Shown: positions 1-64,000 of the stretch, one piece after another
Layout: each line of letters opens with the position of its first letter
How positions within the stretch are numbered: the first letter of the stretch is position 1
Source of the DNA: Sphagnum compactum
Lineage: Eukaryota
DNA length: 64,000 nucleotides
Assembly: GCA_965153455.1 (NCBI GenBank)
Contig: OZ234493.1
Span: 19,582,213 to 19,646,212, forward strand
Direction of reading: 5' to 3'
The notes under the pieces: generated by a model
The model's database searches: none
What the model was told of the DNA's origin: nothing
Seen by the model: the letters and a program-made list of their open reading frames with translations, nothing else
Translations under genes and position numbers: made by a program

Positions 1-2918
1 ATAAATGTTCTTGTGGTGGATAGGTCTAGTGGTAGGTTATAATTCACAAAACAAATGGGCCACATTGTGTATTTTGAACTAAAATGGAAATATGAGTTCA
101 TACCATAAGTTGCAAGATTGAACTTAAAAGTTTAAGTTCAAATTTCAAATTGAAACCGTTTTGTTTCAATATGTGCTTAAGCCTTTAAATATGATTATCC
201 CTATCAAAAACAAGATCACTACTATGGTTCTTTTTGTGCCATTTCATCACAACAATTTGATTTTGGTCAAGATCAATTGTTGAATTCTTAAAGCTAAGAA
301 GTTAAATTAGATTGTTCACAATTGGTGGAGTAAAACCTATCACAAGCAAATTATACCATTCCCTTATTCAATTCTAGACCTTGACAAACGAATTGCATAG
401 GATTGATGGAAACCAAGAAGTTGCAAATCAAGTGAATTCATTAGATTTGTGGATGAAATGAGTTGTATCAAACTATAACATTTATAAACATAACTCTAAT
501 TATTTCTTGATCAATTGAAAGTGTTGTGGAATGAAGGTTGTTGTGTACAAAACATGTCAAAGCTAATGAATATTGAATTTGAAGTTAAGGTCATATTTAT
601 GTGGATAATGCATGATTATTTATGTCTTGACATTTGTTCACGTTACATTACAAAAAAAATTCAATGTTTATAGTTATACTCAACTTGTTACACTTCATTA
701 TGGGAAGTGCTATTGAAATTTGAACCTTTCATTGGTTTGTAAAACATCATTATTTAACCATATTGTAGCTTTTGACTATGTGTCAAAATTGTCTACTTGC
801 ATTCTATTTTGTTATAATAAGGATCCAAAGTGGTGTAACACCCAATAGAAAAAGTCATGAAAATTAAAATCTTGTTAAACGTTTTGAAAGAACTACTTTT
901 GAACCTTGTGATTTTTAATATAGGGTTGTCGACAAAAGGAAAACTTGCAAATTTTTAATCCATACATGACCTAGATTCAAGGTGTTCGAAAAAAATTGAA
1001 GAAAATTATCTTTGATGAACATACCTATAGATCATCCATTTTGAACTAAATCAAAACACTCATTCAATGCGCTTTAAAAAAATTGTCAACCACAATAGCG
1101 AATGACAATAAAAATGTTGACAACTATACATGGAAAAAGATGTTTGAATTCATGAAAGGTTTTGGGAGATTGCATGGCTAAGGAACTTGTATGAAAAGAC
1201 TTTCTGCATTTTAAAACTTGGATTATTCACCATATTTGGTGATCCACCACCTTCTTGATCCAATGCATGTTGTGAAAAATGTTAACAAATCATTGTTAAG
1301 CCAATTGTTGAGGAAACATATTTTGAAGCATATAGGGCAAACATTAAGAAATGAATTGAAATTTATTTTAAATTTATAAATCACTAAAATAATGATCACC
1401 TGTAACAATGTCACAATCACATGCCAAAACTATATATATATAAAAGAAAATAGCTTCTTTTTTTGTTGTAGCATATTGTAGTTAATTTTTAAATATTATC
1501 ATTGCTTGTAAGTCTTGTTTCTCCTTTTGACTTAAGTTGCACAATTCCTTGTATTATATTCAAGTAAAACAAAAACAAAAGTTGGCTAATGCTACTCCCA
1601 TGAAGAAGGGAGGTTGACTTTCCTTTATTAATATTTGCTTGAATATTATAAACCAAATTAGCTTGCCTATCAATGCTGAGGCATTACGGGAACATGGAAT
1701 GCAGTGGTGATTCCAATGAGTGTAATGCACTCTTGTGAACAAAACCAAAAGAAAAAAAAATAAAGAAAAGAAAAGCCACCTGCCAGCCTAAATGCATACT
1801 ACTAGTCTAAAGCAAAAAAAATGCTAATATAATTCATTACCACAAGTGTTGTTTTTTTTTTTTTTTTTTTTTGATATCAAATATTCTGGAAAATTTTAAC
1901 CAATTTTTAAAAAAAAAGTAGTCGAATTTACAGTGGGAAAAAAAAAATCCAAAAAAATCCCAATTTCTTTGTCAAAAAATGGCAAAATTTCGCCAGGAAA
2001 AAAAAACACTACAAAACTGGCACATTGCTGCTACCTAGTCATTTATATTTTTGCATACCTGGAATGGACCTATACAGGACCAGTTCCACCTTGGAACACG
2101 TGAAGCCCAGTAGGGTCTAATACTGTTCCATAAGGTGGTTTTTGGTTCTACCAGGGCCTGTTCCAGAGTTCATCACACAAGTGGAACTGCCAAAACCTAA
2201 AGTGGAACAAGCGGATGATCATCAGCAGCACCTGTCCCACCTAGGAACAAACCAGTGTGGGACGGTTCTTTGATTTTGTTTATAACTGCCGGTTCTGGGC
2301 ATATTTATAAACAATCAGAGTCAAAGAACCGTTACTTCTGGGCAGATTGATTTTCCTTTCTCTTTCCAGCATTTCTAAACCATTTCTAAAAAGTACTTAG
2401 AAATTTGGCTCATAAACATCCTACCTACAAGTCTTTTTAAAAAAATTATTGGCGAAAATTTTGCCAAAGAAAAACACTCATATTTTAGCTCCTTCTGTTT
2501 CCTTAAAAGAAATCCTTCCAAAAAAAAAGAAAAAGGAAATTAAATCGCCTAAAATGCGCCTTGGGATTTGATGGAGGGCACAGAAAGTTGCTGAAGTTTC
2601 TAGTAAGTAGACATAAATATAAAAGGATTCATTAAATTTTGAATTCTTTTTTTACTGGTTTTTAGCCATATTTGGCTAAATCTTCCTATGGATGATCACC
2701 ACATTTGCTGCAACTTTGATGAATGATCGCCATTTTGGCTTAGTCACAAAATTCCTAAAAAAAAAAAAACATCGCTAGTACCTACGTTCCTTTTAACTAC
2801 CTACTTAACTAAATATCTTGTAGACCTCAAGACACCCTAGACCCTCCCTATCGTGGCCGTTGAATCCAGCAGTTCCTAACGATCGACGACGGAACTGAAT
2901 CCTATCCCGCGACTCTCT

Positions 2919-3030
2919 ACGTGGCGGCCAAATAGACACACACGTTTCGTGAATATATCTCCAGGTGGCAGTCATCGCTCTGGCTCAACACAACTACTCG
3001 ATCTCGACACACTCATACTATCCACGTGTC
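2919..3030 (+). promoter_or_regulatory. ABRE/G-box cluster upstream of the PEBP gene
   Basis: ACGTGGC at 2919-2925 and CACGTGTC at 3023-3030, with further ACGT cores nearby, 300-420 bp upstream of ATG 3341. Confidence 0.45.
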
Positions 3031-3340
3031 AATCTCTCATACGTTAAATATGACTCAGCTTCGAAGAGCCCCAAAACCACCCTGAGTCTTTTCGTCTTCT
3101 CCCCGCTTGCACGTCCTTTAAAGAAGATCACAATTCATGCTGTCGCAATTCGCGCATCGCACTGAAGAATCGACAAGTTTCTCGGGTTTTGGTAGCAGTT
3201 TTCGACTGGATTTTAGTGGGATTTCTCCTCTTTTGATTCGTAAGAGGAAGTCTTCTTTCAAAGTTTGTTATCTTGTTGAGTTGGAGTTCGGATTGGTGAG
3301 AGGAGGGAGGCGGAGGAGGAGGATTGGAGCGCTCCCAGCA

Positions 3341-5070
3341 ATGGAGGATGGGTTGTATTTGACGAGTAAGGAAATCAGTCACGGAGGTCGAATCCCACGC
3401 AAGTTTACGCAGGATTCACAGGGAATTGTGGAGGATGGGTTGTATTTGACGAGTAAGGAAATCAGTCACGGAGGTCGAATCCCACGCAAGTTTACGCAGG
3501 ATTCACAGGGAGCTGTGAAGGACATATCACCCCCTCTGGAGTGGTATGGTGTGCCTGAAGCCACTCAGAGCTTAGTTGTTATCATGGAGGATCCTGATGT
3601 GCCTGAACCTGAAAACCCTATTGGAGTTCCTTGGGTCCACTGGTAAATATTTCTCAGTACTCTTCTGTCATGATCTCTGGCTATAGCCATCGTAATATAA
3701 CCATATTTGTGTAAATCTGCAAACTGTGTCGTGTGTCGTGTGTGTACCTCATGAATTCTTTGCATGTTTGCCTTTGATTTTGCTTGGCATTGATCTCTTG
3801 CTTACCATCCTGTGCAATGTACTCTAGTCTTGTATCAAAGATTTGTGATGGTTAGGTCATTGGGCATGGTGGTGAAGTCTACATTGCAACCTGAATTTTT
3901 TTCCTCATTCTAGTATGTTGTAGTGTTTCAGAGCTGCCACAAAGTTGATGAGAAAAAAGGGGAAAAACTAGTAGGATTTCATTTTAAAATGGCTTCTGGG
4001 TTTTTTCTCTCTTGTGTTGTTGTGCAGGGTAGTGGTCAACATTCCGCCTACACTGAAAGGTGCATCAATCCTTGAGGATCTTCCCCCCCCATTGTTGATG
4101 ATGCATGTTGTGTTGAGATGTATAGTTGTACTACAGAACCCAGTTCTGTGTTTGGCAAAGAATGCTTAGGCAATTTTGTGCCTTGGTTGAGCTATATATT
4201 GGGGTATTGTCTTTGTTGCAAACAAGGGAAGTTTGTGGAGTCTTGAAATCTCTACAACTGAATTGTTACATTTCTGCTTCAGGTCACTTAGTAATTTCAT
4301 GTGCCTTAAGGTCCCAGCAAGCCAAACACCATAACAGGTAATGTTGGTGAGACATGGAATATGATGTGAGAAATTATTTGGGTTCTGATTGTGGAGTTTG
4401 TGATGACGCAGGTTTGCCAGCAGGTTTCACTACAAAAGAGGTAGATAGTGATCATGATGATGAATTTGGAGAAATTCTGGAAGGGGTGAATGACTTCAAG
4501 GTGCCTGGATACAAGGGGCCGAATCCTCCTGCAGGACTTCATCACTACAGCATTAAGCTCTATGCTCTTGACACCAAGCTAAAAGTTAGCCGCAAGGTAA
4601 TTTACCCATCTCTTCTCTCACTCCCTGAACCCACAAGCATCTGGCTAATCATGTCAGACATAATTCAGCATGTTTAAGAGCTCAGTTTAGTATCAAGGTC
4701 ATGGGTAGATTAGGTATAATGTGGAATCTTAATCTCTGGCAACGGCATTGATCTGTGACTAGCAATGTCTGAGATCTATATATGTGAAATTAATTGGTTC
4801 CAATTTCCAAGCTCTGCATGCTGATTTATGCTGCTGACTATTTCTTTGTTTTTATCTGAATGCAATGTACAGCCCTCACGGGACAAAGTGTTGGATGCCA
4901 TGAGTGGCCATATTTTGGATGAAGCAGAACTCATAGCAACTTACGGAAAGGAACATCATCCAACAGGTCATCATGAAGGTGATGCTCCTCATGGAGCTTT
5001 TTCAGGGCATTCAGAGGGGAAGGGTGGTGGGAAGGGTGGTGGTAACACAATGGGTCAATTGCACCGTTAA
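3341..5070 (+). CDS. PEBP family protein, bacterial-like YbhB/YbcL type (4 exons)
   Basis: Exons 3341-3642, 4028-4059, 4412-4596, 4873-5070 join in frame via GT-AG introns. Motifs: ISPPLEW, MEDPDVP, PWVHWVVVNIP, EGVNDF, GYKGPNPP, HHYSIKLYALD, GHILDEAEL. Confidence 0.92.
3342..3511 (+). repeat. Perfect in-frame tandem duplication (period 87 bp) in PEBP exon 1
   Basis: 83 identical bases at 3342-3424 and 3429-3511; EDGLYLTSKEISHGGRIPRKFTQDSQG occurs twice. Confidence 0.95.
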
Positions 5071-8000
5071 GCATGCTCTTTACATCTCAGACTTTGTGGT
5101 ACAAATGCAGATACTAGTGTGTTATCCATGCAGTGGTTTGTAGTTGAAAATGGATTGGAAATTTTGTCTATCATTCAAGGTGTGTAAATTGGAGTGGACT
5201 TGAATTTTATTCATATGCATTTACACTACAAAAAATTCTTGCTAGAAAGAAATTTTGGCAGCACTGATGAAGTGATGGCTAGGTTGCTGCAGCTGATACA
5301 CTTCACAAATAGGGTCATAAGGTTGACATTGGACAAAGTCCCATGCACAATCCTGCCCATGATAGTCGAAACTAGAGGCAGGATCCCCAAGTGCTTGTAT
5401 TTAGTCATTCAAAGAGCACAATTCAGCTATACAATCTGTCAGTGCAAACTTAATCTGATTACTGAACGTTGATAAAGAAAAAATATGAGACAGTAGAGTG
5501 AGTTTCATAAAGCTTGTTGCTTCATTTTGTCACAAATTGATAATTCTGGAAAATTAACTAAGCGCTTTTTTAAGGTTCTTTAATTCAAGGTATCAAATTA
5601 ATGTTGTAAACCGTAATTGTATACTCTATAATACTTCACCCATTAATAATTGAATCTCTCTAAATTTGGAATATAATACTGTTATGGATATAAGCTGTGA
5701 TAGAAACCAACATGTCTAGGAGACTATCCCCTTCCAATTACTTGTGTGTACAGGATTTCTTGCAGCACCCAGTTCTGTAACTCCATCCATGGCTCTCAAC
5801 TCCTCAGGTATTTTGATTGTGAATTTTTTCTTGACTCTGCCAAGGTTCTCACTGCTCCCCTGTGGTCTGTAAGTGAAGAACTGACTACTGTTGTTATGGG
5901 CACATAAATTTCTGGTGCTTGCAATGCTGAAATTGCTGATTCTTTCAGATGGTTTGCAACCACCACTTCCAGTGTATCTTCTTGCCGAATTCTCAAACTA
6001 GATGTATTTACATCACTGACATTATGATCATTGAAATGATCTTTGCTGACTGGGGATAACTGCAGCTGCAAATGTATAAAAGCACTACTTTGTCAGAAGC
6101 AACAAATATATCCACCTTGTTGCATGAAAATCCCTGATCCCCCTCAAGACATACCCTGGAGCCGTCTCTGATAAATAGTGCAGCACCCAGTCCCTTCTGG
6201 TGCATAAAATTCCTGGAATTTCCTCAAAAGCATCATCACTATACATCTTCTGTTATAGAACATATACTTCCCAGTTACTAATGGAAAAGAGGATCAGGAT
6301 GTCTTCAGTGAACATGCAAACTTGTCCTAGAAGCTGTGACAAGGCTGACTGCAGGGCAATAATCTCCGAACGGTTCTTCAAACAGAGAGTGATCTGGTTA
6401 CCAAACTCTACTTTCATTCCCCTCTCCTGAGATGTAGTGATTGGCTCTCTCCTTCACCTAATCCTTCTCCTGAGGTTGTGGCTTCCCTCTCTAGTGCAAC
6501 TTCCCTAGAATCATCCCTCCTGGTTAACAAACCTGCGAATTCACCATGTACTTGCTTCAGTGCAGAAGTGATAACTGCGAGGATTCCAAACTAGAACACA
6601 ATCCCCTGCATACACTGTCCTCTTTTTGTGGCTTTGAAATCTGAGTGAAAAATGGGTCAGTCTGAGCCAGCGCTTTTTCAAGTGACTAAAAACAGCAAAA
6701 ATGCTATGGAAAAAATTGGGGTGCTTAAAGCAGTACAGAAAAAATGTGGGGAAAAAAGAAAATATTGCAAGGATTCAACTACATTTCATGCAATCTTAAC
6801 CCATACTCATCCTACCGAGAGGCTCCATCACCCCCACAAAACGCATGCCATCCAAACACATTTGCCACTTTGCTCAAATTTCATGGTAGCGCTGGGGTTT
6901 TTTCCCCACTGGACATGACTGAAGTGGGTAGATGGTCACCATAACATTTACTAGTTCTTTTCTTCTCAAATGGCATATTTTTGGCTTAGAGAAAAAAATC
7001 AAAAAATGTGCTCTGAGTTGAAAGAGAGTTGGGATGCGCGGGTTAGTTTTACTTTTTAGTTTGGTTACTTTTAGGTTTTGAACTCTTTGTTTCAGGTTTG
7101 AGGTTGCATCTTGTTCTTGGTCTTGAAACTTGTGAAACAAATTCTGCAACAAAACTTGCCTACACTTTCACCTTATTTACATTTCATTTGTCTTCATTTA
7201 GCAATTGTTTGCTATTTTGGTGCCACAACCATTACCACATGCACATGAAAAATGATCAAATCACTAGAGCCAGAACAATCTAAATAATTCACTACTTTAG
7301 CCATTCATGTGCACAAGAAAAAAATCAAGTTTGCCAAAAATAGTCAAGCCATTTCAATTCATGAAATTTGACTTCATGGAATGCCATGTGGAAAGGCTAA
7401 TGACATGGAAAAATATTCTTCCACGTCAACATCTACCATAGAACGAACCCTCTGACATGGAGGATACTTTTAAAAATAATCTTTCAAGCTCACGGCCTCC
7501 TGCTCGCAGCTCATGTTCACCTACTCACGCTCACTTGCTCATGAAATAGCATGCCCCAAATTGATGTGGTACAACAAAACATGCATAACACAAAGAAAAT
7601 TGAAACTTGTTTATTCTGCTTGGAAGAACCATGCAGAACTACATAAAACCACATAGGGTGCAAAAAGACAAGCTTAGATAGAGCTTGTTAAAGGGTATTT
7701 AGTGTCCTCCCTGTTTTTGCAGTGTTGTGGCAAGGCAAGTTATACAATGTAGCATCATACGACAAGGCCAAGGCCAGCTCATGCTGTCAAAAAATGAAGA
7801 GTTGAAGATCCAATGTTGAGAATTTTTTTTTATATTCTTGAATATTTCAAAAAGATTTTGTATTTTCTTCCTTGAAATCCTATTCTTTGAAAAATTCGCT
7901 TTTTTGAATATTTGAACATTTACCTACAAATAATACAATAGTTAGTGTCAAAGCTGCCGATGTACGTCCTCCACGCTGCAGAGGACTGTTTGGGATTTTA

Positions 8001-8307
8001 AAGTTGTTCTTACCGGGTACCCTCCGGGTATCACAAAAGGCATCCGGAAGGCCCTCGGGTGCGGCCATTACACTTAGTGTGTGACGGTCACCTAGTACGA
8101 GAGCGGCGGGTAGTCCCAGGATATCGACGGTCACTGGCGGAACATATATATATCCATTTTGGGACTATTGACACGTGAGTCGCCACTTCTGTGGATCGAT
8201 CTTCCTTTATAGGCCACTCTGGTTACAAACTCGTAAAGAACAGATATCAGCCGTGGATTCCATCACCCTGACTGACACTCTTACTACTTGTAACCGTCCA
8301 TGGTCTC

Positions 8308-8318
8308 GATCCGCGTCA
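8308..8318 (-). promoter_or_regulatory. Plant histone octamer element (CGCGGATC) upstream of the H3.3 gene
   Basis: GATCCGCG at 8308-8315. The minus strand reads TGACGCGGATC, one mismatch from the type II element TCACGCGGATC. It lies upstream of the putative non-coding first exon. Confidence 0.55.
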
Positions 8319-8882
8319 AAAGGAATTTTCCACATGCAGTCCGCGTCCCCCACCAGTCCCAAGAAAATCGAATCCGTCCATTCTTCACAATAACCCCATC
8401 CACAGCGTTCAATTTGAAACAAAATTTGATTTCGAAAATTTTAGCTAAAAGAAGCTACCAAACGGGTAGCCGCATGATTGAGATCTTTTCCTGGCCGTTC
8501 GATATACAGACATCGGAATATCTCGTCCGTCAGAAGGACAGGTTTTCAGGGCCGTCGATGGTAGTTGGGGGGCCGGTAGAATTGCCATCTGACGACGTGG
8601 ATCGTGCGAACTCTGCATCGGGACCGTCGAATCCGGGACAGAATCACTCAAGAGAGACGGGGGAAGCCGGGCGTCTCTTACATTCTCTCTTTTGTTTTGC
8701 TTGTTGTTTTGCTGCAAACCCTCGCTGCTTCTCTCATTCTTGTCTTCGCCGTTGTCTATACATACTACTGCCTTCTTCTTTTCCTTTTTCTTTTGTGCAT
8801 ATCTCGACATCGTGTTTTGTGACTTGTGATCATCGCCGTATCGTCTCGCGAAGAAAGGGACATCATCATCATCACCCTGAAG

Positions 8883-10855
<1,973 letters not shown>

Positions 10856-10896
10856 GCTGTAATTCTGAAGAATTTCAAAAAAAAAACTCAAAAATC

Positions 10897-10929
10897 AATA
10901 AAAAAAATCGGGTTCTTTTGAACCCACCA
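10897..10929 (+). terminator. AATAAA followed by a histone-type 3' stem-loop
   Basis: AATAAA at 10897-10902; GGGTTC-TTTT-GAACCC at 10910-10925 (perfect 6-bp stem, 4-nt loop); ACCA at 10926-10929; A-rich 5' flank; 54 nt after the stop codon. Confidence 0.7.
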
Positions 10930-13900
10930 AAAACTGTTTGTTTGGCCTGCGTCTTCTTTGATTTGAATTCCTTTTGTGCTTGCAGTGGTGAATTCCTTCA
11001 AAGCATGTGTAGTTTATTGGAAAGTTCATTTTCCTATTGTTTAGGATTCAGTTAATTTGAGCAATCACCTGAAATTCTTGTTCAGTGATGAAGACTTGTA
11101 TTACCATATCCACCATTGAAGGGAATTATATGAGAGCAGTTTAGTGTTTGATTGTCGAATGGAAATGTGTCGAATCACCTATGTGAACCGTCCCTCACCA
11201 AACATGGGCCTATCACCTAATGCTTCCCAATATTGAGCAATTTTTGAGTTATTGGACGGGCAACAGAAGGTTTACAAATGTTCTTTTGAGTGTTTAGAAG
11301 TAAAAGAGCAACACAGAAAACATGAAAAGAGAATGATAGTTTGCCTCAATTTATATGGAAAACTATCTGTAGACCTCTCTATTTCCAGCCCCATATCTTA
11401 AATCCAAGATTATATGCTTGAAATCTTGATTTGTTTTAATTAACCCATCACTGAATACTGAACCCATTTACACCGAACACCATTCCTGTAATGAATTCAG
11501 CAATTTTTGTGTAGTTAGAATTGCTAGGTGGGACAGTTACAAATGCTCGTAGAGCTTCAGTAGCAGAGGAACAATGTGTGAGATTAAGAACCCAATGTGT
11601 GAAAATTGGGTTCACAAATCTGGATTGCGTCCCTTGAATCCACATGAAATATTATGAAAATTTATGAAGTTGTGAGGAAGTGACAGTTATTTTATGGCTT
11701 CTCAACTGAAGCAAAGGAAGTTTATGTAAATTGTAAATCAAAATTGCACGGATCCCATTCTTCTATAACAACCAAAGATCAGCCAAATGTGCTGTTCAAA
11801 GTTTGTACCTATGCTCCATGATTTTTTGGGGATTTCTGTTAAGGGTTTGGTAATCGTGTCTGATAGACCTGAAATCAGTTTGGTGTGTCAAACTATGTAT
11901 CAGACCAACTTCCTTGTCTCCCCAACATTGCTGTCGGGTAAGAGAGATTTGGTGGACCTTAAAGAATTTCATTTAAAGGTTGTGCACATATAAGAAGGGG
12001 GCAACGACCAACTACTTATTGGATAAGTACAGACAATAAGTAGTCTGTATCCCAAGGACGTCAAATGAAATGACCCGCTAAAACCATCAACCCAAGCTCT
12101 AGACATCCAGAGACAAATTCTTTGTGAATCTTCCAAAATTGGGACCATCAAAATTGGGACCATGTTTAGATAAAAAATGTCATGCCAATATAGAAATGGA
12201 TGCATCCAAAGTAAATTCAATTGTTGAAATATCAACTATGTCATTTTGAAAATTTTGATTGAATATGTTCAACTTTGCCAAAACATCGACCACAAGATGA
12301 AGCATGAATTGAAATTGAATTTGCAAGGTTGTAGCTTGGCGATGTTAATAGGCCTCAAATTTTTAAAAAAAATCCAATATGGTTGGCATACAAAATCCAC
12401 TCCAACACTCGACCCCCAAAAAAACAATGCATTAAAGGGGTGGGCAGGCAATGGGTTTGGAGCTCTAACTATTATCTAACTTACTATTAAACTATTAATC
12501 TTATAATTGTTATTCTAATATTTACACATTTAGAGTATTGTCTTTATGTGAAGATTCCATTAAACTTGTAATATTCAAATTTGATAGGTCAACACAATAT
12601 TTATTTTTCTTTTGACATGGTTTTTTTAGATGCCTTTTTTGTGACAAATAGTTTTTGACTTTTTCCTTTCTTTTGATATGCCAAATTTTGATTTTACTTT
12701 TTTTTTTCTTTTCTTTTTGCTTGTGATAGTTGCAAAAAAAACCTTCATTGAGTGGTCACCCTATATTCTAATTTCATAAAATTAATTAAAAAACTCATCT
12801 ATTTATGCAATGTCAATGCCTATGCCAAATACATTTTTAAGTGTTTTGTAATTTCTTTGTCTTGTGCTTGTTGCCATTAATAACCATCTAACCATGATGA
12901 CATATTTCATGTAACACTTGGCTAACACAAATTACACTTTAACCATTTATTTTTAGCTCAAAAGCATATTTAAATGTGTTGAAGACCACATAATATATGT
13001 TCTCCCCACATATGGATGTATTTAATTCATTGCTCCTGTTTAGTGTTTGCTTACATTGTCAATGTGGCATGATTAATGGAGTGATTGATTACATGTTGCA
13101 TGCATTAATTTGGAACCTCACACCTTGAACAAGGTAAAAAGACCTTTAAACATTGTTGAACTTTAATCACACCTTATTTTTGTCTCCTATAATTGTTCAA
13201 ATCTTTTGAGAATGTAATGAATGGTTTCGGGTTGTTTTAAAAGTCACACGATATGATTGAAATTGTGATTAAAAAAGTAGGATCCACTTGTTTTGGATGA
13301 TTTAAAATGTTTTTTAAGATGACAACCTTTTTGTTTAGAGTGTTTTGGTAAGTGGTTTAAAAATACCCAAATTCTTAAAGGCTAACTTTTCTTCCCTTCT
13401 CAATGCCTTTCAAATCCAACTCATTTAATATATCAATTTGAGCACATGTGGTTTTAATTTTAGGATCTTTGTTGATTGTATAAAAAACCCTTTTTTGGAA
13501 GGTATTAGGATCCTTGTTACAACACATTAAAACCCTCATTTGGAGATTTTGAGGTATTAATAGGACCACTCAAAAAAGATGCTACTCACCGTTTTAAAAA
13601 CCCCCAATATATATATATTTTCAAGAATTCATAACTAATTGAAAAGAAGTTCAAAAAATTTCAAACTTGGGTTGAGTTTCAAATTGTTTTGTCTTTAATG
13701 GAAAAATAAAAGTACAAGAAAATTGGACTTTGATTTACTCATTATGCTTATTTTGATAGTTCTAGAATCTTCTACCTTGTTTTCATGGCTTGTTTGAAAG
13801 TTTCATTGATAAGGAGAAATGAATAAAGGGCTACCAATAAGTCACAATTATGTTACAAATCACTTTAGTGGGGAAACAAAGGAATTACATTAATAAAATA

Positions 13901-14499
13901 ATTGTTAATCTTTAAAAAAAGAAGAATGAAAATTTCTGCAAATATTTGGAATGACACTTTAAACAATGTATTTCAAATAAATGAAGTTGTAATTAAGTTC
14001 AACCTTAGCAAGGAGGAGATGGATGTTTAGGGCTATTCAACCATTCACATAAGAGAAAATTTGCACACTCCAATTTCAACGGAAAAGGTTTCGTTCATGT
14101 GATTGGGTAGGAATGTATAGGTATCCAGAGGATCATTTCCATATTGAAGTTCTACAAGTCAATCATGGAGTCTTTATTTAAAGGGTTCAAGGCAAATCAC
14201 ACCTTTGTGTTGTAAAACAATCAAAATACTATAGTTGGTAAACATTCCAAGATTCTAATCCTCAACTAAGTGGAGTAATGATGACTATGACCCTTTGTTA
14301 CAATATTTGTTGAAGGTCATTGGGTAGAGGTTGTTAAGGCATCGGCCAAAACAAATTTCTTTTCTTTTATGGATGATAGAAGGAGGCTTTCTTTTACCTT
14401 AAATGTGGGAAGTGGTTAACTTTTTGAACTACTTAACTAAGTGCAATTGTTGTTTTGTTAATGAATAAGTTGGTTTTGAGAAGACCAATAGAAGAGAAT

Positions 14500-15040
14500 G
14501 GTCTAGTGAACATCAACTTGGTGATTTCGTGGTGGCTTGCAATTATAATGGATGGAGGTTTATAATCCAAGAAAAGCTTTTTTTAAATGGCATTTATTTT
14601 TTCATTATGACAAATTTTGGAAATGGCTCAATACACAAGCAACATGGGAGTTCTTTTGTGTCCATTATCCCTAGCTTACACATTTAGTCTCAAACATGGT
14701 TAGATGGAGGATGTTTACTTAAGAGCAAGGGCTCTTTAACATAGACTCCCAAAGAAATTTAAAATATCTCAGAATATATGGGCTATCATTATAGATCATT
14801 TGGGTTGAATACATTGAACATACCTTCAATATGATTAGGTGGAATAATTATGGAAGAAAGTCTCAAATTTATGGGGAACTCCTTCAATATGTCTAGATTG
14901 CTTGAACATGATATTGTACCTCCTAAGACAAATGCCTTTGCAAGAGGAAGCCATCCTCCAAGCTTTTGATACATCTTGGGGTACACCATTCACCTTTTGA
15001 TGTAGAAAACATTACAAGGTTACTTGGTCACAAGAAGGGA
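14500..15040 (+). mobile_element. Decayed 3' end of a LINE ORF2 (post-RT, zf-RVT-like region)
   Basis: Broken frames give PRKAFFKW (~14567), IIWVEYIEHTFNMIRW (~14795), GELLQYV*IA*, and ILQAFDTSWG...CRKHYKVTW (~14950-15030), resembling plant L1 ORF2 C-termini. Boundaries approximate. Confidence 0.4.
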
Positions 15041-17297
15041 TGTGAAGGGGGATTATTATTTTCGATGTTTTCATAAATTACTTGCCTCTATCCCTAGAGG
15101 CATCCTAGTCCTTTGTCTCATGAGGTGGTTTGGTTGTTTGATGCTCTCCATTGTTATTTCCCTCCATTGTTATCTAAAAAAAATATTTTTATTTTCCTAT
15201 TTGTTGTATTCCATGTTTTTATTTTCATATTTATTATAATATTAAATTTTAAAAAAAGGTTCTAACACTTTATAATGCACCAACCAATGAAAATAATAGA
15301 AATCATTCTTGTGACTCTAACACCCTATAAAAATGCTTTTGTCCATGGTTTGATGATTCATTGCAAAAAAACTCTTTGTGCACATGAAAACAAAAAATCT
15401 TTTTTCTCATTTTTCTTCTCCTCCACAACATCCCAATCTTGAAATAAGCCAACAAAATATCACACTACCTCCACACCCAATTCCTCCATGCCAAATTTTC
15501 CACATTGCATACCTTGAACCCATGTCCAATCAATATCATGACATTCATCCCTTAAATCCACCCACATCATGACGATGTTTTATTGCAATCCAATCACCAG
15601 TATCATTTTACAATTGGAAGAGGGATCCATGCTAGTATTATTTGGTTCTTGATTCTAAAAGGAATTTTTTGGTCCTGGTTCTAAAACTTTTAATTTTTTT
15701 CAATGGAACCTTTGGTCTAGTCCTTGGACCGGTCCTTTGAATTTCTAAGACCTTTTGGTTTTTGTCTTTTCTTAAGAAAATTGAAGCTAAGTTTAATTTA
15801 ATATTAAATCTAGTTCCATCTCCATTACACAAAACAAAACAAAATTATTTTGTGTAATTTTATTAAATTTTTCAACTGGTCCATACAATCCAAAATAAAG
15901 ATTATATAATGTTAATTATGTACAACCAATTAAAATTAACTACTTGTGTCAAAAATATGGTCAAGTTGTCTTTTTTGTGGGGGACAAGTTTATACTTATT
16001 TACCTAGAAAAATTGAACCTATTCAAGAAAGGATGATACCCCATTTAGGTTTTAATTCAGTTGCCAAAAAGTCCAATTGCCCGGTTTGGTTCCAATGGTG
16101 TTACTAACAAAACTTTGAACGTCCATCCTGGATATAAGCCTAGAATTTGACCTAGAGCTTTGGATTTGAACCTAACAACAATCCATGCCACAAGTGATTC
16201 CCCCTAAATGGTGGGCATAACATGTATGACATGACCACAATGCAAAGCTCCTCTTGTGGGCAGAGTTTCAGAATTTTTTTCTTAAATTGCCAAAAGAAAG
16301 GAGTAAATTTTTGAGTTTTTGAGTTGCCAATAAAATCTATTTTCTTGCGTTGCACACATTCCGCCGATAATGTGCCTTACAGATCCACTTCAAAAATTGT
16401 GCCGGTGCTTTTACGCTGGTTACAAAATGGGTGGCAGGCGAGAACCGGGACATCGGGACACGGGCCTTGACCGCAGGTAAAACTAACTGCCCCCGGAGAA
16501 CAAACAGGACAGTCGTTGCACTGGAACCTTTCATCGAGGTTCCAGAATCTTCCCATACTCTCGCAAGCCGCCTCTGCGATGCCCGGAGCTCTGCCTCTTC
16601 TTCCCTGCCAAGATTCCCAGACTTTTGCCCGGCCCGACAAAAGCAGCAGCAGCAGCTGCGTAGCTCCTACGGAACTGTCCGCCTTGAATGCTCGTCCTCT
16701 TTGCACCACCTCTTTCCGAATATTAAGAGCTCGAACTAGATATGCCGATGAACATTAGGGGAAAATTACGAAAGGCAAGCACACATGATGGTCGAAGAAC
16801 ATGATGATGATGCTCCGCCCAGCTAATGTCCAACTCCATAGATTTTGCCTCGACTGCATGATTATGCGCATGTGTCTTGCATTCTGTTGACGTTTTGATG
16901 CCTTTGCAAATCTCACCTCTGGTGTCAATTTCTTCTCTCCGTGATCATCTCCTGATTAGGCCCCCAACCATTTCAGCTCCCACGTGTACTAGTCGTCCAT
17001 TTGAGGTCCAGCTTCCGATTTGGTGCTTTCTCTTTGTCGATGCTTGTTCCGTTCTATCTTTGCTCTGTGAAGATCACTGCTCTAAATTTGTGTCGGGTGG
17101 AAATCCTTTTCTTATGATCATTTCCCTTTCTTTCAACTTCGCCACACTTGAGCAGCTAGATTGCTGCGTAGCATACATAGAACTTGTCCTCAGCTCATAG
17201 CAGCATTTGTTGCTTACGCAAACCCAATTCCTTGTTTTCCATAGATGCCCACATCTGAGCTGAAGTAGTAAGAAAACTAAGGTAGCTGCATCCAGAG

Positions 17298-19262
17298 ATG
17301 GGCGATGGGGGCGAATCAGAATGGGATTCAGCTACTTCTCATAGGTCGAACTTGCGGGGTAAATTCAAGGAGCAGATCAGAAGATTAAAATGGACCAGAG
17401 TCAATAGAGGCAGAGGCCGCAAATTAGGCACTGCCTGCTTGAGTTTCAGACAGCGTTGTCAGCCTGGTTCTAGTAGTCGCTTAAGCTCAGATTCTCCGGA
17501 AGCCGGGAAAGCTCCAATTTGTAGAGCAAACGAAGCTTCAGATCAGTCTGTAGTGCTACCGAGACTTCACTCTGATGATAGAGGAAAGCGCATTGATCAA
17601 CTCGAGAACAACATAGAGGAGTACTGTGGCGAAGTATCGTGTCTTCCAGCAAATGCAGATGGCACAAATCCTAATTCTCGGGTTCTTGAAAGATGTGGTA
17701 ACAGGGAGGAGACAGCGAATTGCAGCTTGGTTAATCAGATCGTGGGCTGTCATGATTCTCCGATCCTTCATGGAAGTTCCGGCAGTCGAGGGCCAGGGGA
17801 GGAGAAAATCAACGGAATCCGACAGCAGAATAACAAATGGGTAGTTGAGATGCGGGTGGCAGGGAAGGAGAAGCAGCACTTACTGGGGTTCAAACGAATC
17901 TGGCTGGGCACCTACTACACATGGGATGAAGCTGTTCGTGCTCGCGACGTGGGTGTGTTCTATTGCGGCAAAGAGCCTCGCCGCTACTTCTCTCCTGCTT
18001 ATATACCCTTTCTCCCTTCCCTAGAGACACTCATTGTCTCTAGAGAACCTGACAAAATTTCAGCAAGCATAAAAGCTCTCGCTGCGAAGAACTCGACAAA
18101 GCCAGACTTGGGTACCTCTGGTGCTCCTCCTTGCAGTCATCTCTGTCATTCCTGCGCAGCAGCTCAGGTACTGCAGCCCCAGACCATATCACACACAGAT
18201 AATGGTCTCGCTAGTTTGCATCAGGCTCAGACTGAAGGCTTCAAACACTTCCAGGATGTGGATCAAGATCGAAGAGCAGAAGGTGCCCTTCCCCAGGATC
18301 AGCTTGATCAAGCTCAGAGGGATATGGAACAAGCTCAAAGAGCAGCCTGCGCCATTCCCCAGGATCTTGAACATGTTCAGAGGAATATGCAGGATCAAGC
18401 TCGAAGAGCAGCCTATGCCATTCCCCAAGATCTTGATCATGCTCAGAGGGCTATGGTTCCCACTCCACAACAAGCCTTCCCAAATGCAAAGGAACTGGAT
18501 CAATATCAGAACCCACTGTATGATCAGAGAGGTAATGCACAAACCCTAGAAGGTGAAGCTCAAGATCTGGATCAACTAGCCTTGACAAACGTGTTGCCTG
18601 AGGCCACTACCGAGGAAGAAGATTGTGGCTATGGCTGGGACGTCATGGACCATGTCCTCAGACACATGAGTTGCAGTGCATCTGATCAGAATATTGGGGA
18701 TCAATGTAGAAATTTTGTAGATGATTTTGAAGTAGACTACTGGGCTCAGTGGGAAGACCAGAGAAATGGGTGGGAGTTAGGTTTGCTGGATCCATGTGAG
18801 ACTGCGAAATTTGAGATGGGAAATTCATGGCAATATTGCCAATTTGCATCAGGTTCAGTTGTTGGAGCTCTCATGAATCAAGTTGAAAAAGAAGACCATG
18901 CATCAAATTGCATCTTTCCACTTGTGCCTCCGATTTCAGATAGCACAACTGCATACAATAATGTAGATGGATCAAATTGTGTCATTCCACATTTTCTGGC
19001 TCAGATTTCAGATTGCACAACTGAATACAATAGTGCACAGAAAGAAGCTCATGGTCAGAGTTTTGGGGATCATGTGTTTGAATCTGATCAGATGGAAAAT
19101 GGGAGTGAAGACTGTAGACGTTCACCTGGGCTTCGAGAGACAGATTGGAGAATGGACCTTGTGCAGGGTTTGGATCAGATGCAATTTTTTTCACCCTTAT
19201 GGGATGAATTGAATGAGCCAGATTTCGAGCAGGCATACATCAAATGGTTGTCAAATCAATGA
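17298..19262 (+). CDS. Single-exon AP2/ERF-domain transcription factor-like protein (654 aa)
   Basis: Long ORF. AP2 domain at ~17805-17996: INGIRQ...KWVVEMR...RIWLGTY..WDEAVRARDVGVFYCGK. Acidic C-terminus ending FFSPLWDELNEPDFE. Confidence 0.85.
   Translation: MGDGGESEWDSATSHRSNLRGKFKEQIRRLKWTRVNRGRGRKLGTACLSFRQRCQPGSSSRLSSDSPEAGKAPICRANEASDQSVVLPRLHSDDRGKRIDQLENNIEEYCGEVSCLPANADGTNPNSRVLERCGNREETANCSLVNQIVGCHDSPILHGSSGSRGPGEEKINGIRQQNNKWVVEMRVAGKEKQHLLGFKRIWLGTYYTWDEAVRARDVGVFYCGKEPRRYFSPAYIPFLPSLETLIVSREPDKISASIKALAAKNSTKPDLGTSGAPPCSHLCHSCAAAQVLQPQTISHTDNGLASLHQAQTEGFKHFQDVDQDRRAEGALPQDQLDQAQRDMEQAQRAACAIPQDLEHVQRNMQDQARRAAYAIPQDLDHAQRAMVPTPQQAFPNAKELDQYQNPLYDQRGNAQTLEGEAQDLDQLALTNVLPEATTEEEDCGYGWDVMDHVLRHMSCSASDQNIGDQCRNFVDDFEVDYWAQWEDQRNGWELGLLDPCETAKFEMGNSWQYCQFASGSVVGALMNQVEKEDHASNCIFPLVPPISDSTTAYNNVDGSNCVIPHFLAQISDCTTEYNSAQKEAHGQSFGDHVFESDQMENGSEDCRRSPGLRETDWRMDLVQGLDQMQFFSPLWDELNEPDFEQAYIKWLSNQ
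18250..18480 (+). repeat. Coding tandem repeat, ~21-aa units, in the AP2 gene
   Basis: ALPQDQLDQAQRDMEQAQRAAC / AIPQDLEHVQRNMQDQARRAAY / AIPQDLDHAQRAM; DNA core CCC(C)AGGATC..GATCAAGCTC. Confidence 0.85.
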
Positions 19263-19599
19263 GTCTTTTCTTTCTTTCTTTCTTTTAATTTAACGTCAAT
19301 ACCCGGACCAGAGAGATCCATTTGACGAGAGTCCATCATCCAGCTCCAATTGAAACCTAAACTTCAATTTCAATGTGTCTTATCTTGGAGAATTTTGCCT
19401 TATTTTTATGTGAAAGTCATACACTGTGCACCAAACTGTAAACTAGGGTTCACTTTTAAGTCCTCTATAGTAAGTTGAGTATAAGCAGTGCTGTTGACAA
19501 CCTCTCAACTTCCACTCCTTGAAGACCCACCTCCAAATTCACACTTCTGATTTGCTCTTGGCTTTAAGAAGTTGAACTATGATCTCCACAGTGAACATC

Positions 19600-19890
19600 G
19601 ATGTCTTTTTTAAAGGAATTTTCTGATGCTGCCAAAGTGGCAATCAGCCATAGCAAGATGTAGAAATAGTGGTAAGTGTCTCCCTAAACCAGTTTTGAAA
19701 TAAAAATCTTTAATAAAACCTTCTATATTGTTGGCTACATACTGAAAACCATATATAGAAATCTGGCTACTCTATATACATGTTTTTCACTTCTGGCAAT
19801 TGACTGCCTAAAAAATCACTGCATTTTTGACTTTATGATTCTAGCTTTCACTTCTTGGCAAAATTTCACCGGGAGCAAAAGGGCTGGCTG
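19600..19890. repeat. Copy of an abundant dispersed hAT-MITE-like repeat
   Basis: GCCAAAGTGGC...AAATCTGGCTAC blocks also seen near 2660-2750, 43880-44090, 51870-52145 and 63680-63968. Confidence 0.6.
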
Positions 19891-20249
19891 CGTATGGTAG
19901 ATTTCTTCCAGCATCACTTATATGGTGGTCGGAAGTAAGATAAGACTCATATCCTCTGTTTTCAATCTCATTTTTTTTGGTTTTGTAGTCCAAAGTTGGA
20001 CTAAATTTTTGGAAGTTTTTTATCATTCATCTTTTGAGTTGAGAAGGTTTTATGCACTTGACCATGGCTCTTCCATCCATGGGCGAATTCCTTTTCATAT
20101 TGAGGTGGGGGAATCTAGAGTCTCCCCAAACCCAAATTAAGTGACTTCAAGTCTCTGATCCTTTTTGGTGCATCTGGAGGGCACATTATCAAGCCAAATC
20201 TGTCCTTTGCAAATGGTGGGGTTTTTTTTTTTTGAAAAAGCAGACACTC

Positions 20250-21980
20250 ACGCCAGTGGGCATTTTGCTTTTCAAAATGCCACACCTGTTTTTTTCTGAT
20301 TTTTGGGTGAGAAATCAAAAAATGAAATTCTTCTGGTGCTATACATAGAGTAATGCCCTTGGGGTGGGGCGTTCCCAAAATAAGCACCCATCTTCGACTT
20401 CATCTTGGGCAGGCACTTATTTCATGAATCTACTTTGAAGGTGTTAGAAGTGTTAGTTTAGTTATTTAATTAAATCATGATTAGTTTAGTGTTAAGTTGG
20501 ATTAACATAATTTATTATGTTTTAACTTAGAATTGATTCAAATATAAACATGGTTTGAATTATTCAGTGTTTGGGATATACTCTTGAGGTGTGCATTTAA
20601 AAATCATTTTTGTTTAGATATGATACACAAAGTTAAGGTGTTCTTATATCATTTGTGGGGACAATGATAAATATAAGTGTTCATATGGTAGTGCCCGACA
20701 AAATTGTTACCCTACACTTCATCCATTCGTTGTAAAGAATTCAAACAAATTTTATTTTTCTAGTGTTTTCAGAGGGCACCATATATACTTGCATATCCCT
20801 CTTTGAATAGAGGAGGGATCTTACACCTACTCCTTAAGAGTGGGAGGGATGTTATGCCTACTTGTAGGTGTATGATCCCTCCCATTCTTACACCTGGTGA
20901 TCTATGAATGTTTAGATTCCCATGAGCAGAGAATATTCTCTAGGTGTGGGCCTGGCCGTGGGTTTCCACCTTGACCTAAGCCCCTTTTTCTTGGAATGGC
21001 CTCGCCTTGGGGCTTTGTCCTACATGTAAAGGATTTTACTCGGCTTATTGTGGCATATTTCATAATGCAGAATATTTCACTTTCTTGCCAAGTGCTGAAT
21101 CTACACTTTAAAAGGCAGAAAGGGCAACTAAAGTCCTTTATACCAGGTACATGCCCAAGGGTATATTCTCTAATACAGAAGGAACCCTTATTCAACATAA
21201 TGTCACAAAAGAGTTCCGTAACCCCTACACCCCTTCCCCCCATTTGATGTAAAAACTAGAAACCTAGCAGAAAATTTCTAGTGTATTTGGAGGTAACTTT
21301 AGAGAGTGCAACAACATCTAATCAGCAGAGAGGTGGGCATTTAGCCTTTCAAAATGCCTGCCTCTTTTTCTTTCTTTTTTGCCCATCCAAATATAAGAAC
21401 AAGATGAAAAATAGATCTAGTAGGGTTTTATGCTAGGCAATACCCTCAGTGTGGGCCATTTCCAAAGTAAGTGCCCCAAATTGAGAAGTCGGAGATCACA
21501 TGTCAAGTATCCAAACACTGAGTTTTTTCATTCCACTCTTTTCTTTCCTTTTCAAGGGGATGCCTCACTCCTTGGGTGTTACTCTACATGTAATCATTGA
21601 TGGGCCCTTTACTACAGAAATGCCTCACAATAGGCTTGGGCATTATCTTACACATACTCTCTCACATCAAGAGTTCCCTTGTCAACAAGTGCTTACTTGG
21701 TGAATGCCTTGCTCCTGGGGTGTTATGGTAGGCATAATCTCACATCAAGAGTTCCAAAGGGTCCTCCAATTTGACATAACCTCGGTTACTTTGAAAAATA
21801 AAGAAAATAATATTTCACCTTGGGGTGCTTATTAGGGGAATGCCACCCGACTGGGGCGTTACCGTATGCCTAATCTCATGTCAAGAGTTCCAAAGGGTCG
21901 TCCTATTTGTCATAAAACCTCAGTTCCTTTGGAAAAGAAAGAAAAGACTTCATTCTACTTTGAAATTCTGGGGCACCTTG
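20250..21980. repeat. Dispersed repeat family with internal duplications
   Basis: GTGGGCATTT.GC.TTTCAAAATGCC at ~20255 and ~21333; three TCTCA(C/T)(A/G)TCAAGAGTTCC copies in 21660-21900; 20770-20830 matches the reverse complement of ~52460-52530. Confidence 0.55.
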
Positions 21981-22479
21981 CTAGTTCGCTGTTTTGCATT
22001 GAGATATTTCACACACATGCAGCACATGTGATTTATGACACGGTCACTTCAATGAAATCTTCCATTTGGTTTAGGGTTTCCTTGGTTTAGGATTTAGGGT
22101 TTAGGGTTCCCTTGGTTTAGTACCATCTAGTACCCTTCCATTTGGTGGTAAGTTAGGGCCATTACTGTCCTGTCCAAATTATGTGGTAGATAAAGCTCGG
22201 GCAGTAGGCCAGAGTGAACCAGCCCCCATGACTGCACCAGTTGACTGTTCTGTCCATAGGATGGGCTGGATGATTTGCCTCTTTTTCATTCACCTCTTTA
22301 CCTTACGTTAACCAACATTCTACCACAGTCAATCTTTTTTGGCTGCTGACCTTTGACCATTTCTTTTCATTGCCAAATTTTTCTCAACCCTGACCTCCAT
22401 ACTACCCACCCACCTAGCTACTATGCTGAACTAAATCTTAGCCCTGCCTATTAACTAAGAATTAATCAATTACTTACCT

Positions 22480-23190
22480 TGGCAAAACTTTTTATCTCCT
22501 CTTGGCTAAACTTATATTTCTTCTTGGCTAAACTTATAGTTTTTTTGGCTAAACTTCTATCTCTCGGAAAAACCTATATATTTTATTGGCTAAATTTCTA
22601 TCTCTTGGCTAAACCTATATATTTTATTGGCTAACTTTTATTTCTTCGTTAAACTTATATATATTTTTGACTAAACTTCTATCTCTTGGCTAATTCTATA
22701 TTTCTTCTTGGTTAAACTTATATTTCTTGACTAAACTTCTATCTCTTGGTTAAACCTATATATCTTACTAGCTAACTTCTATTTTTTGTTTAAACCTATA
22801 TTTCTTATTGGCTAAACTTCTATCTCTTGGTTAAACCTATATTTTTTCTTGGTTAAACTTATATTTTTTGGCTAAACTTCTATCTCTTGGCTATACCTAT
22901 ATTTCTTCTTGGCTAAACTACTTTTTCTTGGCTAAACTTCTCTCTCTTGGCAAAACTTATATCTTTTGGCTAAACTTATATTCTTTTTTGTTAAACTTAT
23001 ATTTCTTGATTAAACTTATATCCCTTGGCAAAACCTATATATCTTATTAGTTAAAATTATTTATTTTAGTTAGACCTATATTTCTTTTTGGTTAAATTTG
23101 TATATTTTGGCTAAACCTATATTTCTTCTTAGCTAAACTTCTATTTCTTGGCAAACTTTATATATCTTATTGGTTAAACTTATACCTAAT
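22480..23190 (+). repeat. Left subterminal minisatellite, ~20-22 bp unit
   Basis: About 30 degenerate copies of TTGG(C/T)TAAAC(C/T)T(A/C)TAT(T/C)TC. Confidence 0.9.
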
Positions 23191-24249
23191 TCCTACTCTA
23201 GAAATTAACCAAAAAGTAAATACATTTTTCAGTAATGCCATTTTAATTATTTGCAAAAGATCTATTTATTGGCAAAACCTACCTACTCACACATCATTAT
23301 ACCTACCTATGCACTTGCAAATTATGGACTTCAATTGCAAAAATTATAATGTAAAATGTGGGTATTGCAATTACGAGAATTGTTTTGGCAGCAATCCTTT
23401 ACCTCCACTTTGGACCATTTAATGCAAGATGTACTTAATTTAATTAAGGAATAGGCTTGATAAATTTAGAGTTAAAAAAAGATCAAACATTTATGAATAT
23501 TTGCACAATTTTTAATACTAATCAAAATCAATTTTAGGTTGGATTTTGGGGGGCAAATTTGGTCAAATTTTCACATACAAATACTTGCAACAGGATGCAT
23601 TTTATCTCTTTTGAAGGTGAATGAAAAAAGTCTCAAGTTGAAGTGACCGCACTAAAAGGAAGAGAATAAACTCTTATTTCATTCATTTAATTTTTTCTTT
23701 TCATTGTGTTTCAATTTTAATTCTTCACTCAATCTTAAAAAATTATTTTGTATGACATTTGTATATGTTTATATAGTTATTAATTTTTATGTCATTTACC
23801 ATTAAAATTGTTTAGGTTTATATATAAATTTTTGGGGCAATTAGTTTTAAACTCTAAGGCTAATGCTTCCATTCATTATAAATTTTAATTGATTATTTTT
23901 AAAATTCAAAACATAGTTGTTATAAATGGCTTTTGTATTCCATTTGTAGTTTTGTTTGTATAATCATTAGGTTGAAAACATTTCTCATTAGGATTATTTA
24001 AGGTTTTAAGTTTAAGGTTTAATGAAATTGTGTGTTGATTTATTTAGGTTGTGTTTTCAAATCAAGATACAACTCCTTTGAATGTGATATGATCCTTTAA
24101 CGTCAACGGTATGATATTTTTTCGTAATCATTTTCTTATGTTTTTTTATTGTTCCTAATTTAAGGAAATCAATTTCTTTGGATGGTTTTAATACGGTCAT
24201 CAAATTTCACTAAAAATGTTCCATGTTTGATATATGGATTTAACATTTT

Positions 24250-24850
24250 GGCCTCCCATAGATAGTGTGGATTTAAGGTCATAATGCTAATATTACATTT
24301 TGTCACCCACATATAGTGTGCATCTTTAAATTGTCATGTAGGTATTGCATTTCCCTCTCCCATATATAGTGTGGATTATGGTCATAATGTGGGTATTGCA
24401 CTTTCCCCCCCACATACAGTGTGCATCTTTAAATTATCATGTAGGTATTGCATTTAGGGCTCCGACATATAGTGTGGATTAAGGTCATAATGTGAGTATT
24501 GCATTTTCCCCCCATATATAGTGTGCATTTTTAAATTGTCATGCAGGTATTACATTTAGGGTTCGCACATATAGTGTGGATTAATGTCATAATGTGGGTA
24601 TTGCATTTTTTCCCCCATATACAATGTGCATATTTAAATTGTCATGCAGGTATTGCATTTAAGGCTCCCACATATAGTGTGGATTAAGGTCATAATGTGG
24701 GTATTGCATTTTTCCCCCATATATAGTGTGCATCTTTAAATTGTCATGTAGGTATTACATTTTTTTTTCCATAAATAGTGCAGTTTGTTAACTATCATGT
24801 GGGTATTACATTTAGATTATCCATAGATAATATGGATTTAAAATTTACAA
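24250..24850 (+). repeat. Tandem array of alternating ~51-bp A/B units (~103-bp dimer)
   Basis: ATAGTGTGGATTAAGGTCATAATGTGGGTATTGCA alternates with ATAGTGTGCATCTTTAAATTGTCATGTAGGTATTGCA. Motif positions 24341, 24392, 24444, 24495, 24546, 24597, 24649, 24700, 24751, 24802. Confidence 0.92.
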
Positions 24851-26779
24851 TTATGGCCAAAAACCATATCATATGTTCTCCATACTTAGCATTTAAGGTA
24901 TTATGTGCATGACTGTAAAGGGTTTAGATGAAGAATACAAATTAGGTACTTAAAACATGTACATTTGTATTAGTATTGAATATGACAATTAACATGTAAT
25001 TCAACATATTGCAAACATAAATTTTTGGACATCAATATCAATTTATTGTTTTTTCTTGTATAATCAGCTCAAGGCATAGTTTCAAACATGGGTCGTGTTT
25101 CAAAATCTCAATATATTGAGATTCAAAACCCAAAGAAGTCACGATTTAACAAAATGGACTTGGTGTGGAAAAAAAGATGTTCGACATGGAGGGGCACATA
25201 TAATCGAGGTTGAATGTGCATACATCCCACATGCACGAATCTCGGAATTTCTAAATGGTGAACAAAGCCATGAAGACTCCCCAATGGAGTGGAACATTTA
25301 TAAGCGGGTACCCTCACAAGAAAATGTAAAAATGCCAAGAATCCAAAACTGCCTCGACCATATTTGGTATGATATTTTATTATTCACTTTTGTTATATGG
25401 AACTTGTTTTTTAACTTCATATTGTACCAAACTTTAGGTCCTAAATTGATTTTACATTTTGTAGGTATACATGTGGGTATGGGCCAGAAGTTAATTGTGA
25501 AGACCCAAATCACCATCGATCCATTAAACGGGGTTGTTTAGTTCAATTTTCGATTAGGTGATTGTACACATGACCCGAAGTGGCAGAGATAATCTTCTAC
25601 CATTGAGCTCATACATGGCCAATGGTGAGCTTGCACTTGACAAACATGACCTTGATTCCATTGTGCGACCATCTTTTTTTGCCCCACAAATGTCACAAGC
25701 CCTTAAGGACCACATATGGACCCGATTGGGTTTAGGCTACATCGTCAAGTAAATATATGATAAACATAAGGCAATATGGTGGGCTAGAATCAATGCAAAA
25801 GAAGCGATGATAAGGGATGATTTCATTAGACAACAAGATATTACTTACTTGGATTGCAAACACAAAAAAAGGAGTTGACGTTTACACCAAAATCCTGTCG
25901 CACATGGGCATTTAGTCATCTAAATGATGTGTTTTAGTTTCAAGATGCAAGTGAGGATAATGGGATTCATGTCCCATTCATAATAAGGATACATACCCCA
26001 TTTTAATTGCAAGCCAGGGTTTCATGAGGTGATAATGGGGCAATCTCAATGGATGCCACTTTCGGCACCAATGATGTGAAATTTCATTTGTTCACATTGA
26101 TGGTGTTTGATGCACATCACAATGGAATGCTGGTTGCATGGATCAATACAAGCCTCCAAACATGCGATGATTTGGTGGAATGGTTAACTCCTTTGAAAAC
26201 AAAGTTTCTAAGGAAGAACCCTAAATGGAAACCTTCATGTTTCATCGTTGATGATGCTCCACAAGAAGTACGAGCATTGCGGTGAGTTTTATTTTCATTT
26301 TACCTTTTTTTGAGCTTTTATGTACATGCAGCCATTTCAAAATTTCATCCCACATTCTCCATTTTAAATAATGTTATTAGTTGAAATGATAGTAAATTGG
26401 AATTTTATGCATGGTTAGGATTGTGTGGGGTGATGATCAAGTGCCCATTTACCTTTGCACGTGACACATCTTAGAGGCTTGGTGCTTATGTTCGATGGAA
26501 AAAATCAAAGACAATGAAGTGCGACATGTAATATTGGATGACCTTCACACCGTCATGTATATGCCCATTGAACCAAGTGAAAGCATTGAAGCCTTCATGA
26601 TTTGTGGGAGAAATAAGATTGAAAGCTCCACCCAACATTTACTCGATGATTCATGGATTCGATATTTTTGGACCTATTATTTCCAAGTTGGTATGTGAAT
26701 TAACTTTCAATCCATTATTATTGTTGCACCATGTTGTGCATATCCCAAAATATTCACTCTTTGAATTAAGGTAAAAACA

Positions 26780-27090
26780 CCAATGGTGGATTTAGTAATC
26801 CCATGTGGGTGCAAAATGCAATACTCACATTAAGACCTTAATGTGGGAGCACTAAATGTAATACTTGCATGACAATTTAAAGTTGTACACTGTATGTGGG
26901 GGCAAAGTGCAATATTCACATTATGACCCTAATCCACACTATATGTGGGAGCTTTAAATGTAATACATGCATGATAATTTAAAGATGCACACTAAATATG
27001 GGGAAAAAATGCAATACCCACATTATGACCCTAATCCATATTATATATGGTAGAAATAATTGCACGACAATTTATAGATGCACACTGTAT
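26780..27090 (-). repeat. Inverted copy of the 51-bp array inside a transposase intron
   Basis: TGCAATACCCACATTATGACCCTAATCC and ATTTAAAGATGCACACT are reverse complements of the 24250-24850 units. Confidence 0.85.
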
Positions 27091-27507
27091 CTTGTTATAG
27101 ATTTGTGGATGGTGGGGCTTCGACAAGTGTCACATTCAAACCAAGACACACAAGCATCAATTGAGTCTTACCATGGGGCATTGAAACGTTGGTTCTCTTT
27201 GGAAACAAAATGGCTTCAAGGTCGACGACTTGATTGGTTAGTGTGGAGACTCACGACAACAGTTGCAATACATGCACACAACTAAAATGAAGAAACACAG
27301 GTTCATAAAAAAAAGGTTGTGGAACGCATTGTGAAAACAAATGTTGAAAAGGCCACATTGATCCCTCACACCAATGTCACCCATGGGATAGATGATTCGA
27401 ATGAAACTGGCCATGCATGGATGGTACGAAGCCAACAACATTTGAATATGACATATAAGGTCCCACTTCTTTTCACTAAGTATGCTTGTTGCACATGTGA
27501 ATGGGCG

Positions 27508-30000
27508 TGTGAGAAATTCTTGCACTCCTTCCACATGAAGATATGCACTCACAGACTCACTTGAGGGTGGAATTACTATGTAGTTGTATTCTAACAAGTT
27601 AAGGTGGTTCAATGTAATGTAATGAAATTCATTAATAATCTCATGCGTTGTGTTCACTTGGAAGATACCAAAACATTGTGGGAGAACCAAAACTCACCAT
27701 GATGGAATGTGAAGGAACATTATGTTGAGGTTAAATCCATGTTCACGCTTGATGATTGAATCCCCTTCGTTCCATTCGTCACAATATCCTCATACAACCT
27801 CCTAGTCTAACATGCATTGGGTTTTCGAAAAGCTAATATTAAAGGAGCAATGTTACAAAGTATTAGAAGTTTTTATTTCTGAAATCAAGAATTATGCCTC
27901 GAAACAAAGAAACTAATTTGACCAAATTTGAGGAAAAAACAGACAATTTCAACCCCCTCTACTTCCGGCAAGTGTAGCTTCCGTGCAGCAAACCCGATGA
28001 TGCTGAAATTTTGGGAGAACCTTTTACACCTCCTAAACTGAAACTGTTCAAAGTTTGAAACAAATCCAACGGTGGATTTGAGAGGAAAAACTATTTTAAA
28101 TAAGAATCCACAGGCTTGTTCATGGAAATCCTTCCATGAACCCCACTACAACTACTTGCCACACACAACTTCCTTCCATGCTCTTTTGTTTGCACACATT
28201 TTTTTTTCATGAACAACACTTTCTCACACATAAGAACTAATTCTTCTCTCACACACTCATTCTCTTCTTTTTTCCTCCGAAAAACACACAAGATACCACT
28301 TTCTTTGGTAAGCCTCCCATACCCCCTCCTTGAGCTTATTCTCCTTGTCCAATGGAAGTTTTGAAATCTTTCCCTCCAATTAATGGCCTCCTCATCCTTC
28401 ATGAACCAACGAGAGTCCAGAATGATTTTTCTTTTCTATGGAATTTAAGATGAGAATCATTATGCCCAATGAAACACTAAAAATGTTCTATTTTCTAATC
28501 AAATAGGATGATAATCCTCATGACCAATGGAATTGGAGGATTCATCCTTTTCCTTATCTTAAACATCTTGATGGGGTTCTTGAGCTCAATCATTGTCAAT
28601 TTCGTCCGTTTGAATTAACATCCTATTTCTTCATCCTAATTATTCTAAGTAACTAAATATTGGGATAATTTACTAGTAGTAATAAGTAACCATCCTTGAG
28701 CTTCCATTTGATTAAATCAACTCAACGGTAGTAATAACCTTTTCGTGTACCATTTACTCTTTTAATATTCCCTAGTTATTTTTTACTGTGTACTAAATAA
28801 TTATGTAGTACATAGTAAATTAGAATTAAATTTGGAATTACAAGGATTCCCATGTACTTCTAGATCCACCATCAATATTAAGGCTTCACGAATTTGTTGG
28901 AACTAAGATGTCCGGGTTTTCACGAAGTTCTGCCGTCATTGCCACGCCTTATGCCTACCCTAATCTCTTGAATAAAAGCAACGACCCCCTTCGAATGTAA
29001 ACGCTAAATTGTTTTGGCTACCTTTCGGTTTTTGTTGATGCATGTGAAAATTTAGTCATGGCGGATGATGTTGCTACGCCCTCGAATCCTCCAATTGCAC
29101 CAATAGAAAATGAAGAGCTTGAAGAAGCACCGCTTGACGTAGCATCACTTGACATGAATATCTTTCAACGGTCGCGTGAAAAAGAACCGTCCAGAAGAGT
29201 GGTGCGCATTCGAATCGATCGTTTGGCATGGGATCGTCGATTGTCTCCTAACCCACATGCTTTAGCAATTTATTTAGAATTTGTTCCTGCTCGTGGAACT
29301 GCGCCAGAAAGGTTTAAAGAGTGTCAATGTAAACACGACGATGTTCGTCTTCATTGTCGAACTTGGGTTCCTGGTGATGGCCATTATCATTGGCCACGAG
29401 GCCCAATCAACCCCCTTTCCATGGAGCATCGAACCGAATACCTAGCTTGCACCATTCGTCGCATTCAGGATTTTTTGCAATTGTCATCTATCCCCTCTAA
29501 GTCGTTTACTAATTTGTAATTCACCTGAGGCTACTCAGGTGAAAATGTTAATACTTGAGTTTGATTTTGATTCTATTTAAGAATCTGATAGAAGTGAAAA
29601 CTAAAAAAAGATGTATTGGGACTGCATCCTAGAAATCTTACAAGTACATCATTAATGTTTGAAGATTATTCTACAGACTAATTTAATATTGTCATGGCAA
29701 AATGTTAATGTTAGTTATGGGCTTGTATTCCCAATATATTAGTAAAATCAAATCTAATTCTACATCCTTTTTCACCTCTCTACAACCTAAAAGGATAATG
29801 CACTTTAAAAGGTTTACGTAGGTCCTAAAATTAACTAAACGTTACATCATCTTAAATAAAGAAGTTCTCTACACTTGGAAATATCCAAAGGCTAATTCAC
29901 CTATTAATAATTATTATTTGGAGGTTTATAAGGATTCAAATCATTATTACTAAGGAAAGTTATGGAACTAAAGCTTAACAATTTGTTGAATTATAATCCA
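27508..30000. mobile_element. 2.5 kb LTR-like insertion nested in the SWIM domain
   Basis: TG...CA ends flanked by TGGGCG (27502-27507, 30001-30006). Removing it restores E-W-A-L-R-G-N-L-C-K-H. Segment 27508-28924 has LTR-like TGTGA...TCAC(G) ends. Confidence 0.75.
29058..29519 (+). CDS. Hypothetical 153-aa protein inside the nested insertion
   Basis: Intact ATG-to-stop ORF, more GC-rich than its flanks, acidic N-terminus and Cys/His cluster (CQCKH...HC...HYH). No family recognised. Confidence 0.4.
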   Translation: MADDVATPSNPPIAPIENEELEEAPLDVASLDMNIFQRSREKEPSRRVVRIRIDRLAWDRRLSPNPHALAIYLEFVPARGTAPERFKECQCKHDDVRLHCRTWVPGDGHYHWPRGPINPLSMEHRTEYLACTIRRIQDFLQLSSIPSKSFTNL

Positions 30001-32790
30001 TGGGCGTTGCGTGGAAACTTGTGTAAACATCAAGTTGCCATTTTTCTTACATGTATCGATTTCACTAAAGAAAATATCATTCAATATTGTGGGACATGGT
30101 ATGGATATGATTATGCAGGTTTTGTTGCCATGTTTGCAGACCCTACCTATTTGCACATTTATGATAATGAATCTGATGATGAAGAGGTCGATGAAGATCA
30201 CTCTGAAAAACCATGGGTTGTTGATATGTGCGAGCTTATGAGATCGGATGATACCTCCCCCAATGTGGAAAAAGAACAAAGATCACAACCAACCTTCAAG
30301 TTCATCCACCCCCACAGAGAAAGCGCTTGTTCGAATGGGTGACATAATGCAAGAAATCATCAATGAAGTCAAAGAAGGTGGGGTTCAACTCATAGACCAC
30401 ACCACATCATTGTTGCGTGTTATTACAACAGATGTATAAGGTATTCGCCTTTCCAAAGTGAATGAAGTCATGCATCCCAAGCATGGTATTTCATTACATC
30501 AATGATGGACTTGGTAATTTAATGCACCGGATGAAAGATTGGCATGAGACGATGTTAGAACATGGAAATATCCGTAAAAAGAGGGCTGATGAGTAAAAAA
30601 AACACAAATTTGTTTGTACCTATCCCCCATTTTAAATTTCCATTACTAAAATGTGCATCATATTACAATTGTGTCAAAGAATAGATTATTTATGTGTTAA
30701 TGTGTTGATTTTTCTATCAGTGAACATATAGGGTTTGAAAGTTAAAGTTACATTATTAAGGCTATAGAACACATATCTTCTAAAACTCCCAAACAAGAAT
30801 ATTTCACTCAAACATCATATAAAGGTGGGTATAAAAAGTCAATTGTACAATAATCACCAGGTTAATACATGGGTAATGCTTACCCATCTTGTTTCTTGTG
30901 GCATTTAATTGGTATTGCATATAATTTTATATCTTTCATGGGTATTAATCATGTTAGATGAAGGTATTGCAAATTCCCTACTCCTTCCAGAGGGGCATTT
31001 GACCACTTAATGCAGGTATTGTCCTAACTTTTTCATTATAATGATGATTTGCTTTAGTTATAAATGTCATTTGGATATTTCTTATTGCATTTGGTCCATT
31101 AAATGTAGGTATTGCATTTGGTGAACAAGATTCCCCTAAGTAAACCTAGATGATGAAGGACTAAGATTTTGCAATACCTACATAATAAATTTTTATTAAC
31201 CAAAAGGGGGCTTTTGGTGAGGGTCCACAATATAAATTTATGTAGGTATAATGATAAGCTTACTACTATGGTAGATTGGTAATATTACATTATAGTAATA
31301 AAAGAAAAATTACCTTAATGATCACCTTAACACTCATTATAAATGATGTAGGTATTGCAAATTAAGGTTTGGAAAAATTAGGACACGCTCACAGTCAATG
31401 CTTACACCTAAAGATGAAGGTATTGATAATGGTTAATTTTTTAAAAATAGGTATCTTTTGGATACGTCTTATTGTTTTTATAAAATAAATGCATGTATTG
31501 CATTTGGTAAAAAAGATGATATTACATAACCTTAGATGACAAGGGAATAGGTTTTTGCATTATGAAATCAAGGGGGGTTACATAACATAGATTTACCTAG
31601 GTATTGCAATTTGGGATTTAACATATGGTGATAAGGTACGATATTACAAATTGAAAACTTTAACCTTCATCATGTATACATTACAACCTAATGCATGCAT
31701 AACTTTCAATTTGAAAAATTAAGCAAACTTATATAATGAACCTTAAAATGTTGAGTTAAAACATTTTTATCTAACAAAAAATCCTTACATTGACCCTAAA
31801 TTAAATAAACACAAAAAGAATTGGTTGCATAACTTTAGTGGTGGAATTTAATAATTTTTTAAAAACTAAGTGTTAAACCTAATTTTGGAATTATTTTTGC
31901 ATAACCCTAAATTGTGTACATATTATCAACTTATGTTTTAGACCTAATTTGGGGAGGACCCCAACCAGTGGGAAGGTTTTTTTATCATTCATACCTTTGT
32001 CACGGAATCATCTTCACTTTCCTCTCTTGTCATGAAAAAGAAAAGAAAAATAGGAACCTTGTTAGATATATGTGTGTATGTGAATACATAAATTCACTTA
32101 AAAAAATTTCATGAAAATAATATAAATGTTAAGAAAAAGGTTACCTTAAAACAATTAATGACAAAAAGGTGGGCTTAATTTCCTTAAACCCAATGTCCCC
32201 CCTATTTATTTGAAACATATATTAGGCAAAAGTTTAGATTAGGGTAATGGAACATGAACATGAGTTGGTTGATATGTGGGTATTGCAAATTTGAAATGCT
32301 TTATGGAGAACCCAACGATAAATAAGAGAAGATCAAAAGTTTGCAATACGTGCATAGACAAATCGATTTATGCACCAAGGGGTCTTTTCATGAAAATGGG
32401 CAATGTAATTATATAAAAATATTAAATTACATTTTTTCGTTAAGGTTATTGTGTGAGCATTTCATGATAAGGATAATGAAGGTATTGTTTAAATGCTCTA
32501 GCATGGCCGCAAAATGTGCTAACCCTATTAAATGAAGGTATTGCTTATTTGGTTTATAGTAAATGTAATCCATTCGTAATGGATGGGGATATTGTGTAAC
32601 ACGGCATAAGATTAACCCAAAATCTAAAAATCCCAAAATTAGAGGTCAAAATTAAAACAAGTGGATTAATACAAAAGTGTTCAAGTAACCACACTATAAA
32701 AAGGATGGTGACAAAAATATATCATTCTAAATTCATCTATAATGGTTCGATACAAAATGGTGCATATGTGCATTAAAGTTATATCTATAA

Positions 32791-34297
32791 TTATTCCTCC
32801 TCCGAGGATGAACTAAAAGGAATGCCCATACTGGTGCGATATTCTGCTGAAATTTTTACAGCTTTTGCTGCATGGTGATGAGTAAATAGTTGACGATGTT
32901 CAAGCACAAGTTGAATTGCATTTGCAACAAAAGCTCCCTTGTTGTGCCCCGAAGCCTAACACAAGAAAACAAAAAAACAAATTACATTCCAATGTTAAGA
33001 TGCAAACAATGTTTATATATATATATATATATATATGGAAATATATCGCCCATGAATGATTTCAGAATCATGATACTTGGATATTGCATCCATTTCTTTT
33101 ACTCGGTTACATTTACTAGATTCCAATGTCTAATTCTGAGTGCTTCATGCAACTTTCAAAGGCTTTGCATAAGCAACTTTGCTTGCCCGAATTGTCTCAA
33201 CAAGGTTCTCGCCCTTTTCAAGGCGTGCCCATGCACTTTGTGGGATGAACCCACCCCCCATGCTGGAATCCCAATGATGCCCAACAAGATTTTGGAGGCT
33301 AAAAGTACCAACAAAGGCCGTTTAACTTGTTCCATTTGTTGCGCTTGGGTTTGGAGTTCATCCCATTCTAAAGTTTTTTTTTTCATTATATCGAAAGCTT
33401 TCTTTTCATTCCGCTTTCGCCTTGCATGTGGGTTGCTCAAAATTTGAGCATTCATAGCATGGTGATTTTGTTGCCTTGGTCCCCCAACACGAGTAGAAGG
33501 ACCCAGATTTGCCTACCTCCATGTGAAGCCCGTGTTTGTTGTCCAAATGCTGACGAAGTAACCATTTAGTCACATAAGCGTTGGTTCATCCATTGATCTT
33601 ACACTTCCACCTTGACCTTTTGTGCACCCATTTTGCATATTCCATTACATGATTTGGTGGTACTTCTACTTGATCATTTTCATGTGAAGCCACCGGAGCC
33701 CCTACAAGAACAACATTCAAAATCAAACCAGAAAATAGTCCTTAATAATGATGAAAGTATTGCAAACAAGCTAACAATAAAAACTTACAAAATATGAAGG
33801 TATTGCAAATAGACCAGCAAGAAAACCCTACACAATATGAAGGTATTGCAAATAAATTAGCAAGAGATTTTTAAAAATATGGAGGCATTACAAACTAGCA
33901 AATAAACATTAAATACAAGGAGGGCATTGCAAATAGGCTAGAAATTAAAACCTTCAAACAATAGGGATATTGCTTGGAAAAAATTGGGCAAACAAATACC
34001 CCATCCCCATTTTCAAATAAAGAATGAAGATGGGGTTTAAGGTTTGGATTGGGATTTTTTATTCGTAATGTGTTGCATTACACTATTAAAAACCCTATCA
34101 TGTGAAATGTATCATCCATCACAACAAATTTACTTTCAAAAATAGGAGTGGGATTAAGGTTTACCTTCAAAAGTAGGAGTATAGATGATAATTTTTTTTT
34201 CCACTTCAATTTCCTCTTCATTTGCTACAACATTCACTTGTTGATTATCAACAGTCACCTTTTTTTGGCGTTTAAGTTTCTTCCAGGGATGTGCCAT
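32791..34297 (-). pseudogene. Second MULE gene: 3-exon C2H2 zinc-finger protein, convergent with the transposase, decayed
   Basis: Exon 1 34297-34165 (MAHPWKKLKRQKKVTVDNQQ...TPTFE, phase-1 GT) joins in frame to exon 2 from 33701 (GAPVASHE...WKCKING*TNAYVTKWLLRQHLDNKH...NPHARRKRNEKK...). Exon 3 32955-32791 is open (ASGHNKGAFVANAIQLVLEHRQ...SSSSEEE*). Stop at the second Cys position; frameshifts in exon 2. Confidence 0.72.
33745..33980 (+). repeat. ~43-bp tandem repeat in intron 1 of the zinc-finger gene
   Basis: ATGAAGGTATTGCAAA-like cores at 33756, 33799, 33842, 33884, 33923, 33966. Confidence 0.8.
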
Positions 34298-34849
34298 CCT
34301 ACAACAAAAGCACTCAAATCCTTAAACAACAATCAATCCAAAAAAGAAAAACAAAAGCTTGGATCTCCCCAACAATAGCAATTGCCACCACTACCCAAGA
34401 ACTTCAAGCTCCCTTAAACAAATAATTGCAAAAGGGATAGTAACTTATTTTTCCAACTTGCTACAACTTTTTAATACAAAAACAACAACTTGAAACAAGA
34501 CGAATTATAAATTTAAATGTTCCCAATATCAATAATAAATATTGTTCATTATATTTAAATGCTTAAAAGCCCTATACCTTAGAAGTTTTATTTTCGATTA
34601 AAATGAATTATTATAGGCTAATTATAAAATTTAATTATTGTAACTATATTTTTCATTATAATCAAATTGAATTAATATAAAAATCATAAAGTTATATTAT
34701 TAAATTTATTTTTTATTATAATTATTTGGTTATATTCAATAATTATTTACATGATTTCATTATAAATAATTTTTTTATAATTGAAATTTTATTAATAATT
34801 ACATTAAATCTTGGGCATGACACGTGGTGCTTTTGTGTATAACAACTAA

Positions 34850-37085
34850 AAAAACAACAGAAGACGATGACAAGCCCAGATCTTGGTTCATCGTCGTCTT
34901 TTGCACTTGAGGAAAAAAATCAAGAGACGACAACAAATCGACAGGTTCGTTGTCATTTTCTGCACTTGAAAAAAAACCCAAGAGATGACAACGAGCCGGA
35001 GCCCCTTAGCTCGTCGTCATCTTTTGCATTTGAAGAAAAAAACCAAAAGACGGTGATGAGCCTCTCGGCTTGTCTTCATCTTTTGCACCTAAGAAAAAAA
35101 CCAAGAAATGACGACGAGCCTCCCGGTTCACTATCATCTGCTACACCTGAGAAAAAAACAAAGAGATGACAATGAGCTAGGGATGCTCGTCATCATCTAC
35201 TACACATGAAAAAAAAAACAAAAAAATGATGACGAGCTAGGGAGGCTCGCCATCATTTGCTACACCTAAGAAAGAAAACAAACAGATGACGATGAGCCTC
35301 TTGGCTTGTCGTCATCTTCTACACCTGAGGAAAAAAAACAAAGAAATGATGACGAGCTAAGGAGGCTTGCCGTCATCTACTACACATGAGGAAAAAAAAA
35401 AAGATGACGACGAGCCTTTCGGCTTGTCGTCATCTTTTACACCTGAGAAAAAAAACAAAAAGATGACGATGAGCCAGGAGGCTTGTCGTCATCTTCTACA
35501 CTTGAGGAAAAAACCAAAAGACGTTCATTGCATTCCTTGTTCTTTCCCTGCATTTTTCAACAGCTGAAGAAAACCAAATAAATGCAAATTGTTGTGGTTA
35601 TACTGTGGGGTGCTTACAATAGCCTAGTAGATTCATAGGGAAAGCTCTGAATGACCTCCATGAACAGGAGAACATTTTATTCTGTAGAGAAAGAGAAGTC
35701 ACTAGCAGTATAAAAACTTGCAAAGAAAGTCAGGGCATGAGTGAAATTTCTTCTCTAAAGAAGAATCAAGAAAGAAAAAACAAATTAAAGGACTCTCAAG
35801 AGTCCTTGTGCTCCAAATCTTTGCTTCCAATTGCAACAATTTTGAATTCGGCATGCAAAGTTGAGGAATGGGTCAACTTCAAAATTGTGCTAGCTGTGAA
35901 CTTTATAATGTTTGTGCACACATGCTTTTTCAGAAGTGCAATTCACATGACACAATGATGACATCCAATTACCCAGGTTGAAGCACTAGGATATGTTTGG
36001 GTTAGTCATGAAAGAAGCCTCAAGGTAAGAAAAGTCTTCAGACCTCACATGTTAGTCTATTCACACCCTTTATACTACTCCCTTTGTGTGCACGGAATTT
36101 GTCTATGCATTGGTTTCCTTGTGGTACTTTTACTTTCACACAATTGAAGCAAAACAACTGAAGACAACAATAAACCAGGATCCCGGCTCGTCGTTGTCGT
36201 TTTCTACACTTGAGGAAAAAAATCAAGAGATGACGACAAGCCTCTCGACTTGTCATTGTCTTCTGCACCTATATAAAAAAATGCAGAAATTGACAACAAG
36301 CTGGGAGGCTCGTTGTCATCTTTTACAATTGAAGCAAAACAACTAAAAACAACGACGAGCTAGGATCCCGGCTCGTCGTCGTCTTCTGCACTTGAGGAAA
36401 AAACCAAGAGATGACGAGGAGCCTCTTGGCTCATTGTCATCTTCTACAATTGAAGAAAAAAATGTAAAAAACGATAGTGAGTCGAGAGGTTCGTTGTTGT
36501 TTTCTAGAACTAAAGGAAAAAAAACCAAGGGCGACAACGAGCTAGGATTCCGGCTTGTTGTTGTCTTGTGTAATTGAGAAAAAAAACATTAAAAGGCAAC
36601 GACGAGCTGGGAGGCTCATCGTCTTTTGTGATTGGAGAAAAACAATCAAGGATGATGACGAGTTGAGATCCTAGCTTGTCGTCATCTTCTACAAATGAGG
36701 AAAAAAAACAAAGAGACGAGGATGAGTCGGGAGGCTTGTTGTCATCTCCTACAACCCAAGAAAAACCAACATCAAGGTTTTTTTTCTTGGGTTGTAGAGG
36801 ATGATGACAAGCCGGAAGGCTTGTCATCCTCTTTTGGGTTTCTATGTTTTTTTTTCATGAATTATAGAAGACGATGATGAGTGGGGAGGCTCGTCATTGT
36901 TTCTTGCAATGCAAGAAACAAAAATAGAAGACAAGGACGAAACACATTCATTGTTGTCTTTTGCCCTGGTTTCATAAGAAGGACAGAATACAACAACAAA
37001 CATTGCATTTGTTGTCATCTTCTGCCGTAATCTCATAAGGACAGTAGAAGACAAAAATGAGTGCAACATTCATAATCATCTTCTT
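34850..37085. repeat. Right subterminal array of ~58-60 bp hairpin units
   Basis: Consensus GATGACGACGAGC-(5-8 nt)-GCTCGTCGTCATCTTCTACACxTGAGGAAAAAAA; more than 20 decayed copies; interrupted by non-repetitive DNA at ~35525-36140. Confidence 0.9.
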
Positions 37086-38779
37086 TGCAAGGGAACAAAA
37101 GTGAAAAAGCCTTTTCAACATCGTTTTTTGTAGCACCGCTTCTGTTCTTGAGTGGTGGTGAGGTTTAGGGTTTTTGCTGGGGTGGAGCTAGGTAGTTGGG
37201 GTTTGAAATGCTTGGGCAGTCAAATAGATTTTTTTTATGGGTAGCCTTGAAGTAAGTGAGGGAAAAAAAAATGACCCAACCTCAATGCCTACAGTAGATC
37301 CAATAATTGGGATGAACTTGAGTTCATCCCAAATGGAATTGGTGTAGTCATGGGGGCTGGGTCACTCCGACTCGGGCAGTAGCGTTTACTCCACAAAGGG
37401 TGTGCATGTGCAGTGGAGCCGAACTTGGGCTTAATTCCAGTAAATCCCGTGGTGGAGGGTTTTATCATAGGTAAATATCTTACAAAATTTTATTATTTTT
37501 TGTTGCGTTGGGCTTCAAAATGTAAGAGCAAGATATAATCAAAATAAGATGAAATGTCCTTGTTAGGTTGTGGTCCATCCCCATTAAATCTTTTAAGACT
37601 ACAACATGTGCATTTTATGTTCTTTGAAGATCATAACATTCATGCATGCAAGGCCAAACATATCTTGACCAAAATTGTTTATGTTCTAATGTGTGTGTGC
37701 ATGTATATCATATTGTTGGGTATAGGTATTAGATGATCATTGGGCTGTAATGCATGGTGTCCTTATACAACAACCATTTCACTAGAATGCATGTTGATAA
37801 AATGGGGCCAAACAATATTATTGAGGTCAAAGTCAAACTTGACATGTAAACATAAGGTATGACATACACTATATGTATCACCATTCAACATCCACTTGAA
37901 GAACCTTAGATAAATAGCTACAAGTCTCTTGACATTTAAGAATGCATGGACATGCATTTTGGAATCATAGGCTTAAGGTCAATATCAGTTTCAAGATTTT
38001 GTATCTTGATTGGGGTGTGTTGGCTTTACACTACATTTGTGCAGGCTTGCACAATACTCTAAATAATGCATACATATCTTCAAGTGACTAACTTTTGTGT
38101 GCGTCGTAGGCAATCCAAGTGGAAGATGGCGAGAAGTTGAAATTGTTCATGGACATGGTTAAAAAAATAATCATCTAGAGTGGTAATTCAACCCCGTATA
38201 TGGTGACACATCACATTGGTATGTTTTAAGCTTAAATGTTCATGATATTCAAGTCCTTTTTGAAAACCATCACATATTCAATCCATGTTGTAGGCACCCT
38301 AACTTGATGTTTAATGCAAATGTGTAACCTTAAACATAATAACATGCAACTTCTCTTAGAACCTTAGATCTACGACTTGCACTTTGATGAGGTATTTTTA
38401 ACATGTTGTGATGCAGAAAACTTTAACAACTTGCAAATTCATTGAACATCTTGGTAGCAATGGTTGGTGAGGTGAAGTGAGTGAGGTGCTATTACACTTG
38501 TGATTTTCCAACAATAGTTCCATTCATGCCAAACCTAGTGAAATCCCCATGAAACTTAAGAAATTAATGTTTGTGTATTGTAATGAGTATTGAGTCCCAC
38601 ACATGTACATTTTAAGTTTTTAGCATTGCAAATGAAAATGTTACAATTTCAACTTTGCACCTTGAAGCTTGAAATTAAGACCCTAAACCAACCAAAATGG
38701 AGTACACAGTGACCATTACAAAAATATGTGGTCATGTTTAAACCATACAAAAAGTTTAGAATACATTTCCACTGAGACA

Positions 38780-39260
38780 AATCCATTCATGGACCATGGA
38801 ATGGAAATCAACATACAAATTGAAACCACCCAAAGTGAACACTAAACCAAACAACACACATAAAATGGGTGTATTAAACCACCAAGACACAACCCACCCA
38901 AATTCAACATAATGGACGAAACCACTAGGAAAACCAAACTAATAAGTCAGACAAGACCACTAGAAAAACCAAAACATGGGTGGAGCCATAGCGACCATCA
39001 CAATGAACAAAACCACTAAAAACAAGTGGGTGTAATGGACAAAACCATTGAAATGATTATCATAGTGAACGAAATCATTGAAAATAAGTGAGTGGAATGA
39101 ACAAAACCACCAAAAATAGGTGGGTGGAAAAAACCACTGAACTAACATGAAAAAAATAAATTGCTAAACTCATTCCTATGGATTGATCCATTACATGAAA
39201 TGGGCAAAGAAACAAAAATGAAAATGGAGAAAAAAAACCACCACCAAGTAACCATGAAAT
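38780..39260 (+). repeat. Degenerate ~35-45 bp tandem repeat
   Basis: Recurrent ATG(G/A)AC(G/A)AAACCA(C/T)T..AAA cores. Confidence 0.55.
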
Positions 39261-39560
39261 GGGTTGTCAAGTGGATTAGTGAGTGGAATTGTTGCCACGT
39301 GACTTGTTTCCTAACGACGACCATTGGACCAAAGTTAATTTCTAATGTAGTGGATTTTGGCATTTCCATCCATTGTTGAGTGGAATGCATAGTGGAATAG
39401 GATGCAATTTCTAATAATGTATGTCTTTTTCTTCCTTCTTGACCCCTATTGTAACCAAATCTATTTGTACTTTCTTTTTTATCCTAATTTGTAATCTTTC
39501 TAAAAACAATTGAAACTTTTGTAAATCTTTTCCTATTTGATTTGACATGCTTAGAAGAAT

Positions 39561-39857
39561 TACATCACAAATTTAACATGTGACAAATTAATAATGAAAA
39601 TCATGTGAAGTTTGTTCATTCATAAGTTCGTACATTTTACACACGAATATCATGCATTGAAAACACATTTGACACATGGATAAATGTGTTGGTAAGTGAA
39701 GTATGAACCTATGAATGAACAAATGTCACATGAATTTCACATCTTCCAATAAATTTGTGTGTTAAATATGTTTTCAATGCACGATATCAATGCATGAAAT
39801 GTACGAATTTTGCACGATTTTCATTACTAAGTCATGAGATGCTAAGTTTGTGATGTA
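39561..39857. mobile_element. ~300-bp foldback MITE, TA-flanked (Tc1/Mariner-Stowaway-like)
   Basis: TACATCACAAATTTA at 39561 versus TAAGTTTGTGATGTA ending 39857, with extensive internal inverted symmetry. Confidence 0.65.
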
Positions 39858-41258
39858 AAAGCTCATTTTCTAGGAAAACAAAACTTTTACTTTGGGATTG
39901 CAAGGCTTTGTGAGATTTTTCCCTTTCCTTTTTGCTACTAAGTTGTTTTTTGTGGGAAAATGCATCAACTGATATGAATTGTGATGGGAAAATGTGTAAT
40001 GAATTTCCTTCGTTCTTGTTTTTCGGGTTTCCAAAGTTATGTTTTAATGTTTGAGTTGAGTTGTTTGTTGTTATGGTGTTTTGCTAAAAACTAAATAATT
40101 TATTTATTTTATGTGCACAAGGGGTCAAATTTCTTTTCCTTAAATGTGTCTTTCTATACACAAAAGGACCCAATTTGAAGCACTTGTGAATATTTTTATG
40201 TGCCCAAAGCCTCCAATTTGTAATCATTTCATTGTTGTTTAATGTCACTTTGAACCCCCATGATTGAACATAAGTTTGCACAAAATTGTTCACAAATGCC
40301 TAGGTTCCCAAACACCTTGTTTAAAAGGATGTTTGTCCTACCCATTATTCCCAAACATTTATTTCACAAATATGATTTGCAAAATTAAAATTTTCGAACA
40401 CAAAATTTATGGCGAAAAGTTGTAAAATTCCATTGTATTGTCAAAACATGACATGATTCCATAGTGTAATTTGGTTCTATTACAATACTACAAAAAAATC
40501 TCAAATTGCTTAAAAAAGATTTTGAAAAGCATAAAACATATGGGGTTTTTATCAATGTTGGCAAGTATTAAGAAAATTGTGAAAATTGGCTAGGGGTTTT
40601 GGATGGTCCTCATAATGAACATCAATGGATATCATATAAAATGATATCTGTCATGATATCCTAATCATTAATTTTAATTGAAATAGAAATTATCATTTTG
40701 AAAACTAGGCGTTTCATGTATTTATCAAATATTGATACCTATGCAAGGTAATGGAAGATGCCTAGGGTAGGTTTTTAGGAGTTTACTATCTATTCTAGGT
40801 AGTAGGAGATTGTTGACATGTTTTAAAAGCTTGTAAGGGAATCCAATGCTTTAAATTTTAGGTCTAGGGAATTAATGCGGCCGTCGATCAACGGACATCT
40901 TTAATGGAAAGGGAAAACTTTCCTTCACATAGATAAAAGGGCCAAAGTTTTAACTTGGACCCCACTTTTCTCCATCACTTTGAGTGTTTGGAAGTTGTGT
41001 TGTTGAGGATTTGTGTGCATTAAAGTTATTGAAACTTTTTTCTTTTCTTCCTCAATTCATAGTTTTGCTTATGCATATTCTTTTTAGTTTTCATTTTCCT
41101 TGTGCATTTGTATCTTGGTAGTGCCAGTGTTGCTCCGTTAGGTATGTGCTTGTGTTCTTGGCTTTGTTTGCACGTCTTTTTCTTGGTTCTTGATTCTGCT
41201 TGTTGATCTATCTCGTGTACTCCCCCCCCTTGTTTGCTTGTGCAAGTGTGAGATCATA

Positions 41259-42076
41259 TGTCGCAACCCCAATCTTGAGAGAGTGTGAAGATGAAGACTC
41301 ACACTCCCGAAATGGGAACTTGGGAGTTTGCTGGGACTCCCAAAACTTCAGAGAGCAATTGCAGGGGTCAAAACACTTTGCATTGGGGAGTTCTTTATAT
41401 CATTGGAAAAGCTATTAAAGTGTAGATGTCTAAAATGGGCTCGCATGACCCATTTGGACATCTGCAACACAAGTTATGGCAAAAAGAAAGGCCGGAAGTC
41501 AAACTAGCAGTTTGACTCCCGACCACAAAAAGTCAAGAATCGACCCGACCCCTGTGCATGCAGGTGGAGTGTGACACACCGTTGGAAAGCTCTCAACAAG
41601 AGCTACAACTTGCTTGAGACCTCATCCCGATCGGAGGTCTAAGCAAAAAGTTATAGTCTCGCAAAGTTGAGGGAGTCCAAACCTTGGTAGTTTCGAGACT
41701 CCTCCTTGGGAGTTCCGGGACAAAAAGCCATTCGAATGTAGCCGCCGCGGAGAGATGTAGAGAATACTATATGGGGAAAGGTGGTGGCTTCCCCCGAGTT
41801 CGGGCCGTGGTGAGTCTTGTGAGTCCAAAGTTGCCCATGGCTTGTCCTTTGGTGCTCCAAACGGTATTCTAACCATATTGTTGGTTGGTTTGATGTAGAT
41901 TCGAGTGAGTAACTAGAATGCTTGTCACTCTTCCTAGTCCCATCCCGGAGCCTCAGCACGCCCTTCTACCCCTTTGAAGTGCTAAGAGTTGGGAGTGTGC
42001 CTCGAGCTCCTAACATTTCCGCTGTTCACTACCGTAGACTCTTCTTGAGTCTATCAAGGAGCTTGGGAGCGCGTCA
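41259..42076. mobile_element. Solo LTR (818 bp)
   Basis: TGTCGC...GCGTCA termini; perfect 5-bp TSD TCATA at 41254-41258 and 42077-42081; GC-richer than flanks. Confidence 0.9.
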
Positions 42077-42759
42077 TCATAACATTTCTTTCTTGGCTCT
42101 TGATTTTGCTTATTGATTTATCACATAAATTTTTTTCCCTTTGTTTTTTTGTGCAAGTGTTAAATTGTAGGAGGTTCGACTATCAAGATTAAAGTTTAGT
42201 TCCAAGCTTCAAATTTTTGTAATTAAAAAAAACATTTAAAGTTTTTCTTGGTTTTTTTTGGGTTTTTTTGGGTTTTTTATTTTAAAATTTTTTTGATCAT
42301 GTTTTTTCAATTTTTTTTGGTTTTATTTTTTTATTTTTTTGGTTGCTTATTTTTTGTTACATTTTTTCTTTTATTATTTATTATTTTAAATATTAATTAT
42401 GATTTTTATTGTTGTGCATGATCTACATGTGTTTAATATTTACATTGGTTTTGCATCATCTTACATTTAATTCCCATTGCACAAATTTCTCACATTATGG
42501 TGGATAAGAAATGGAAAAGTGAGTTATTTTATATCTTTGTAAATGTTTCTAAATGTTGGCATGCTTTCATTTTATAGGATTTCCTAAGATGTTTGTTAGA
42601 ATTTAATGTGATACAATACATTTGCTTGGGCTTCTCAAATGAAAGATGGAACAATCTAGTGAAAATGAAAATAGACCAATGCTTGAAATTTTCATGAATG
42701 AAGTTGAAATGGATGAAAACCCAATCCAAGAAGATTGGTTTTAGGGTTGATCGTAGGAT

Positions 42760-42900
42760 CCAAGAAAGAGTGATTTAAGGGTTGGTTGTACTTTTCCATC
42801 TAAGTTGGTGGAATTGATTGAGACATATATTGATCTAGAAGAAGACTTGGAAGAGTTTGAAAATGCCTTTGAACAAGATGAGATTTTAAAAAAATGATGA
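42760..42900 (+). pseudogene. Possible C-terminal remnant of a DNA transposase (hAT-like)
   Basis: Reads SDLRVGCTFPSKLVELIETYIDLEEDLEEFENAFEQDEILKK*. Assignment rests on recalled resemblance only. Confidence 0.3.
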
Positions 42901-45900
42901 AAACAACATTTGTTCATTTTCATGACCTTGAAGTGAATCCTTCCATTTTGTTTCAATTTATTAGATTTTCTTCAATCTTATTTTATTAAAACTTTGATAA
43001 CTAGCTTGAGAAAACCACTTAGAATAACCACTTATTATTAACTTTGGGAAAACAACCTATATGAGAATTGGCTTAAACATTAAAAAATTCAAAAGATGAA
43101 ACTTTGATAGGTTCTTTAAAATAGGGGGAAAAAGTTTAAGAATTGGGTCGATTTTTCAAAATCGCCATAAGGACTAGAACCAATGGTTTTCTAAAGAATG
43201 GGAGAATTGCCCAATGCTCGTTTTTATCCCTTGTAGAAAACAATACCAACCACATTGAAGAGCTATTCACATACTTTCAGTAACAATGTAGTGCCATCCA
43301 ATAAATTGATCAATATCTCCTACCAAACTTATAATGATTTTTCAAGGGATCAATGTTCTAGAGACTACTATTATCAATCAAAAAGAAATTTAAAAAAAGT
43401 TTCTACTTGGAAGGTTAAATTCCTTCCCAAGGTTCAGAATTTTAAAAATTCAAAAATGGTTTCCCTCTCAACACCCCCACAACTAATTAATATAAATCAC
43501 ACTATATAGTTTGACCCCCACTAAATAATCCTCCCAAACTTCATAACCTCCCTAATTTGATAAAAATCTTGTTCATGGATGTTATTCCTATTATCCTAAA
43601 TGATATCCTCTGATTTCTAATGTGTAATAGTTTTTCAATTTTTATTTTATTTTTAGAGGTCTAAACATTTGTGATGAACCAATCATCCAAAAACATTTTT
43701 CTTATTCATTGATCCCAAAAATTCCGTTGAAGTTCTCCGAACACCTTATGTGCATCCCATTGTGATGGCATGGACAGATTTTGAAGGAAAGAAATGTTAA
43801 TTCATTGGATTTTTATTATAAGTTCCTATAGTTAGCCAAGAACATACAAGGATGTTAAAATATTTTTATTTTCATATCTAGTATGTAGCCAAATTTGGCT
43901 AAATTATTTTGTGAATGATCACCACCTTCGCTACATCATAAATGCCTTCAAAAAACCATTGATCCCAAGAAAGAAAAAAATAAAAAATCATCAAATTTAG
44001 AAAATAGCTCCAACAAATTGCAACATTAAAGGAGGAATTTCTTTTTTTTCTACATCTTCTTGTGGATGATAGCCACTTGGTGGAGTTTCTAGAAAAACAT
44101 TGACGGTGCTAGTTATGTTAAATATTGTGCTATGCTTAAATTATTGGTACAATTAATTAAGATTCATAACTTTTGGATGCACATTGCCAACCAACACAAA
44201 AATAAACAACATAATATTTTCACACACTAATGTCCTTTTTGTTCAAAATCTTAACTCCAAAACATTAATCTCTTTTATTTGATAAATATCATTTATTAGA
44301 GGAACCCCAATTTTGTAATATCCTTCACTCATTGATATTATTTTGATCCACCAACCTTATCATTTAATGAAGGTAAGATTGTATATATCACATGGTTTGA
44401 GGACAAACTACATCAATAGAAACAAAGGTTACTAGCCCTATCTTTTAGTGGGACATCTAAGCATGCAATGAAATCTTGAATTCACACAAATTAATAAAAT
44501 ATCTAGATCAATTTTGGGGCATCCTGGTTTGGCTTAAACAATGACAAGATGACAATGGGGATGATAGCTAAGTGGATGTTAGGTCAATGATGGATGATGT
44601 GGTTGGTGACATGTTGATAGGGATGACAACATGGATGACAAGATGGCAATGAGGAATGATGAGAGAATGTAGGGATGGTGGCCACAACAACCAATGGGAA
44701 TGTTGGGTGGTAGTTGGAAGGATGGAAGAAATGCTACGATGGATGATGCAAGTGGGTTTTTGTTTTTTTTCCCCCTTTAACAGTTTGGCGATGGATGAAT
44801 AATGAAAATAATGTGGTGGATGACAATAATATAAGGATGGTAAAGGCATCAAGCTAGATGAGATGAGTGGATTTTTTTCTTGGAAATTTGATGACGGACG
44901 CACAATATATGAGCAATTGGGATGATGGGGTGTTGGGAGGGGGACATCAGAGTGGATGTAATATACTAAATTTGAATAATTTCTAAATTATTATTATGGT
45001 TTTGGCAATTTGTTGATGGACAAATAATGTAGATGATGGGGTGGACAATGTGGGTGTCAAAAAGGATTGTAGGGTGGATGATGAGCCATTAAAGAATTTT
45101 ATGGACAATTGGGGCATTAGGAAGGATGGTAAGGTGATGAGGTGAATGATGAACATGCCAAAGGATTGAATGTAAAACAAATGCATCCTTATTCTTCCTT
45201 ATTTTCCCCAACAATTTGGCATCCGCCCCATTGAACATTCCAATGTTGTCCTAGTGTTCGGCTACTTGTTTAAAACTTCCCAAGGTTGAAAATAATTATA
45301 AGGTAGGTAGATAGAAATAATGAATAAAAATCACATTTTTGAAGGGATGATACAGGATGTGCTGAATCTTTTGATGACATGTTCCAAGTCAAGGTACATC
45401 CTCCTCACAACTCTCAAAAAAGGGTTATCACTCACCAAAAAAAAGGACAATGTAATTTATTTTTGTTCTAAAGTTTCTAAAATGTCATCAAGTATTAGGG
45501 TTGTCAATATAAACATCCTTCAAATATCCTTGAGACATCTTGTCACATTCTTCAAAAAGGTAAATGTTTTTACATCTTCTTTACTTTATCTAGAAATTTA
45601 AGTTTTTTTGTCTAGGCAAAGATAAATTTGCATTTACCCAAACATTGAGACTCACCTTAAAATGCCAGGGAAACTAGGAAACAATGACAAACATCATGGA
45701 AACATGACAAGAATCCAACATGGTGAAGGGAGCTATGGTAGAAATATGAAAACATTTGTCCTTTAACCAAGCATGTTGTTCTCAATTTGGGTACTTCATT
45801 GTCCACCTTGTTGGCCTTGTCAATCATTCATCTAGCCGAATTGAAAGAAATAAGAAAATTTGTATGCACTTGTCATCCACCCCCAACGACTTTAACTTCC

Positions 45901-48900
45901 CTTTAGATGCCTCCCATCATCCACCTTGACATCTTCATCATTCATTCGTTGCTCAAAATGTTGCAAAAGATATTATTATTGTTATTATTTTTGGACATGT
46001 TATTGCCCACCCTATAGCCCACATTGTCCTTCCTAGCACCCTTGCTTCCTTTTCAACTACCCCATTATCCTCTTTGTTGTTAAGTTGTTGATTTTTTTTA
46101 AAAAAAACTATTTTTTGCATCCACCTCTATACATTGGCTACCCTTTCAAGTGCCTTCATTGTCCTCATTCACATTTCCATTGTCAATTTCTCAACATCCC
46201 TACCATCCCCTAGGAATCATCCCCATGTCCTCCATAGTGTAGATCTTTTAGGATTGTAGTCCACTCTAGGATTGGAGAACATTTCTAGTGTGATATTGGC
46301 AACTTTAAGTACCAAATATTTTAACAATTAGATCATGTTTATGAATTGTTGAAAAATTTCAAAAATCATTTTTTCCAACTCAAAAAAATATTGTGAAGGA
46401 TAATAGTGCATATTTAGGAATATTACATTTGTTGAAATGAAAAAAATAAAATTCAACAGACATGTGTTGAAATGGCCAAGGTATTATGGCATATACCAAA
46501 ACCCGTTTCTTGTTGGGTTGACAATCAATTTTGAGTTTGAATGGTTATCAAACCAGGTCTTGATGGAAGTTGAAAAAATTGGACACTTTAATGCAAGTAT
46601 CATTATGCTTGAAGTGTGACGTCACATGAAAAATAAAAAAAACTTTTGGTTAGAATTAATTATAAAAAGTTTAAACTTTTCCTTGTCTTTATTAGTTTCG
46701 TTATGCCTTGGTATTCACATTTTTGTGTGAAAGGTCAAAATTTTGTCAACCCATCGTGTGAAATGCATTTGTTCAACATACATGTCACATTGAAATGCAA
46801 AATAAAAAATAAATTGTCACCAACATAGAATAAAACAAAATAAAAAACCTGTCAAAAATACTCTGATGGCCATATAACCAATTTCCAAGCTGAAGTTTCT
46901 GTAATGGAGTTTTGCAATGGACGGTGGGGTGGTCTTTTGACCATGGACTATGAGAAGAGTGTTGAATAATATTGGAAGGCTCACAGTAGGCTTGAAGTCC
47001 TGGACGGTTGGCATTTTCACTAGAAAGACACCAATGGCCACATGGTGTGGGAAAAACTTATTTGTACCCAAAAAGTACCCAGGATAGTTGCTCATTACCT
47101 TGGGAGACCTTTACCCAGTCATCTGCATGCTCTTGACGCTCTCATCTGGGGGAGCATGCAATTAAAAACACGTGCTGTTCTCAGCCTCTAATCGCCTCAC
47201 TTTACGGATAACTTTATTAATGTGTTGAAGTCAAATGAAGGGTTGGGGTTTAGTATATTCATGACAATTTTTAGCTCTAACTCCAACGTGCTCAAGGTCA
47301 CCAAAGACCGACAGTGTAGTTGGTGTTCATACAAGTAACCAAACCAACACTTGTCAACAGCACACTCATTGGAAAGGCATGATAAATTGGAGCGAACCCC
47401 CCAAGGGGACCCCTACTATAGGCGACAAACAAACGTCAGCATGACAATTAACGTAAAACCATGGGCTAACCAGCAACCACTTGTGCACCAAGAAGGATGG
47501 ACGGTAAGTGTAAGTGGTACTTTGCAGAGACCACTGATTGCCATAGTTAAGCCTAATAGCATCTCCACCCCACACCTGTAAACACCTCTTTTCATTAAAT
47601 CTTGCATCATGATAGCGTTATGCTGCTGCCGTCCTTGCAGTGGTCATTTTAAACCCCTTTGAAATCTTTTTTCTACTATGGATTTGGAGAGGGATTATTA
47701 CTCGTCCAGATGTAGTAAATATATAAATGGTCCTTTGACTATTTAAAGGGACTTTTGTGACGTTTGTGGGTGGGGACAGTGATCATTAAGCACTATTCTG
47801 TTTTTAACATGGAGGAGTTGTTTACAGTTTTGGGGTGGAGATGCTCTAAGTTGTGATTCATACAAAACTCGTGAGTTTACTAAATTCTGACAATCCAAGT
47901 GGATCATGTGACCTAACCACCACAAGTGGGCCAGGGTGCATTGGGTGAACCAGCACCCATTCTGGGACCTGCACCTTCTTCAGTGAGGCCTCTCATAAGC
48001 TTATATATTCAACCTGAGAAATGATAAATTTATACCTAGAGGTCCTGATTTAGTATAGGGGTATGATATTCATAACGATTAGAATAAGCAACATAAATTA
48101 AACTTAAGTATATTTTGCCATGGTACTAGGTAGTATAGGTGCTAGTTCATCCAAGGCCTCACAAGTGCATCATCCATCGGAGACCTATAATGACAGTTAT
48201 GGAGGAACCACAACTGAGTTACCAAGGTGGTAACCTGTCCTGTAAACCCTATACCTCACATTACCAGTGCAAGTAGGTATGTAAGTACACAAGTACTTGT
48301 GTAAGGGGATAATGGTCAAAGCACATGTATGCTGCCCAATCACCATTTTCTGGAATCTAGTGATGGAGTAGCGTTAGCAACTGAGATGACAATAATTACT
48401 GGACCACCCGAGTTGAGAGATACCATAGTATTTTAGTGGGGTCCTCCCTCCGCCCCCCCCTCTCCCACTAGATCCCAGCAGTAGGTAGATGGATGATATA
48501 TGTGGTTAGCTATAGGATTGGAGTAGGGAAAAGGGTGCTTTCTGTCCACACACCATCCATGGTGGTCTGTTCTGGTTCACTCTGGCGAATAGAAGTGGGG
48601 TTCACTCCAAATTGATCAGATTGTGATTTCTAAGAAGCCACAAAGTTTGATTAGACACTAAAATTATCAGTAAAGTCACCCTCTTTTTCACCCCCTATTG
48701 TCTTTGCTTTCACCCTGTAACCCCTCTTTGAGTGCTATCCACAAAGTAAGGAAATTTTATTATATCTTAGTATGAAATGCTGAAACTCAGGATTTAATGC
48801 ACAAGGTCCCAGAATAATTATAGTAGTTGTACAGATAGGAACTGTGAAAATATATGTAGCAGTAGTGAAGGCGCTCACGGAAAAGGAAAGACGGGATGAA

Positions 48901-49454
48901 ACTCAGTTTACTCCCAAAATTGGTGGAAAAACTAGTTTGGGTCCCAATTATTTCATAGTTTATGGTATATAAAAAGTTTTTAATAATAAAAAAAATTTGA
49001 CTTTGATTTTTTTTATGTTATTGAATATTAGAAAAAAATATTCTTGATGTAGAAAAGCTGGCAGTTTTTACCACCAAAAACACACAAAAATTCGCAAACA
49101 TACTTGGAAAATCTGGGACCAAAATCTATGGATAAAATTCCAGAATTTCCAAGTTTTCTTTGTTTAATATCCAACTAAATTTGTCCAAACTTTCAATGAT
49201 ACCAAACTCCAATATGGCACAAAATAATATTATATTTGTAAATTCGAAAGCCAACGGTATTTTATATTATTAATGCTTGTATGGGCTAAACTTAAACTTG
49301 AAACTGGTTTAGCCCATACAACCATCAAATATTATTGTCCACCTACAAACAGAAAATCCTAAATTCACTCGTCTTGAGTTTGGGACGTTGATGAGAAACT
49401 TTAATTTTAAGTTTTTGATTTTTTAGTGTATGAGAAACTTAGAAACTATCACCT

Positions 49455-49545
49455 CTGCAAAAGCCTGAGGAGAAAAACTTTAACCAGCCACAAACCTGCT
49501 AAAGCCTTAGGAGAAATATTTTAACCAGCTGTAAACCTGCTATGA
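49455..49545 (+). repeat. ~41-bp tandem repeat, two copies plus partial
   Basis: AAAGCCT.AGGAGAAA.A.TTTAACCAGC...AAACCTGCT occurs twice. Confidence 0.7.
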
Positions 49546-50235
49546 TCTATGGAGACAATCTTGATCAAAGTTTTACATAGCAAAGAGAACATGCTTTGGG
49601 AAAAATCTATAATTTTTTTACCAATCAAATATTAGTATACACGGTCATATGCACCCTAATCTAATGAATTGGGCCAACTAGTAGCCAAGCATCCATAAAA
49701 TGGCTATCCCAGGAGCGTGACAAGCACGCCTGTTCCAACCACATTGCCTAAGGTATGTTCAAATATTGTTTATACAAATCTCCATAGAACTTTCTAAAAT
49801 TTTGGCCTTCCTGTAAATTTGAAAAGCGACCATCTATTTTTTAACTTAGCCCTGGTATTTCAACGCCCCTGGTCTTGAGGCTTCACCCGCTTTCTTTGTT
49901 TTTTTTTTTTTTGTTGAGTGTTGCAACTTGCAAAATGGCCTCCCAAGCCTACGTATGTGTGACTAGTAGGCCAAAGGTTATCAAAGTAGCGGTGTACTGC
50001 TCCGCCCCGACACCCCTACTGTAGTATAGACATGCGGTTCGTGTGTGTTTTACAGGTGTTGAAATTTGGGAATGGGCTCTGGGGCAGTGGGTACCTACCT
50101 ATTCGGCATGCGATTCCAGCTCGTATATTTCCCTGCAATCTACCATCGATCAAACGCTCTTCTATATACTCCTCTGCCCATAACCGTCAGTAGAGACATC
50201 TCTGCAGTGTATGCAGAAGATTGTTCTGCAGACGA

Positions 50236-50368
50236 TTCTGCAGATGATGGAGTCTGGAAGTGCTGCAGAGTAAAAGTTGTGCAGATGACGGAGTCAGGAG
50301 TTGGTGCAGAGTAAAAGTTCTGCAGATGATTGAGTCTGGAATTGGTGCACTAGAGTGAAAGTACTGCA
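50236..50368 (+). repeat. Three 41-bp tandem units upstream of the orphan ORF
   Basis: TT(C/G)TGCAGATGA..GAGTC.GGA.....TGCAGAGTAAAAG at 50236, 50277, 50318. Confidence 0.85.
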
Positions 50369-50593
50369 GTAGCCTATACACCTAGCGAGAGTCTGTTTTT
50401 GTGCTTTTGGCGAGAGTCACTAACTTTCAGTTACAGCTGCTATTATTAGTGTCTTTGGGAGAACCTAGCTGGGTCATTGTACAAGAATTCCGTGTTTGCG
50501 ATATTCTTGTTCTGGTCGAGTGTAAGAGGGTTGTGTATCTGTAGTGTAACTTTTATAAATCCCACGAAGGAGTCTTGTTTCCAGCTTTCGAAG

Positions 50594-51202
50594 ATGGTAG
50601 ATGCGGGAAGAGAAAACTGGAACCCTTCTGGATCCGAGCAGCGTAAATGCAAAGAGAAGCTGAAGCAGTTGCTGCAAGACGCCGTCATTGCGAGCACTGA
50701 GGAGCCGGACCGTAGTGTCTGTACATCCAGACTGCATCTGTGTGGTCACGTTGCTTCAAGTTCAGATTCTCACGAGGCCGGAGTCGATCCAGATTTAGTT
50801 GGAGGATCTCTCCTGCAAGTAGACGATCCGCCAAATGACGGGCCTCAGGCGCCTGCTGAAGAAGATGCTCACTTTGATCTAGATCACGGTCTCAGCAAGG
50901 AGCTGCGAGCGGTTGATTGGGACCTAGAAGCCTGGGGAGATCTCGCAAACGAATGTAAGAAACGTGCCGGCAAAGGTCCCGATGACTTGAGGGTCCACAC
51001 TCCGAAAGGTGACTGTGCCGACGTCTGGAGTGCCTCATGTACTCGAAAAAATGAGCGAGGAGGCCCGAGTACAGTTGCTGCTGCTGAACCTCCAAAAGGA
51101 GAGAACGTTGAAGAATTTTCAAGCCTTGCGATGGGAGGCAGAGGGAACAAGCCGGACGCCAGTCAGTTTGGGAGGATCAACAACTGCGTCCATTTCTCAT
51201 GA
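50594..51202 (+). CDS. Hypothetical 202-aa acidic protein (orphan)
   Basis: GC-elevated open frame from ATG 50594, preceded by acceptor-like TTGTTTCCAG. No known domain; N-terminus resembles that of the AP2 protein. Confidence 0.55.
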   Translation: MVDAGRENWNPSGSEQRKCKEKLKQLLQDAVIASTEEPDRSVCTSRLHLCGHVASSSDSHEAGVDPDLVGGSLLQVDDPPNDGPQAPAEEDAHFDLDHGLSKELRAVDWDLEAWGDLANECKKRAGKGPDDLRVHTPKGDCADVWSASCTRKNERGGPSTVAAAEPPKGENVEEFSSLAMGGRGNKPDASQFGRINNCVHFS

Positions 51203-52866
51203 GCCTGATGCTAATGCTTTTACACTTCCTCTCAAGTGTGCAGTTGCGATCAGAACGTAGAGGAGACCACAGCAACAGAGAGACAGCGATAAGCCGAAAA
51301 TGTGGGCGTCTGGTCCAGGGATGATTTAAGACTTTCAAGAACCAACAACAACCTTTTTCCTCGTCTTCTGAACTCCTTGATATGCTTCCTGTAGCTTCTA
51401 ACGCAGCGCTTCCATGCCTTACTGCTCCCTTGTGCAGACTCCTTACCACACTGCATTCACGCTTTTACATCTCAGGGTTGAATCCAAAGGAGAGAGAGAG
51501 TAGGTACGTTCGGGATGGGTTCTTCCGTTGCTGCTTCGTTCTTTTTCTATCGATCCCGCTATCCTCCTCCTCCTTCGTACCCGGAGAACTCACACGCTGT
51601 ATGGAATTCGCAGTCTAGAATTTGGAGTTGGTGGTCCGGTACTGCTTTAATGTTATAACTGCAGATCATGTGTTTGCTGGATTCTCGTTCAGATTTCGGC
51701 GATGTCTGTTTTGGTGCGCGAACTCTTTTTGTTTAAAATCCGCATATGTTCCTTGGATTTTATCGCTCTCTCTACATGGCAGCATTCGAATCTCGCTTCC
51801 TTTCTTTGGATCTGTACAAATGGAATGCATCATCATGTCCCCTGTGTGCAGTGTTATTTTAAGGAAATTTTTAATGTAGCTAAGTGGCGATCATCCATAG
51901 GAAGATGCAGGAAAAAAAAAAGTGGCGATAATCCCTAGGAAGATTAAATTAGCCAAATCTGGTTGTAAATTATGTATATACCAAATGCGAATCTTTAATT
52001 AACATTCTAAATTTATGGCTATAAACCATACATAGACCAAGTGTGAATCTTTCATTAACCTTCTATATTTATGGCTACACACCAAAAACCAAATGTAGAC
52101 ATCTGGCAATTGCTGCTACTTTTTCTCTCACTTCTGGCTATTGAATTTCAGCAGCAGAGAAAAAAAGCTTGCCTGTGTGTTGGGTTTTCGTTTGTCATTG
52201 GGAATCAAGTAATTGACCTCCAAAAGATGTCTAATTTGAGTCAAGCTTAAAATTTTCAGGGTAATGCCCCAGGGTGAGCAGCATTCTGGAAATAACAGGC
52301 TTTGGACCAGTCGGCTGAACATGAGGCAAAATTCATCATGAACACAATCATCTGCAGATCATGAGCGGGTAGGATGGGGAGGGTTCTAACACGCACTCTT
52401 TAGGAATGGGATGGATAGTTCTAACATACACTCTTTAGGTAGGGTGTATTACTTGAGAGTGGGTGTAAGGTCCCTCCTCTTTGCAAAGTCTTTGCAAAGA
52501 GCGATATCATGCATACAAGGTGCCCTTCGAGTACCATAGGAAATTTCTGTGAGCCCATTCCACATATGTTTTTGGCATTTTCTAGTCAATTGGTCCTAAG
52601 TGGAAGCAAGTAGTATGGAACATCATGGGCATAACCATTCCGTCCAGGAAGAGCTGGGTAAGGACAATTTGGAAGGGGGCAGCCATAGAAATTTTCTGAT
52701 TGGCTAGAATTGGGCATGCCCAGGATAGTCCATATAGTTATTCTTTTGTTATAGATATATATATTTCAATTCTGTCCCATCAGAATGGTTTGGTGAACAA
52801 TTCTTTCAACGTTGTTCTCAGTGCAGAATGATTTGCAGAATCAAACTACAATTATTCTGTGTGAGA

Positions 52867-53203
52867 AAAGGCAGAAAAGACTTGTACAAAATAATAATAA
52901 GCAGGTTTACACACTTTTTTTTTCCTTATTTGCCCTGCCCCTCCGACACCCAACTAATTTAGATGATGAGGTTGTCATGAGGTCATCATAGTGTGAGGGG
53001 GCCCAAAGTGACATGAACTTTCCTGACTTGGTAGGGCTTAAGTGATAAAGGGCAGAAAAGACTTGGTACAAAATTGTAAGTGTTTACACACTTTTTTTTT
53101 CCTTATTTGCCCTGCCCCTCCAACGCCCGACTAATATAGATGATAAGGTTGTGGTCATAGTGAGGGGGCCCAAAGTGACATGACTTTGCTGACTTGGTAG
53201 GGC
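52867..53203 (+). repeat. ~170-180 bp tandem duplication
   Basis: GGCAGAAAAGACTTG...TTATTTGCCCTGCCCCTCC...GAGGGGGCCCAAAGTGACATGA...GACTTGGTAGGGC at 52867-53037 and 53047-53203. Confidence 0.9.
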
Positions 53204-53523
53204 ATGCAATGTTCTTTTCCAGTTCTTTAGTGAGCTCCAACCGTGCTCGGTATGTGACCCACCACATCCAACTTTAGTTCTTTACTCTTTTCCAACCCCA
53301 CCTAAAAATCTAAAGCCAGGACTGCAACTAGGTGGGGGACTACTAATAGCAAACCATCTGGACCAATCATTATGGTTGGCCAATCAGAAACGGGGAGGAC
53401 CAGTCAGATCCTAATTACTAGAATCTGCACATCATATTTAAAAAAATCTACTGTGGTCAGCATCCTGTGAAAAAACGCTGGGAAGAAAATCATTTTGCTG
53501 AGCCAAAACTTTTCCCCATCTAA

Positions 53524-53901
53524 GGCCCCCTTTACACTAGGAGTCAGGGCCAATGTTCAACCCAAATCCAGCATTTCCATTGGTGCAAAAGTTGAAATCA
53601 GCCCCAAGGGCTTTACACTAGGAGTCAAGGCTGAAATAGAAACAAAATCTTTTCAATCTGCCCCAAGTTACTAATAAATGCTGAACTCTATGGCCTTGTA
53701 TTGGCCCCAAGGCTGAAAAAAGAATACCGTCAAATTTAGGAGGCCAATTTGCAACCCTTGGGGCCAATGTTCCAGCATTTATTAATATCCTGACGTCAAT
53801 GTTCTAACCTTTATTAGTAACTTGGGGCCAATTTGCAACCCAAAAATGCTCAAAGTTGGCCCCAAGATTTTTTGGCCCTGACTCCTAGTTTAAAGCGGGC
53901 C
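53524..53901. mobile_element. 378-bp MITE, PIF/Harbinger (Tourist)-like
   Basis: 30-bp TIR GGCCC(C/G)CTTTA(C/A)ACTAGGAGTCAGGGCCAA at both ends; flanks TAA and TAT. Confidence 0.8.
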
Positions 53902-54559
53902 TATAATTTTATTTTCCTGGGCCACATACTGAGTACCTTTGGAGCTGCTCTTATAAACTCAGAGTGGATCCTATTTTCTGTAATGTTTTGAAACCAGAAC
54001 TGATCATTCTTTGATTCTGATTTTTTTCAAAGAACCAAATCTGATGGTTCTTAGATTCTAGAATACTTAAAAAACTACAACAATTGGTTCTTAAAATTTC
54101 AAAGAGCTGCACAACACTGATAAATATGGGAATCAGGATGCAAACATCAGAGGAGAGAATTGCTAGTCAACACCAATCTTCTAGACCCATTTCACTAACT
54201 CTGCACCCATGGACACCCTGAGGTCAACAAAACCTTTCACCAAGAGAACATTTTGAGTAGACAAGGGGAGGGTTGGAGGGATCATAGTACCTAAGCACTC
54301 AAAATTGTCTGAATAAGCATAATGAGTAAATTAAACTTTTCATTTTTCTACAATCATTTTTCCCTTAAAAAATGTAGATTTAAAATTCAAACCATTTAAA
54401 GTGATTTATAATTAATTATGAATTTATAAAGAATTGTGATAGGGGTATCTTGTATTGTCAATAGGCTCCCTTGTGAACAGTGGGTCTAATAGTTCAAATC
54501 CTCAAAAGATGGTGTTTAATATGATCAAAAAGGGATCCTGAAGCCACATGTGCTTTAAA

Positions 54560-55600
54560 TGGGTTGGATGTCAACATCCTATGAAGTTACTTTACACTAG
54601 ATATTTGTGCTTCATGCAAGTTTTAACTTTTTGGACCTATGAAATACTCAAATTGAATTAAGGGTAGTAAAGTATCTCATTGCATGGGATGTTCACCTTA
54701 ATTAATATGGTGGAGTTAACATTTGCATCAAAGGATGACCTTGTATATGTGTTTGTGCATGCAACATTAAGGAAAATAATAGTTGCACATGGGATATTCT
54801 CCTCTTATTTTAGGAATAGGTTAAAGGTTTGGAATGAATTATAAAGTTTGTAGCAACTTGTGTGATCCTAAGATTGGGTGGAGAGCTTGTTGTAAATGTG
54901 TTTTAATCATCTCTAGTCTTTCCCTGATCCATTGTCAATTGTTAACATGGTGTAAGAGCTTGGTTACTCTTGAAAAAAGGAGAATTTGAGTTGCATTTTG
55001 TAATTGTTCATTCAAAAGTTTTGGAGTTTTGAATTTTTTTTTGACATGTATTTAAACAAAATCATGACATTTAGGTTTGATTTCCAAAGTTTTAAGAAGT
55101 TTAATGATTATAATTTTCATACTTAAAACATGAAGATGGAGTTTCTTCAACATGAGAATAATTTGTGGAAGATCATTTCAACAGAGTTATTGTCAATAGA
55201 TATTGAATTTGAAAAATTTATTTGTGAATGAGGGATTTAGGACCATCATTTGTTCATGAAGAAAGACAAATTGTTTCATGGAGCAATATTCTTAAATGTT
55301 GTTGATTTTTTCTCATGTTTTCAAAACTGTAGCACATTCAAAAAATGCAGAAATGTTTCAAACAACATATGTGCAATATTTGAGAGATGACATGCTTGCA
55401 ATAGATTAAATTAGGTCAAGAACTCTACAATCTTAAGATGAAGGAAGAGACTTTGGTATGAGCTCACATCAATAAGCTTGCCCTGATTCCCAATTAGTTG
55501 AAAAACATTGATCATTTAATTTCTAATATGGTTTTAGCATTTTTTTTTTTAAAGAACTTGCCACCCTCTTTCCATACATGTCTTGATATTTTCACATAAT
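54560..55600 (+). mobile_element. Decayed Copia remnant (LTR end, PBS, gag)
   Basis: ...TTAACA followed by PBS-like TGGTGTAAGAGC (54948-54959). Broken gag frames: FNDYNFHT*NMKMEFL..NNLWKII, ELYNLKMKEETLV*AHINKL, KNLPPSF. Left limit uncertain. Confidence 0.55.
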
Positions 55601-56859
55601 ACACATATTGGTGAAATTTTATGAAGTTAATAGAAATATCCATAAAATGACCCCCTTTTGAGCCTTTCTTTCATTACAAATCCCTCTTTCAAACTTTAAC
55701 CATTATTATTCGCAAAGTAATGAAATTTAATTAAACATGGGTACAAAATGCTAGAATTCAAAATTAAATGCATGAGATTCAAGAATATTTATAGCTATAG
55801 TGCAAATAGCAATAGTAGTGATTGGTTGAACATAATCAAGAAAATAAGATAGGGTGAAACTTGGTCAAAACTTAGATTTCACCAAATTTGATGTTAATTT
55901 AAGTTTTCATCTTTGTTTAAGCCTAATGTATTTTTGTTCATTTAAAAAAAGAAGACTCACTACATTTATGACCAAATAGGCTATTTTTTAGAAATATAAA
56001 ATGTTAAAAATTGTTGCAACAAAAGTCTCCACAAAGAGTCTTCAAGTAGAACTAATGGGGGCTTGGTCCATTTTTCAATGTGTGACAACTTTGGTCAAAT
56101 GTGAATTAAAGGTTAACACAATTATGGAAATGGATGTCCTTGGTGATGTCCGGACTAGGAAAGGACATTAATATTTATACATAAAAATTAATGTCTTTTT
56201 TTTGGGTGTTTGTATCAATGTGTTTTGTAATGTTTTGGAAAAAATGACATTTGGCTATTGATTTAGCCCTTGTGGTGCTAAACTAGCCACTGCTTGGAAT
56301 AAGATGGAAATCTAGCTAGTTATAAGATTTTTGGCAAGTTTTGCCAATTTTTAAAAAATGAAATTTAAGCAACTTTTTAGTGAACTATGGAGATTTTTAA
56401 GTTTAATTTCAATTTCCATAGGCTCAAACTTCAACAATTAGCCAAACCGACAACAAAAACAAAGACCATGTAAAGAGAATTCAAAAAACATACAACTTTG
56501 AATCTTGAACATAACCACATTGCTCAAAATTCACTATAACAAACTAGTGACTTATGAGGGAATTGAACTGTTTAAATTGCCCATTGTAGCATAAATGGCC
56601 TACAAAACAATGTTAATTAAACACAACATAAAGTCACATTAGAATCATCTCATGAAGACATAAGAATAAACATAAATTTGGAAAAAAAGAATGAGTCGTA
56701 AACAAAAAATGGTATCCATGTGGGATTCACCAACTTCATTTACTAGCAAACAATTACAACTTGCAAGGCAAGTAAAACCCAAGGATAATACCAACTTCAA
56801 CATAAAAAATTGTTGAGTTCAAGTGAGACTCAAGTCCTTTAAACCTAGCTCCCACACTA

Positions 56860-59080
56860 TATCAAGGATGTTTTGCACACCACTGTTCATATGTTTTGCA
56901 TATGGAAAATCATGCAAGGTGCAAAATTTCTAAGTGAACATTCTAACCATTAAACCAAGTTTGTAGTAAGTTGATTGCGCAACTTGGATTTAATGCTAAA
57001 GAGTTCAAGCATTATACCAAGGACTTATACCATGGCAATCTTAGCCAACTAGAAATACTATGGAAATGAATAAATAAACATTTTGGATGTTGAAAGAATT
57101 CGTCAAATATGTGTAAGTGGATTCACATCAAGCAACTTAACCATGGTAGCACATGCATTTCATTTCATGGCCAAATTGAACACAAATTGTTGAATGTCAA
57201 GGGAAGCTATTGATAACACTTTAAGGTCCCATACATCACCTGTTGCCCAATTTCTTGGGGTGGCAAAAGGAAACCTTAATATCACAACTAAATGTTTGCT
57301 AAAGCTTTTTTCCACATCAGATTATAGCCAATATTGTTGATACATCATAACCAAACTATCCATGATGCCACAAACAGGGAATCTGATTTACAACTCCTCA
57401 ACAAGGCATTTGGCAATTGCTACAACCCACATCCAATTTGTTGATTCAATTCAATTGAAAAGAAAATGGAAAAAATCAAAACTCATGAAGTAAAACACGA
57501 AGTGGGTTAAGGTTTAGGGTTTAACTTGAACATTTTGCCTCCATTTAGGTGATAGCTATAACATAGACTTCCCTTGTCACATAAGAAACTTCACAAGTTT
57601 GCATATTAAATCAAATAGCCCAAATGTGTTGTTAGTTAACATCAAATACAAAATGTTCCATTCTAGTGTTCAAATTTGTTATCAATGCATGATTATTGAA
57701 TCATGTTTAACACACAACAAAGATTTATAAGCTTCCAATCCATCATATTGAACTTCATATTCAAGTCTGTGTAAAATTCATATATCTCCCCTTGGCACAC
57801 TTTTGTTGCTACCACAAAATCATAGATGAAAACATCCCATAATTGATTGAATTTCATTAGGTTATGAACATACTACAATAATGGGAGAACTGTAGCAAGC
57901 CCCAATAAAATCTACACATCACAAAAAGATATCAAAATTCACCTTTGCCTATTCATTAGTAGGACCATCAAAGGTCATCTTCATTAGTAATGTTTTGTAT
58001 TTTTCCATAACACGTCAAGCAGGGGACAACATAAATGTCTAGCGAGTTTTCACATTTTTCAAAATCTTCGTCCCCATCAACTCTGCCAATTTCATAAATT
58101 CCAAATGCCTTTTAGGACTTTTTGAAAAATTATTGCACAAGGGTTGAAGCAAAATTTCAATTCTATTCACCATTTGCAAATATGACAAAGTCTAAATAGC
58201 AAGGTTAGTTCTATGAGCCATACAATGAACCCCATGGAATGAGGAGCCCAACCATTAGCAATTTGTTTTATAACACCTAACCTAGTGCCTTGGAAAACAA
58301 AAACCCCATCCACACCAAAGGTCATGAACCTTTTACCAATCAAGTATTTTGTGAGACCTCTTTCATGCAATGAGGCTTGCATCAGGACTTGAATCAGATT
58401 ATTAATACCTGATCCTACCACCACACGTTTTAGGGGAAAGGAGGATTGGTATTTTCAATCAATTTTGAACCACATATGCATGAATTGACAACCAACTCTA
58501 GTTGTCAATGGTACTAACTTCATCAGAGGTAAATGATAAATAATTAGTTGTTTCAACAATAGATTTTGTTATCTCCAAAACAATGCCATGCATATGTTGA
58601 GCCATAGCCTAACATGTTGTGTCTATCCAATGCATTTTGGGGTTTTCTTCAAAAATCAAAAAATCAAATAAGTCTTTGTGAGCTTCATATTCAAGCATAG
58701 GCCTACCATGCTTTAATGTGTGGAACAATGTGGCAAATTGAACCAATTTTCTATGTTTCTCACAATCCAACCCATTAGTCACTTGTTGCAAAACAAATTC
58801 CTTACCTTTGAAAGCATAAGTAGCTTCATTTTTACTATGCTTATAATCCTTATTAATATACCACTCACCTTTTTTCACCCCTTTCATAGGTTTATCAGCC
58901 TTCCTTCTACCGGGATGTTTTTGAAATGTTTAATCCCATTTGGGAGCCAATAATTTATCTTTATGCTCAACCTTTAAGCAAAATTTTCATTTCATTATAT
59001 GCACACAACCTTTGAACCCCACTTGCAATTCAACCCAAGGCAACTTGGTTACCATTGAAACCTAAAATTTCTTTTGATTC
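56860..59080 (-). pseudogene. Decayed hAT-superfamily transposase
   Basis: Minus-strand motifs in order: HGRPMLEYE, SDEVSTIDN*SWLSIHAYVV, FGVDGVFVFQG, HCMAHRTNL (frameshifted), VKTR*, and dimerisation-like IKSKLRNQLTT. Confidence 0.75.
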
Positions 59081-60610
59081 TTAAGCCTTTGTTTTATTAA
59101 CCTTTGGTGGTGACATTGAAATCTAATCTAAACCCTCTTATAATTTTGGATAATCAATGCTAAGAGTAGTTATAGGAAAAATGATGCACTTAAACATATC
59201 GTAAGAATTTTAGTAGCAAGTTATATACCTTCCAAAATAGCAAGTTCATAGAAAGATTGATGTTGACCCTTACTACTGGAAGCCACATCACATGTTGGAA
59301 GAAGGGTGCCATTGCTAGGGTTGCAGGAGTTGTAGAAGTATTTGAATTTGAAGTTTGGGGGCAATTTAAAAGGTGGCATCTTCAAATAAAGTTGAAAGAA
59401 AAAAATAGCAATTAAATACAAGCTCTGTACAAGCACAAATGTGCACAACATTGAACCCATGAAAGCTAAAGGAAACCCCACACAACTATAATTGACAAGT
59501 TGATGACACACAAAGATCTATAGGTGGCCAAAACAAAGTAAATAAACTTTGAAATATGTTCAAGCTTTATAAATTAGAAATGTTCAAACACACAATAAAA
59601 TGCAAACTAGGATTAGTGCATTGTGCATTTTGTATAATCATGAATGCAACTTACACCATATGGAAAGGTTGGAAACTTGGAATTGTCGTGGACTATTGTA
59701 GTATACATACCTAAATAAAAATGTTGCAAAATGTTTGTAGCCATAATGATATCGATGGAACTTGGGGAATTGGGATTTTGATTTGATTTCAAGCTCCAAC
59801 ATCAAAGTTCCAATGCAAATTACAAATGCATTTCGATTCGCCCATGATCTAGTGTACTTCACACCCACAATTTTGATCATTCCAAAGTCCAAGACAAAGA
59901 TCTTGATATTTGAAATAAATTGCCATGCTTAATGTTCAATGGTCAAAAGAAATCAATGCACATACATGATAAAATTCATAATCAATAAACTCCATATTCA
60001 CATTTATCTTTGAAGAATGGAAAAGTGAACCTTGAAATTTGAAAGAATAAAAATCAGGCAACAAGCTACCACCTTCTAGGACCTAGGAGGCCAATAAAAC
60101 CCAAAAAATTAAAAAAACAAAGTTAAAGTTGTAATTTGTAAACGATTTGCAAGCTCAAAGCCTTTTGGGTTTCCAATTCTATATTCTGTATTTGTCATTC
60201 TAGAATCCATACAGTGGCCACTGGCAATGTAAACAAACACGAAAGAGTAAGAATGGTGAAGGGTTTTGTGTGGAAGAAAGAAGGTTTGGTGAACAACCAA
60301 AATGCAAATGGAAAAAGTGGAAAAATCCAACAATCTACATAGCTAGGTAAACAACTTAGGGTTTTATTTGGAGGTGGTTTGGTGATTTGTCGACGTTGTT
60401 CCATTGCTAATCTGGTGAAAGTTTTCATAAATGAATAGATTTTTAGGCAACCTTTTAGCATGTCATGATGTTTTTAGGCAAAAAATGCTAGATTTCACCT
60501 TTAAAATCTAAGCTTACATGTGTCTAGCCCAATTTTCTTTGAGAAATTTGGCAGTTTTTTACCCCGAAAAAAACACTAGTTTGGATGTGACCAAGGTTTT
60601 TTTTAAGGAT

Positions 60611-63600
60611 CACTATAAGAATTCCTACTTTTCCAAATTAACCAATTTGACTAAATGGGTCTTTTAAACTAGAGGACATGGTTTTTTGAATATAAGCCAA
60701 AGGCTTGAATGACAATGGGTATCTTTTGATTAGTCAATTTACTAGATTGACTGATTTGACAATTATTCAAATTGGGCATTTAGTCAAATTGGACTTAAAA
60801 ATACCACTTAGTCAAATTGGTTAGTGGCCTAATCAATAAGACCACCCAATCTAATCAAATTGGCAAATGCTCTAGTCAATAAGGACACTTAGTATACTCA
60901 ATCAATAGGGCTAACTAAGTAGGTTTAGTCAAAGTGGCCAATGGCTTAGTTAAAAGAGCTAATTATAAATTCTAATATTGGTTGGGTATTTTGGGACTAC
61001 ATTTAACATTTTGACTATGTTTGACCAATTAGAAAAAAATTGGAAAGTACACAAGTTAACTAATCAAAACTAAATGAATCATGAAAAGTTTAATTATGAT
61101 TAAATTTATTATATATATATGGTTTATTTAATTATGGTTAAATTGACTATATTGAAATTAATTATGGTTCAGCTACCTAAGAAAAACTAATTAAAATTAA
61201 AACTAACCATAACTAATCTAACCATGGTCAATTTAGTCATGTTCAATTAACCATAGTTTGTTTAGTTGTATATGTTTTAACCATGTTTAGTTTACCCATA
61301 TTAATTTAACCATGATTAATTTATCCATAATTAATTATTCCATCATTTTTTTGGCCATATTTAGTTTCAATATGGTTAGTTTAGCCATAAGTAATTTAAC
61401 AATTATAAATAGTTTAACCATGGTCAATTTAACAATAGTTCGTTTAACCTTAGTAAATTTAACCATGATAATTAATTTAACATAATAAATTTAACCATTA
61501 GTAATTGGGCCATAATGAATTTAACCATGGTTACTATAAACATAATTAAATTAACTATATTTATTTTTAACATATTATTATTTTACCTTAATAAATTTAA
61601 CCATAATCAATAGACCCGTAATTAATTTAAAACTATTGTTAATTTAATCATGGTTGGTTTTGCCATAAAATATTTATTAATTAGTTACTTTAACCATATT
61701 AACTTTATTAGTGGTTACTTCAGCCAAACTTATTTACTCATGTTTAGTTTAACCATTTCTAATTTAGCCATGTTTAAAGTTGTCATAATTATTTTAATTA
61801 TTTTGATTTTAGCCATAATTATTTAATTCATGTTTATTTTAATTATAGTTTATTTTTTCATAATTGGTTTTTGCCATAACATATTTATTGATTAGTTAAT
61901 TTAGCCATATTAATTTTATTATTGGTTACTTTAGCCAAATTCATTTACTCATGGTTAGTTTAACCATTTTTAGTTTAACCATGTCTAATTTTGTCATAAT
62001 TATTTTAATCATTTTGATTTTAACCATAATTATTTCATTCATTTTTATTTTAGTCATAATTAAATTTTTCATAATTTTTTTTCCTTAAAACATTTATTGA
62101 TTACTTAATTCAGCCATATTAACTTTATTAGTGGTCAGTTTAACCAATTTTTTTATTCATGGTTAATTTAACCATTTTTAGTTTAGCCATGCTTAATTTT
62201 GCCATGAATATTTTAACCACAATTATTTCATTCATGTTTATATTAGCCATAATTAATTTTTGCATAATTGGTTTTTCCATAAACTATTTATTCAATATGT
62301 AATTTAGCAATATTAACTTTATTAGTTGTTAATTTAGTGAATTTATGTATTCATAGTTAGTTTAACCATTTCTAATTTAACAATGTTTAATTTTGCCATA
62401 GTTATTTTAATCATTTTTGTTTTAACCATAATTATTTTATTAGTCGTTAGTTTAGCCAAATTTATTTACTCATGGTTAGTTTAACCATTTAAAGTTTAGC
62501 CATGTTTTAATTTTTCCATAAATATTTTAACCATTTTGATTTTAACCATAATTTTTTCATTCATATTTATTTTAGCCATAATTAATTTTTTCATAATTTG
62601 TTTTGCCATAAAATATTTATTCATTAGTTAGTTTAGCCATATGAACTTTATTAATGTTTAGTTTAACCAAAGTTGTTAACTTGTAGTTAGTTTAACCATT
62701 TCTAATTTACTGATGTTGAATTTTGCCATATTTATTTCATTCATGTTTATTTTAGTCATAAATAATTTTTGCATAATTAGTTTTGCCATAAAATATTTAT
62801 TCATTAGTTAGTTTAGACATATTAACTTTATAAGTGATTAGTTTGACCAAATTTATCTACTCATTGTTAGTTTAACCATTGTTAATTTTGCCATAAATAT
62901 TTTAGTTGTGTGAACATGAAAATGTTTCTCCCTCCCAAAAGTTTGTCCCATATTGTTTGTCATCCTTTCCAAATGATGAACAATATAAATAGATGCACCA
63001 TAAGCATCCAAAACATAAGAAATATTTTAAAAAGAAAGGCCACACTTGGGATGAGCCAATTGAAAGGGCTCAACCTTGAAGGCCAAATTCAAAATGAAAT
63101 AGGGTTTTCCTACTTAGGTCGTGTAAGTGGTGTACATTGAGCCTAGTACAAGTCATAGCTTATGTTGCCCTAGCCTATTTTAGGCTTTTATGCCTAGTTG
63201 ATAGCTATAGGTTCCTAGGCCTAGGAGTTTAGGTTGTAGGTTCCTAAACATAGGGACCTTAGGAGTAGGTATCTAATTTTAGGTTTAACTTAGGTTGCTT
63301 AGGTTCTATCCATGTGACATAGCTTAATGGCCAATGTTTAAATGTCACGTGGCATAATTTAGGTGGTCAATGTTTAGATGCCATGTGGCTTAACTTGGAT
63401 GGACACTGTTTAAATGCCACATGGCATTTGCCTAGTCAAAATGCTGTTTGACTGGTCAAATAATCATTTGACTATTATATTGACCAGTCAAAAGTACTAG
63501 TCGAAATGACTAGTAAAAAATGCCAACTTAGCCTTGGTTAAAAAATACATGGCCCAGTCACAATGGACGAGTTCAAAACGACTTGTCCAAAATGAATGAG

Positions 63601-63679
63601 AGATTTTTTTTACGCCTGTCCAAAATGGGTCTTTTTTTATCAAAATTTCTAATCAAAAAAATTAGGAATTCTAGTAGTG
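60611..63679. mobile_element. Non-autonomous CACTA element (~3.1 kb)
   Basis: CACTATAAGAATTCCTA (60611) versus reverse complement CACTACTAGAATTCCTA (63663-63679); 3-bp flanks GAT/AAT; TTGAC/GTCAA subterminal repeats at both ends. Confidence 0.8.
61100..62905 (+). repeat. AT-rich satellite: ~20-bp TTA(A/G)CCAT monomers forming a ~180-210 bp higher-order repeat
   Basis: Anchor TT(G/C)CATAAAATATTTATT-like at ~61660, 61871, 62081, 62275, 62603, 62783. Confidence 0.85.
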
Positions 63680-64000
63680 AATTTTGTGATGTAGCCAAAG
63701 TTGCAATCATTTAGAAAATAATTAAGCTAAATTTGGCTAAATAATTGTTATGAAGGTAGAAAAAAAAAATCTTTCTATATTCTTGGCTGTAAGAATATGG
63801 AAACCCTTCTAGAAGTGATCATAAGACTTTGGTAATTTGAAATTTTTTAAAAATTAAAATCTGGTGGATTTGGGCCATTTTCTCGATTAAAAAAAAACAT
63901 TTGTATAGGTTGAAATTATATTTTTCAAGTTGAAATTTGAATAAAATTTGCCAATTAAAGAAACATTAGATGTGACCACAATGCACCTTCACAAACCATG

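What the first reader, a model, noticed from the sequence alone, without database searches (positions are those of the whole stretch)
10897..10929. Animal/algal-type histone stem-loop in the 3'UTR of an intron-containing land-plant H3.3 gene
Seen: AATAAAAAAAATC-GGGTTC-TTTT-GAACCC-ACCA, 54 nt after the stop. It has a 6-bp stem opening with two G-C pairs, a 4-nt U loop, an A-rich 5' flank and an ACCA 3' flank. Established: this is the geometry and position of the SLBP-bound hairpin of replication-dependent histone mRNAs in animals, also found in green algae and some protists, whereas flowering-plant histone mRNAs are polyadenylated and considered to lack it, and animal H3.3 genes lack it. Deviations: stem position 3 is G, the closing pair is C-G rather than U-A, and I see no purine-rich U7 downstream element. 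AATAAA sits 7 nt upstream, so poly(A) cleavage could fall right after the hairpin. Inference: a retained or hybrid stem-loop plus poly(A) 3'-end system in a bryophyte. I cannot exclude that it is already reported for non-flowering plants.
Basis: partly seen in the sequence, partly recalled or inferred. Interest (0 to 1): 0.8.

Follow-up and report, generated by a model that had tools for sequence, protein, structure and literature searches.

The report
Histone stem-loop on a moss H3.3 gene
A moss gene for the "replacement" histone H3.3 carries, just after its stop codon, the same small RNA hairpin that marks animal and algal replication-type histone messages; such hairpins are already known in mosses, but this type of gene was excluded from the one survey of plant histone message ends that I read.

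Summary
GGGTTC-TTTT-GAACCC-ACCA lies at 10910-10929, 54 nt after the stop of an intron-containing plant H3.3 gene, with AATAAA 7 nt upstream.

It is not a chance hairpin. A covariance model built only from 43 hairpins behind H3 genes of other eukaryotes scores it 29.9 bits, E 2.7e-6 over the whole 64 kb. The next hit scores 14 bits. The Rfam Histone3 model gives only 18.6 bits against a threshold of 34.

The hairpin is unchanged in a 92.7%-identical orthologue and in four sequencing runs. These are close relatives, so there is no covariation to read.

In a poly(A)-selected run, 7 of 11 molecules end at 10933, right behind the hairpin. Others run on to about 11114 and beyond.

[quoted passage not shown] That survey removed intron-containing H3 genes.

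Verdict: a genuine histone-type stem-loop and a new member of a known kind. It probably gives this H3.3 gene two modes of 3'-end formation. SLBP binding and cell-cycle coupling are inferred, not shown.

The parts
8800..8883 (+). Probable first, non-coding exon (5'UTR). The start is approximate; the donor GTATGT begins at 8884.
   Evidence: Inferred. The donor is read. A spliced RNA contig of run X3 carries 322 nt upstream of exon 4, which is 240 nt of exons 1-3 plus 82 nt of 5'UTR. Only 7 nt lie between the acceptor at 9984 and the ATG.
8884..9984 (+). Probable 5'UTR intron. It is T-rich and holds an internal repeat of about 240 nt.
   Evidence: Inferred from donor and acceptor and from the 82-nt 5'UTR of the X3 contig. 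The repeat shows as cross-matches 8905-9206 and 9147-9427.
9992..10063 (+). H3.3 coding exon 1
   Evidence: The four spliced exons give a 136-aa H3.3; tblastn segments match.
10207..10283 (+). H3.3 coding exon 2 (holds T31 and Y41)
10418..10508 (+). H3.3 coding exon 3
   Evidence: In run X24, 576 reads carry the end of exon 3 as loose letters before 10683, which shows the exon 3-4 splice.
10685..10855 (+). H3.3 coding exon 4 with stop TAA at 10853-10855 (holds H87 and L90)
10897..10902 (+). AATAAA, a candidate poly(A) signal 7 nt before the stem and 27-31 nt before the proximal RNA ends
   Evidence: Sequence; spacing to the ends at 10929-10933. Its role is inferred.
10902..10909 (+). A-rich 5' flank of the stem-loop (AAAAAATC)
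   Evidence: Aligned to the model consensus. T at 10908 reads C in L003, X1 and X3.
10910..10925 (+). Histone-type stem-loop: 6-bp stem, 4-nt U loop
   Evidence: Identical in L003. For X24, X1, X3 and X18, one search lists no difference here, but its difference table is cut (26 rows not shown).
10926..10933 (+). 3' flank ACCA plus A run; proximal RNA 3' end
   Evidence: ACCA is the commonest 3' flank of the comparison set, 13 of 43. In run X24, 7 of 11 molecules end at 10933.
10934..11114 (+). Distal part of the 3'UTR, up to a second RNA end near 11114
   Evidence: In X24, 5 molecules end at 11114; all share one start and may be copies of one molecule. Identity to L003 is about 98% up to 11114 and 83% over 11115-11450. 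RNA contigs of X1 and X3 run on past 11300.

Best explanation
[quoted passage not shown] It is retained in the 3'UTR of a moss intron-containing H3.3-type gene.

It sits 7 nt behind an AAUAAA. Ordinary cleavage and polyadenylation, and any SLBP-guided cleavage, would therefore both cut at the ACC-A just behind the stem.

The gene makes at least two kinds of message. A short one ends directly behind the hairpin (10929-10933). Longer ones read through it to about 11114 and further.

Most likely SLBP, which the literature reports in mosses, binds the hairpin on the short form. That would give this H3.3 message a share of the processing, translation or stability control used for replication-type histones. 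The poly(A) routes would supply replication-independent expression. Animal H2AX (from recall) and a moss H2B gene (in print) work in a comparable dual way.

Shown: the sequence and structure match, the position, invariance in close relatives, and RNA ends behind the hairpin together with read-through.

Inferred: SLBP binding, whether the proximal ends are tailed, and any link to S phase.
For: 1. Family match from an independent model. Model R1 was built from 43 hairpins found no more than 100 nt behind H3 stop codons in metagenome contigs of other eukaryotes; the orthologue L003 was left out. It scores 10902-10933 at 29.9 bits, E 2.7e-6, over 64 kb on both strands with filters off; the next hit is 14.0 bits. 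The 43 training hairpins score 22.6-41.9 bits. The model also finds 46 further hairpins in those loci that were not used for training.
2. Rfam Histone3 is the best family in the local search: 18.6 bits, E 0.017 on 401 nt.
3. Diagnostic positions. G-C at stem pairs 1 and 2 is shared with 43 of 43. U at loop position 1 is shared with 37 of 43, and at loop position 3 with 42 of 43. The AC that follows the stem is shared with 39 and 40 of 43. ACCA is the commonest 3' flank, 13 of 43.
4. Position. It lies 54 nt after the stop. The comparison set spans 14-84 nt, median 31, and 13 of 43 lie at 50 nt or more.
5. Stability: -10.1 kcal/mol, with 0 of 200 shuffles as stable.
6. RNA. In poly(A)-selected run X24, 7 of 11 molecules end at 10933. 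Depth falls from about 10 to 2.5-6 behind the hairpin. Five molecules end at 11114. A spliced contig of X3 and a contig of X1 pass through the hairpin to beyond 11300.
7. The hairpin is identical in orthologue L003, which is 92.7% identical over 3,989 columns. No difference inside 10910-10929 is listed for any of the four runs.
8. Context in print. Mosses have SLBP, RF00032-type stem-loops and poly(A)-less histone mRNAs, and one moss H2B gene makes both forms (PMC13130582). A preprint reports that bryophyte stem-loops keep the G-C pair and the loop U.
Against: - Rfam's own threshold is not met: 18.6 against 34 bits. There is no hit at gathering level.
- All relatives in hand are close. Introns are 94-98% identical between the window and L003, so the hairpin's invariance shows no selection and there is no compensatory change.
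- No other histone gene lies in the window and no genome is held. I could not show that this moss uses the same hairpin on its other histone genes, or that it has SLBP or U7.
- G at stem position 3 occurs in 0 of 43 comparison hairpins, and a C-G closing pair in 1 of 43.
- No purine-rich downstream element follows the hairpin.
- The RNA-end evidence is thin: 7 and 5 molecules, from a run of a somewhat different strain or species, and the 5 may be copies of one molecule. Ends seen in a poly(A)-selected library argue for tailed rather than stem-loop-terminated messages.
- None of the 8 other plant H3.3-type loci from metagenomes has such a hairpin. Their taxa are unknown.
Confidence: 0.6

Rival explanations
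1. Inherited relic. The hairpin descends from a real histone stem-loop, either from an ancestral H3 gene or through gene conversion with a replication-type copy. It no longer does anything in this gene. All 3' ends are made by the ordinary poly(A) machinery, with AAUAAA at 10897 for the proximal site and other signals for the distal ones.
For: - AATAAA lies at the right distance (27-31 nt) from the proximal ends, and those ends were seen in a poly(A)-selected library.
- Much RNA reads through the hairpin.
- There is no downstream purine-rich element.
- Conservation among close relatives is no better than in the introns.
Against: - A perfect 6-bp stem with all diagnostic positions and both flanks intact would decay quickly without selection.
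- Mosses still have SLBP and use such hairpins (PMC13130582), so a perfect site in an abundant histone mRNA would be bound whether or not that is 'intended'.
Confidence: 0.2
2. Protein-independent structural element. The stable hairpin just before the cleavage site works without SLBP. It could present the poly(A) site, or block 3'-5' trimming so that short-tailed messages survive.
For: - It is very stable, at -10.1 kcal/mol.
- It lies between AAUAAA and the observed ends.
Against: This does not explain why the flanks (A-rich 5' side, ACCA 3' side), the GG start and the U loop all match the SLBP-binding consensus.
Confidence: 0.12
3. Chance hairpin in an A/T-rich 3'UTR, with no relation to histone stem-loops.
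For: - It falls below the Rfam gathering score.
- The 105-nt 3'UTR fold as a whole is unremarkable, z -1.35.
Against: - E 2.7e-6 with an independent model over the whole window.
- It is the only hairpin of its type in 128 kb of both strands, and it lies 54 nt behind the only histone gene.
Confidence: 0.03

Closest known systems
Stem-loops of replication-type histone genes in moss (Physcomitrium patens), fern and cycad, with SLBP (PMC13130582, Genome Biol 2026; preprint 10.64898/2026.10.14.759114)
   Same: Same lineage (moss) and same kind of element, a 6-bp/4-nt hairpin of RF00032 type close behind a histone stop codon. [quoted passage not shown]
   Different: That survey removed intron-containing H3 genes as H3.3 (methods passage), so this gene class was not examined. 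I could not see their hairpin sequences: figures are not held and supplements are closed. Likeness to the moss consensus is therefore untested.
Metazoan replication-dependent histone mRNA 3' stem-loop (Rfam RF00032) with SLBP and U7 snRNP
   Same: 6-bp stem starting with two G-C pairs; a 4-nt loop with U at positions 1 and 3; an A-rich 5' flank; ACC(A) 3' flank; a position tens of nt after the stop.
   Different: It scores below the Rfam threshold (18.6 against 34 bits). It has G at stem position 3 and a C-G closing pair. There is no purine-rich downstream element. The host gene has introns and encodes H3.3, whose animal genes lack the hairpin (recalled). An AAUAAA sits directly upstream.
Animal H2AX gene, which makes both a stem-loop-ended and a longer polyadenylated mRNA (recalled, not read here); also polyadenylated forms of replication-type histone mRNAs in differentiated tissue (PMC5100578, seen in search listing and start of abstract only)
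   Same: A histone variant gene with a hairpin-proximal end plus read-through to downstream poly(A) sites, as the reads and contigs here suggest.
   Different: In H2AX the proximal form is known to be poly(A)-less and SLBP/U7-dependent. Here the proximal ends were seen in a poly(A)-selected library, and an AAUAAA precedes the hairpin.
Stem-loop plus poly(A)-signal configuration at histone genes of early-diverging fungi (preprint 10.64898/2026.10.14.759114, passages of section 13 seen)
   Same: A hairpin and a poly(A) signal or tail coexist at one histone 3' end, read there as an intermediate state.
   Different: A different kingdom and core histones. In the quoted example the signal lies downstream of the hairpin; here AAUAAA lies upstream of it.

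Membership tests
Histone mRNA 3' stem-loop (RF00032 kind) | 6-bp stem and 4-nt loop, all Watson-Crick | tested here: met
   (-10.1 kcal/mol; the structure holds 0.987 of the ensemble).
Histone mRNA 3' stem-loop (RF00032 kind) | G-C at the first two stem pairs. [quoted passage not shown] | tested here: met
   GG...CC here; 43 of 43 comparison hairpins share it, though they were selected for it.
Histone mRNA 3' stem-loop (RF00032 kind) | U at loop positions 1 and 3 | tested here: met
   The loop is UUUU. In the comparison set, 37 of 43 have U at position 1 and 42 of 43 at position 3.
Histone mRNA 3' stem-loop (RF00032 kind) | A-rich 5' flank and AC(C) 3' flank | tested here: met
   AAAAAAUC before the stem and ACCA after it. 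AC follows the stem in 39 and 40 of 43; ACCA is the commonest flank, 13 of 43.
Histone mRNA 3' stem-loop (RF00032 kind) | Lies within about 100 nt behind a histone stop codon | tested here: met
   54 nt here; the comparison set spans 14-84 nt, median 31.
Histone mRNA 3' stem-loop (RF00032 kind) | Reaches Rfam's gathering score | tested here: not met
   18.6 against 34 bits; 10 downstream model columns are deleted in the alignment. No hit at gathering level. The same library at E up to 10 also missed the identical hairpin of L003 in a 23.7-kb search, so the model is insensitive to this form.
Histone mRNA 3' stem-loop (RF00032 kind) | Significant match to an independent covariance model of H3 stem-loops | tested here: met
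   R1 gives 29.9 bits, E 2.7e-6; the training range is 22.6-41.9 bits.
Histone mRNA 3' stem-loop (RF00032 kind) | Metazoan stem consensus: pyrimidines at 5' stem positions 3-6 and a U-A closing pair | tested here: not met
   G at position 3 occurs in 0 of 43; a C-G closing pair in 1 of 43. This feature defines the animal consensus, not the wider family.
Histone mRNA 3' stem-loop (RF00032 kind) | Covariation (compensatory changes) among homologues | tested here: inconclusive
   Only close relatives were found (L003 at 92.7% and four runs), and all show the same hairpin.
SLBP/U7-dependent histone 3'-end processing system | SLBP gene (PF15247 domain) in the same genome | not testable with these tools
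   No genome is held. The literature reports SLBP in P. patens and Sphagnum magellanicum.
SLBP/U7-dependent histone 3'-end processing system | Purine-rich downstream element pairing with U7 snRNA | tested here: not met
   The 40 nt after ACCA are U/G-rich after the A run. No U7 hit in the window at gathering level. The genome could not be searched.
SLBP/U7-dependent histone 3'-end processing system | Mature mRNA ends a few nt behind the stem without a poly(A) tail | tested here: inconclusive
   7 of 11 molecules end at 10933, but in a poly(A)-selected library. The run of genomic A hides the exact cut and any tail.
Plant H3.3 (replacement H3) gene | H3.3 signature residues T31, Y41, H87, L90 (recalled), coding-region introns and a 5'UTR intron | tested here: met
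   Translation and three coding introns. The exon 3-4 splice is shown by 576 reads. The 5'UTR intron is inferred.

The most novel reading that the evidence does not exclude
In mosses the stem-loop/SLBP pathway may not be confined to intronless replication-type genes. The intron-containing H3.3 gene would itself be a dual-mode gene, in which an AAUAAA and the hairpin aim at the same cleavage point. Its short message would end in a stem-loop carrying a short or regular poly(A) tail. That would be a living intermediate of the shift from stem-loop to poly(A) histone messages on the way to flowering plants. It would also mean that the split between replication-dependent and replication-independent H3 expression is drawn differently in bryophytes than in animals and angiosperms.
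Probability: 0.3. Interest if true: 0.6.

Novelty: new member of a known kind. Interest (0 to 1): 0.4.

Why it matters
When and how plants replaced the stem-loop end of histone messages with poly(A) tails is an open question that was taken up only in 2026. The one survey of plant histone mRNA ends that I read set H3.3-type genes aside.

A stem-loop on a moss H3.3 gene, placed so that the poly(A) signal and the hairpin share one cleavage point, gives a concrete locus for testing two things. One is whether the two 3'-end systems coexist on a single message. The other is whether SLBP control in bryophytes extends to a variant that animals and flowering plants express without it.

Existing long-read data could be re-analysed to check this.

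Tried and rejected
- Whole-genome search for other stem-loops, SLBP, Lsm10/11 and U7: not possible, because no genome is held.
- Other histone genes in the window: none. tblastn with the H3.3 protein and a scan with short recalled motifs for H4, H2A and H2B found only this gene.
- Rfam at gathering level on the window: 0 matches.
- Rfam at E up to 10 on six plant-type loci (23.7 kb): 4 unrelated matches and no Histone3 hit, not even for L003's identical hairpin. I then built my own model.
- Deep orthologues. The single metagenome scan returned 80 H3 loci, of which only L003 is an orthologue, and a close one. The other 8 loci with H3.3-type residues (L001, L004, L005, L006, L009, L012, L013, L017; L009 and L012 have the same downstream sequence) have no hit at E up to 1. 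Neither do L008, L024, L025, L074, L057 and L065. Their taxa are unknown, so this says only that the hairpin is not a general feature of plant-type H3 genes.
- Exact search for the 19-nt hairpin core in prokaryote genome contigs, looking for stray moss contigs: 0 matches.
- Earlier notes of this scan: nothing on this genome, nothing by words, and only algal and viral H3 notes by sequence.
- Lopez and Samuelsson 2008 could not be read. I know its content only from how the preprint cites it.
- Contig layout in run X18. Two upstream versions, with 3 and 12 differences, both end at 10939, and one downstream contig starts at 10910. This suggests a more diverged copy that shares the hairpin block. 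The differences may instead be misalignment in the A-rich tract, so I give it no weight.
- Supplements and figures of both papers, which hold the moss stem-loop sequences and gene lists, could not be seen. They may already list an H3.3 hairpin.

Full report
**What is in the sequence**

The window holds one histone gene. Four exons (9992-10063, 10207-10283, 10418-10508, 10685-10855) splice to a 136-aa protein with the plant H3.3 signature T31, Y41, H87, L90; the signature itself is recalled. In run X24, 576 reads carry the end of exon 3 as loose letters before 10683, which shows the last splice.

A spliced RNA contig of run X3 carries 82 nt of 5'UTR, while only 7 nt lie between an acceptor at 9984 and the ATG. 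A non-coding first exon ending at a GTATGT donor at 8884, followed by a 1.1-kb 5'UTR intron, is therefore likely (inferred).

The stop is at 10853-10855. After 54 nt comes GGGTTC-TTTT-GAACCC (10910-10925), then ACCA and four more A up to 10933. AATAAA lies at 10897-10902.

**Is it more than chance?**

- Each strand of the window has 64 perfect 6-bp/4-nt hairpins, and two per strand start with GG. Only this one also has U at loop positions 1 and 3.
- The 26-nt element folds at -10.1 kcal/mol, and 0 of 200 shuffles fold as well. The 105-nt 3'UTR as a whole is unremarkable, z -1.35, although both the minimum-energy and the centroid structures keep the hairpin.
- Rfam's Histone3 model is the best family locally, but with 18.6 bits against a threshold of 34 (E 0.017 on 401 nt). 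It gives nothing at gathering level. The alignment loses 10 downstream model columns.
- The same library at E up to 10 also failed to list the identical hairpin of orthologue L003 in a 23.7-kb search. The Rfam model is thus a poor judge of this form.

**An independent test**

Of these, 463 encode a relative, and the best 80 loci were kept.

Leaving out L003, 43 of the other 79 loci have a perfect GG...CC 6/4/6 hairpin no more than 100 nt behind the H3 stop. The distances span 14-84 nt with a median of 31.

I aligned these 43, with 8 nt of flank on each side, and built model R1. With filters off, over the whole window on both strands, R1 scores 10902-10933 at 29.9 bits, E 2.7e-6. The next hit has 14.0 bits, E 0.17, and 18 matches reach E 10.

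The 43 training hairpins score 22.6-41.9 bits. The model also finds 46 more hairpins in those loci that were not used for training, out of 89 matches at E 0.01 or better.

Position by position, the window's element shares:
- the GG/CC pairs (43 of 43, by selection);
- U at loop position 1 (37 of 43) and at position 3 (42 of 43);
- A and C right after the stem (39 and 40 of 43);
- the commonest 3' flank, ACCA (13 of 43).

I conclude that it belongs to the histone stem-loop family in the wide sense, though not to the narrow animal consensus.

**Relatives**

L003 is an orthologue, 92.7% identical over 3,989 aligned columns. It has the same hairpin at 53 nt after the stop and C for T at 10908.

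Run X24 holds raw reads, and runs X1, X3 and X18 hold contigs. All four cover the hairpin, and none has a difference listed inside 10910-10929. Differences are listed around it at 10861, 10862, 10864, 10875, 10876, 10908, 10951, 10984 and 10996. That table is cut, with 26 rows not shown.

These are all close relatives. Introns are 94-98% identical between the window and L003, so the invariance carries no weight as evidence of selection, and no compensatory change can be seen.

None of the other 8 loci with H3.3-type residues, and none of 6 loci with other plant-like H3 residues, has an R1 hit at E up to 1. The hairpin is thus not a general feature of plant-type H3 genes, but the taxa of those loci are unknown. 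An exact search for the core in prokaryote genome contigs found nothing.

**RNA ends**

Labels of the runs that hold the stretch say moss or plant metagenome.

In X24, a poly(A)-selected library of a slightly different strain or species (most reads are 90-99% alike), 7 of 11 molecules end at 10933. Depth drops from about 10 to 2.5-6 behind the hairpin. Five molecules end at 11114, all from one start, so they may be copies of one molecule.

The run of A at 10929-10933 hides the exact cut and any tail. The tool allowed one lay only, so I could not look closer.

A spliced 1,113-nt contig of X3 (a random-primed metatranscriptome) and a 582-nt contig of X1 pass through the hairpin beyond 11300. Read-through messages therefore exist.

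Identity to L003 is about 98% up to 11114 and 83% over 11115-11450, which fits a main distal end near 11114.

The proximal ends lie 27-31 nt after AATAAA, a normal spacing for a poly(A) signal (established knowledge, recalled).

**How it most likely works**

The hairpin and an upstream AAUAAA aim at the same point. The gene makes a short message ending just behind the hairpin, and longer messages in which the hairpin is internal.

Mosses are reported to have SLBP (see the next section). A perfect site in an abundant histone message is therefore likely to be bound, giving this H3.3 gene a share of stem-loop control beside ordinary polyadenylation. I put this at 0.6.

The rivals are:
- a relic with all ends made by the poly(A) machinery (0.2);
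- a protein-independent structural role at the cleavage site (0.12);
- chance (0.03).

SLBP binding, the tail status of the short form and any link to S phase are inferences.

**What is known**

PMC13130582 (Genome Biol, March 2026; passages, section 6) reports the following:
- RF00032 stem-loops in 33 of 51 such genes;
- SLBP in those lineages, but not in Selaginella or angiosperms;
- a moss H2B gene that makes both forms.

Its methods state that H3 genes with introns were removed as H3.3.

The preprint 10.64898/2026.10.14.759114 (abstract; sections 12, 5, 27 and 8; passages) reports SLBP in mosses, naming Sphagnum magellanicum. It also reports that bryophyte stem-loops keep the G-C pair and the loop U. 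It does not mention H3.3 (0 occurrences). Its detection rule is loose: any 6/4/6 hairpin with one mismatch within 300 nt.

According to the preprint, Lopez and Samuelsson 2008 had already found SLBP in a moss. I could not read that paper.

Three searches looked for a stem-loop on a plant H3.3 gene:
- 'histone, stem-loop, moss, polyadenylat, H3.3': 9 papers;
- six terms at a minimum of 3: 861 papers, unspecific;
- 'H3.3, SLBP, land plants': 1 paper, PMC13130582 itself.

None gave a report of it. Figures and supplements of both papers were not visible and may hold one.

**Verdict**

Its family is known, and it was already described in mosses. The host gene class, an intron-containing H3.3, and the AAUAAA-hairpin arrangement are not described in the texts I could search and read.

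It is a new member of a known kind and of moderate interest. Its value is as a test locus for how the two 3'-end systems coexisted in early land plants.

Noticed in passing
window 8308-8315: GATCCGCG is the reverse of the octamer CGCGGATC, which I recall as typical of plant replication-type histone promoters. It occurs once in the whole window on both strands. It lies about 490 nt upstream of the presumed start of the H3.3 transcript, next to CCGTCC at 8294, and is conserved in L003. If real, it would be a second replication-type feature on this H3.3 gene. The motif is recalled, and the distance is rather large.
   Followed up: partly
window 8905-9427: An internal direct repeat of about 240 nt (roughly 71% alike) lies inside the presumed 5'UTR intron. 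It shows as crossed matches of 8905-9206 and 9147-9427 to L003.
   Followed up: no
window 11115-11450: Identity to orthologue L003 falls from about 98% (10856-11114) to 83% just where five reads end at 11114. RNA contigs of X1 and X3 nevertheless run on past 11300.
   Followed up: partly
window 3137-3646 (+): The C-terminal 55 residues of this ORF match the phosphatidylethanolamine-binding protein family (PF01161, E 2.9e-12), probably one exon of an FT/TFL1/MFT-like gene.
   Followed up: no
window 17298-19262 (+): A 654-aa open reading frame with no Pfam match at E 0.001. The other long ORFs (8300-8911, 8445-8948 on the minus strand, 27238-27690 on the minus strand, 29058-29519, 32890-33447, 50477-51202) also have none.
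   Followed up: no
L001:1178-1588: This metagenome-collection contig carries a plant H3.3 coding sequence with the exon junctions already joined, so it looks like cDNA. It is 81-86% identical to the window's exons and has no stem-loop behind its stop.
   Followed up: partly
L045, L058, L002, L038, L030, L069 and other loci: Several metagenome contigs hold three to six stem-loop hits each on both strands. This is the picture of histone gene clusters of algae, protists or animals. The high-GC loci L007, L010, L072 and L077 share the core GGTGTT...AACACC.
   Followed up: no
window 10802-10939 in run X18: Two contigs, with 3 and with 12 differences from the window, both end at 10939, and a single contig starts at 10910. 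Two upstream versions seem to join in the 30 nt that hold the hairpin. This could be a diverged copy that keeps the hairpin, or misalignment in the A-rich tract.
   Followed up: no

Follow-up and report, generated by a model that had tools for sequence, protein, structure and literature searches.

A short motif amplified in the non-coding DNA of a two-gene Mutator-like element family from moss

Introduction

In Arabidopsis, the Mutator-like element (MULE) VANDAL21 (Hiun) carries an accessory gene (PMC5735166; PMC10398659). VANC21 binds YAGTATTAY, a motif of about 9 bp that is enriched in non-coding DNA, where tandem repeats have multiplied it in introns and ahead of the transposase; the arrays vary among copies (PMC5735166). 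In AtMu1, a MULE with no accessory gene, the AtMu1c transposase alone binds cognate copies with peaks at the terminal inverted repeats (TIRs), lowers their methylation and activates them; the same preprint describes En/Spm TnpA as an element-encoded, sequence-specific regulator that reads many short sites in its own element (bioRxiv 10.64898/2026.08.24.746577). A module of protein and short motif that opposes silencing has also been described for the PMD-C proteins MAIN, MAIL1 and MAIL2 with their M1M and M2M motifs; PMD-C is encoded by DNA transposons as well, and its structure is said to resemble DUF1985 of VANC (bioRxiv 10.1101/2024.09.27.615353).

The initial annotation of the moss DNA studied here, a 64-kb stretch that we call the window, had proposed a VANDAL/VANC-like system built on a 9-mer, GGTATTGCA, within a MULE. 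The locus is like VANDAL21 in its accessory gene, in a motif concentrated in non-coding DNA and tandemly amplified both in introns and ahead of the transposase, and in arrays that vary among copies, and even the motif cores resemble each other (AGTATTAC versus GGTATTGC/GGTATTAC), a likeness that we treat as coincidence. It differs in its host, a moss, in an accessory protein with a C2H2 pattern, in that no motif divergence was seen among the subfamilies sampled, and in its clear TIRs, TIR degeneration being called common in VANDALs (PMC10398659).

Results and discussion

A degenerate two-gene element

The element (Table 1) is bounded by TIRs of 31 nt that are 90% complementary (22212-22242 and 37337-37367), and the same termini recur in 30-odd related loci. 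The 12-mer CTCGGGCAGTAG stands on both sides (22196-22207 and 37371-37382) and gives a target duplication of 9-12 bp, depending on where the termini are placed; contigs of three runs part just before 22207/22208 (54, 72 and 72 loose ends). A related element, L019, has an exact 9-bp target duplication (TGATTTCTT), while no clean duplication was seen by eye in the other five mapped elements. Within the left subterminal array TGGCTAAAC occurs 10 times, and the right arm aligns poorly to other copies (~70-76%).

Table 1. Features of the element and its motif arrays, in window coordinates.
Feature	Position	Strand	Details
Mutator-like element, ~15.2 kb including nested insertion	22208..37370	+	TIRs, target duplication, transposase, second gene
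Left subterminal array, ~19-22-bp units, core GGYTAAAC	22478..23184	+	TRF; without GGTATTGCA
Single motif copy	23356..23372	+	1.15 kb from left end
51-bp A/B tandem array, period 103, 5 copies, 11 extended sites	24244..24830	+	Upstream of transposase
Transposase gene, degenerate, several exons	25080..30596	+	MULE domain 26028-26285; exon limits read from frames
Inverted partial copy of A/B array, 4 extended sites	26803..27090	-	Transposase intron; inverted repeats I1-I20, TRF 26841-27050
Nested 2.5-kb insertion, another repeat family	27501..29999		Flanking 8-bp duplication ATGGGCGT
Dispersed motif field, 14 extended/core sites (11 +, 3 -)	30906..32545	+	Between 3' ends of convergent genes
Second gene, single C2H2-type finger (C-X4-C-X12-H-X4-H), then long basic helix	32794..34296	-	Read from frames
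43-bp tandem array, 3 intact motif copies and decayed ones	33751..33931	+	First intron of finger gene; TRF 33751-33865
Right-arm arrays, 59-60-bp palindromic units (GATGACGACGAGCC...GGCTTGTCGTCATC)	34843..36900	+	Without motif copy

The stretch at 26028-26285 matches Pfam PF10551 (E 7.9e-07; 29.9 bits, cut-off 27.6) and PF21056 (E 2.9e-08). Homologous transposase protein fragments numbered 99, at 53-90% identity, and tblastn covered 25427-26791 and 30143-30514 of the gene. The nested insertion splits a SWIM-like CxC...CxH motif, of which the CxC at 27490-27500 and the CxH at about 30020 come together once it is removed (Pfam is silent on both halves); the empty joint, 27500>30000 with 8 shared letters, is seen in X9 (5 contigs) and X14 (6 contigs).

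The second gene is convergent with the transposase gene. In the window copy the second Cys codon of the finger has become TGA (33586-33588) and a frameshift follows downstream. Both genes of this copy are broken, and it is a dead relic. Intact fingers were found in proteins P0133, P0114 and P0128 and in open reading frames of related loci, with the canonical pattern C-X4-C-X3-Y-X5-L-X2-H-X4-H. The initial view of the host as a MULE with a second gene of C2H2 pattern is supported. The 87 representative homologues of the finger protein are all fragments (39-183 aa), and Pfam zf-C2H2 matches 1 of 28 members, at best with E 0.0063, below the cut-off. An AF2 model, weak overall (mean pLDDT 65.7, pTM 0.37), places a beta-beta-alpha unit at residues 23-56 and a helix at 81-124; Foldseek found no match in the PDB at E up to 0.001. 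The finger helix has A, W, L and Q/Y/R at what we take, from textbook C2H2 fingers, to be the usual contact positions, and these are hydrophobic residues rather than typical base readers.

Judged by domain profile, neither DUF1985 nor DUF287 matched any of 10 proteins or 28 family members at E up to 1. The second protein, which shows no VANC domains in these searches, would therefore be at most an analogue of VANC and the moss system analogous but built on an unrelated protein; of the system first proposed, the motif layout, the restriction to the element and to its non-coding DNA, and the unrelated carrier units stand. The PMD model PF10536 touched only 1 of the 28 members (E 0.058, 12.6 bits against a cut-off of 34.9), which leaves homology to PMD proteins unsupported and sets the element apart from PMD-C; any moss counterpart to that module is putative.

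The motif in the window

The 17 exact copies of GGTATTGCA that had been picked out by eye were all recovered, with the same positions and strands (15 on the plus strand; 27010 and 31170 on the minus strand), whereas 100 dinucleotide-preserving shuffles averaged 0.54 copies and never exceeded 2. With up to one mismatch allowed there were 36 matches in the window (17.4 expected), and of the 19 variants 13 fall within 23361-33980 and 6 beyond; they include the three named in the initial annotation, AGTATTGCA (24495, 26817, 33756), GGTATTACA (24546, 24751, 24802) and GGCATTGCA (33923). Low-complexity words aside, GGTATTGCA is the element's most frequent 9-mer; the window's 28 GTATTRCA cores all lie within 23362-33843, and of the 8-mer GTATTGCA the element has 23 occurrences and the remaining 48.8 kb none. 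As first claimed, no exact copy was found in the window outside the element or in the nested insertion (27501-29999), and no core falls between 27264 and 30912. By exon limits read approximately from the frames, 27 of the 28 cores are in non-coding DNA, the sole coding exception (27264, minus strand) being without the ATG extension. The placement originally described, upstream of the transposase, in an intron of each gene and between the genes, and the carriers, 51-bp A/B units, 43-bp units and single copies (the last also between the two genes), proved correct.

The full motif is longer than the 9-mer and reads ATG-N3-GTATTGCA-WWT, that is ATG-N3-GTATT(G/A)CA-W-W-T. Extended sites in the window number 30 inside the element and 2 outside, with 23 on the plus and 7 on the minus strand; relative to both transcripts they occur in either orientation, which argues for a signal at the DNA level. 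Among the 14 dispersed sites information is confined to ATG.AGGTATTGCA(AAT), a common stretch of ~14-17 nt in flanks at background level, although matched positions are conserved by construction in these sites, as in the 21-sequence alignment described below, because both sets were picked by motif match.

Unrelated repeat units carry the same motif

TRF delimits the A/B array at 24244-24762 (86% matches), its extended sites spanning 24336-24797. The partial copy in the transposase intron is missing from some family copies, where a joint, 26810>27086, skips 275 nt (contigs of X2, X9 and X14), and array copy number varies among family copies. Two decayed copies in the 43-bp array are GGCATTACA at 33884 and GGCATTGCA at 33923; every aligned contig of four runs has T at position 33886, which restores GGTATTACA. 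Subfamilies L041, L054, L056, L057 and L062, whose finger-gene 5' region does not align to the window, carry a different intron repeat of 71-73 bp with the same motif.

Once the motif was masked, no similarity was left between the 43-bp unit and either the 51-bp A/B unit (261 of 300 shuffles reach its score) or another 51-bp unit, of L041 (258 of 300), and the latter shows none to A/B (168 of 300). The 73-bp unit and the 51-bp A unit both contain ATAGTGTGGA (0 of 300 shuffles), so the unit types are not all independent. The motif is nevertheless found in at least three repeat-unit lineages without other detectable likeness.

Spread and conservation in the family

Our sample of the family, drawn from metagenome contigs of moss origin, comprised 55 non-redundant related loci. 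The core is present in 53 of them and the exact 9-mer in 51. All 18 members with both genes detected have 7-14 cores in the intergenic interval, 0-2 in the finger-coding span and the same motif compartments. DNA identity among family copies is 82-88% throughout, and the family-wide presence of the motif is therefore mostly inherited architecture rather than many independent confirmations. The co-variation of motif and finger between subfamilies that had been suggested as a check was not seen, every sampled subfamily having the same motif; the comparison spans subfamilies only 12-18% apart in DNA, the finger proteins P0114, P0128 and P0129 being more distant.

Such uniformity could also mean that the motif has no sequence-specific function and is a leftover of local duplications in the family ancestor, inherited family-wide. 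The identity of the copies is what this would predict, the first three intergenic sites are spaced 52 bp apart and resemble a decayed 51-bp array, and the A/B and 73-bp units are related. Nor was excess conservation of motif columns over their flanks seen among the sampled copies in the intergenic alignment of 21 sequences: motif columns score 0.934 and the rest 0.925 (1292 of 5000 block permutations reach the observed value), and parsimony-informative columns amount to 21/80 in the motif versus 396/1606 elsewhere (A/T 6/52 versus 154/1114; G/C 15/28 versus 242/492). Neutral decay, however, should erase a motif as fast as its flanks, whereas the 14 dispersed sites keep their 14-17 nt between flanks at background and three unit lineages have nothing else in common, contrary to the equally conserved flanks that, by the initial annotation, would have told against its proposal. 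The consensus of the 1.7-kb intergenic field still holds 10 cores where, estimating from word length, ~0.1 would be expected by chance. We judge a functionless leftover quite improbable, the least favoured of the explanations weighed here.

In seven elements with both ends mapped we counted 99 cores in 62,076 nt inside and 1 in 103,874 nt outside, so the motif is not common beyond the element, a point that had been set as a test. A site for a host transcription factor, accumulated as enhancer or promoter modules for expression in a useful cell type, is a further explanation, and one that we think unlikely. Host factor sites are common in transposons, two of the arrays are promoter-proximal (one ahead of the transposase, the other in the finger gene's 5' intron), and array units also contain TATA-like stretches. 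Yet the largest dispersed field is on the 3' side of both genes, and neither the 9-mer nor the 8-mer was found as a text word in the literature searched, a search that motifs given only as logos or in tables would escape. The single core in flanking host DNA, against 6.8-11.2 expected, also counts against a host factor, although this shortfall is unremarkable, 29 of 300 permuted words being equally rare.

Candidate readers of the motif

In the window copy the left terminus is 1154 nt and the right terminus 3526 nt away from the nearest core; in the six other elements with both ends mapped the distances are 518-2565 and 762-1179 nt. Subterminal clustering of the motif was seen at neither end in these seven elements, and in the window copy other repeats fill the subterminal DNA. 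This geometry bears on the possibility that the motif's reader is the transposase, by way of an N-terminal zinc-finger domain and with internal sites for autoregulation, while the finger protein does something else. MULE transposases have WRKY/FAR1-type fingers, a Cys...Cys...His...His stretch precedes the catalytic domain in transposase fragments P0094 and P0055, the transposase gene has the largest arrays upstream of it and within it, and AtMu1c offers a precedent. AtMu1 peaks are at the TIRs, however, whereas here the TIRs and both subterminal arrays are without the motif, the nearest copy being 0.5-3.5 kb from an end. Pfam searches of P0094 and P0055 found no DNA-binding family at E up to 1, and the deletion derivatives L039, L055 and L064, which were retrieved via their finger gene, keep the motif beside that gene with no transposase detected. 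A role of the transposase as reader seems to us unlikely.

Tentatively, and at somewhat less than an even chance, we favour the motif as a putative docking site of the element's own finger protein, serving self-activation or anti-silencing. In this reading GGTATTGCA is the core of a ~14-17-bp cis-element of one two-gene moss MULE family, and tandem duplication accounts for most of its multiplication in four non-coding compartments inside the MULE: the region ahead of the transposase, a transposase intron, the space separating the convergent genes, and intron 1 of the accessory gene. The accessory protein, with its single C2H2 finger and long basic helix, would dock on this cis-element, and dense occupancy of the non-coding DNA would maintain or confer transcriptional competence in cognate copies. 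The transposase would use the subterminal arrays, which are distinct.

It is more doubtful that a moss MULE evolved sequence-specific self-recognition independently of Arabidopsis VANDALs, with a finger protein that coats the 14-17-bp motif, spread by tandem duplication over introns and spacers, and protects or reactivates cognate copies against methylation-based silencing by the host. If it did, an accessory protein combined with an amplified private motif would be a recurrent and ancient strategy of land-plant DNA transposons rather than an oddity of Brassicaceae. Such a protein would be a putative counterpart of AtMu1c as a MULE protein acting on cognate copies, unlike it in being encoded by a second gene and in binding away from the TIRs. 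If docking holds, it would also resemble TnpA in reading many short sites of its own element. The two elements are of different kinds, a MULE and not a CACTA element, and the moss candidate is not transposase-derived; TnpA sites are subterminal 12-bp motifs and part of the transposition substrate, whereas the moss motif is internal.

Distribution of the motif in the window

The 9-mer GGTATTGCA occurs in 17 exact copies in the window (mean 0.54, maximum 2 in 100 dinucleotide-preserving shuffles) and is, low-complexity words aside, the commonest 9-mer of the MULE that carries it. All 17 copies that the initial annotation had picked out by eye kept their coordinates and strands on recount, and the one-mismatch variants it had named are present among the 13 of 19 imperfect matches that lie within 23361-33980; with one mismatch allowed, there are 36 matches where 17.4 are expected. 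The 8-mer GTATTGCA has 23 copies in the element and none in the window's other 48.8 kb, and all 28 GTATT(G/A)CA cores of the window fall at 23362-33843, 27 of them in non-coding DNA by an approximate exon reading. The conserved motif is longer than nine bases, with a consensus ATG-N3-GTATT(G/A)CA-W-W-T that has 30 sites in the element (23 on the plus strand, 7 on the minus strand) and 2 outside. Measured against a background of the window's other 48.8 kb and 104 kb of locus flanks, the motif is not common everywhere. An apparent depletion in the flanks (1 against 6.8-11.2 expected under Markov models) was rejected, since 29 of 300 permuted words were equally rare.

Structure of the element

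We place the element at 22208-37370 on the basis of an inverted repeat, the direct repeat that flanks it, and the contigs of three sequencing runs, which part just 5' of 22208 (54, 72 and 72 loose ends).

Features of the element and their coordinates in the window
Feature	Position	Details
Direct repeat bordering the inverted repeat	22196-22207 and 37371-37382	CTCGGGCAGTAG
Inverted repeat	22212-22242 and 37337-37367	31 nt
Subterminal array, left end	22478-23184	GGYTAAAC units
Lone motif copy	23361	
A/B array	24244-24830	51-bp units
Pfam MULE domain of multi-exon transposase	26028-26285	E 7.9e-07
A/B array piece, inverted	26803-27090	Inside transposase intron
Nested insertion	27501-29999	2.5 kb; 8-bp duplication ATGGGCGT; interrupts the SWIM-like finger of the transposase
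Spacer with dispersed motif copies	30906-32545	1.7 kb
Second gene, convergent	34296-32794	Minus strand
43-bp array	33751-33931	In first intron of second gene
Palindromic arrays of right arm	34843-36900	

The left subterminal units centre on TTGGYTAAACTT and share their core with a 1.6-kb array on the minus strand at 61300-62900, which is built of units around ATGGYTAAAC; the two arrays have no blastn-level similarity, and around the latter no transposase was detected. The right arm is filled by 59-60-bp palindromic units (GATGACGACGAGCC...GGCTTGTCGTCATC), so that the two arms bear unrelated repeats; its alignment to other copies is poor, and contig depth is lowest there. The inverted A/B array is polymorphic, with contigs of runs X2, X9 and X14 skipping 275 nt at 26810-27086, where the homologous protein fragment P0076 reads through a far shorter transposase intron. 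The nested insertion is missing from some family contigs (joint 27500>30000) and contains a 172-aa ORF at 29001-29519 without a Pfam family; because its summed contig depth is the highest of the stretch in all four runs compared, we regard it as a separate repeat family.

A high-copy family that carries the motif

Parts of the stretch are present in 20 of the 24 listed runs and half of it in none; those runs are labelled moss metagenome, with several coded organisms besides, and no run is recorded as RNA. In four runs, between 5,126 and 28,009 contigs were placed along the whole element at 80% likeness or more; the family is thus present at high copy number in three or more coded organisms. 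Within the contig comparison of these runs, for which the best-supported 40 of 4405 differing places are shown, every placed contig has T at position 33886, turning the window's GGCATTACA back to GGTATTACA. C>T and G>A together account for 1277 of the 2933 differing places in run X3, a share typical of methylated repeats.

A metagenome scan, queried with an alignment of finger-protein fragments (A2, narrower than the over-diverse A1), returned 68 loci totalling 601 kb. Among the 55 that are non-redundant, 51 hold the exact 9-mer and 53 the core, and the observation of the motif is thus confirmed and extended to the whole family. Seven elements with both termini mapped, including the window copy, contain 99 cores in 62,076 nt, and their flanks a single core in 103,874 nt. 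Among members for which both genes could be detected, all 18 have 7-14 cores between the genes and 0-2 in the finger-coding span; the finger gene's 5' intron, the transposase and the DNA upstream of it likewise hold recurrent clusters of cores. One 11.8-kb contig (L041) has two finger-gene copies in opposite orientation, at 1061-2900 and 7600-8250, each with its own motif-bearing array (51-bp units in one, 73-bp units in the other), and therefore holds two family members close together.

Unrelated repeats share the motif

Across the 14 dispersed sites of the window, information content is limited to ATG.AGGTATTGCA(AAT), with flanks at background; the positions used for picking the sites are conserved by construction, but the GG that precedes the core, and the GCA and AAT that follow GTATT, played no part in the picking. 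Tandem Repeats Finder placed the motif in 43-bp units, a 43-bp variant (L039), the 51-bp A/B units, another 51-bp unit (L041), 71-73-bp units (L041, L054, L056, L057, L062), and 106- and 129-bp units. We compared units by local alignment with the motif masked, against 300 shuffles. No similarity was found between the 43-bp unit and A/B (261/300 shuffles scored as high), the 43-bp unit and L041's 51-bp unit (258/300), L041's 51-bp unit and A/B (168/300), or the 43-bp and 73-bp units (80/300). The two 43-bp forms are weakly related (8/300), and the 73-bp unit and A/B share ATAGTGTGGA (0/300). From these comparisons, at least three unit lineages and the dispersed sites share only the motif, and equally conserved flanks, as expected had all copies traced to one ancestral repeat, did not occur.

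Both the 51-bp A unit (24244-24830) and a subfamily's 71-73-bp intron unit (L054:9730-9930, L057:9728-9919) have the shared block ATAGTGTGGA next to the motif. The block is absent from the 43-bp unit and the dispersed sites, and may represent a second cis-element.

DNA identity between family members is 82-88%, also in the non-coding parts, and the presence of the motif across the family is for that reason mainly one inherited architecture; where protein identity is low, as at some loci, the causes are a replaced 5' region and decay. In a spacer alignment of 21 sequences the conservation of the motif columns did not exceed that of the other columns (0.934 against 0.925; 1292 of 5000 permutations), nor were shared substitutions fewer in them (21/80 against 396/1606), likewise when split by base. 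Dead, neutrally decaying copies would give this same picture, so the result speaks neither for nor against function; that the motif has no specific function at all seems to us quite improbable. At the G/A position of the core, all 10 aligned motif sites (window 30850-32650 plus 20 loci) have a shared substitution, as do 4 of 10 at the C that follows, with hardly any variation at the TATT positions. The G/A position is probably a deamination hot spot, and the cytosines of the motif's TGCA look like such hot spots too.

A candidate reader of the motif

The second gene encodes a single finger of the pattern C-X4-C-X12-H-X4-H. Its window copy is a relic, since a TGA replaces the second Cys codon and a frameshift follows; intact relatives have canonical C2H2 spacing. 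Its 118-aa ORF has 87 representative relatives, every one a fragment of 39-183 aa. Pfam gave only sub-threshold C2H2 matches and no DUF1985 or DUF287, the leads in the ESM Atlas were C2H2-like and all sub-threshold (best score 0.89), and an identity as PMD was rejected, with 1 of 28 members matched. The AF2 model has a beta-beta-alpha unit and a long basic helix (modest confidence: pLDDT 65.7, pTM 0.37), and Foldseek found no match for it in the PDB at E up to 0.001. A scan of viral_contigs for distant finger relatives, with fragment P0128, gave no match. One finger flanked by a basic region is able to bind DNA, with the GAGA factor as an example. The usual base-reading helix positions are here A, W, L and Q/Y/R, and DNA binding by this protein is plausible and not evident.

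The transposase, which carries a Cys/His stretch of its own before the catalytic domain, is the obvious rival as reader, but the terminal inverted repeats (TIRs) and subterminal arrays are without the motif, whose nearest copy lies 0.5-3.5 kb from an end, and we consider docking by the transposase unlikely. Given the same placement, the terminal repeats would have their role in transposition, and the internal motif would be used by the accessory protein for regulation. That the copies are sites of a host factor appears improbable. We tentatively favour docking of the finger protein on the internal motif, which would lead to self-activation or anti-silencing of the element.

According to one report (PMC5735166), the YAGTATTAY sites that VANC21 binds lie in VANDAL21's non-coding regions, where the motif has been built up through tandem repeats in the introns of VANC and VANB and upstream of VANA, VANC6 uses other motifs, and the VANC domains are named as DUF1985 and DUF287. 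Compared with that description, the moss layout is the same in kind, whereas the moss finger protein has neither domain. The AtMu1c transposase, as reported in a 2026 preprint (bioRxiv 10.64898/2026.08.24.746577), binds TIRs and activates cognate copies, whereas the TIRs of the moss element are without the motif; the same preprint links Spm TnpA to transposases. The VANC-like system put forward in the initial annotation is partly supported by these sequence comparisons: the motif is borne out and extends to the whole family, and the predicted co-variation of motif and finger was not seen, no subfamily with another motif having been found among the sampled loci. The top 8-mers of 14 motif-poor or divergent loci, which look like truncated copies, included no alternative motif.

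Sequence-specific anti-silencing by a transposon protein has been demonstrated in just a few Arabidopsis cases, and one survey calls its empirical support "confined to context-specific cases" (PMC12973397). In the main text of the papers searched we found neither GGTATTGCA nor GTATTGCA as a word, and the papers listed for moss MULEs or anti-silencing included no system of this kind. Docking by the finger protein, if true, would be a new variant of the VANC/TnpA kind, on an unrelated protein and in a bryophyte; a second system, based on a different protein in a bryophyte, would show the strategy to be convergent and old, and plant researchers would gain a new protein/motif pair for targeted control of the epigenome. 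The motif (probe word ATGTRGGTATTGCAWWT), the arrays and the intact finger ORFs (e.g. L015:892-1575) are defined well enough for probes and constructs, and the binding question is therefore directly testable. An open exon 2 of the finger gene is present both at L015:892-1575 and at L002:4762-5403. Even without binding, a high-copy two-gene MULE family common to several moss samples is documented.

Surroundings of the element

The rest of the window has no further copy of the element (0 blastn matches at E 1e-5), and among 32 flanking ORFs Pfam matched a PEBP gene alone and no second transposase. A 658-aa open frame at 17286-19259 (+) is without a Pfam match up to E 0.001. Telomere-like repeats of the plant type (TTTAGGG variants, 7- and 16-bp periods) lie at 22066-22120, about 90 bp beyond the left end. 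The PEBP gene is a host gene of the FT/TFL1-like type, some 18 kb away from the element. Its two ORFs at 3122-4674 (+) have matches to PF01161 (phosphatidylethanolamine-binding protein) at E 3e-12 and 2.1e-09.

Follow-up and report, generated by a model that had tools for sequence, protein, structure and literature searches.

A decayed second gene with a C2H2 zinc finger, probably encoded by a Mutator-like transposon family of Sphagnum

Introduction

Accessory genes make some Mutator elements unusually successful, through new insertions in the case of MURB and through sequence-specific escape from silencing in the case of VANC. Few kinds of accessory gene are known, and those documented in the sources available to us come from flowering plants, yeast and insects. 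In the accessible text of a survey of Mutator-like elements (MULEs) neither "moss" nor "Physcomitrella" occurs, and the second ORF or additional domain tabulated there for the mainly flowering-plant clades is PMD (PMC6446971); a literature search turned up no description of such an accessory gene in a moss MULE.

The question is raised by a 64,000-nucleotide stretch of the Sphagnum compactum genome (hereafter the window), in which an initial annotation proposed a hidden three-exon gene within a MULE, encoding a C2H2 zinc finger with a stop codon in place of its second cysteine, and a product that would read a short motif arrayed in the gene's own first intron. Is this a gene at all, does it belong to the element, and what might its protein have done?

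Results

The element and its transposase

The locus lies within a MULE of about 15.2 kb (Table 1), recognised by terminal inverted repeats (TIRs) of about 36 bp and a 9-bp target-site duplication; the accessible survey text gives 8-11 bp as the MULE range (PMC6446971). Copy-to-copy similarity ends at both features, dropping sharply at 22196-22212 in 20 related loci and at 37364-37372 in 27 of 28 (loci not de-duplicated in either count). Other complete copies carry 9-bp duplications 5 nt outside a GAGTGA core (ACCTTACAG in copy L039; 8/9 in L076). Identity between the window's two duplication copies happens to extend to 12 bp.

The MULE transposase domain (PF10551) scores 29.9 bits in the window and 32.8 bits in L039 against a cut-off of 27.6. 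Downstream of the catalytic domain a SWIM-type CxC...CxH is visible, interrupted in the window between CTCEWA and LRGNLCKH by a nested insertion whose junctions can be read in the sequence, and uninterrupted in L039; its Pfam score in the window is 13.7 bits against a cut-off of 19.6, and the L039 ORF gives no SWIM match. The 500-base bins covering 27501-30000, where the nested element sits, show zero similarity to the 80 related loci.

Table 1. Features of the element and of its second gene in the window
Feature	Position	Strand	Remarks
Whole Mutator-like element	22207..37372	.	15,166 bp, nested insertion included
Target-site duplication	22198..22206 (left); 37373..37381 (right)	.	CGGGCAGTA, 9 bp
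Left terminal inverted repeat	22207..22242	+	Inverted pair of 31 nt, 90% complementary
Left subterminal array of TTGGCTAAAC	22479..23278	+	24 sites at up to 1 mismatch
GGTATTGCA array	24244..24762	+	103-bp unit x5, two motifs per unit; upstream of recognisable transposase coding region
Transposase remnants, 5' part	26028..27508	+	MULE domain and first half of SWIM finger
Inverted copy of the 24244..24762 array	26841..27050	-	Between transposase coding segments; presumed intron
Nested insertion (another element)	27509..29999	.	2.49 kb; 8-bp duplication ATGGGCGT on both sides
Transposase remnants, 3' part	30000..30439	+	Second SWIM half and C-terminus; true end maybe ~150 nt further
Dispersed GGTATTGCA sites	30911..32287	+	7 exact, 1 on opposite strand; between both genes' 3' ends
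Exon 3	32791..32955	-	Stop codon TAA 32793-32791
Intron 2	32956..33046	-	91 nt; consensus GT...AG, window donor AT
Exon 2	33047..33701	-	C2H2 finger, GRP-containing basic linker, basic helix, helical domain
C2H2 zinc finger	33532..33603	-	Family pattern C-x4-C-x12-H-x4-H
TGA in place of second Cys	33586..33588	-	Consensus codon 83
Intron 1	33702..34164	-	Acceptor ag 33703-33702; contains 43-bp tandem array
43-bp tandem array of GGTATTGCA motif	33751..33865		Intron 1
Exon 1	34165..34297	-	ATG 34297-34295; basic N-terminus KKLKRQKK
Right-hand array of ~60-bp palindromic units	35031..35521	.	GATGACGACGAGC...GGCTTGTCGTCATC
Right terminal inverted repeat	37337..37372	-	Partner of left TIR; TIRs ~36 bp

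Structure and decay of the second gene

The gene (-, 34297-32791) is convergent with the transposase gene (+, 26028-30439). Copies were gathered from metagenome contigs (226 related stretches), and 53 non-redundant copies yield a consensus with an open spliced ORF of 319 codons (960 nt) and GT-AG introns, so that the ancestral gene, as reconstructed from its copies, has three exons and encodes a 319-aa protein. Exon 1 translates as MAHPWKKLKRQKK...YTPTFE, has one further base (G, 34165) and borders on gtaaac; its ATG is kept in 35 of the 35 non-redundant copies covering that site (window included), and the donor of intron 1 is GT in 33 of 36 other copies covering it. With the acceptor at 33703-33702, exon 2 starts at 33701 and the junction reads GAA G/GG GCT in phase, exactly as first proposed for the joining of the KKLKRQKK exon to the finger exon.

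Exon 2 of the window contains RWKCKING, a stop, and TNAYVTKWLLRQHLDNKHGLHME, and thus the reported W-K-C-x4-stop-x3-Y-x5-L-x2-H-x4-H. Its downstream border had been misplaced: the intron claimed at 33156-32956 is mostly coding in the relatives, the real intron 2 being the shorter one of Table 1, with a donor of GT in 46 and AT in 5 of the 51 other copies covering that site. The basic helix HARRKRNEKK reported after the finger does occur in the ORF at 33512-33156, although in another frame. An unspliced moss ORF (P0164) has an insert where intron 2 sits, and the C-terminus encoded by exon 3 aligns with that of a protein of the moss Ceratodon purpureus (see below). In RNA data, one raw run gave 0 reads and the contig runs gave four short pieces of less than 95% likeness, too little to speak for or against the gene's expression and splicing.

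The window copy is a pseudogene, incapable of the proposed helper role. The TGA is real, but it is one of many lesions, where the initial annotation had seen a single one: in total there are three stops, three frameshifting deletions and a lost intron-2 donor. Exon 2 holds the three stops, two of the frameshifting deletions and one in-frame 3-nt deletion, and exon 3 a 1-nt deletion near 32936. The TGA is private to this copy: in 53 other non-redundant copies the codon is TGC (49), TGT (3) or TAC (1), i.e., Cys in 52 of 53 as had been expected, and Cys also occupies this position in 16/16 aligned ORF-proteins (38 close ORF-proteins were found). None of the 33 copies spanning all exons has an intact gene.

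A window copy that on its own is full of stops, and whose ORF list has only pieces, is what would be seen if these were chance ORFs and no gene existed. The second-Cys alignment, the open consensus ORF and the family profile, which 431 database proteins match at E <= 0.001, refute that reading, and relatives extend to another moss genus; we give it practically no probability.

The encoded protein and its homologues

From its basic N-terminus the protein continues into a single classical C2H2 finger, a GRP-containing basic linker that is disordered, a basic helix and a helical C-terminal part that matches no known fold. In the window the ligand codons of the finger lie at 33603-33601 (Cys1), 33549-33547 (His1) and 33534-33532 (His2), with the TGA at 33588-33586 in place of Cys2; in the 53 other copies Cys1 is kept in 51, Cys2 in 52, His1 in 49 and His2 in 51. 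The classical pattern (C-x2-4-C-x12-H-x3-5-H with conserved aromatic and Leu) is present in the family consensus and the moss homologues, and the family profile matches the DNA-binding fingers of GLI (E 2.8e-6) and TFIIIA (8.7e-5). AlphaFold2 (AF2) predicts a beta-beta-alpha finger (hairpin and helix) with block-mean pLDDT of 81-93 (P0180) and 70-84 (P0013), followed by a confident helix; elsewhere the models are poor (pTM 0.28 and 0.31). The assignment as a classical C2H2 finger thus held under structure prediction. In a Foldseek search of the P0180 model against the PDB there were 0 matches at E <= 0.001, and the non-significant C2H2 rows had an rmsd of 0.3-0.9 A over 20-28 columns.

Pfam searches of each window exon, seven relatives and the moss protein found no family at or above threshold, DUF1985, DUF287 and the ULP1 domain included, in line with the annotated absence of VANC or ULP1 likeness; the best zf-C2H2 scores lie under the gathering thresholds (PF00096, 17.3 for P0067 and 15.4 for P0180 vs 25.2; PF13894, 17.6 vs 27). 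At the finger-helix positions where base contacts are usual, the family has Ala, Trp, Leu and Gln (alignment read by eye), which is not a set typical for base reading. One zinc finger reads only about 3 bp.

These properties bear on a different role, in which the protein would be a MURB-like partner that helps transposition through contact with the transposase (for example, at integration), its finger making general or target-site DNA contact. Consistent with this, most of the protein is helical without a DNA-binding signature in the AF2 models, the presumed base-contact positions are hydrophobic, and the two convergent genes repeat the layout of MuDR; MURB binds the N-terminus of MURA and is required for new insertions, according to the available part of PMC12973397.

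In homologues of 20-45% identity the finger and the GRP/basic linker are conserved, together with two motifs, MN and WGxG. The distant ones include C. purpureus KAG0595890.1 (305 aa), annotated as an ordinary gene; a search of the 80 related loci and of the rest of the window found none of them. With one exception, the proteins listed in the family searches are unnamed or "hypothetical" and ORF-sized, and the aligned pieces differ in length and frame.

Copies, linkage and selection

Of 24 non-redundant copies whose downstream flank spans 5 kb or more, 20 have a transposase on the opposite strand, which bears out the linkage anticipated by the initial annotation, and the open consensus shows that the multi-exon gene is a genuine part of the element and no isolated captured fragment. 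One of the four copies without transposase is a deletion derivative that retains both ends and the accessory gene.

The purifying selection that had been suggested as a further check gave no signal among copies in any of three comparisons: between codon positions, between exons and introns, and of omega with that in shifted-frame controls. Diversity is 0.159, 0.128 and 0.124 at the three codon positions, and exons (0.137) are not more conserved than introns (0.103 and 0.153). The true frame has an omega of 0.69 and the shifted frames 0.38 and 0.60, values below 1 that arise because the transition/transversion ratio is 3.8. The family structure is near star-shaped, with a median pairwise distance of 0.136; average-linkage clustering places 48 of 54 sequences in one cluster at a distance of 0.16, and 53 of 54 at 0.20.

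Absent selection among copies would suit a captured host gene, i.e., Pack-MULE-type cargo amplified with the element and never serving it, as would the annotation of the Ceratodon homologue as an ordinary gene and the frequency with which MULEs pick up host genes (accessible text of PMC6446971). We consider this improbable: the consensus is no fragment but retains the entire gene, from start to stop codon and with both introns, the listed relatives are nearly all unnamed pieces of the kind described above, and the deletion derivative lost its transposase yet kept the accessory gene. Two weaker indications point the same way, namely that no fused or longer host form was found among 8000 candidates and that the single diverged copy L078 has a lower omega in the true frame (0.38) than in the shifted frames (0.59 and 0.76).

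Motif arrays in the non-coding DNA of the element

The commonest 9-mer within the element is GGTATTGCA, of which the window has 17 exact occurrences, all inside the element and none in the exons of the accessory gene. At up to 1 mismatch there are 36 sites against 17.4 expected, a number reached in none of 100 shuffles; six other non-redundant complete copies have 4-14 exact sites each, and their flanks 0-1. Its arrays are confined to non-coding parts, including, as first reported, the gene's own first intron, where motif-like words start at 33756, 33799, 33842 and 33923 (two exact, two with one mismatch). At least two instances (up to 1 mismatch) are present in 38 of 39 copies spanning intron 1, whose length varies from 375 to 549 nt in steps of ~43 bp as array units are gained and lost. 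The element has two further repeat arrays: that of TTGGCTAAAC at the left end, which has no mirror counterpart at the right, and the right-hand palindromes, similar units of which continue to ~36900 and are a source of spurious ORFs on both strands.

Discussion

The locus is almost certainly a decayed copy of a second, element-encoded gene of a Mutator-like transposon family. Taken as a whole, the explanation we favor, that this gene encoded a DNA-binding helper acting on the element, seems to us to have an even chance of being correct. The more specific proposal is a tentative one, somewhat less likely than not: the protein would be a nuclear helper that binds specific sequences in the element's own non-coding DNA, with the tandem arrays of GGTATTGCA upstream of the transposase, in a presumed transposase intron, between both genes and in the helper's own first intron as its likeliest targets, and it would regulate or de-silence the element as VANC does for VANDAL21. 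That the protein reads GGTATTGCA, which the initial annotation took to be obvious, is no more than a reasonable hypothesis, to which the transposase is a serious rival; the 24-site TTGGCTAAAC array and the 60-bp palindromes could equally be the protein's targets. Several observations weigh against the proposal: the single finger, which would read about 3 bp, has contact residues atypical of base reading, the models are poor outside the finger and one helix, and the copies show neither purifying selection nor, among the 33 that span all exons, an intact gene.

MULE transposases bind their own elements. If the protein were the MURB-like partner outlined above, the GGTATTGCA arrays would be read by the transposase, or would be promoter, small-RNA or slippage features without a dedicated reader. 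In favor of this, a MULE transposase alone activates cognate copies sequence-specifically, as stated in the available part of a 2026 preprint, and a Cys/His-rich segment upstream of the MULE domain (25445-25752) resembles, by eye, the WRKY-GCM1-type N-terminal fingers described for MULE transposases in the accessible portion of PMC1702500. Against it, the Pfam search of six N-terminal transposase fragments found no DNA-binding domain, and the arrays are internal, not subterminal, and hence not where the transposase must bind for cutting. We regard this alternative as a substantial possibility, if short of probable.

A broader view, which we hold to be speculative and rather unlikely, is that a two-part self-recognition module arose in bryophyte MULEs independently of VANDAL/VANC, in which a single-C2H2 GRP-linker protein and fast-turnover 9-bp target arrays (GGTATTGCA in this family), spread over introns, upstream region and intergenic DNA, would confine regulation or de-silencing to own copies; different motifs would then be expected in related families, along with corresponding changes in the finger or linker. 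Should the link between protein and motif be true, modules for self-targeted regulation would have a multiple origin in MULEs, and this one would provide a small finger-plus-linker protein whose 9-bp site is defined; should it be false, the locus is no more than a dead copy of a so far undescribed transposon gene. The accessory family, a further kind, has no Pfam model, belongs to a high-copy MULE family and has relatives in another moss genus.

Comparison with known systems

The closest precedents are mudrB of MuDR, VANC of the VANDAL elements, and the C2H2 second ORFs of Spectre and Mutyl. Among fingers of known proteins, GLI finger 5, TFIIIA, YY1 and ZNF410 share the C-x4-C-x12-H-x4-H spacing, the conserved aromatic and Leu and the beta-beta-alpha model (E from 2.8e-6 to 0.022 with the family profile over these C-x4-C fingers); they differ from the Sphagnum protein, which has a single finger instead of an array, scores below the Pfam gathering threshold and is unmatched over its remainder. 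Spectre (aphid) and MutB of Mutyl (Yarrowia) are, as described, similar in having a MULE second ORF with a C2H2 finger or DNA-binding role (accessible text of PMC6446971), although their hosts are an animal and a yeast.

MuDR has long TIRs carrying promoters, unlike the ~36-bp TIRs of the Sphagnum element, and MURB, to our knowledge, has no zinc finger. In common with the gene described here, mudrB is the second gene of a MULE, lies in convergent orientation to that of the transposase, and encodes a small protein without a known domain family that is needed as a helper (available parts of PMC6446971 and PMC12973397).

VANC (VANC21 and VANC6 of Arabidopsis VANDAL MULEs) is likewise the product of a MULE accessory gene. 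It is unrelated in sequence to the Sphagnum protein, which has a C2H2 finger: its domains, DUF1985 and DUF287 (PMC5735166, accessible text), were not found in the window exons, seven relatives and the moss protein. The Sphagnum family also has two genes vs three, and motif binding and anti-silencing have been demonstrated for VANC, whereas the present system is known from its sequence. What the two share is a short motif in variable tandem repeats of the element's non-coding regions, with repeat numbers that differ between copies: according to the accessible text of PMC5735166, VANC21 binds a 9-base motif in dynamic tandem repeats of the introns, intergenic and upstream regions of VANDAL21. 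The layout of the motif arrays in the Sphagnum element thus matches VANC, the one system in which such arrays are known targets of an accessory protein.

The accessory gene

The minus-strand zinc-finger locus is almost certainly the Mutator-like element's (MULE's) own second gene. The majority consensus of 53 copies reads as a single open spliced frame of 319 codons plus stop, and this frame, together with linkage to the transposase, bears out the multi-exon accessory gene proposed in the initial annotation. As also proposed there, exon 1 joins exon 2 in phase at an ag acceptor (GAA G/GG, window read on the minus strand), and the window matches exactly the broken C2H2 pattern described, NHVMEYAKWVHKRSRWKCKING and TNAYVTKWLLRQHLDNKHGLHME lying on either side of the stop in the exon 2 protein. 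Intron 2 had been drawn too long: most of it (33156-33047) is coding, being read through in relatives (...AYAKPLKxAWGxxNWTLESNKxNRVKEMDAISKYHDSEIIHGR) and kept in distant homologues too.

Features of the accessory gene and its host element (window positions unless a locus is named; exon and intron lengths are those of the consensus)
Feature	Position	Strand	Details
Exon 1 (start ATG)	34297-34165 (ATG 34297-34295)	minus	133 nt; opens MAHPWKKLKRQKKVTVDNQQVNVVANEEEIEVEKKIIIYTPTFE, then G at 34165, then gtaaac
Intron 1			463 nt, GT...AG
Exon 2 acceptor ag	33703-33702	minus	then GG GCT...
Exon 2	33701-33047	minus	661 nt
First Cys codon of finger	33603-33601	minus
TGA at second-Cys codon	33588-33586	minus	lesion, C83 TGC>TGA
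His codons of finger	33549-33547; 33534-33532	minus
Intron 2	33046-32956	minus	89 nt, GT...AG, phase 2
Exon 3	32955-32791	minus	166 nt
Lesion	near 33504		2-nt deletion
Lesion	near 33374		3-nt deletion
Lesion	near 33254		1-nt deletion
Lesion	33147-33145		W232 TGG>TGA
Lesion	33132-33130		W237 TGG>TAG
Lesion	33046-33045		intron-2 donor GT to AT
Lesion	near 32936		1-nt deletion
Target-site duplication	22198-22206; 37373-37381		CGGGCAGTA, flanks both ends
Left-end array	22479-23278		24 TTGGCTAAAC sites, ~20-bp units, left end only
GGTATTGCA array	24244-24762		103-bp x 5, upstream of recognisable transposase coding region
GGTATTGCA array, inverted copy	26841-27050		between transposase coding segments
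Nested insertion	27509-29999		2.49 kb, 8-bp duplication ATGGGCGT; no similarity to MULE copies; inside SWIM finger
GGTATTGCA scattered sites			between 3' ends of accessory and transposase genes
GGTATTGCA array, intron 1			43-bp x 2.7
Right-end array	34850-36900		~60-bp palindromic units
~0.8-kb repeat, nested copies	L037 6577-7395; L053 3114-3877; L062 2380-3205

Decay of the window copy and of the family

An exon 2 query with X at the stop returned 38 ORF-proteins (66-83% identity), and Cys occupies the stop position in 16/16 of those aligned. Scanning metagenome contigs with one of these ORF-proteins (P0013) matched 244 stretches, 226 of them encoding a relative; 80 loci were kept, and removal of near-identical loci (>98.5% identity) left 53 copies plus the window. 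The Cys codon looked for at the stop position is present in 52 of these 53 copies (49 TGC and 3 TGT; the last has TAC), and TGA is private to the window copy. Among the 53, the other finger residues are also kept: Cys1 in 51, His1 in 49 and His2 in 51. With the lesions tabulated, the window copy is a pseudogene, an ordinary dead relic. At least one in-frame stop is found in all 54 sequences, no intact gene occurs among the 33 copies spanning all three exons, and the least damaged copies (L003, L007 and L009) each carry a single stop without any frameshift.

Relationships among the copies are close to star-like (median pairwise distance 0.136). Purifying selection, which the initial annotation had suggested checking, gave no signal among the copies by codon position, exon versus intron, or omega against shifted frames: diversity is 0.159, 0.128 and 0.124 at codon positions 1, 2 and 3; exons (0.137) are not better preserved than introns (0.103 and 0.153); and pooled omega, calculated against the consensus, comes to 0.69 for the true frame and to 0.38 and 0.60 for the wrong ones, as expected of neutral decay with a ts/tv of 3.8. 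The outlier copy L078 (omega 0.38 in the true frame versus 0.59 and 0.76) offers, as a single copy, a weak hint of constraint. The past function of the gene therefore rests on its intact consensus and deep conservation.

Relatives and structure of the protein

HMMER with the 118-aa ORF against 1.84 billion representatives gave 87 matches at E <= 0.001, all short ORF pieces. A profile search gave 431 at E <= 0.001, including an annotated 305-aa moss protein, KAG0595890.1 from Ceratodon purpureus, that carries C-x4-C-x12-H-x4-H and whose C-terminus aligns with exon 3. Several homologues of 20-45% identity keep the finger, the basic linker (GRP or RPR), 'QDHxxMN' and 'LGIxxWGVG'; a related unspliced ORF (P0164) has about 45 extra residues exactly at the family's intron 2 position, which we read as a putative conserved intron. 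No longer fused form of the protein was found, which is weak evidence. That the locus is a captured host gene is very improbable, because the gene structure is complete and all relatives seen are purely fragmentary and multi-copy.

A single C2H2 finger is present in the protein, and the family profile matches DNA-binding C2H2 fingers in PDB (GLI, E 2.8e-6; TFIIIA, E 8.7e-5; more weakly ZNF410, GLI1 and YY1). The overall quality of the AF2 models is poor (pTM 0.28 and 0.31; mean pLDDT 60.7 and 64.3), with fair confidence for a beta-hairpin and helix at the finger and for a long helix across the basic stretch flagged in the initial annotation; the GRP linker is predicted to be disordered, and Foldseek returned no significant structural match.

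The host element and its transposase

The loci resemble the window from 22207 to about 37370, with a gap over the 500-base bins 27501-30000. On the left the similarity breaks off abruptly at 22196-22212 (20 loci), on the right at 37364-37372 (27/28 loci); loci were not de-duplicated for these counts. The termini are imperfect inverted repeats of ~36 bp, and in other complete copies, too, duplications of 9 bp sit at this offset. Decayed transposase pieces lie on the plus strand: the MULE domain exceeds the Pfam cut-off, and a SWIM-like finger (CxC...CxH) is split in the window by the nested insertion, which has no detected terminal inverted repeat; 172 aa within it (29001-29519) are open and match no Pfam family.

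The accessory gene lies ~3.1 kb inward of the right end and is transcribed toward the transposase gene. The transposase is on the opposite strand in 20 of 24 non-redundant loci with at least 5 kb beyond the accessory gene, the suggested linkage thus holding among loci preselected by that gene. In three of the four exceptions similarity just ends; the other is a ~8.95-kb deletion derivative, one locus seen in four samples (L053, L054, L057 and L059), which joins window ~25203 to ~31844. This derivative has lost the whole transposase but still has the accessory gene, the motif array upstream and the two ends of the element. A ~0.8-kb repeat found outside the element in the window (41026-42100) is nested in several related copies, in both orientations. 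There it sits a short way upstream of the accessory gene, separating the parts that match window ~34320-34940 and ~35000; it may be another small transposon preferring that site.

Motif arrays

Many copies of a family-specific 9-mer, GGTATTGCA, are spread through the non-coding DNA of the element. This is the element's most frequent 9-mer, with 17 exact matches in the window, all within 23361-33842 and none in accessory-gene exons; transposase segments matching other copies have none except inside the repeated array itself. Other complete copies have 4-14 exact matches each, versus 0-1 in their flanks. The array noticed earlier in the first intron is present in the window, and at least two instances (<=1 mismatch) occur in 38 of 39 copies spanning that intron, whose length steps by ~43 bp (375, ~420, ~462, ~505 and ~548 nt); the array therefore gains and loses units. 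The upstream array and the one between transposase coding segments are inverted copies of each other (24408-24570 and 26841-27003), with 163-nt arms, 87% complementary and about 2.3 kb apart. A transcript spanning both could pair with itself into a long hairpin, from which small RNAs directed against the element might arise.

Inside the terminal repeats the two ends are unlike each other, and the palindromic units of the right end account for long but spurious ORFs on either strand (DDNEP/SSSS-rich 'proteins'). Nine sites resembling TTGGCTAAAC, the left-array word, cluster on the minus strand at 60923-62670, a stretch that resembles none of the 80 loci. Another MULE family that shares the word may have its subterminal array here.

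Proposed role and comparison with known systems

The accessory protein would enter the nucleus via its basic N-terminus, bind DNA through the finger and the adjoining basic GRP linker and helix, and act on the element's own arrays. By analogy, we tentatively regard it as a possible VANC-like reader of GGTATTGCA. The main rival is a MURB-like helper that acts by way of the transposase; the arrays would then have the transposase as their reader, or no reader. This rival is likewise conceivable while falling short of probable: MURB binds the N-terminus of MURA (a portion of PMC12973397), cognate copies can be activated by a MULE transposase acting by itself (part of a preprint), two further arrays (TTGGCTAAAC x24 at the left, 60-bp palindromes at the right) also need readers, and the presumed base-contact positions of the finger are mostly hydrophobic. 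Against this, Pfam gives no DNA-binding domain in transposase N-terminal fragments, and the arrays are internal, not terminal.

MULE accessory genes already known include mudrB, vanB, vanC, MutB of Mutyl and a C2H2 ORF of aphid Spectre (sections of PMC6446971). The present protein is not VANC, because VANC domains were looked for and are absent. The family is also absent from Pfam (no match at threshold for the protein or its relatives), and no description of it turned up in the literature searched. For a reader of GGTATTGCA, the closest parallel is VANC21/VANDAL21, in which, according to parts of PMC5735166, the accessory protein binds a 9-base motif in variable tandem repeats. In VANDAL21 these repeats occupy VANB and VANC introns, the region upstream of VANA and intergenic stretches, the same array architecture as in the Sphagnum element.
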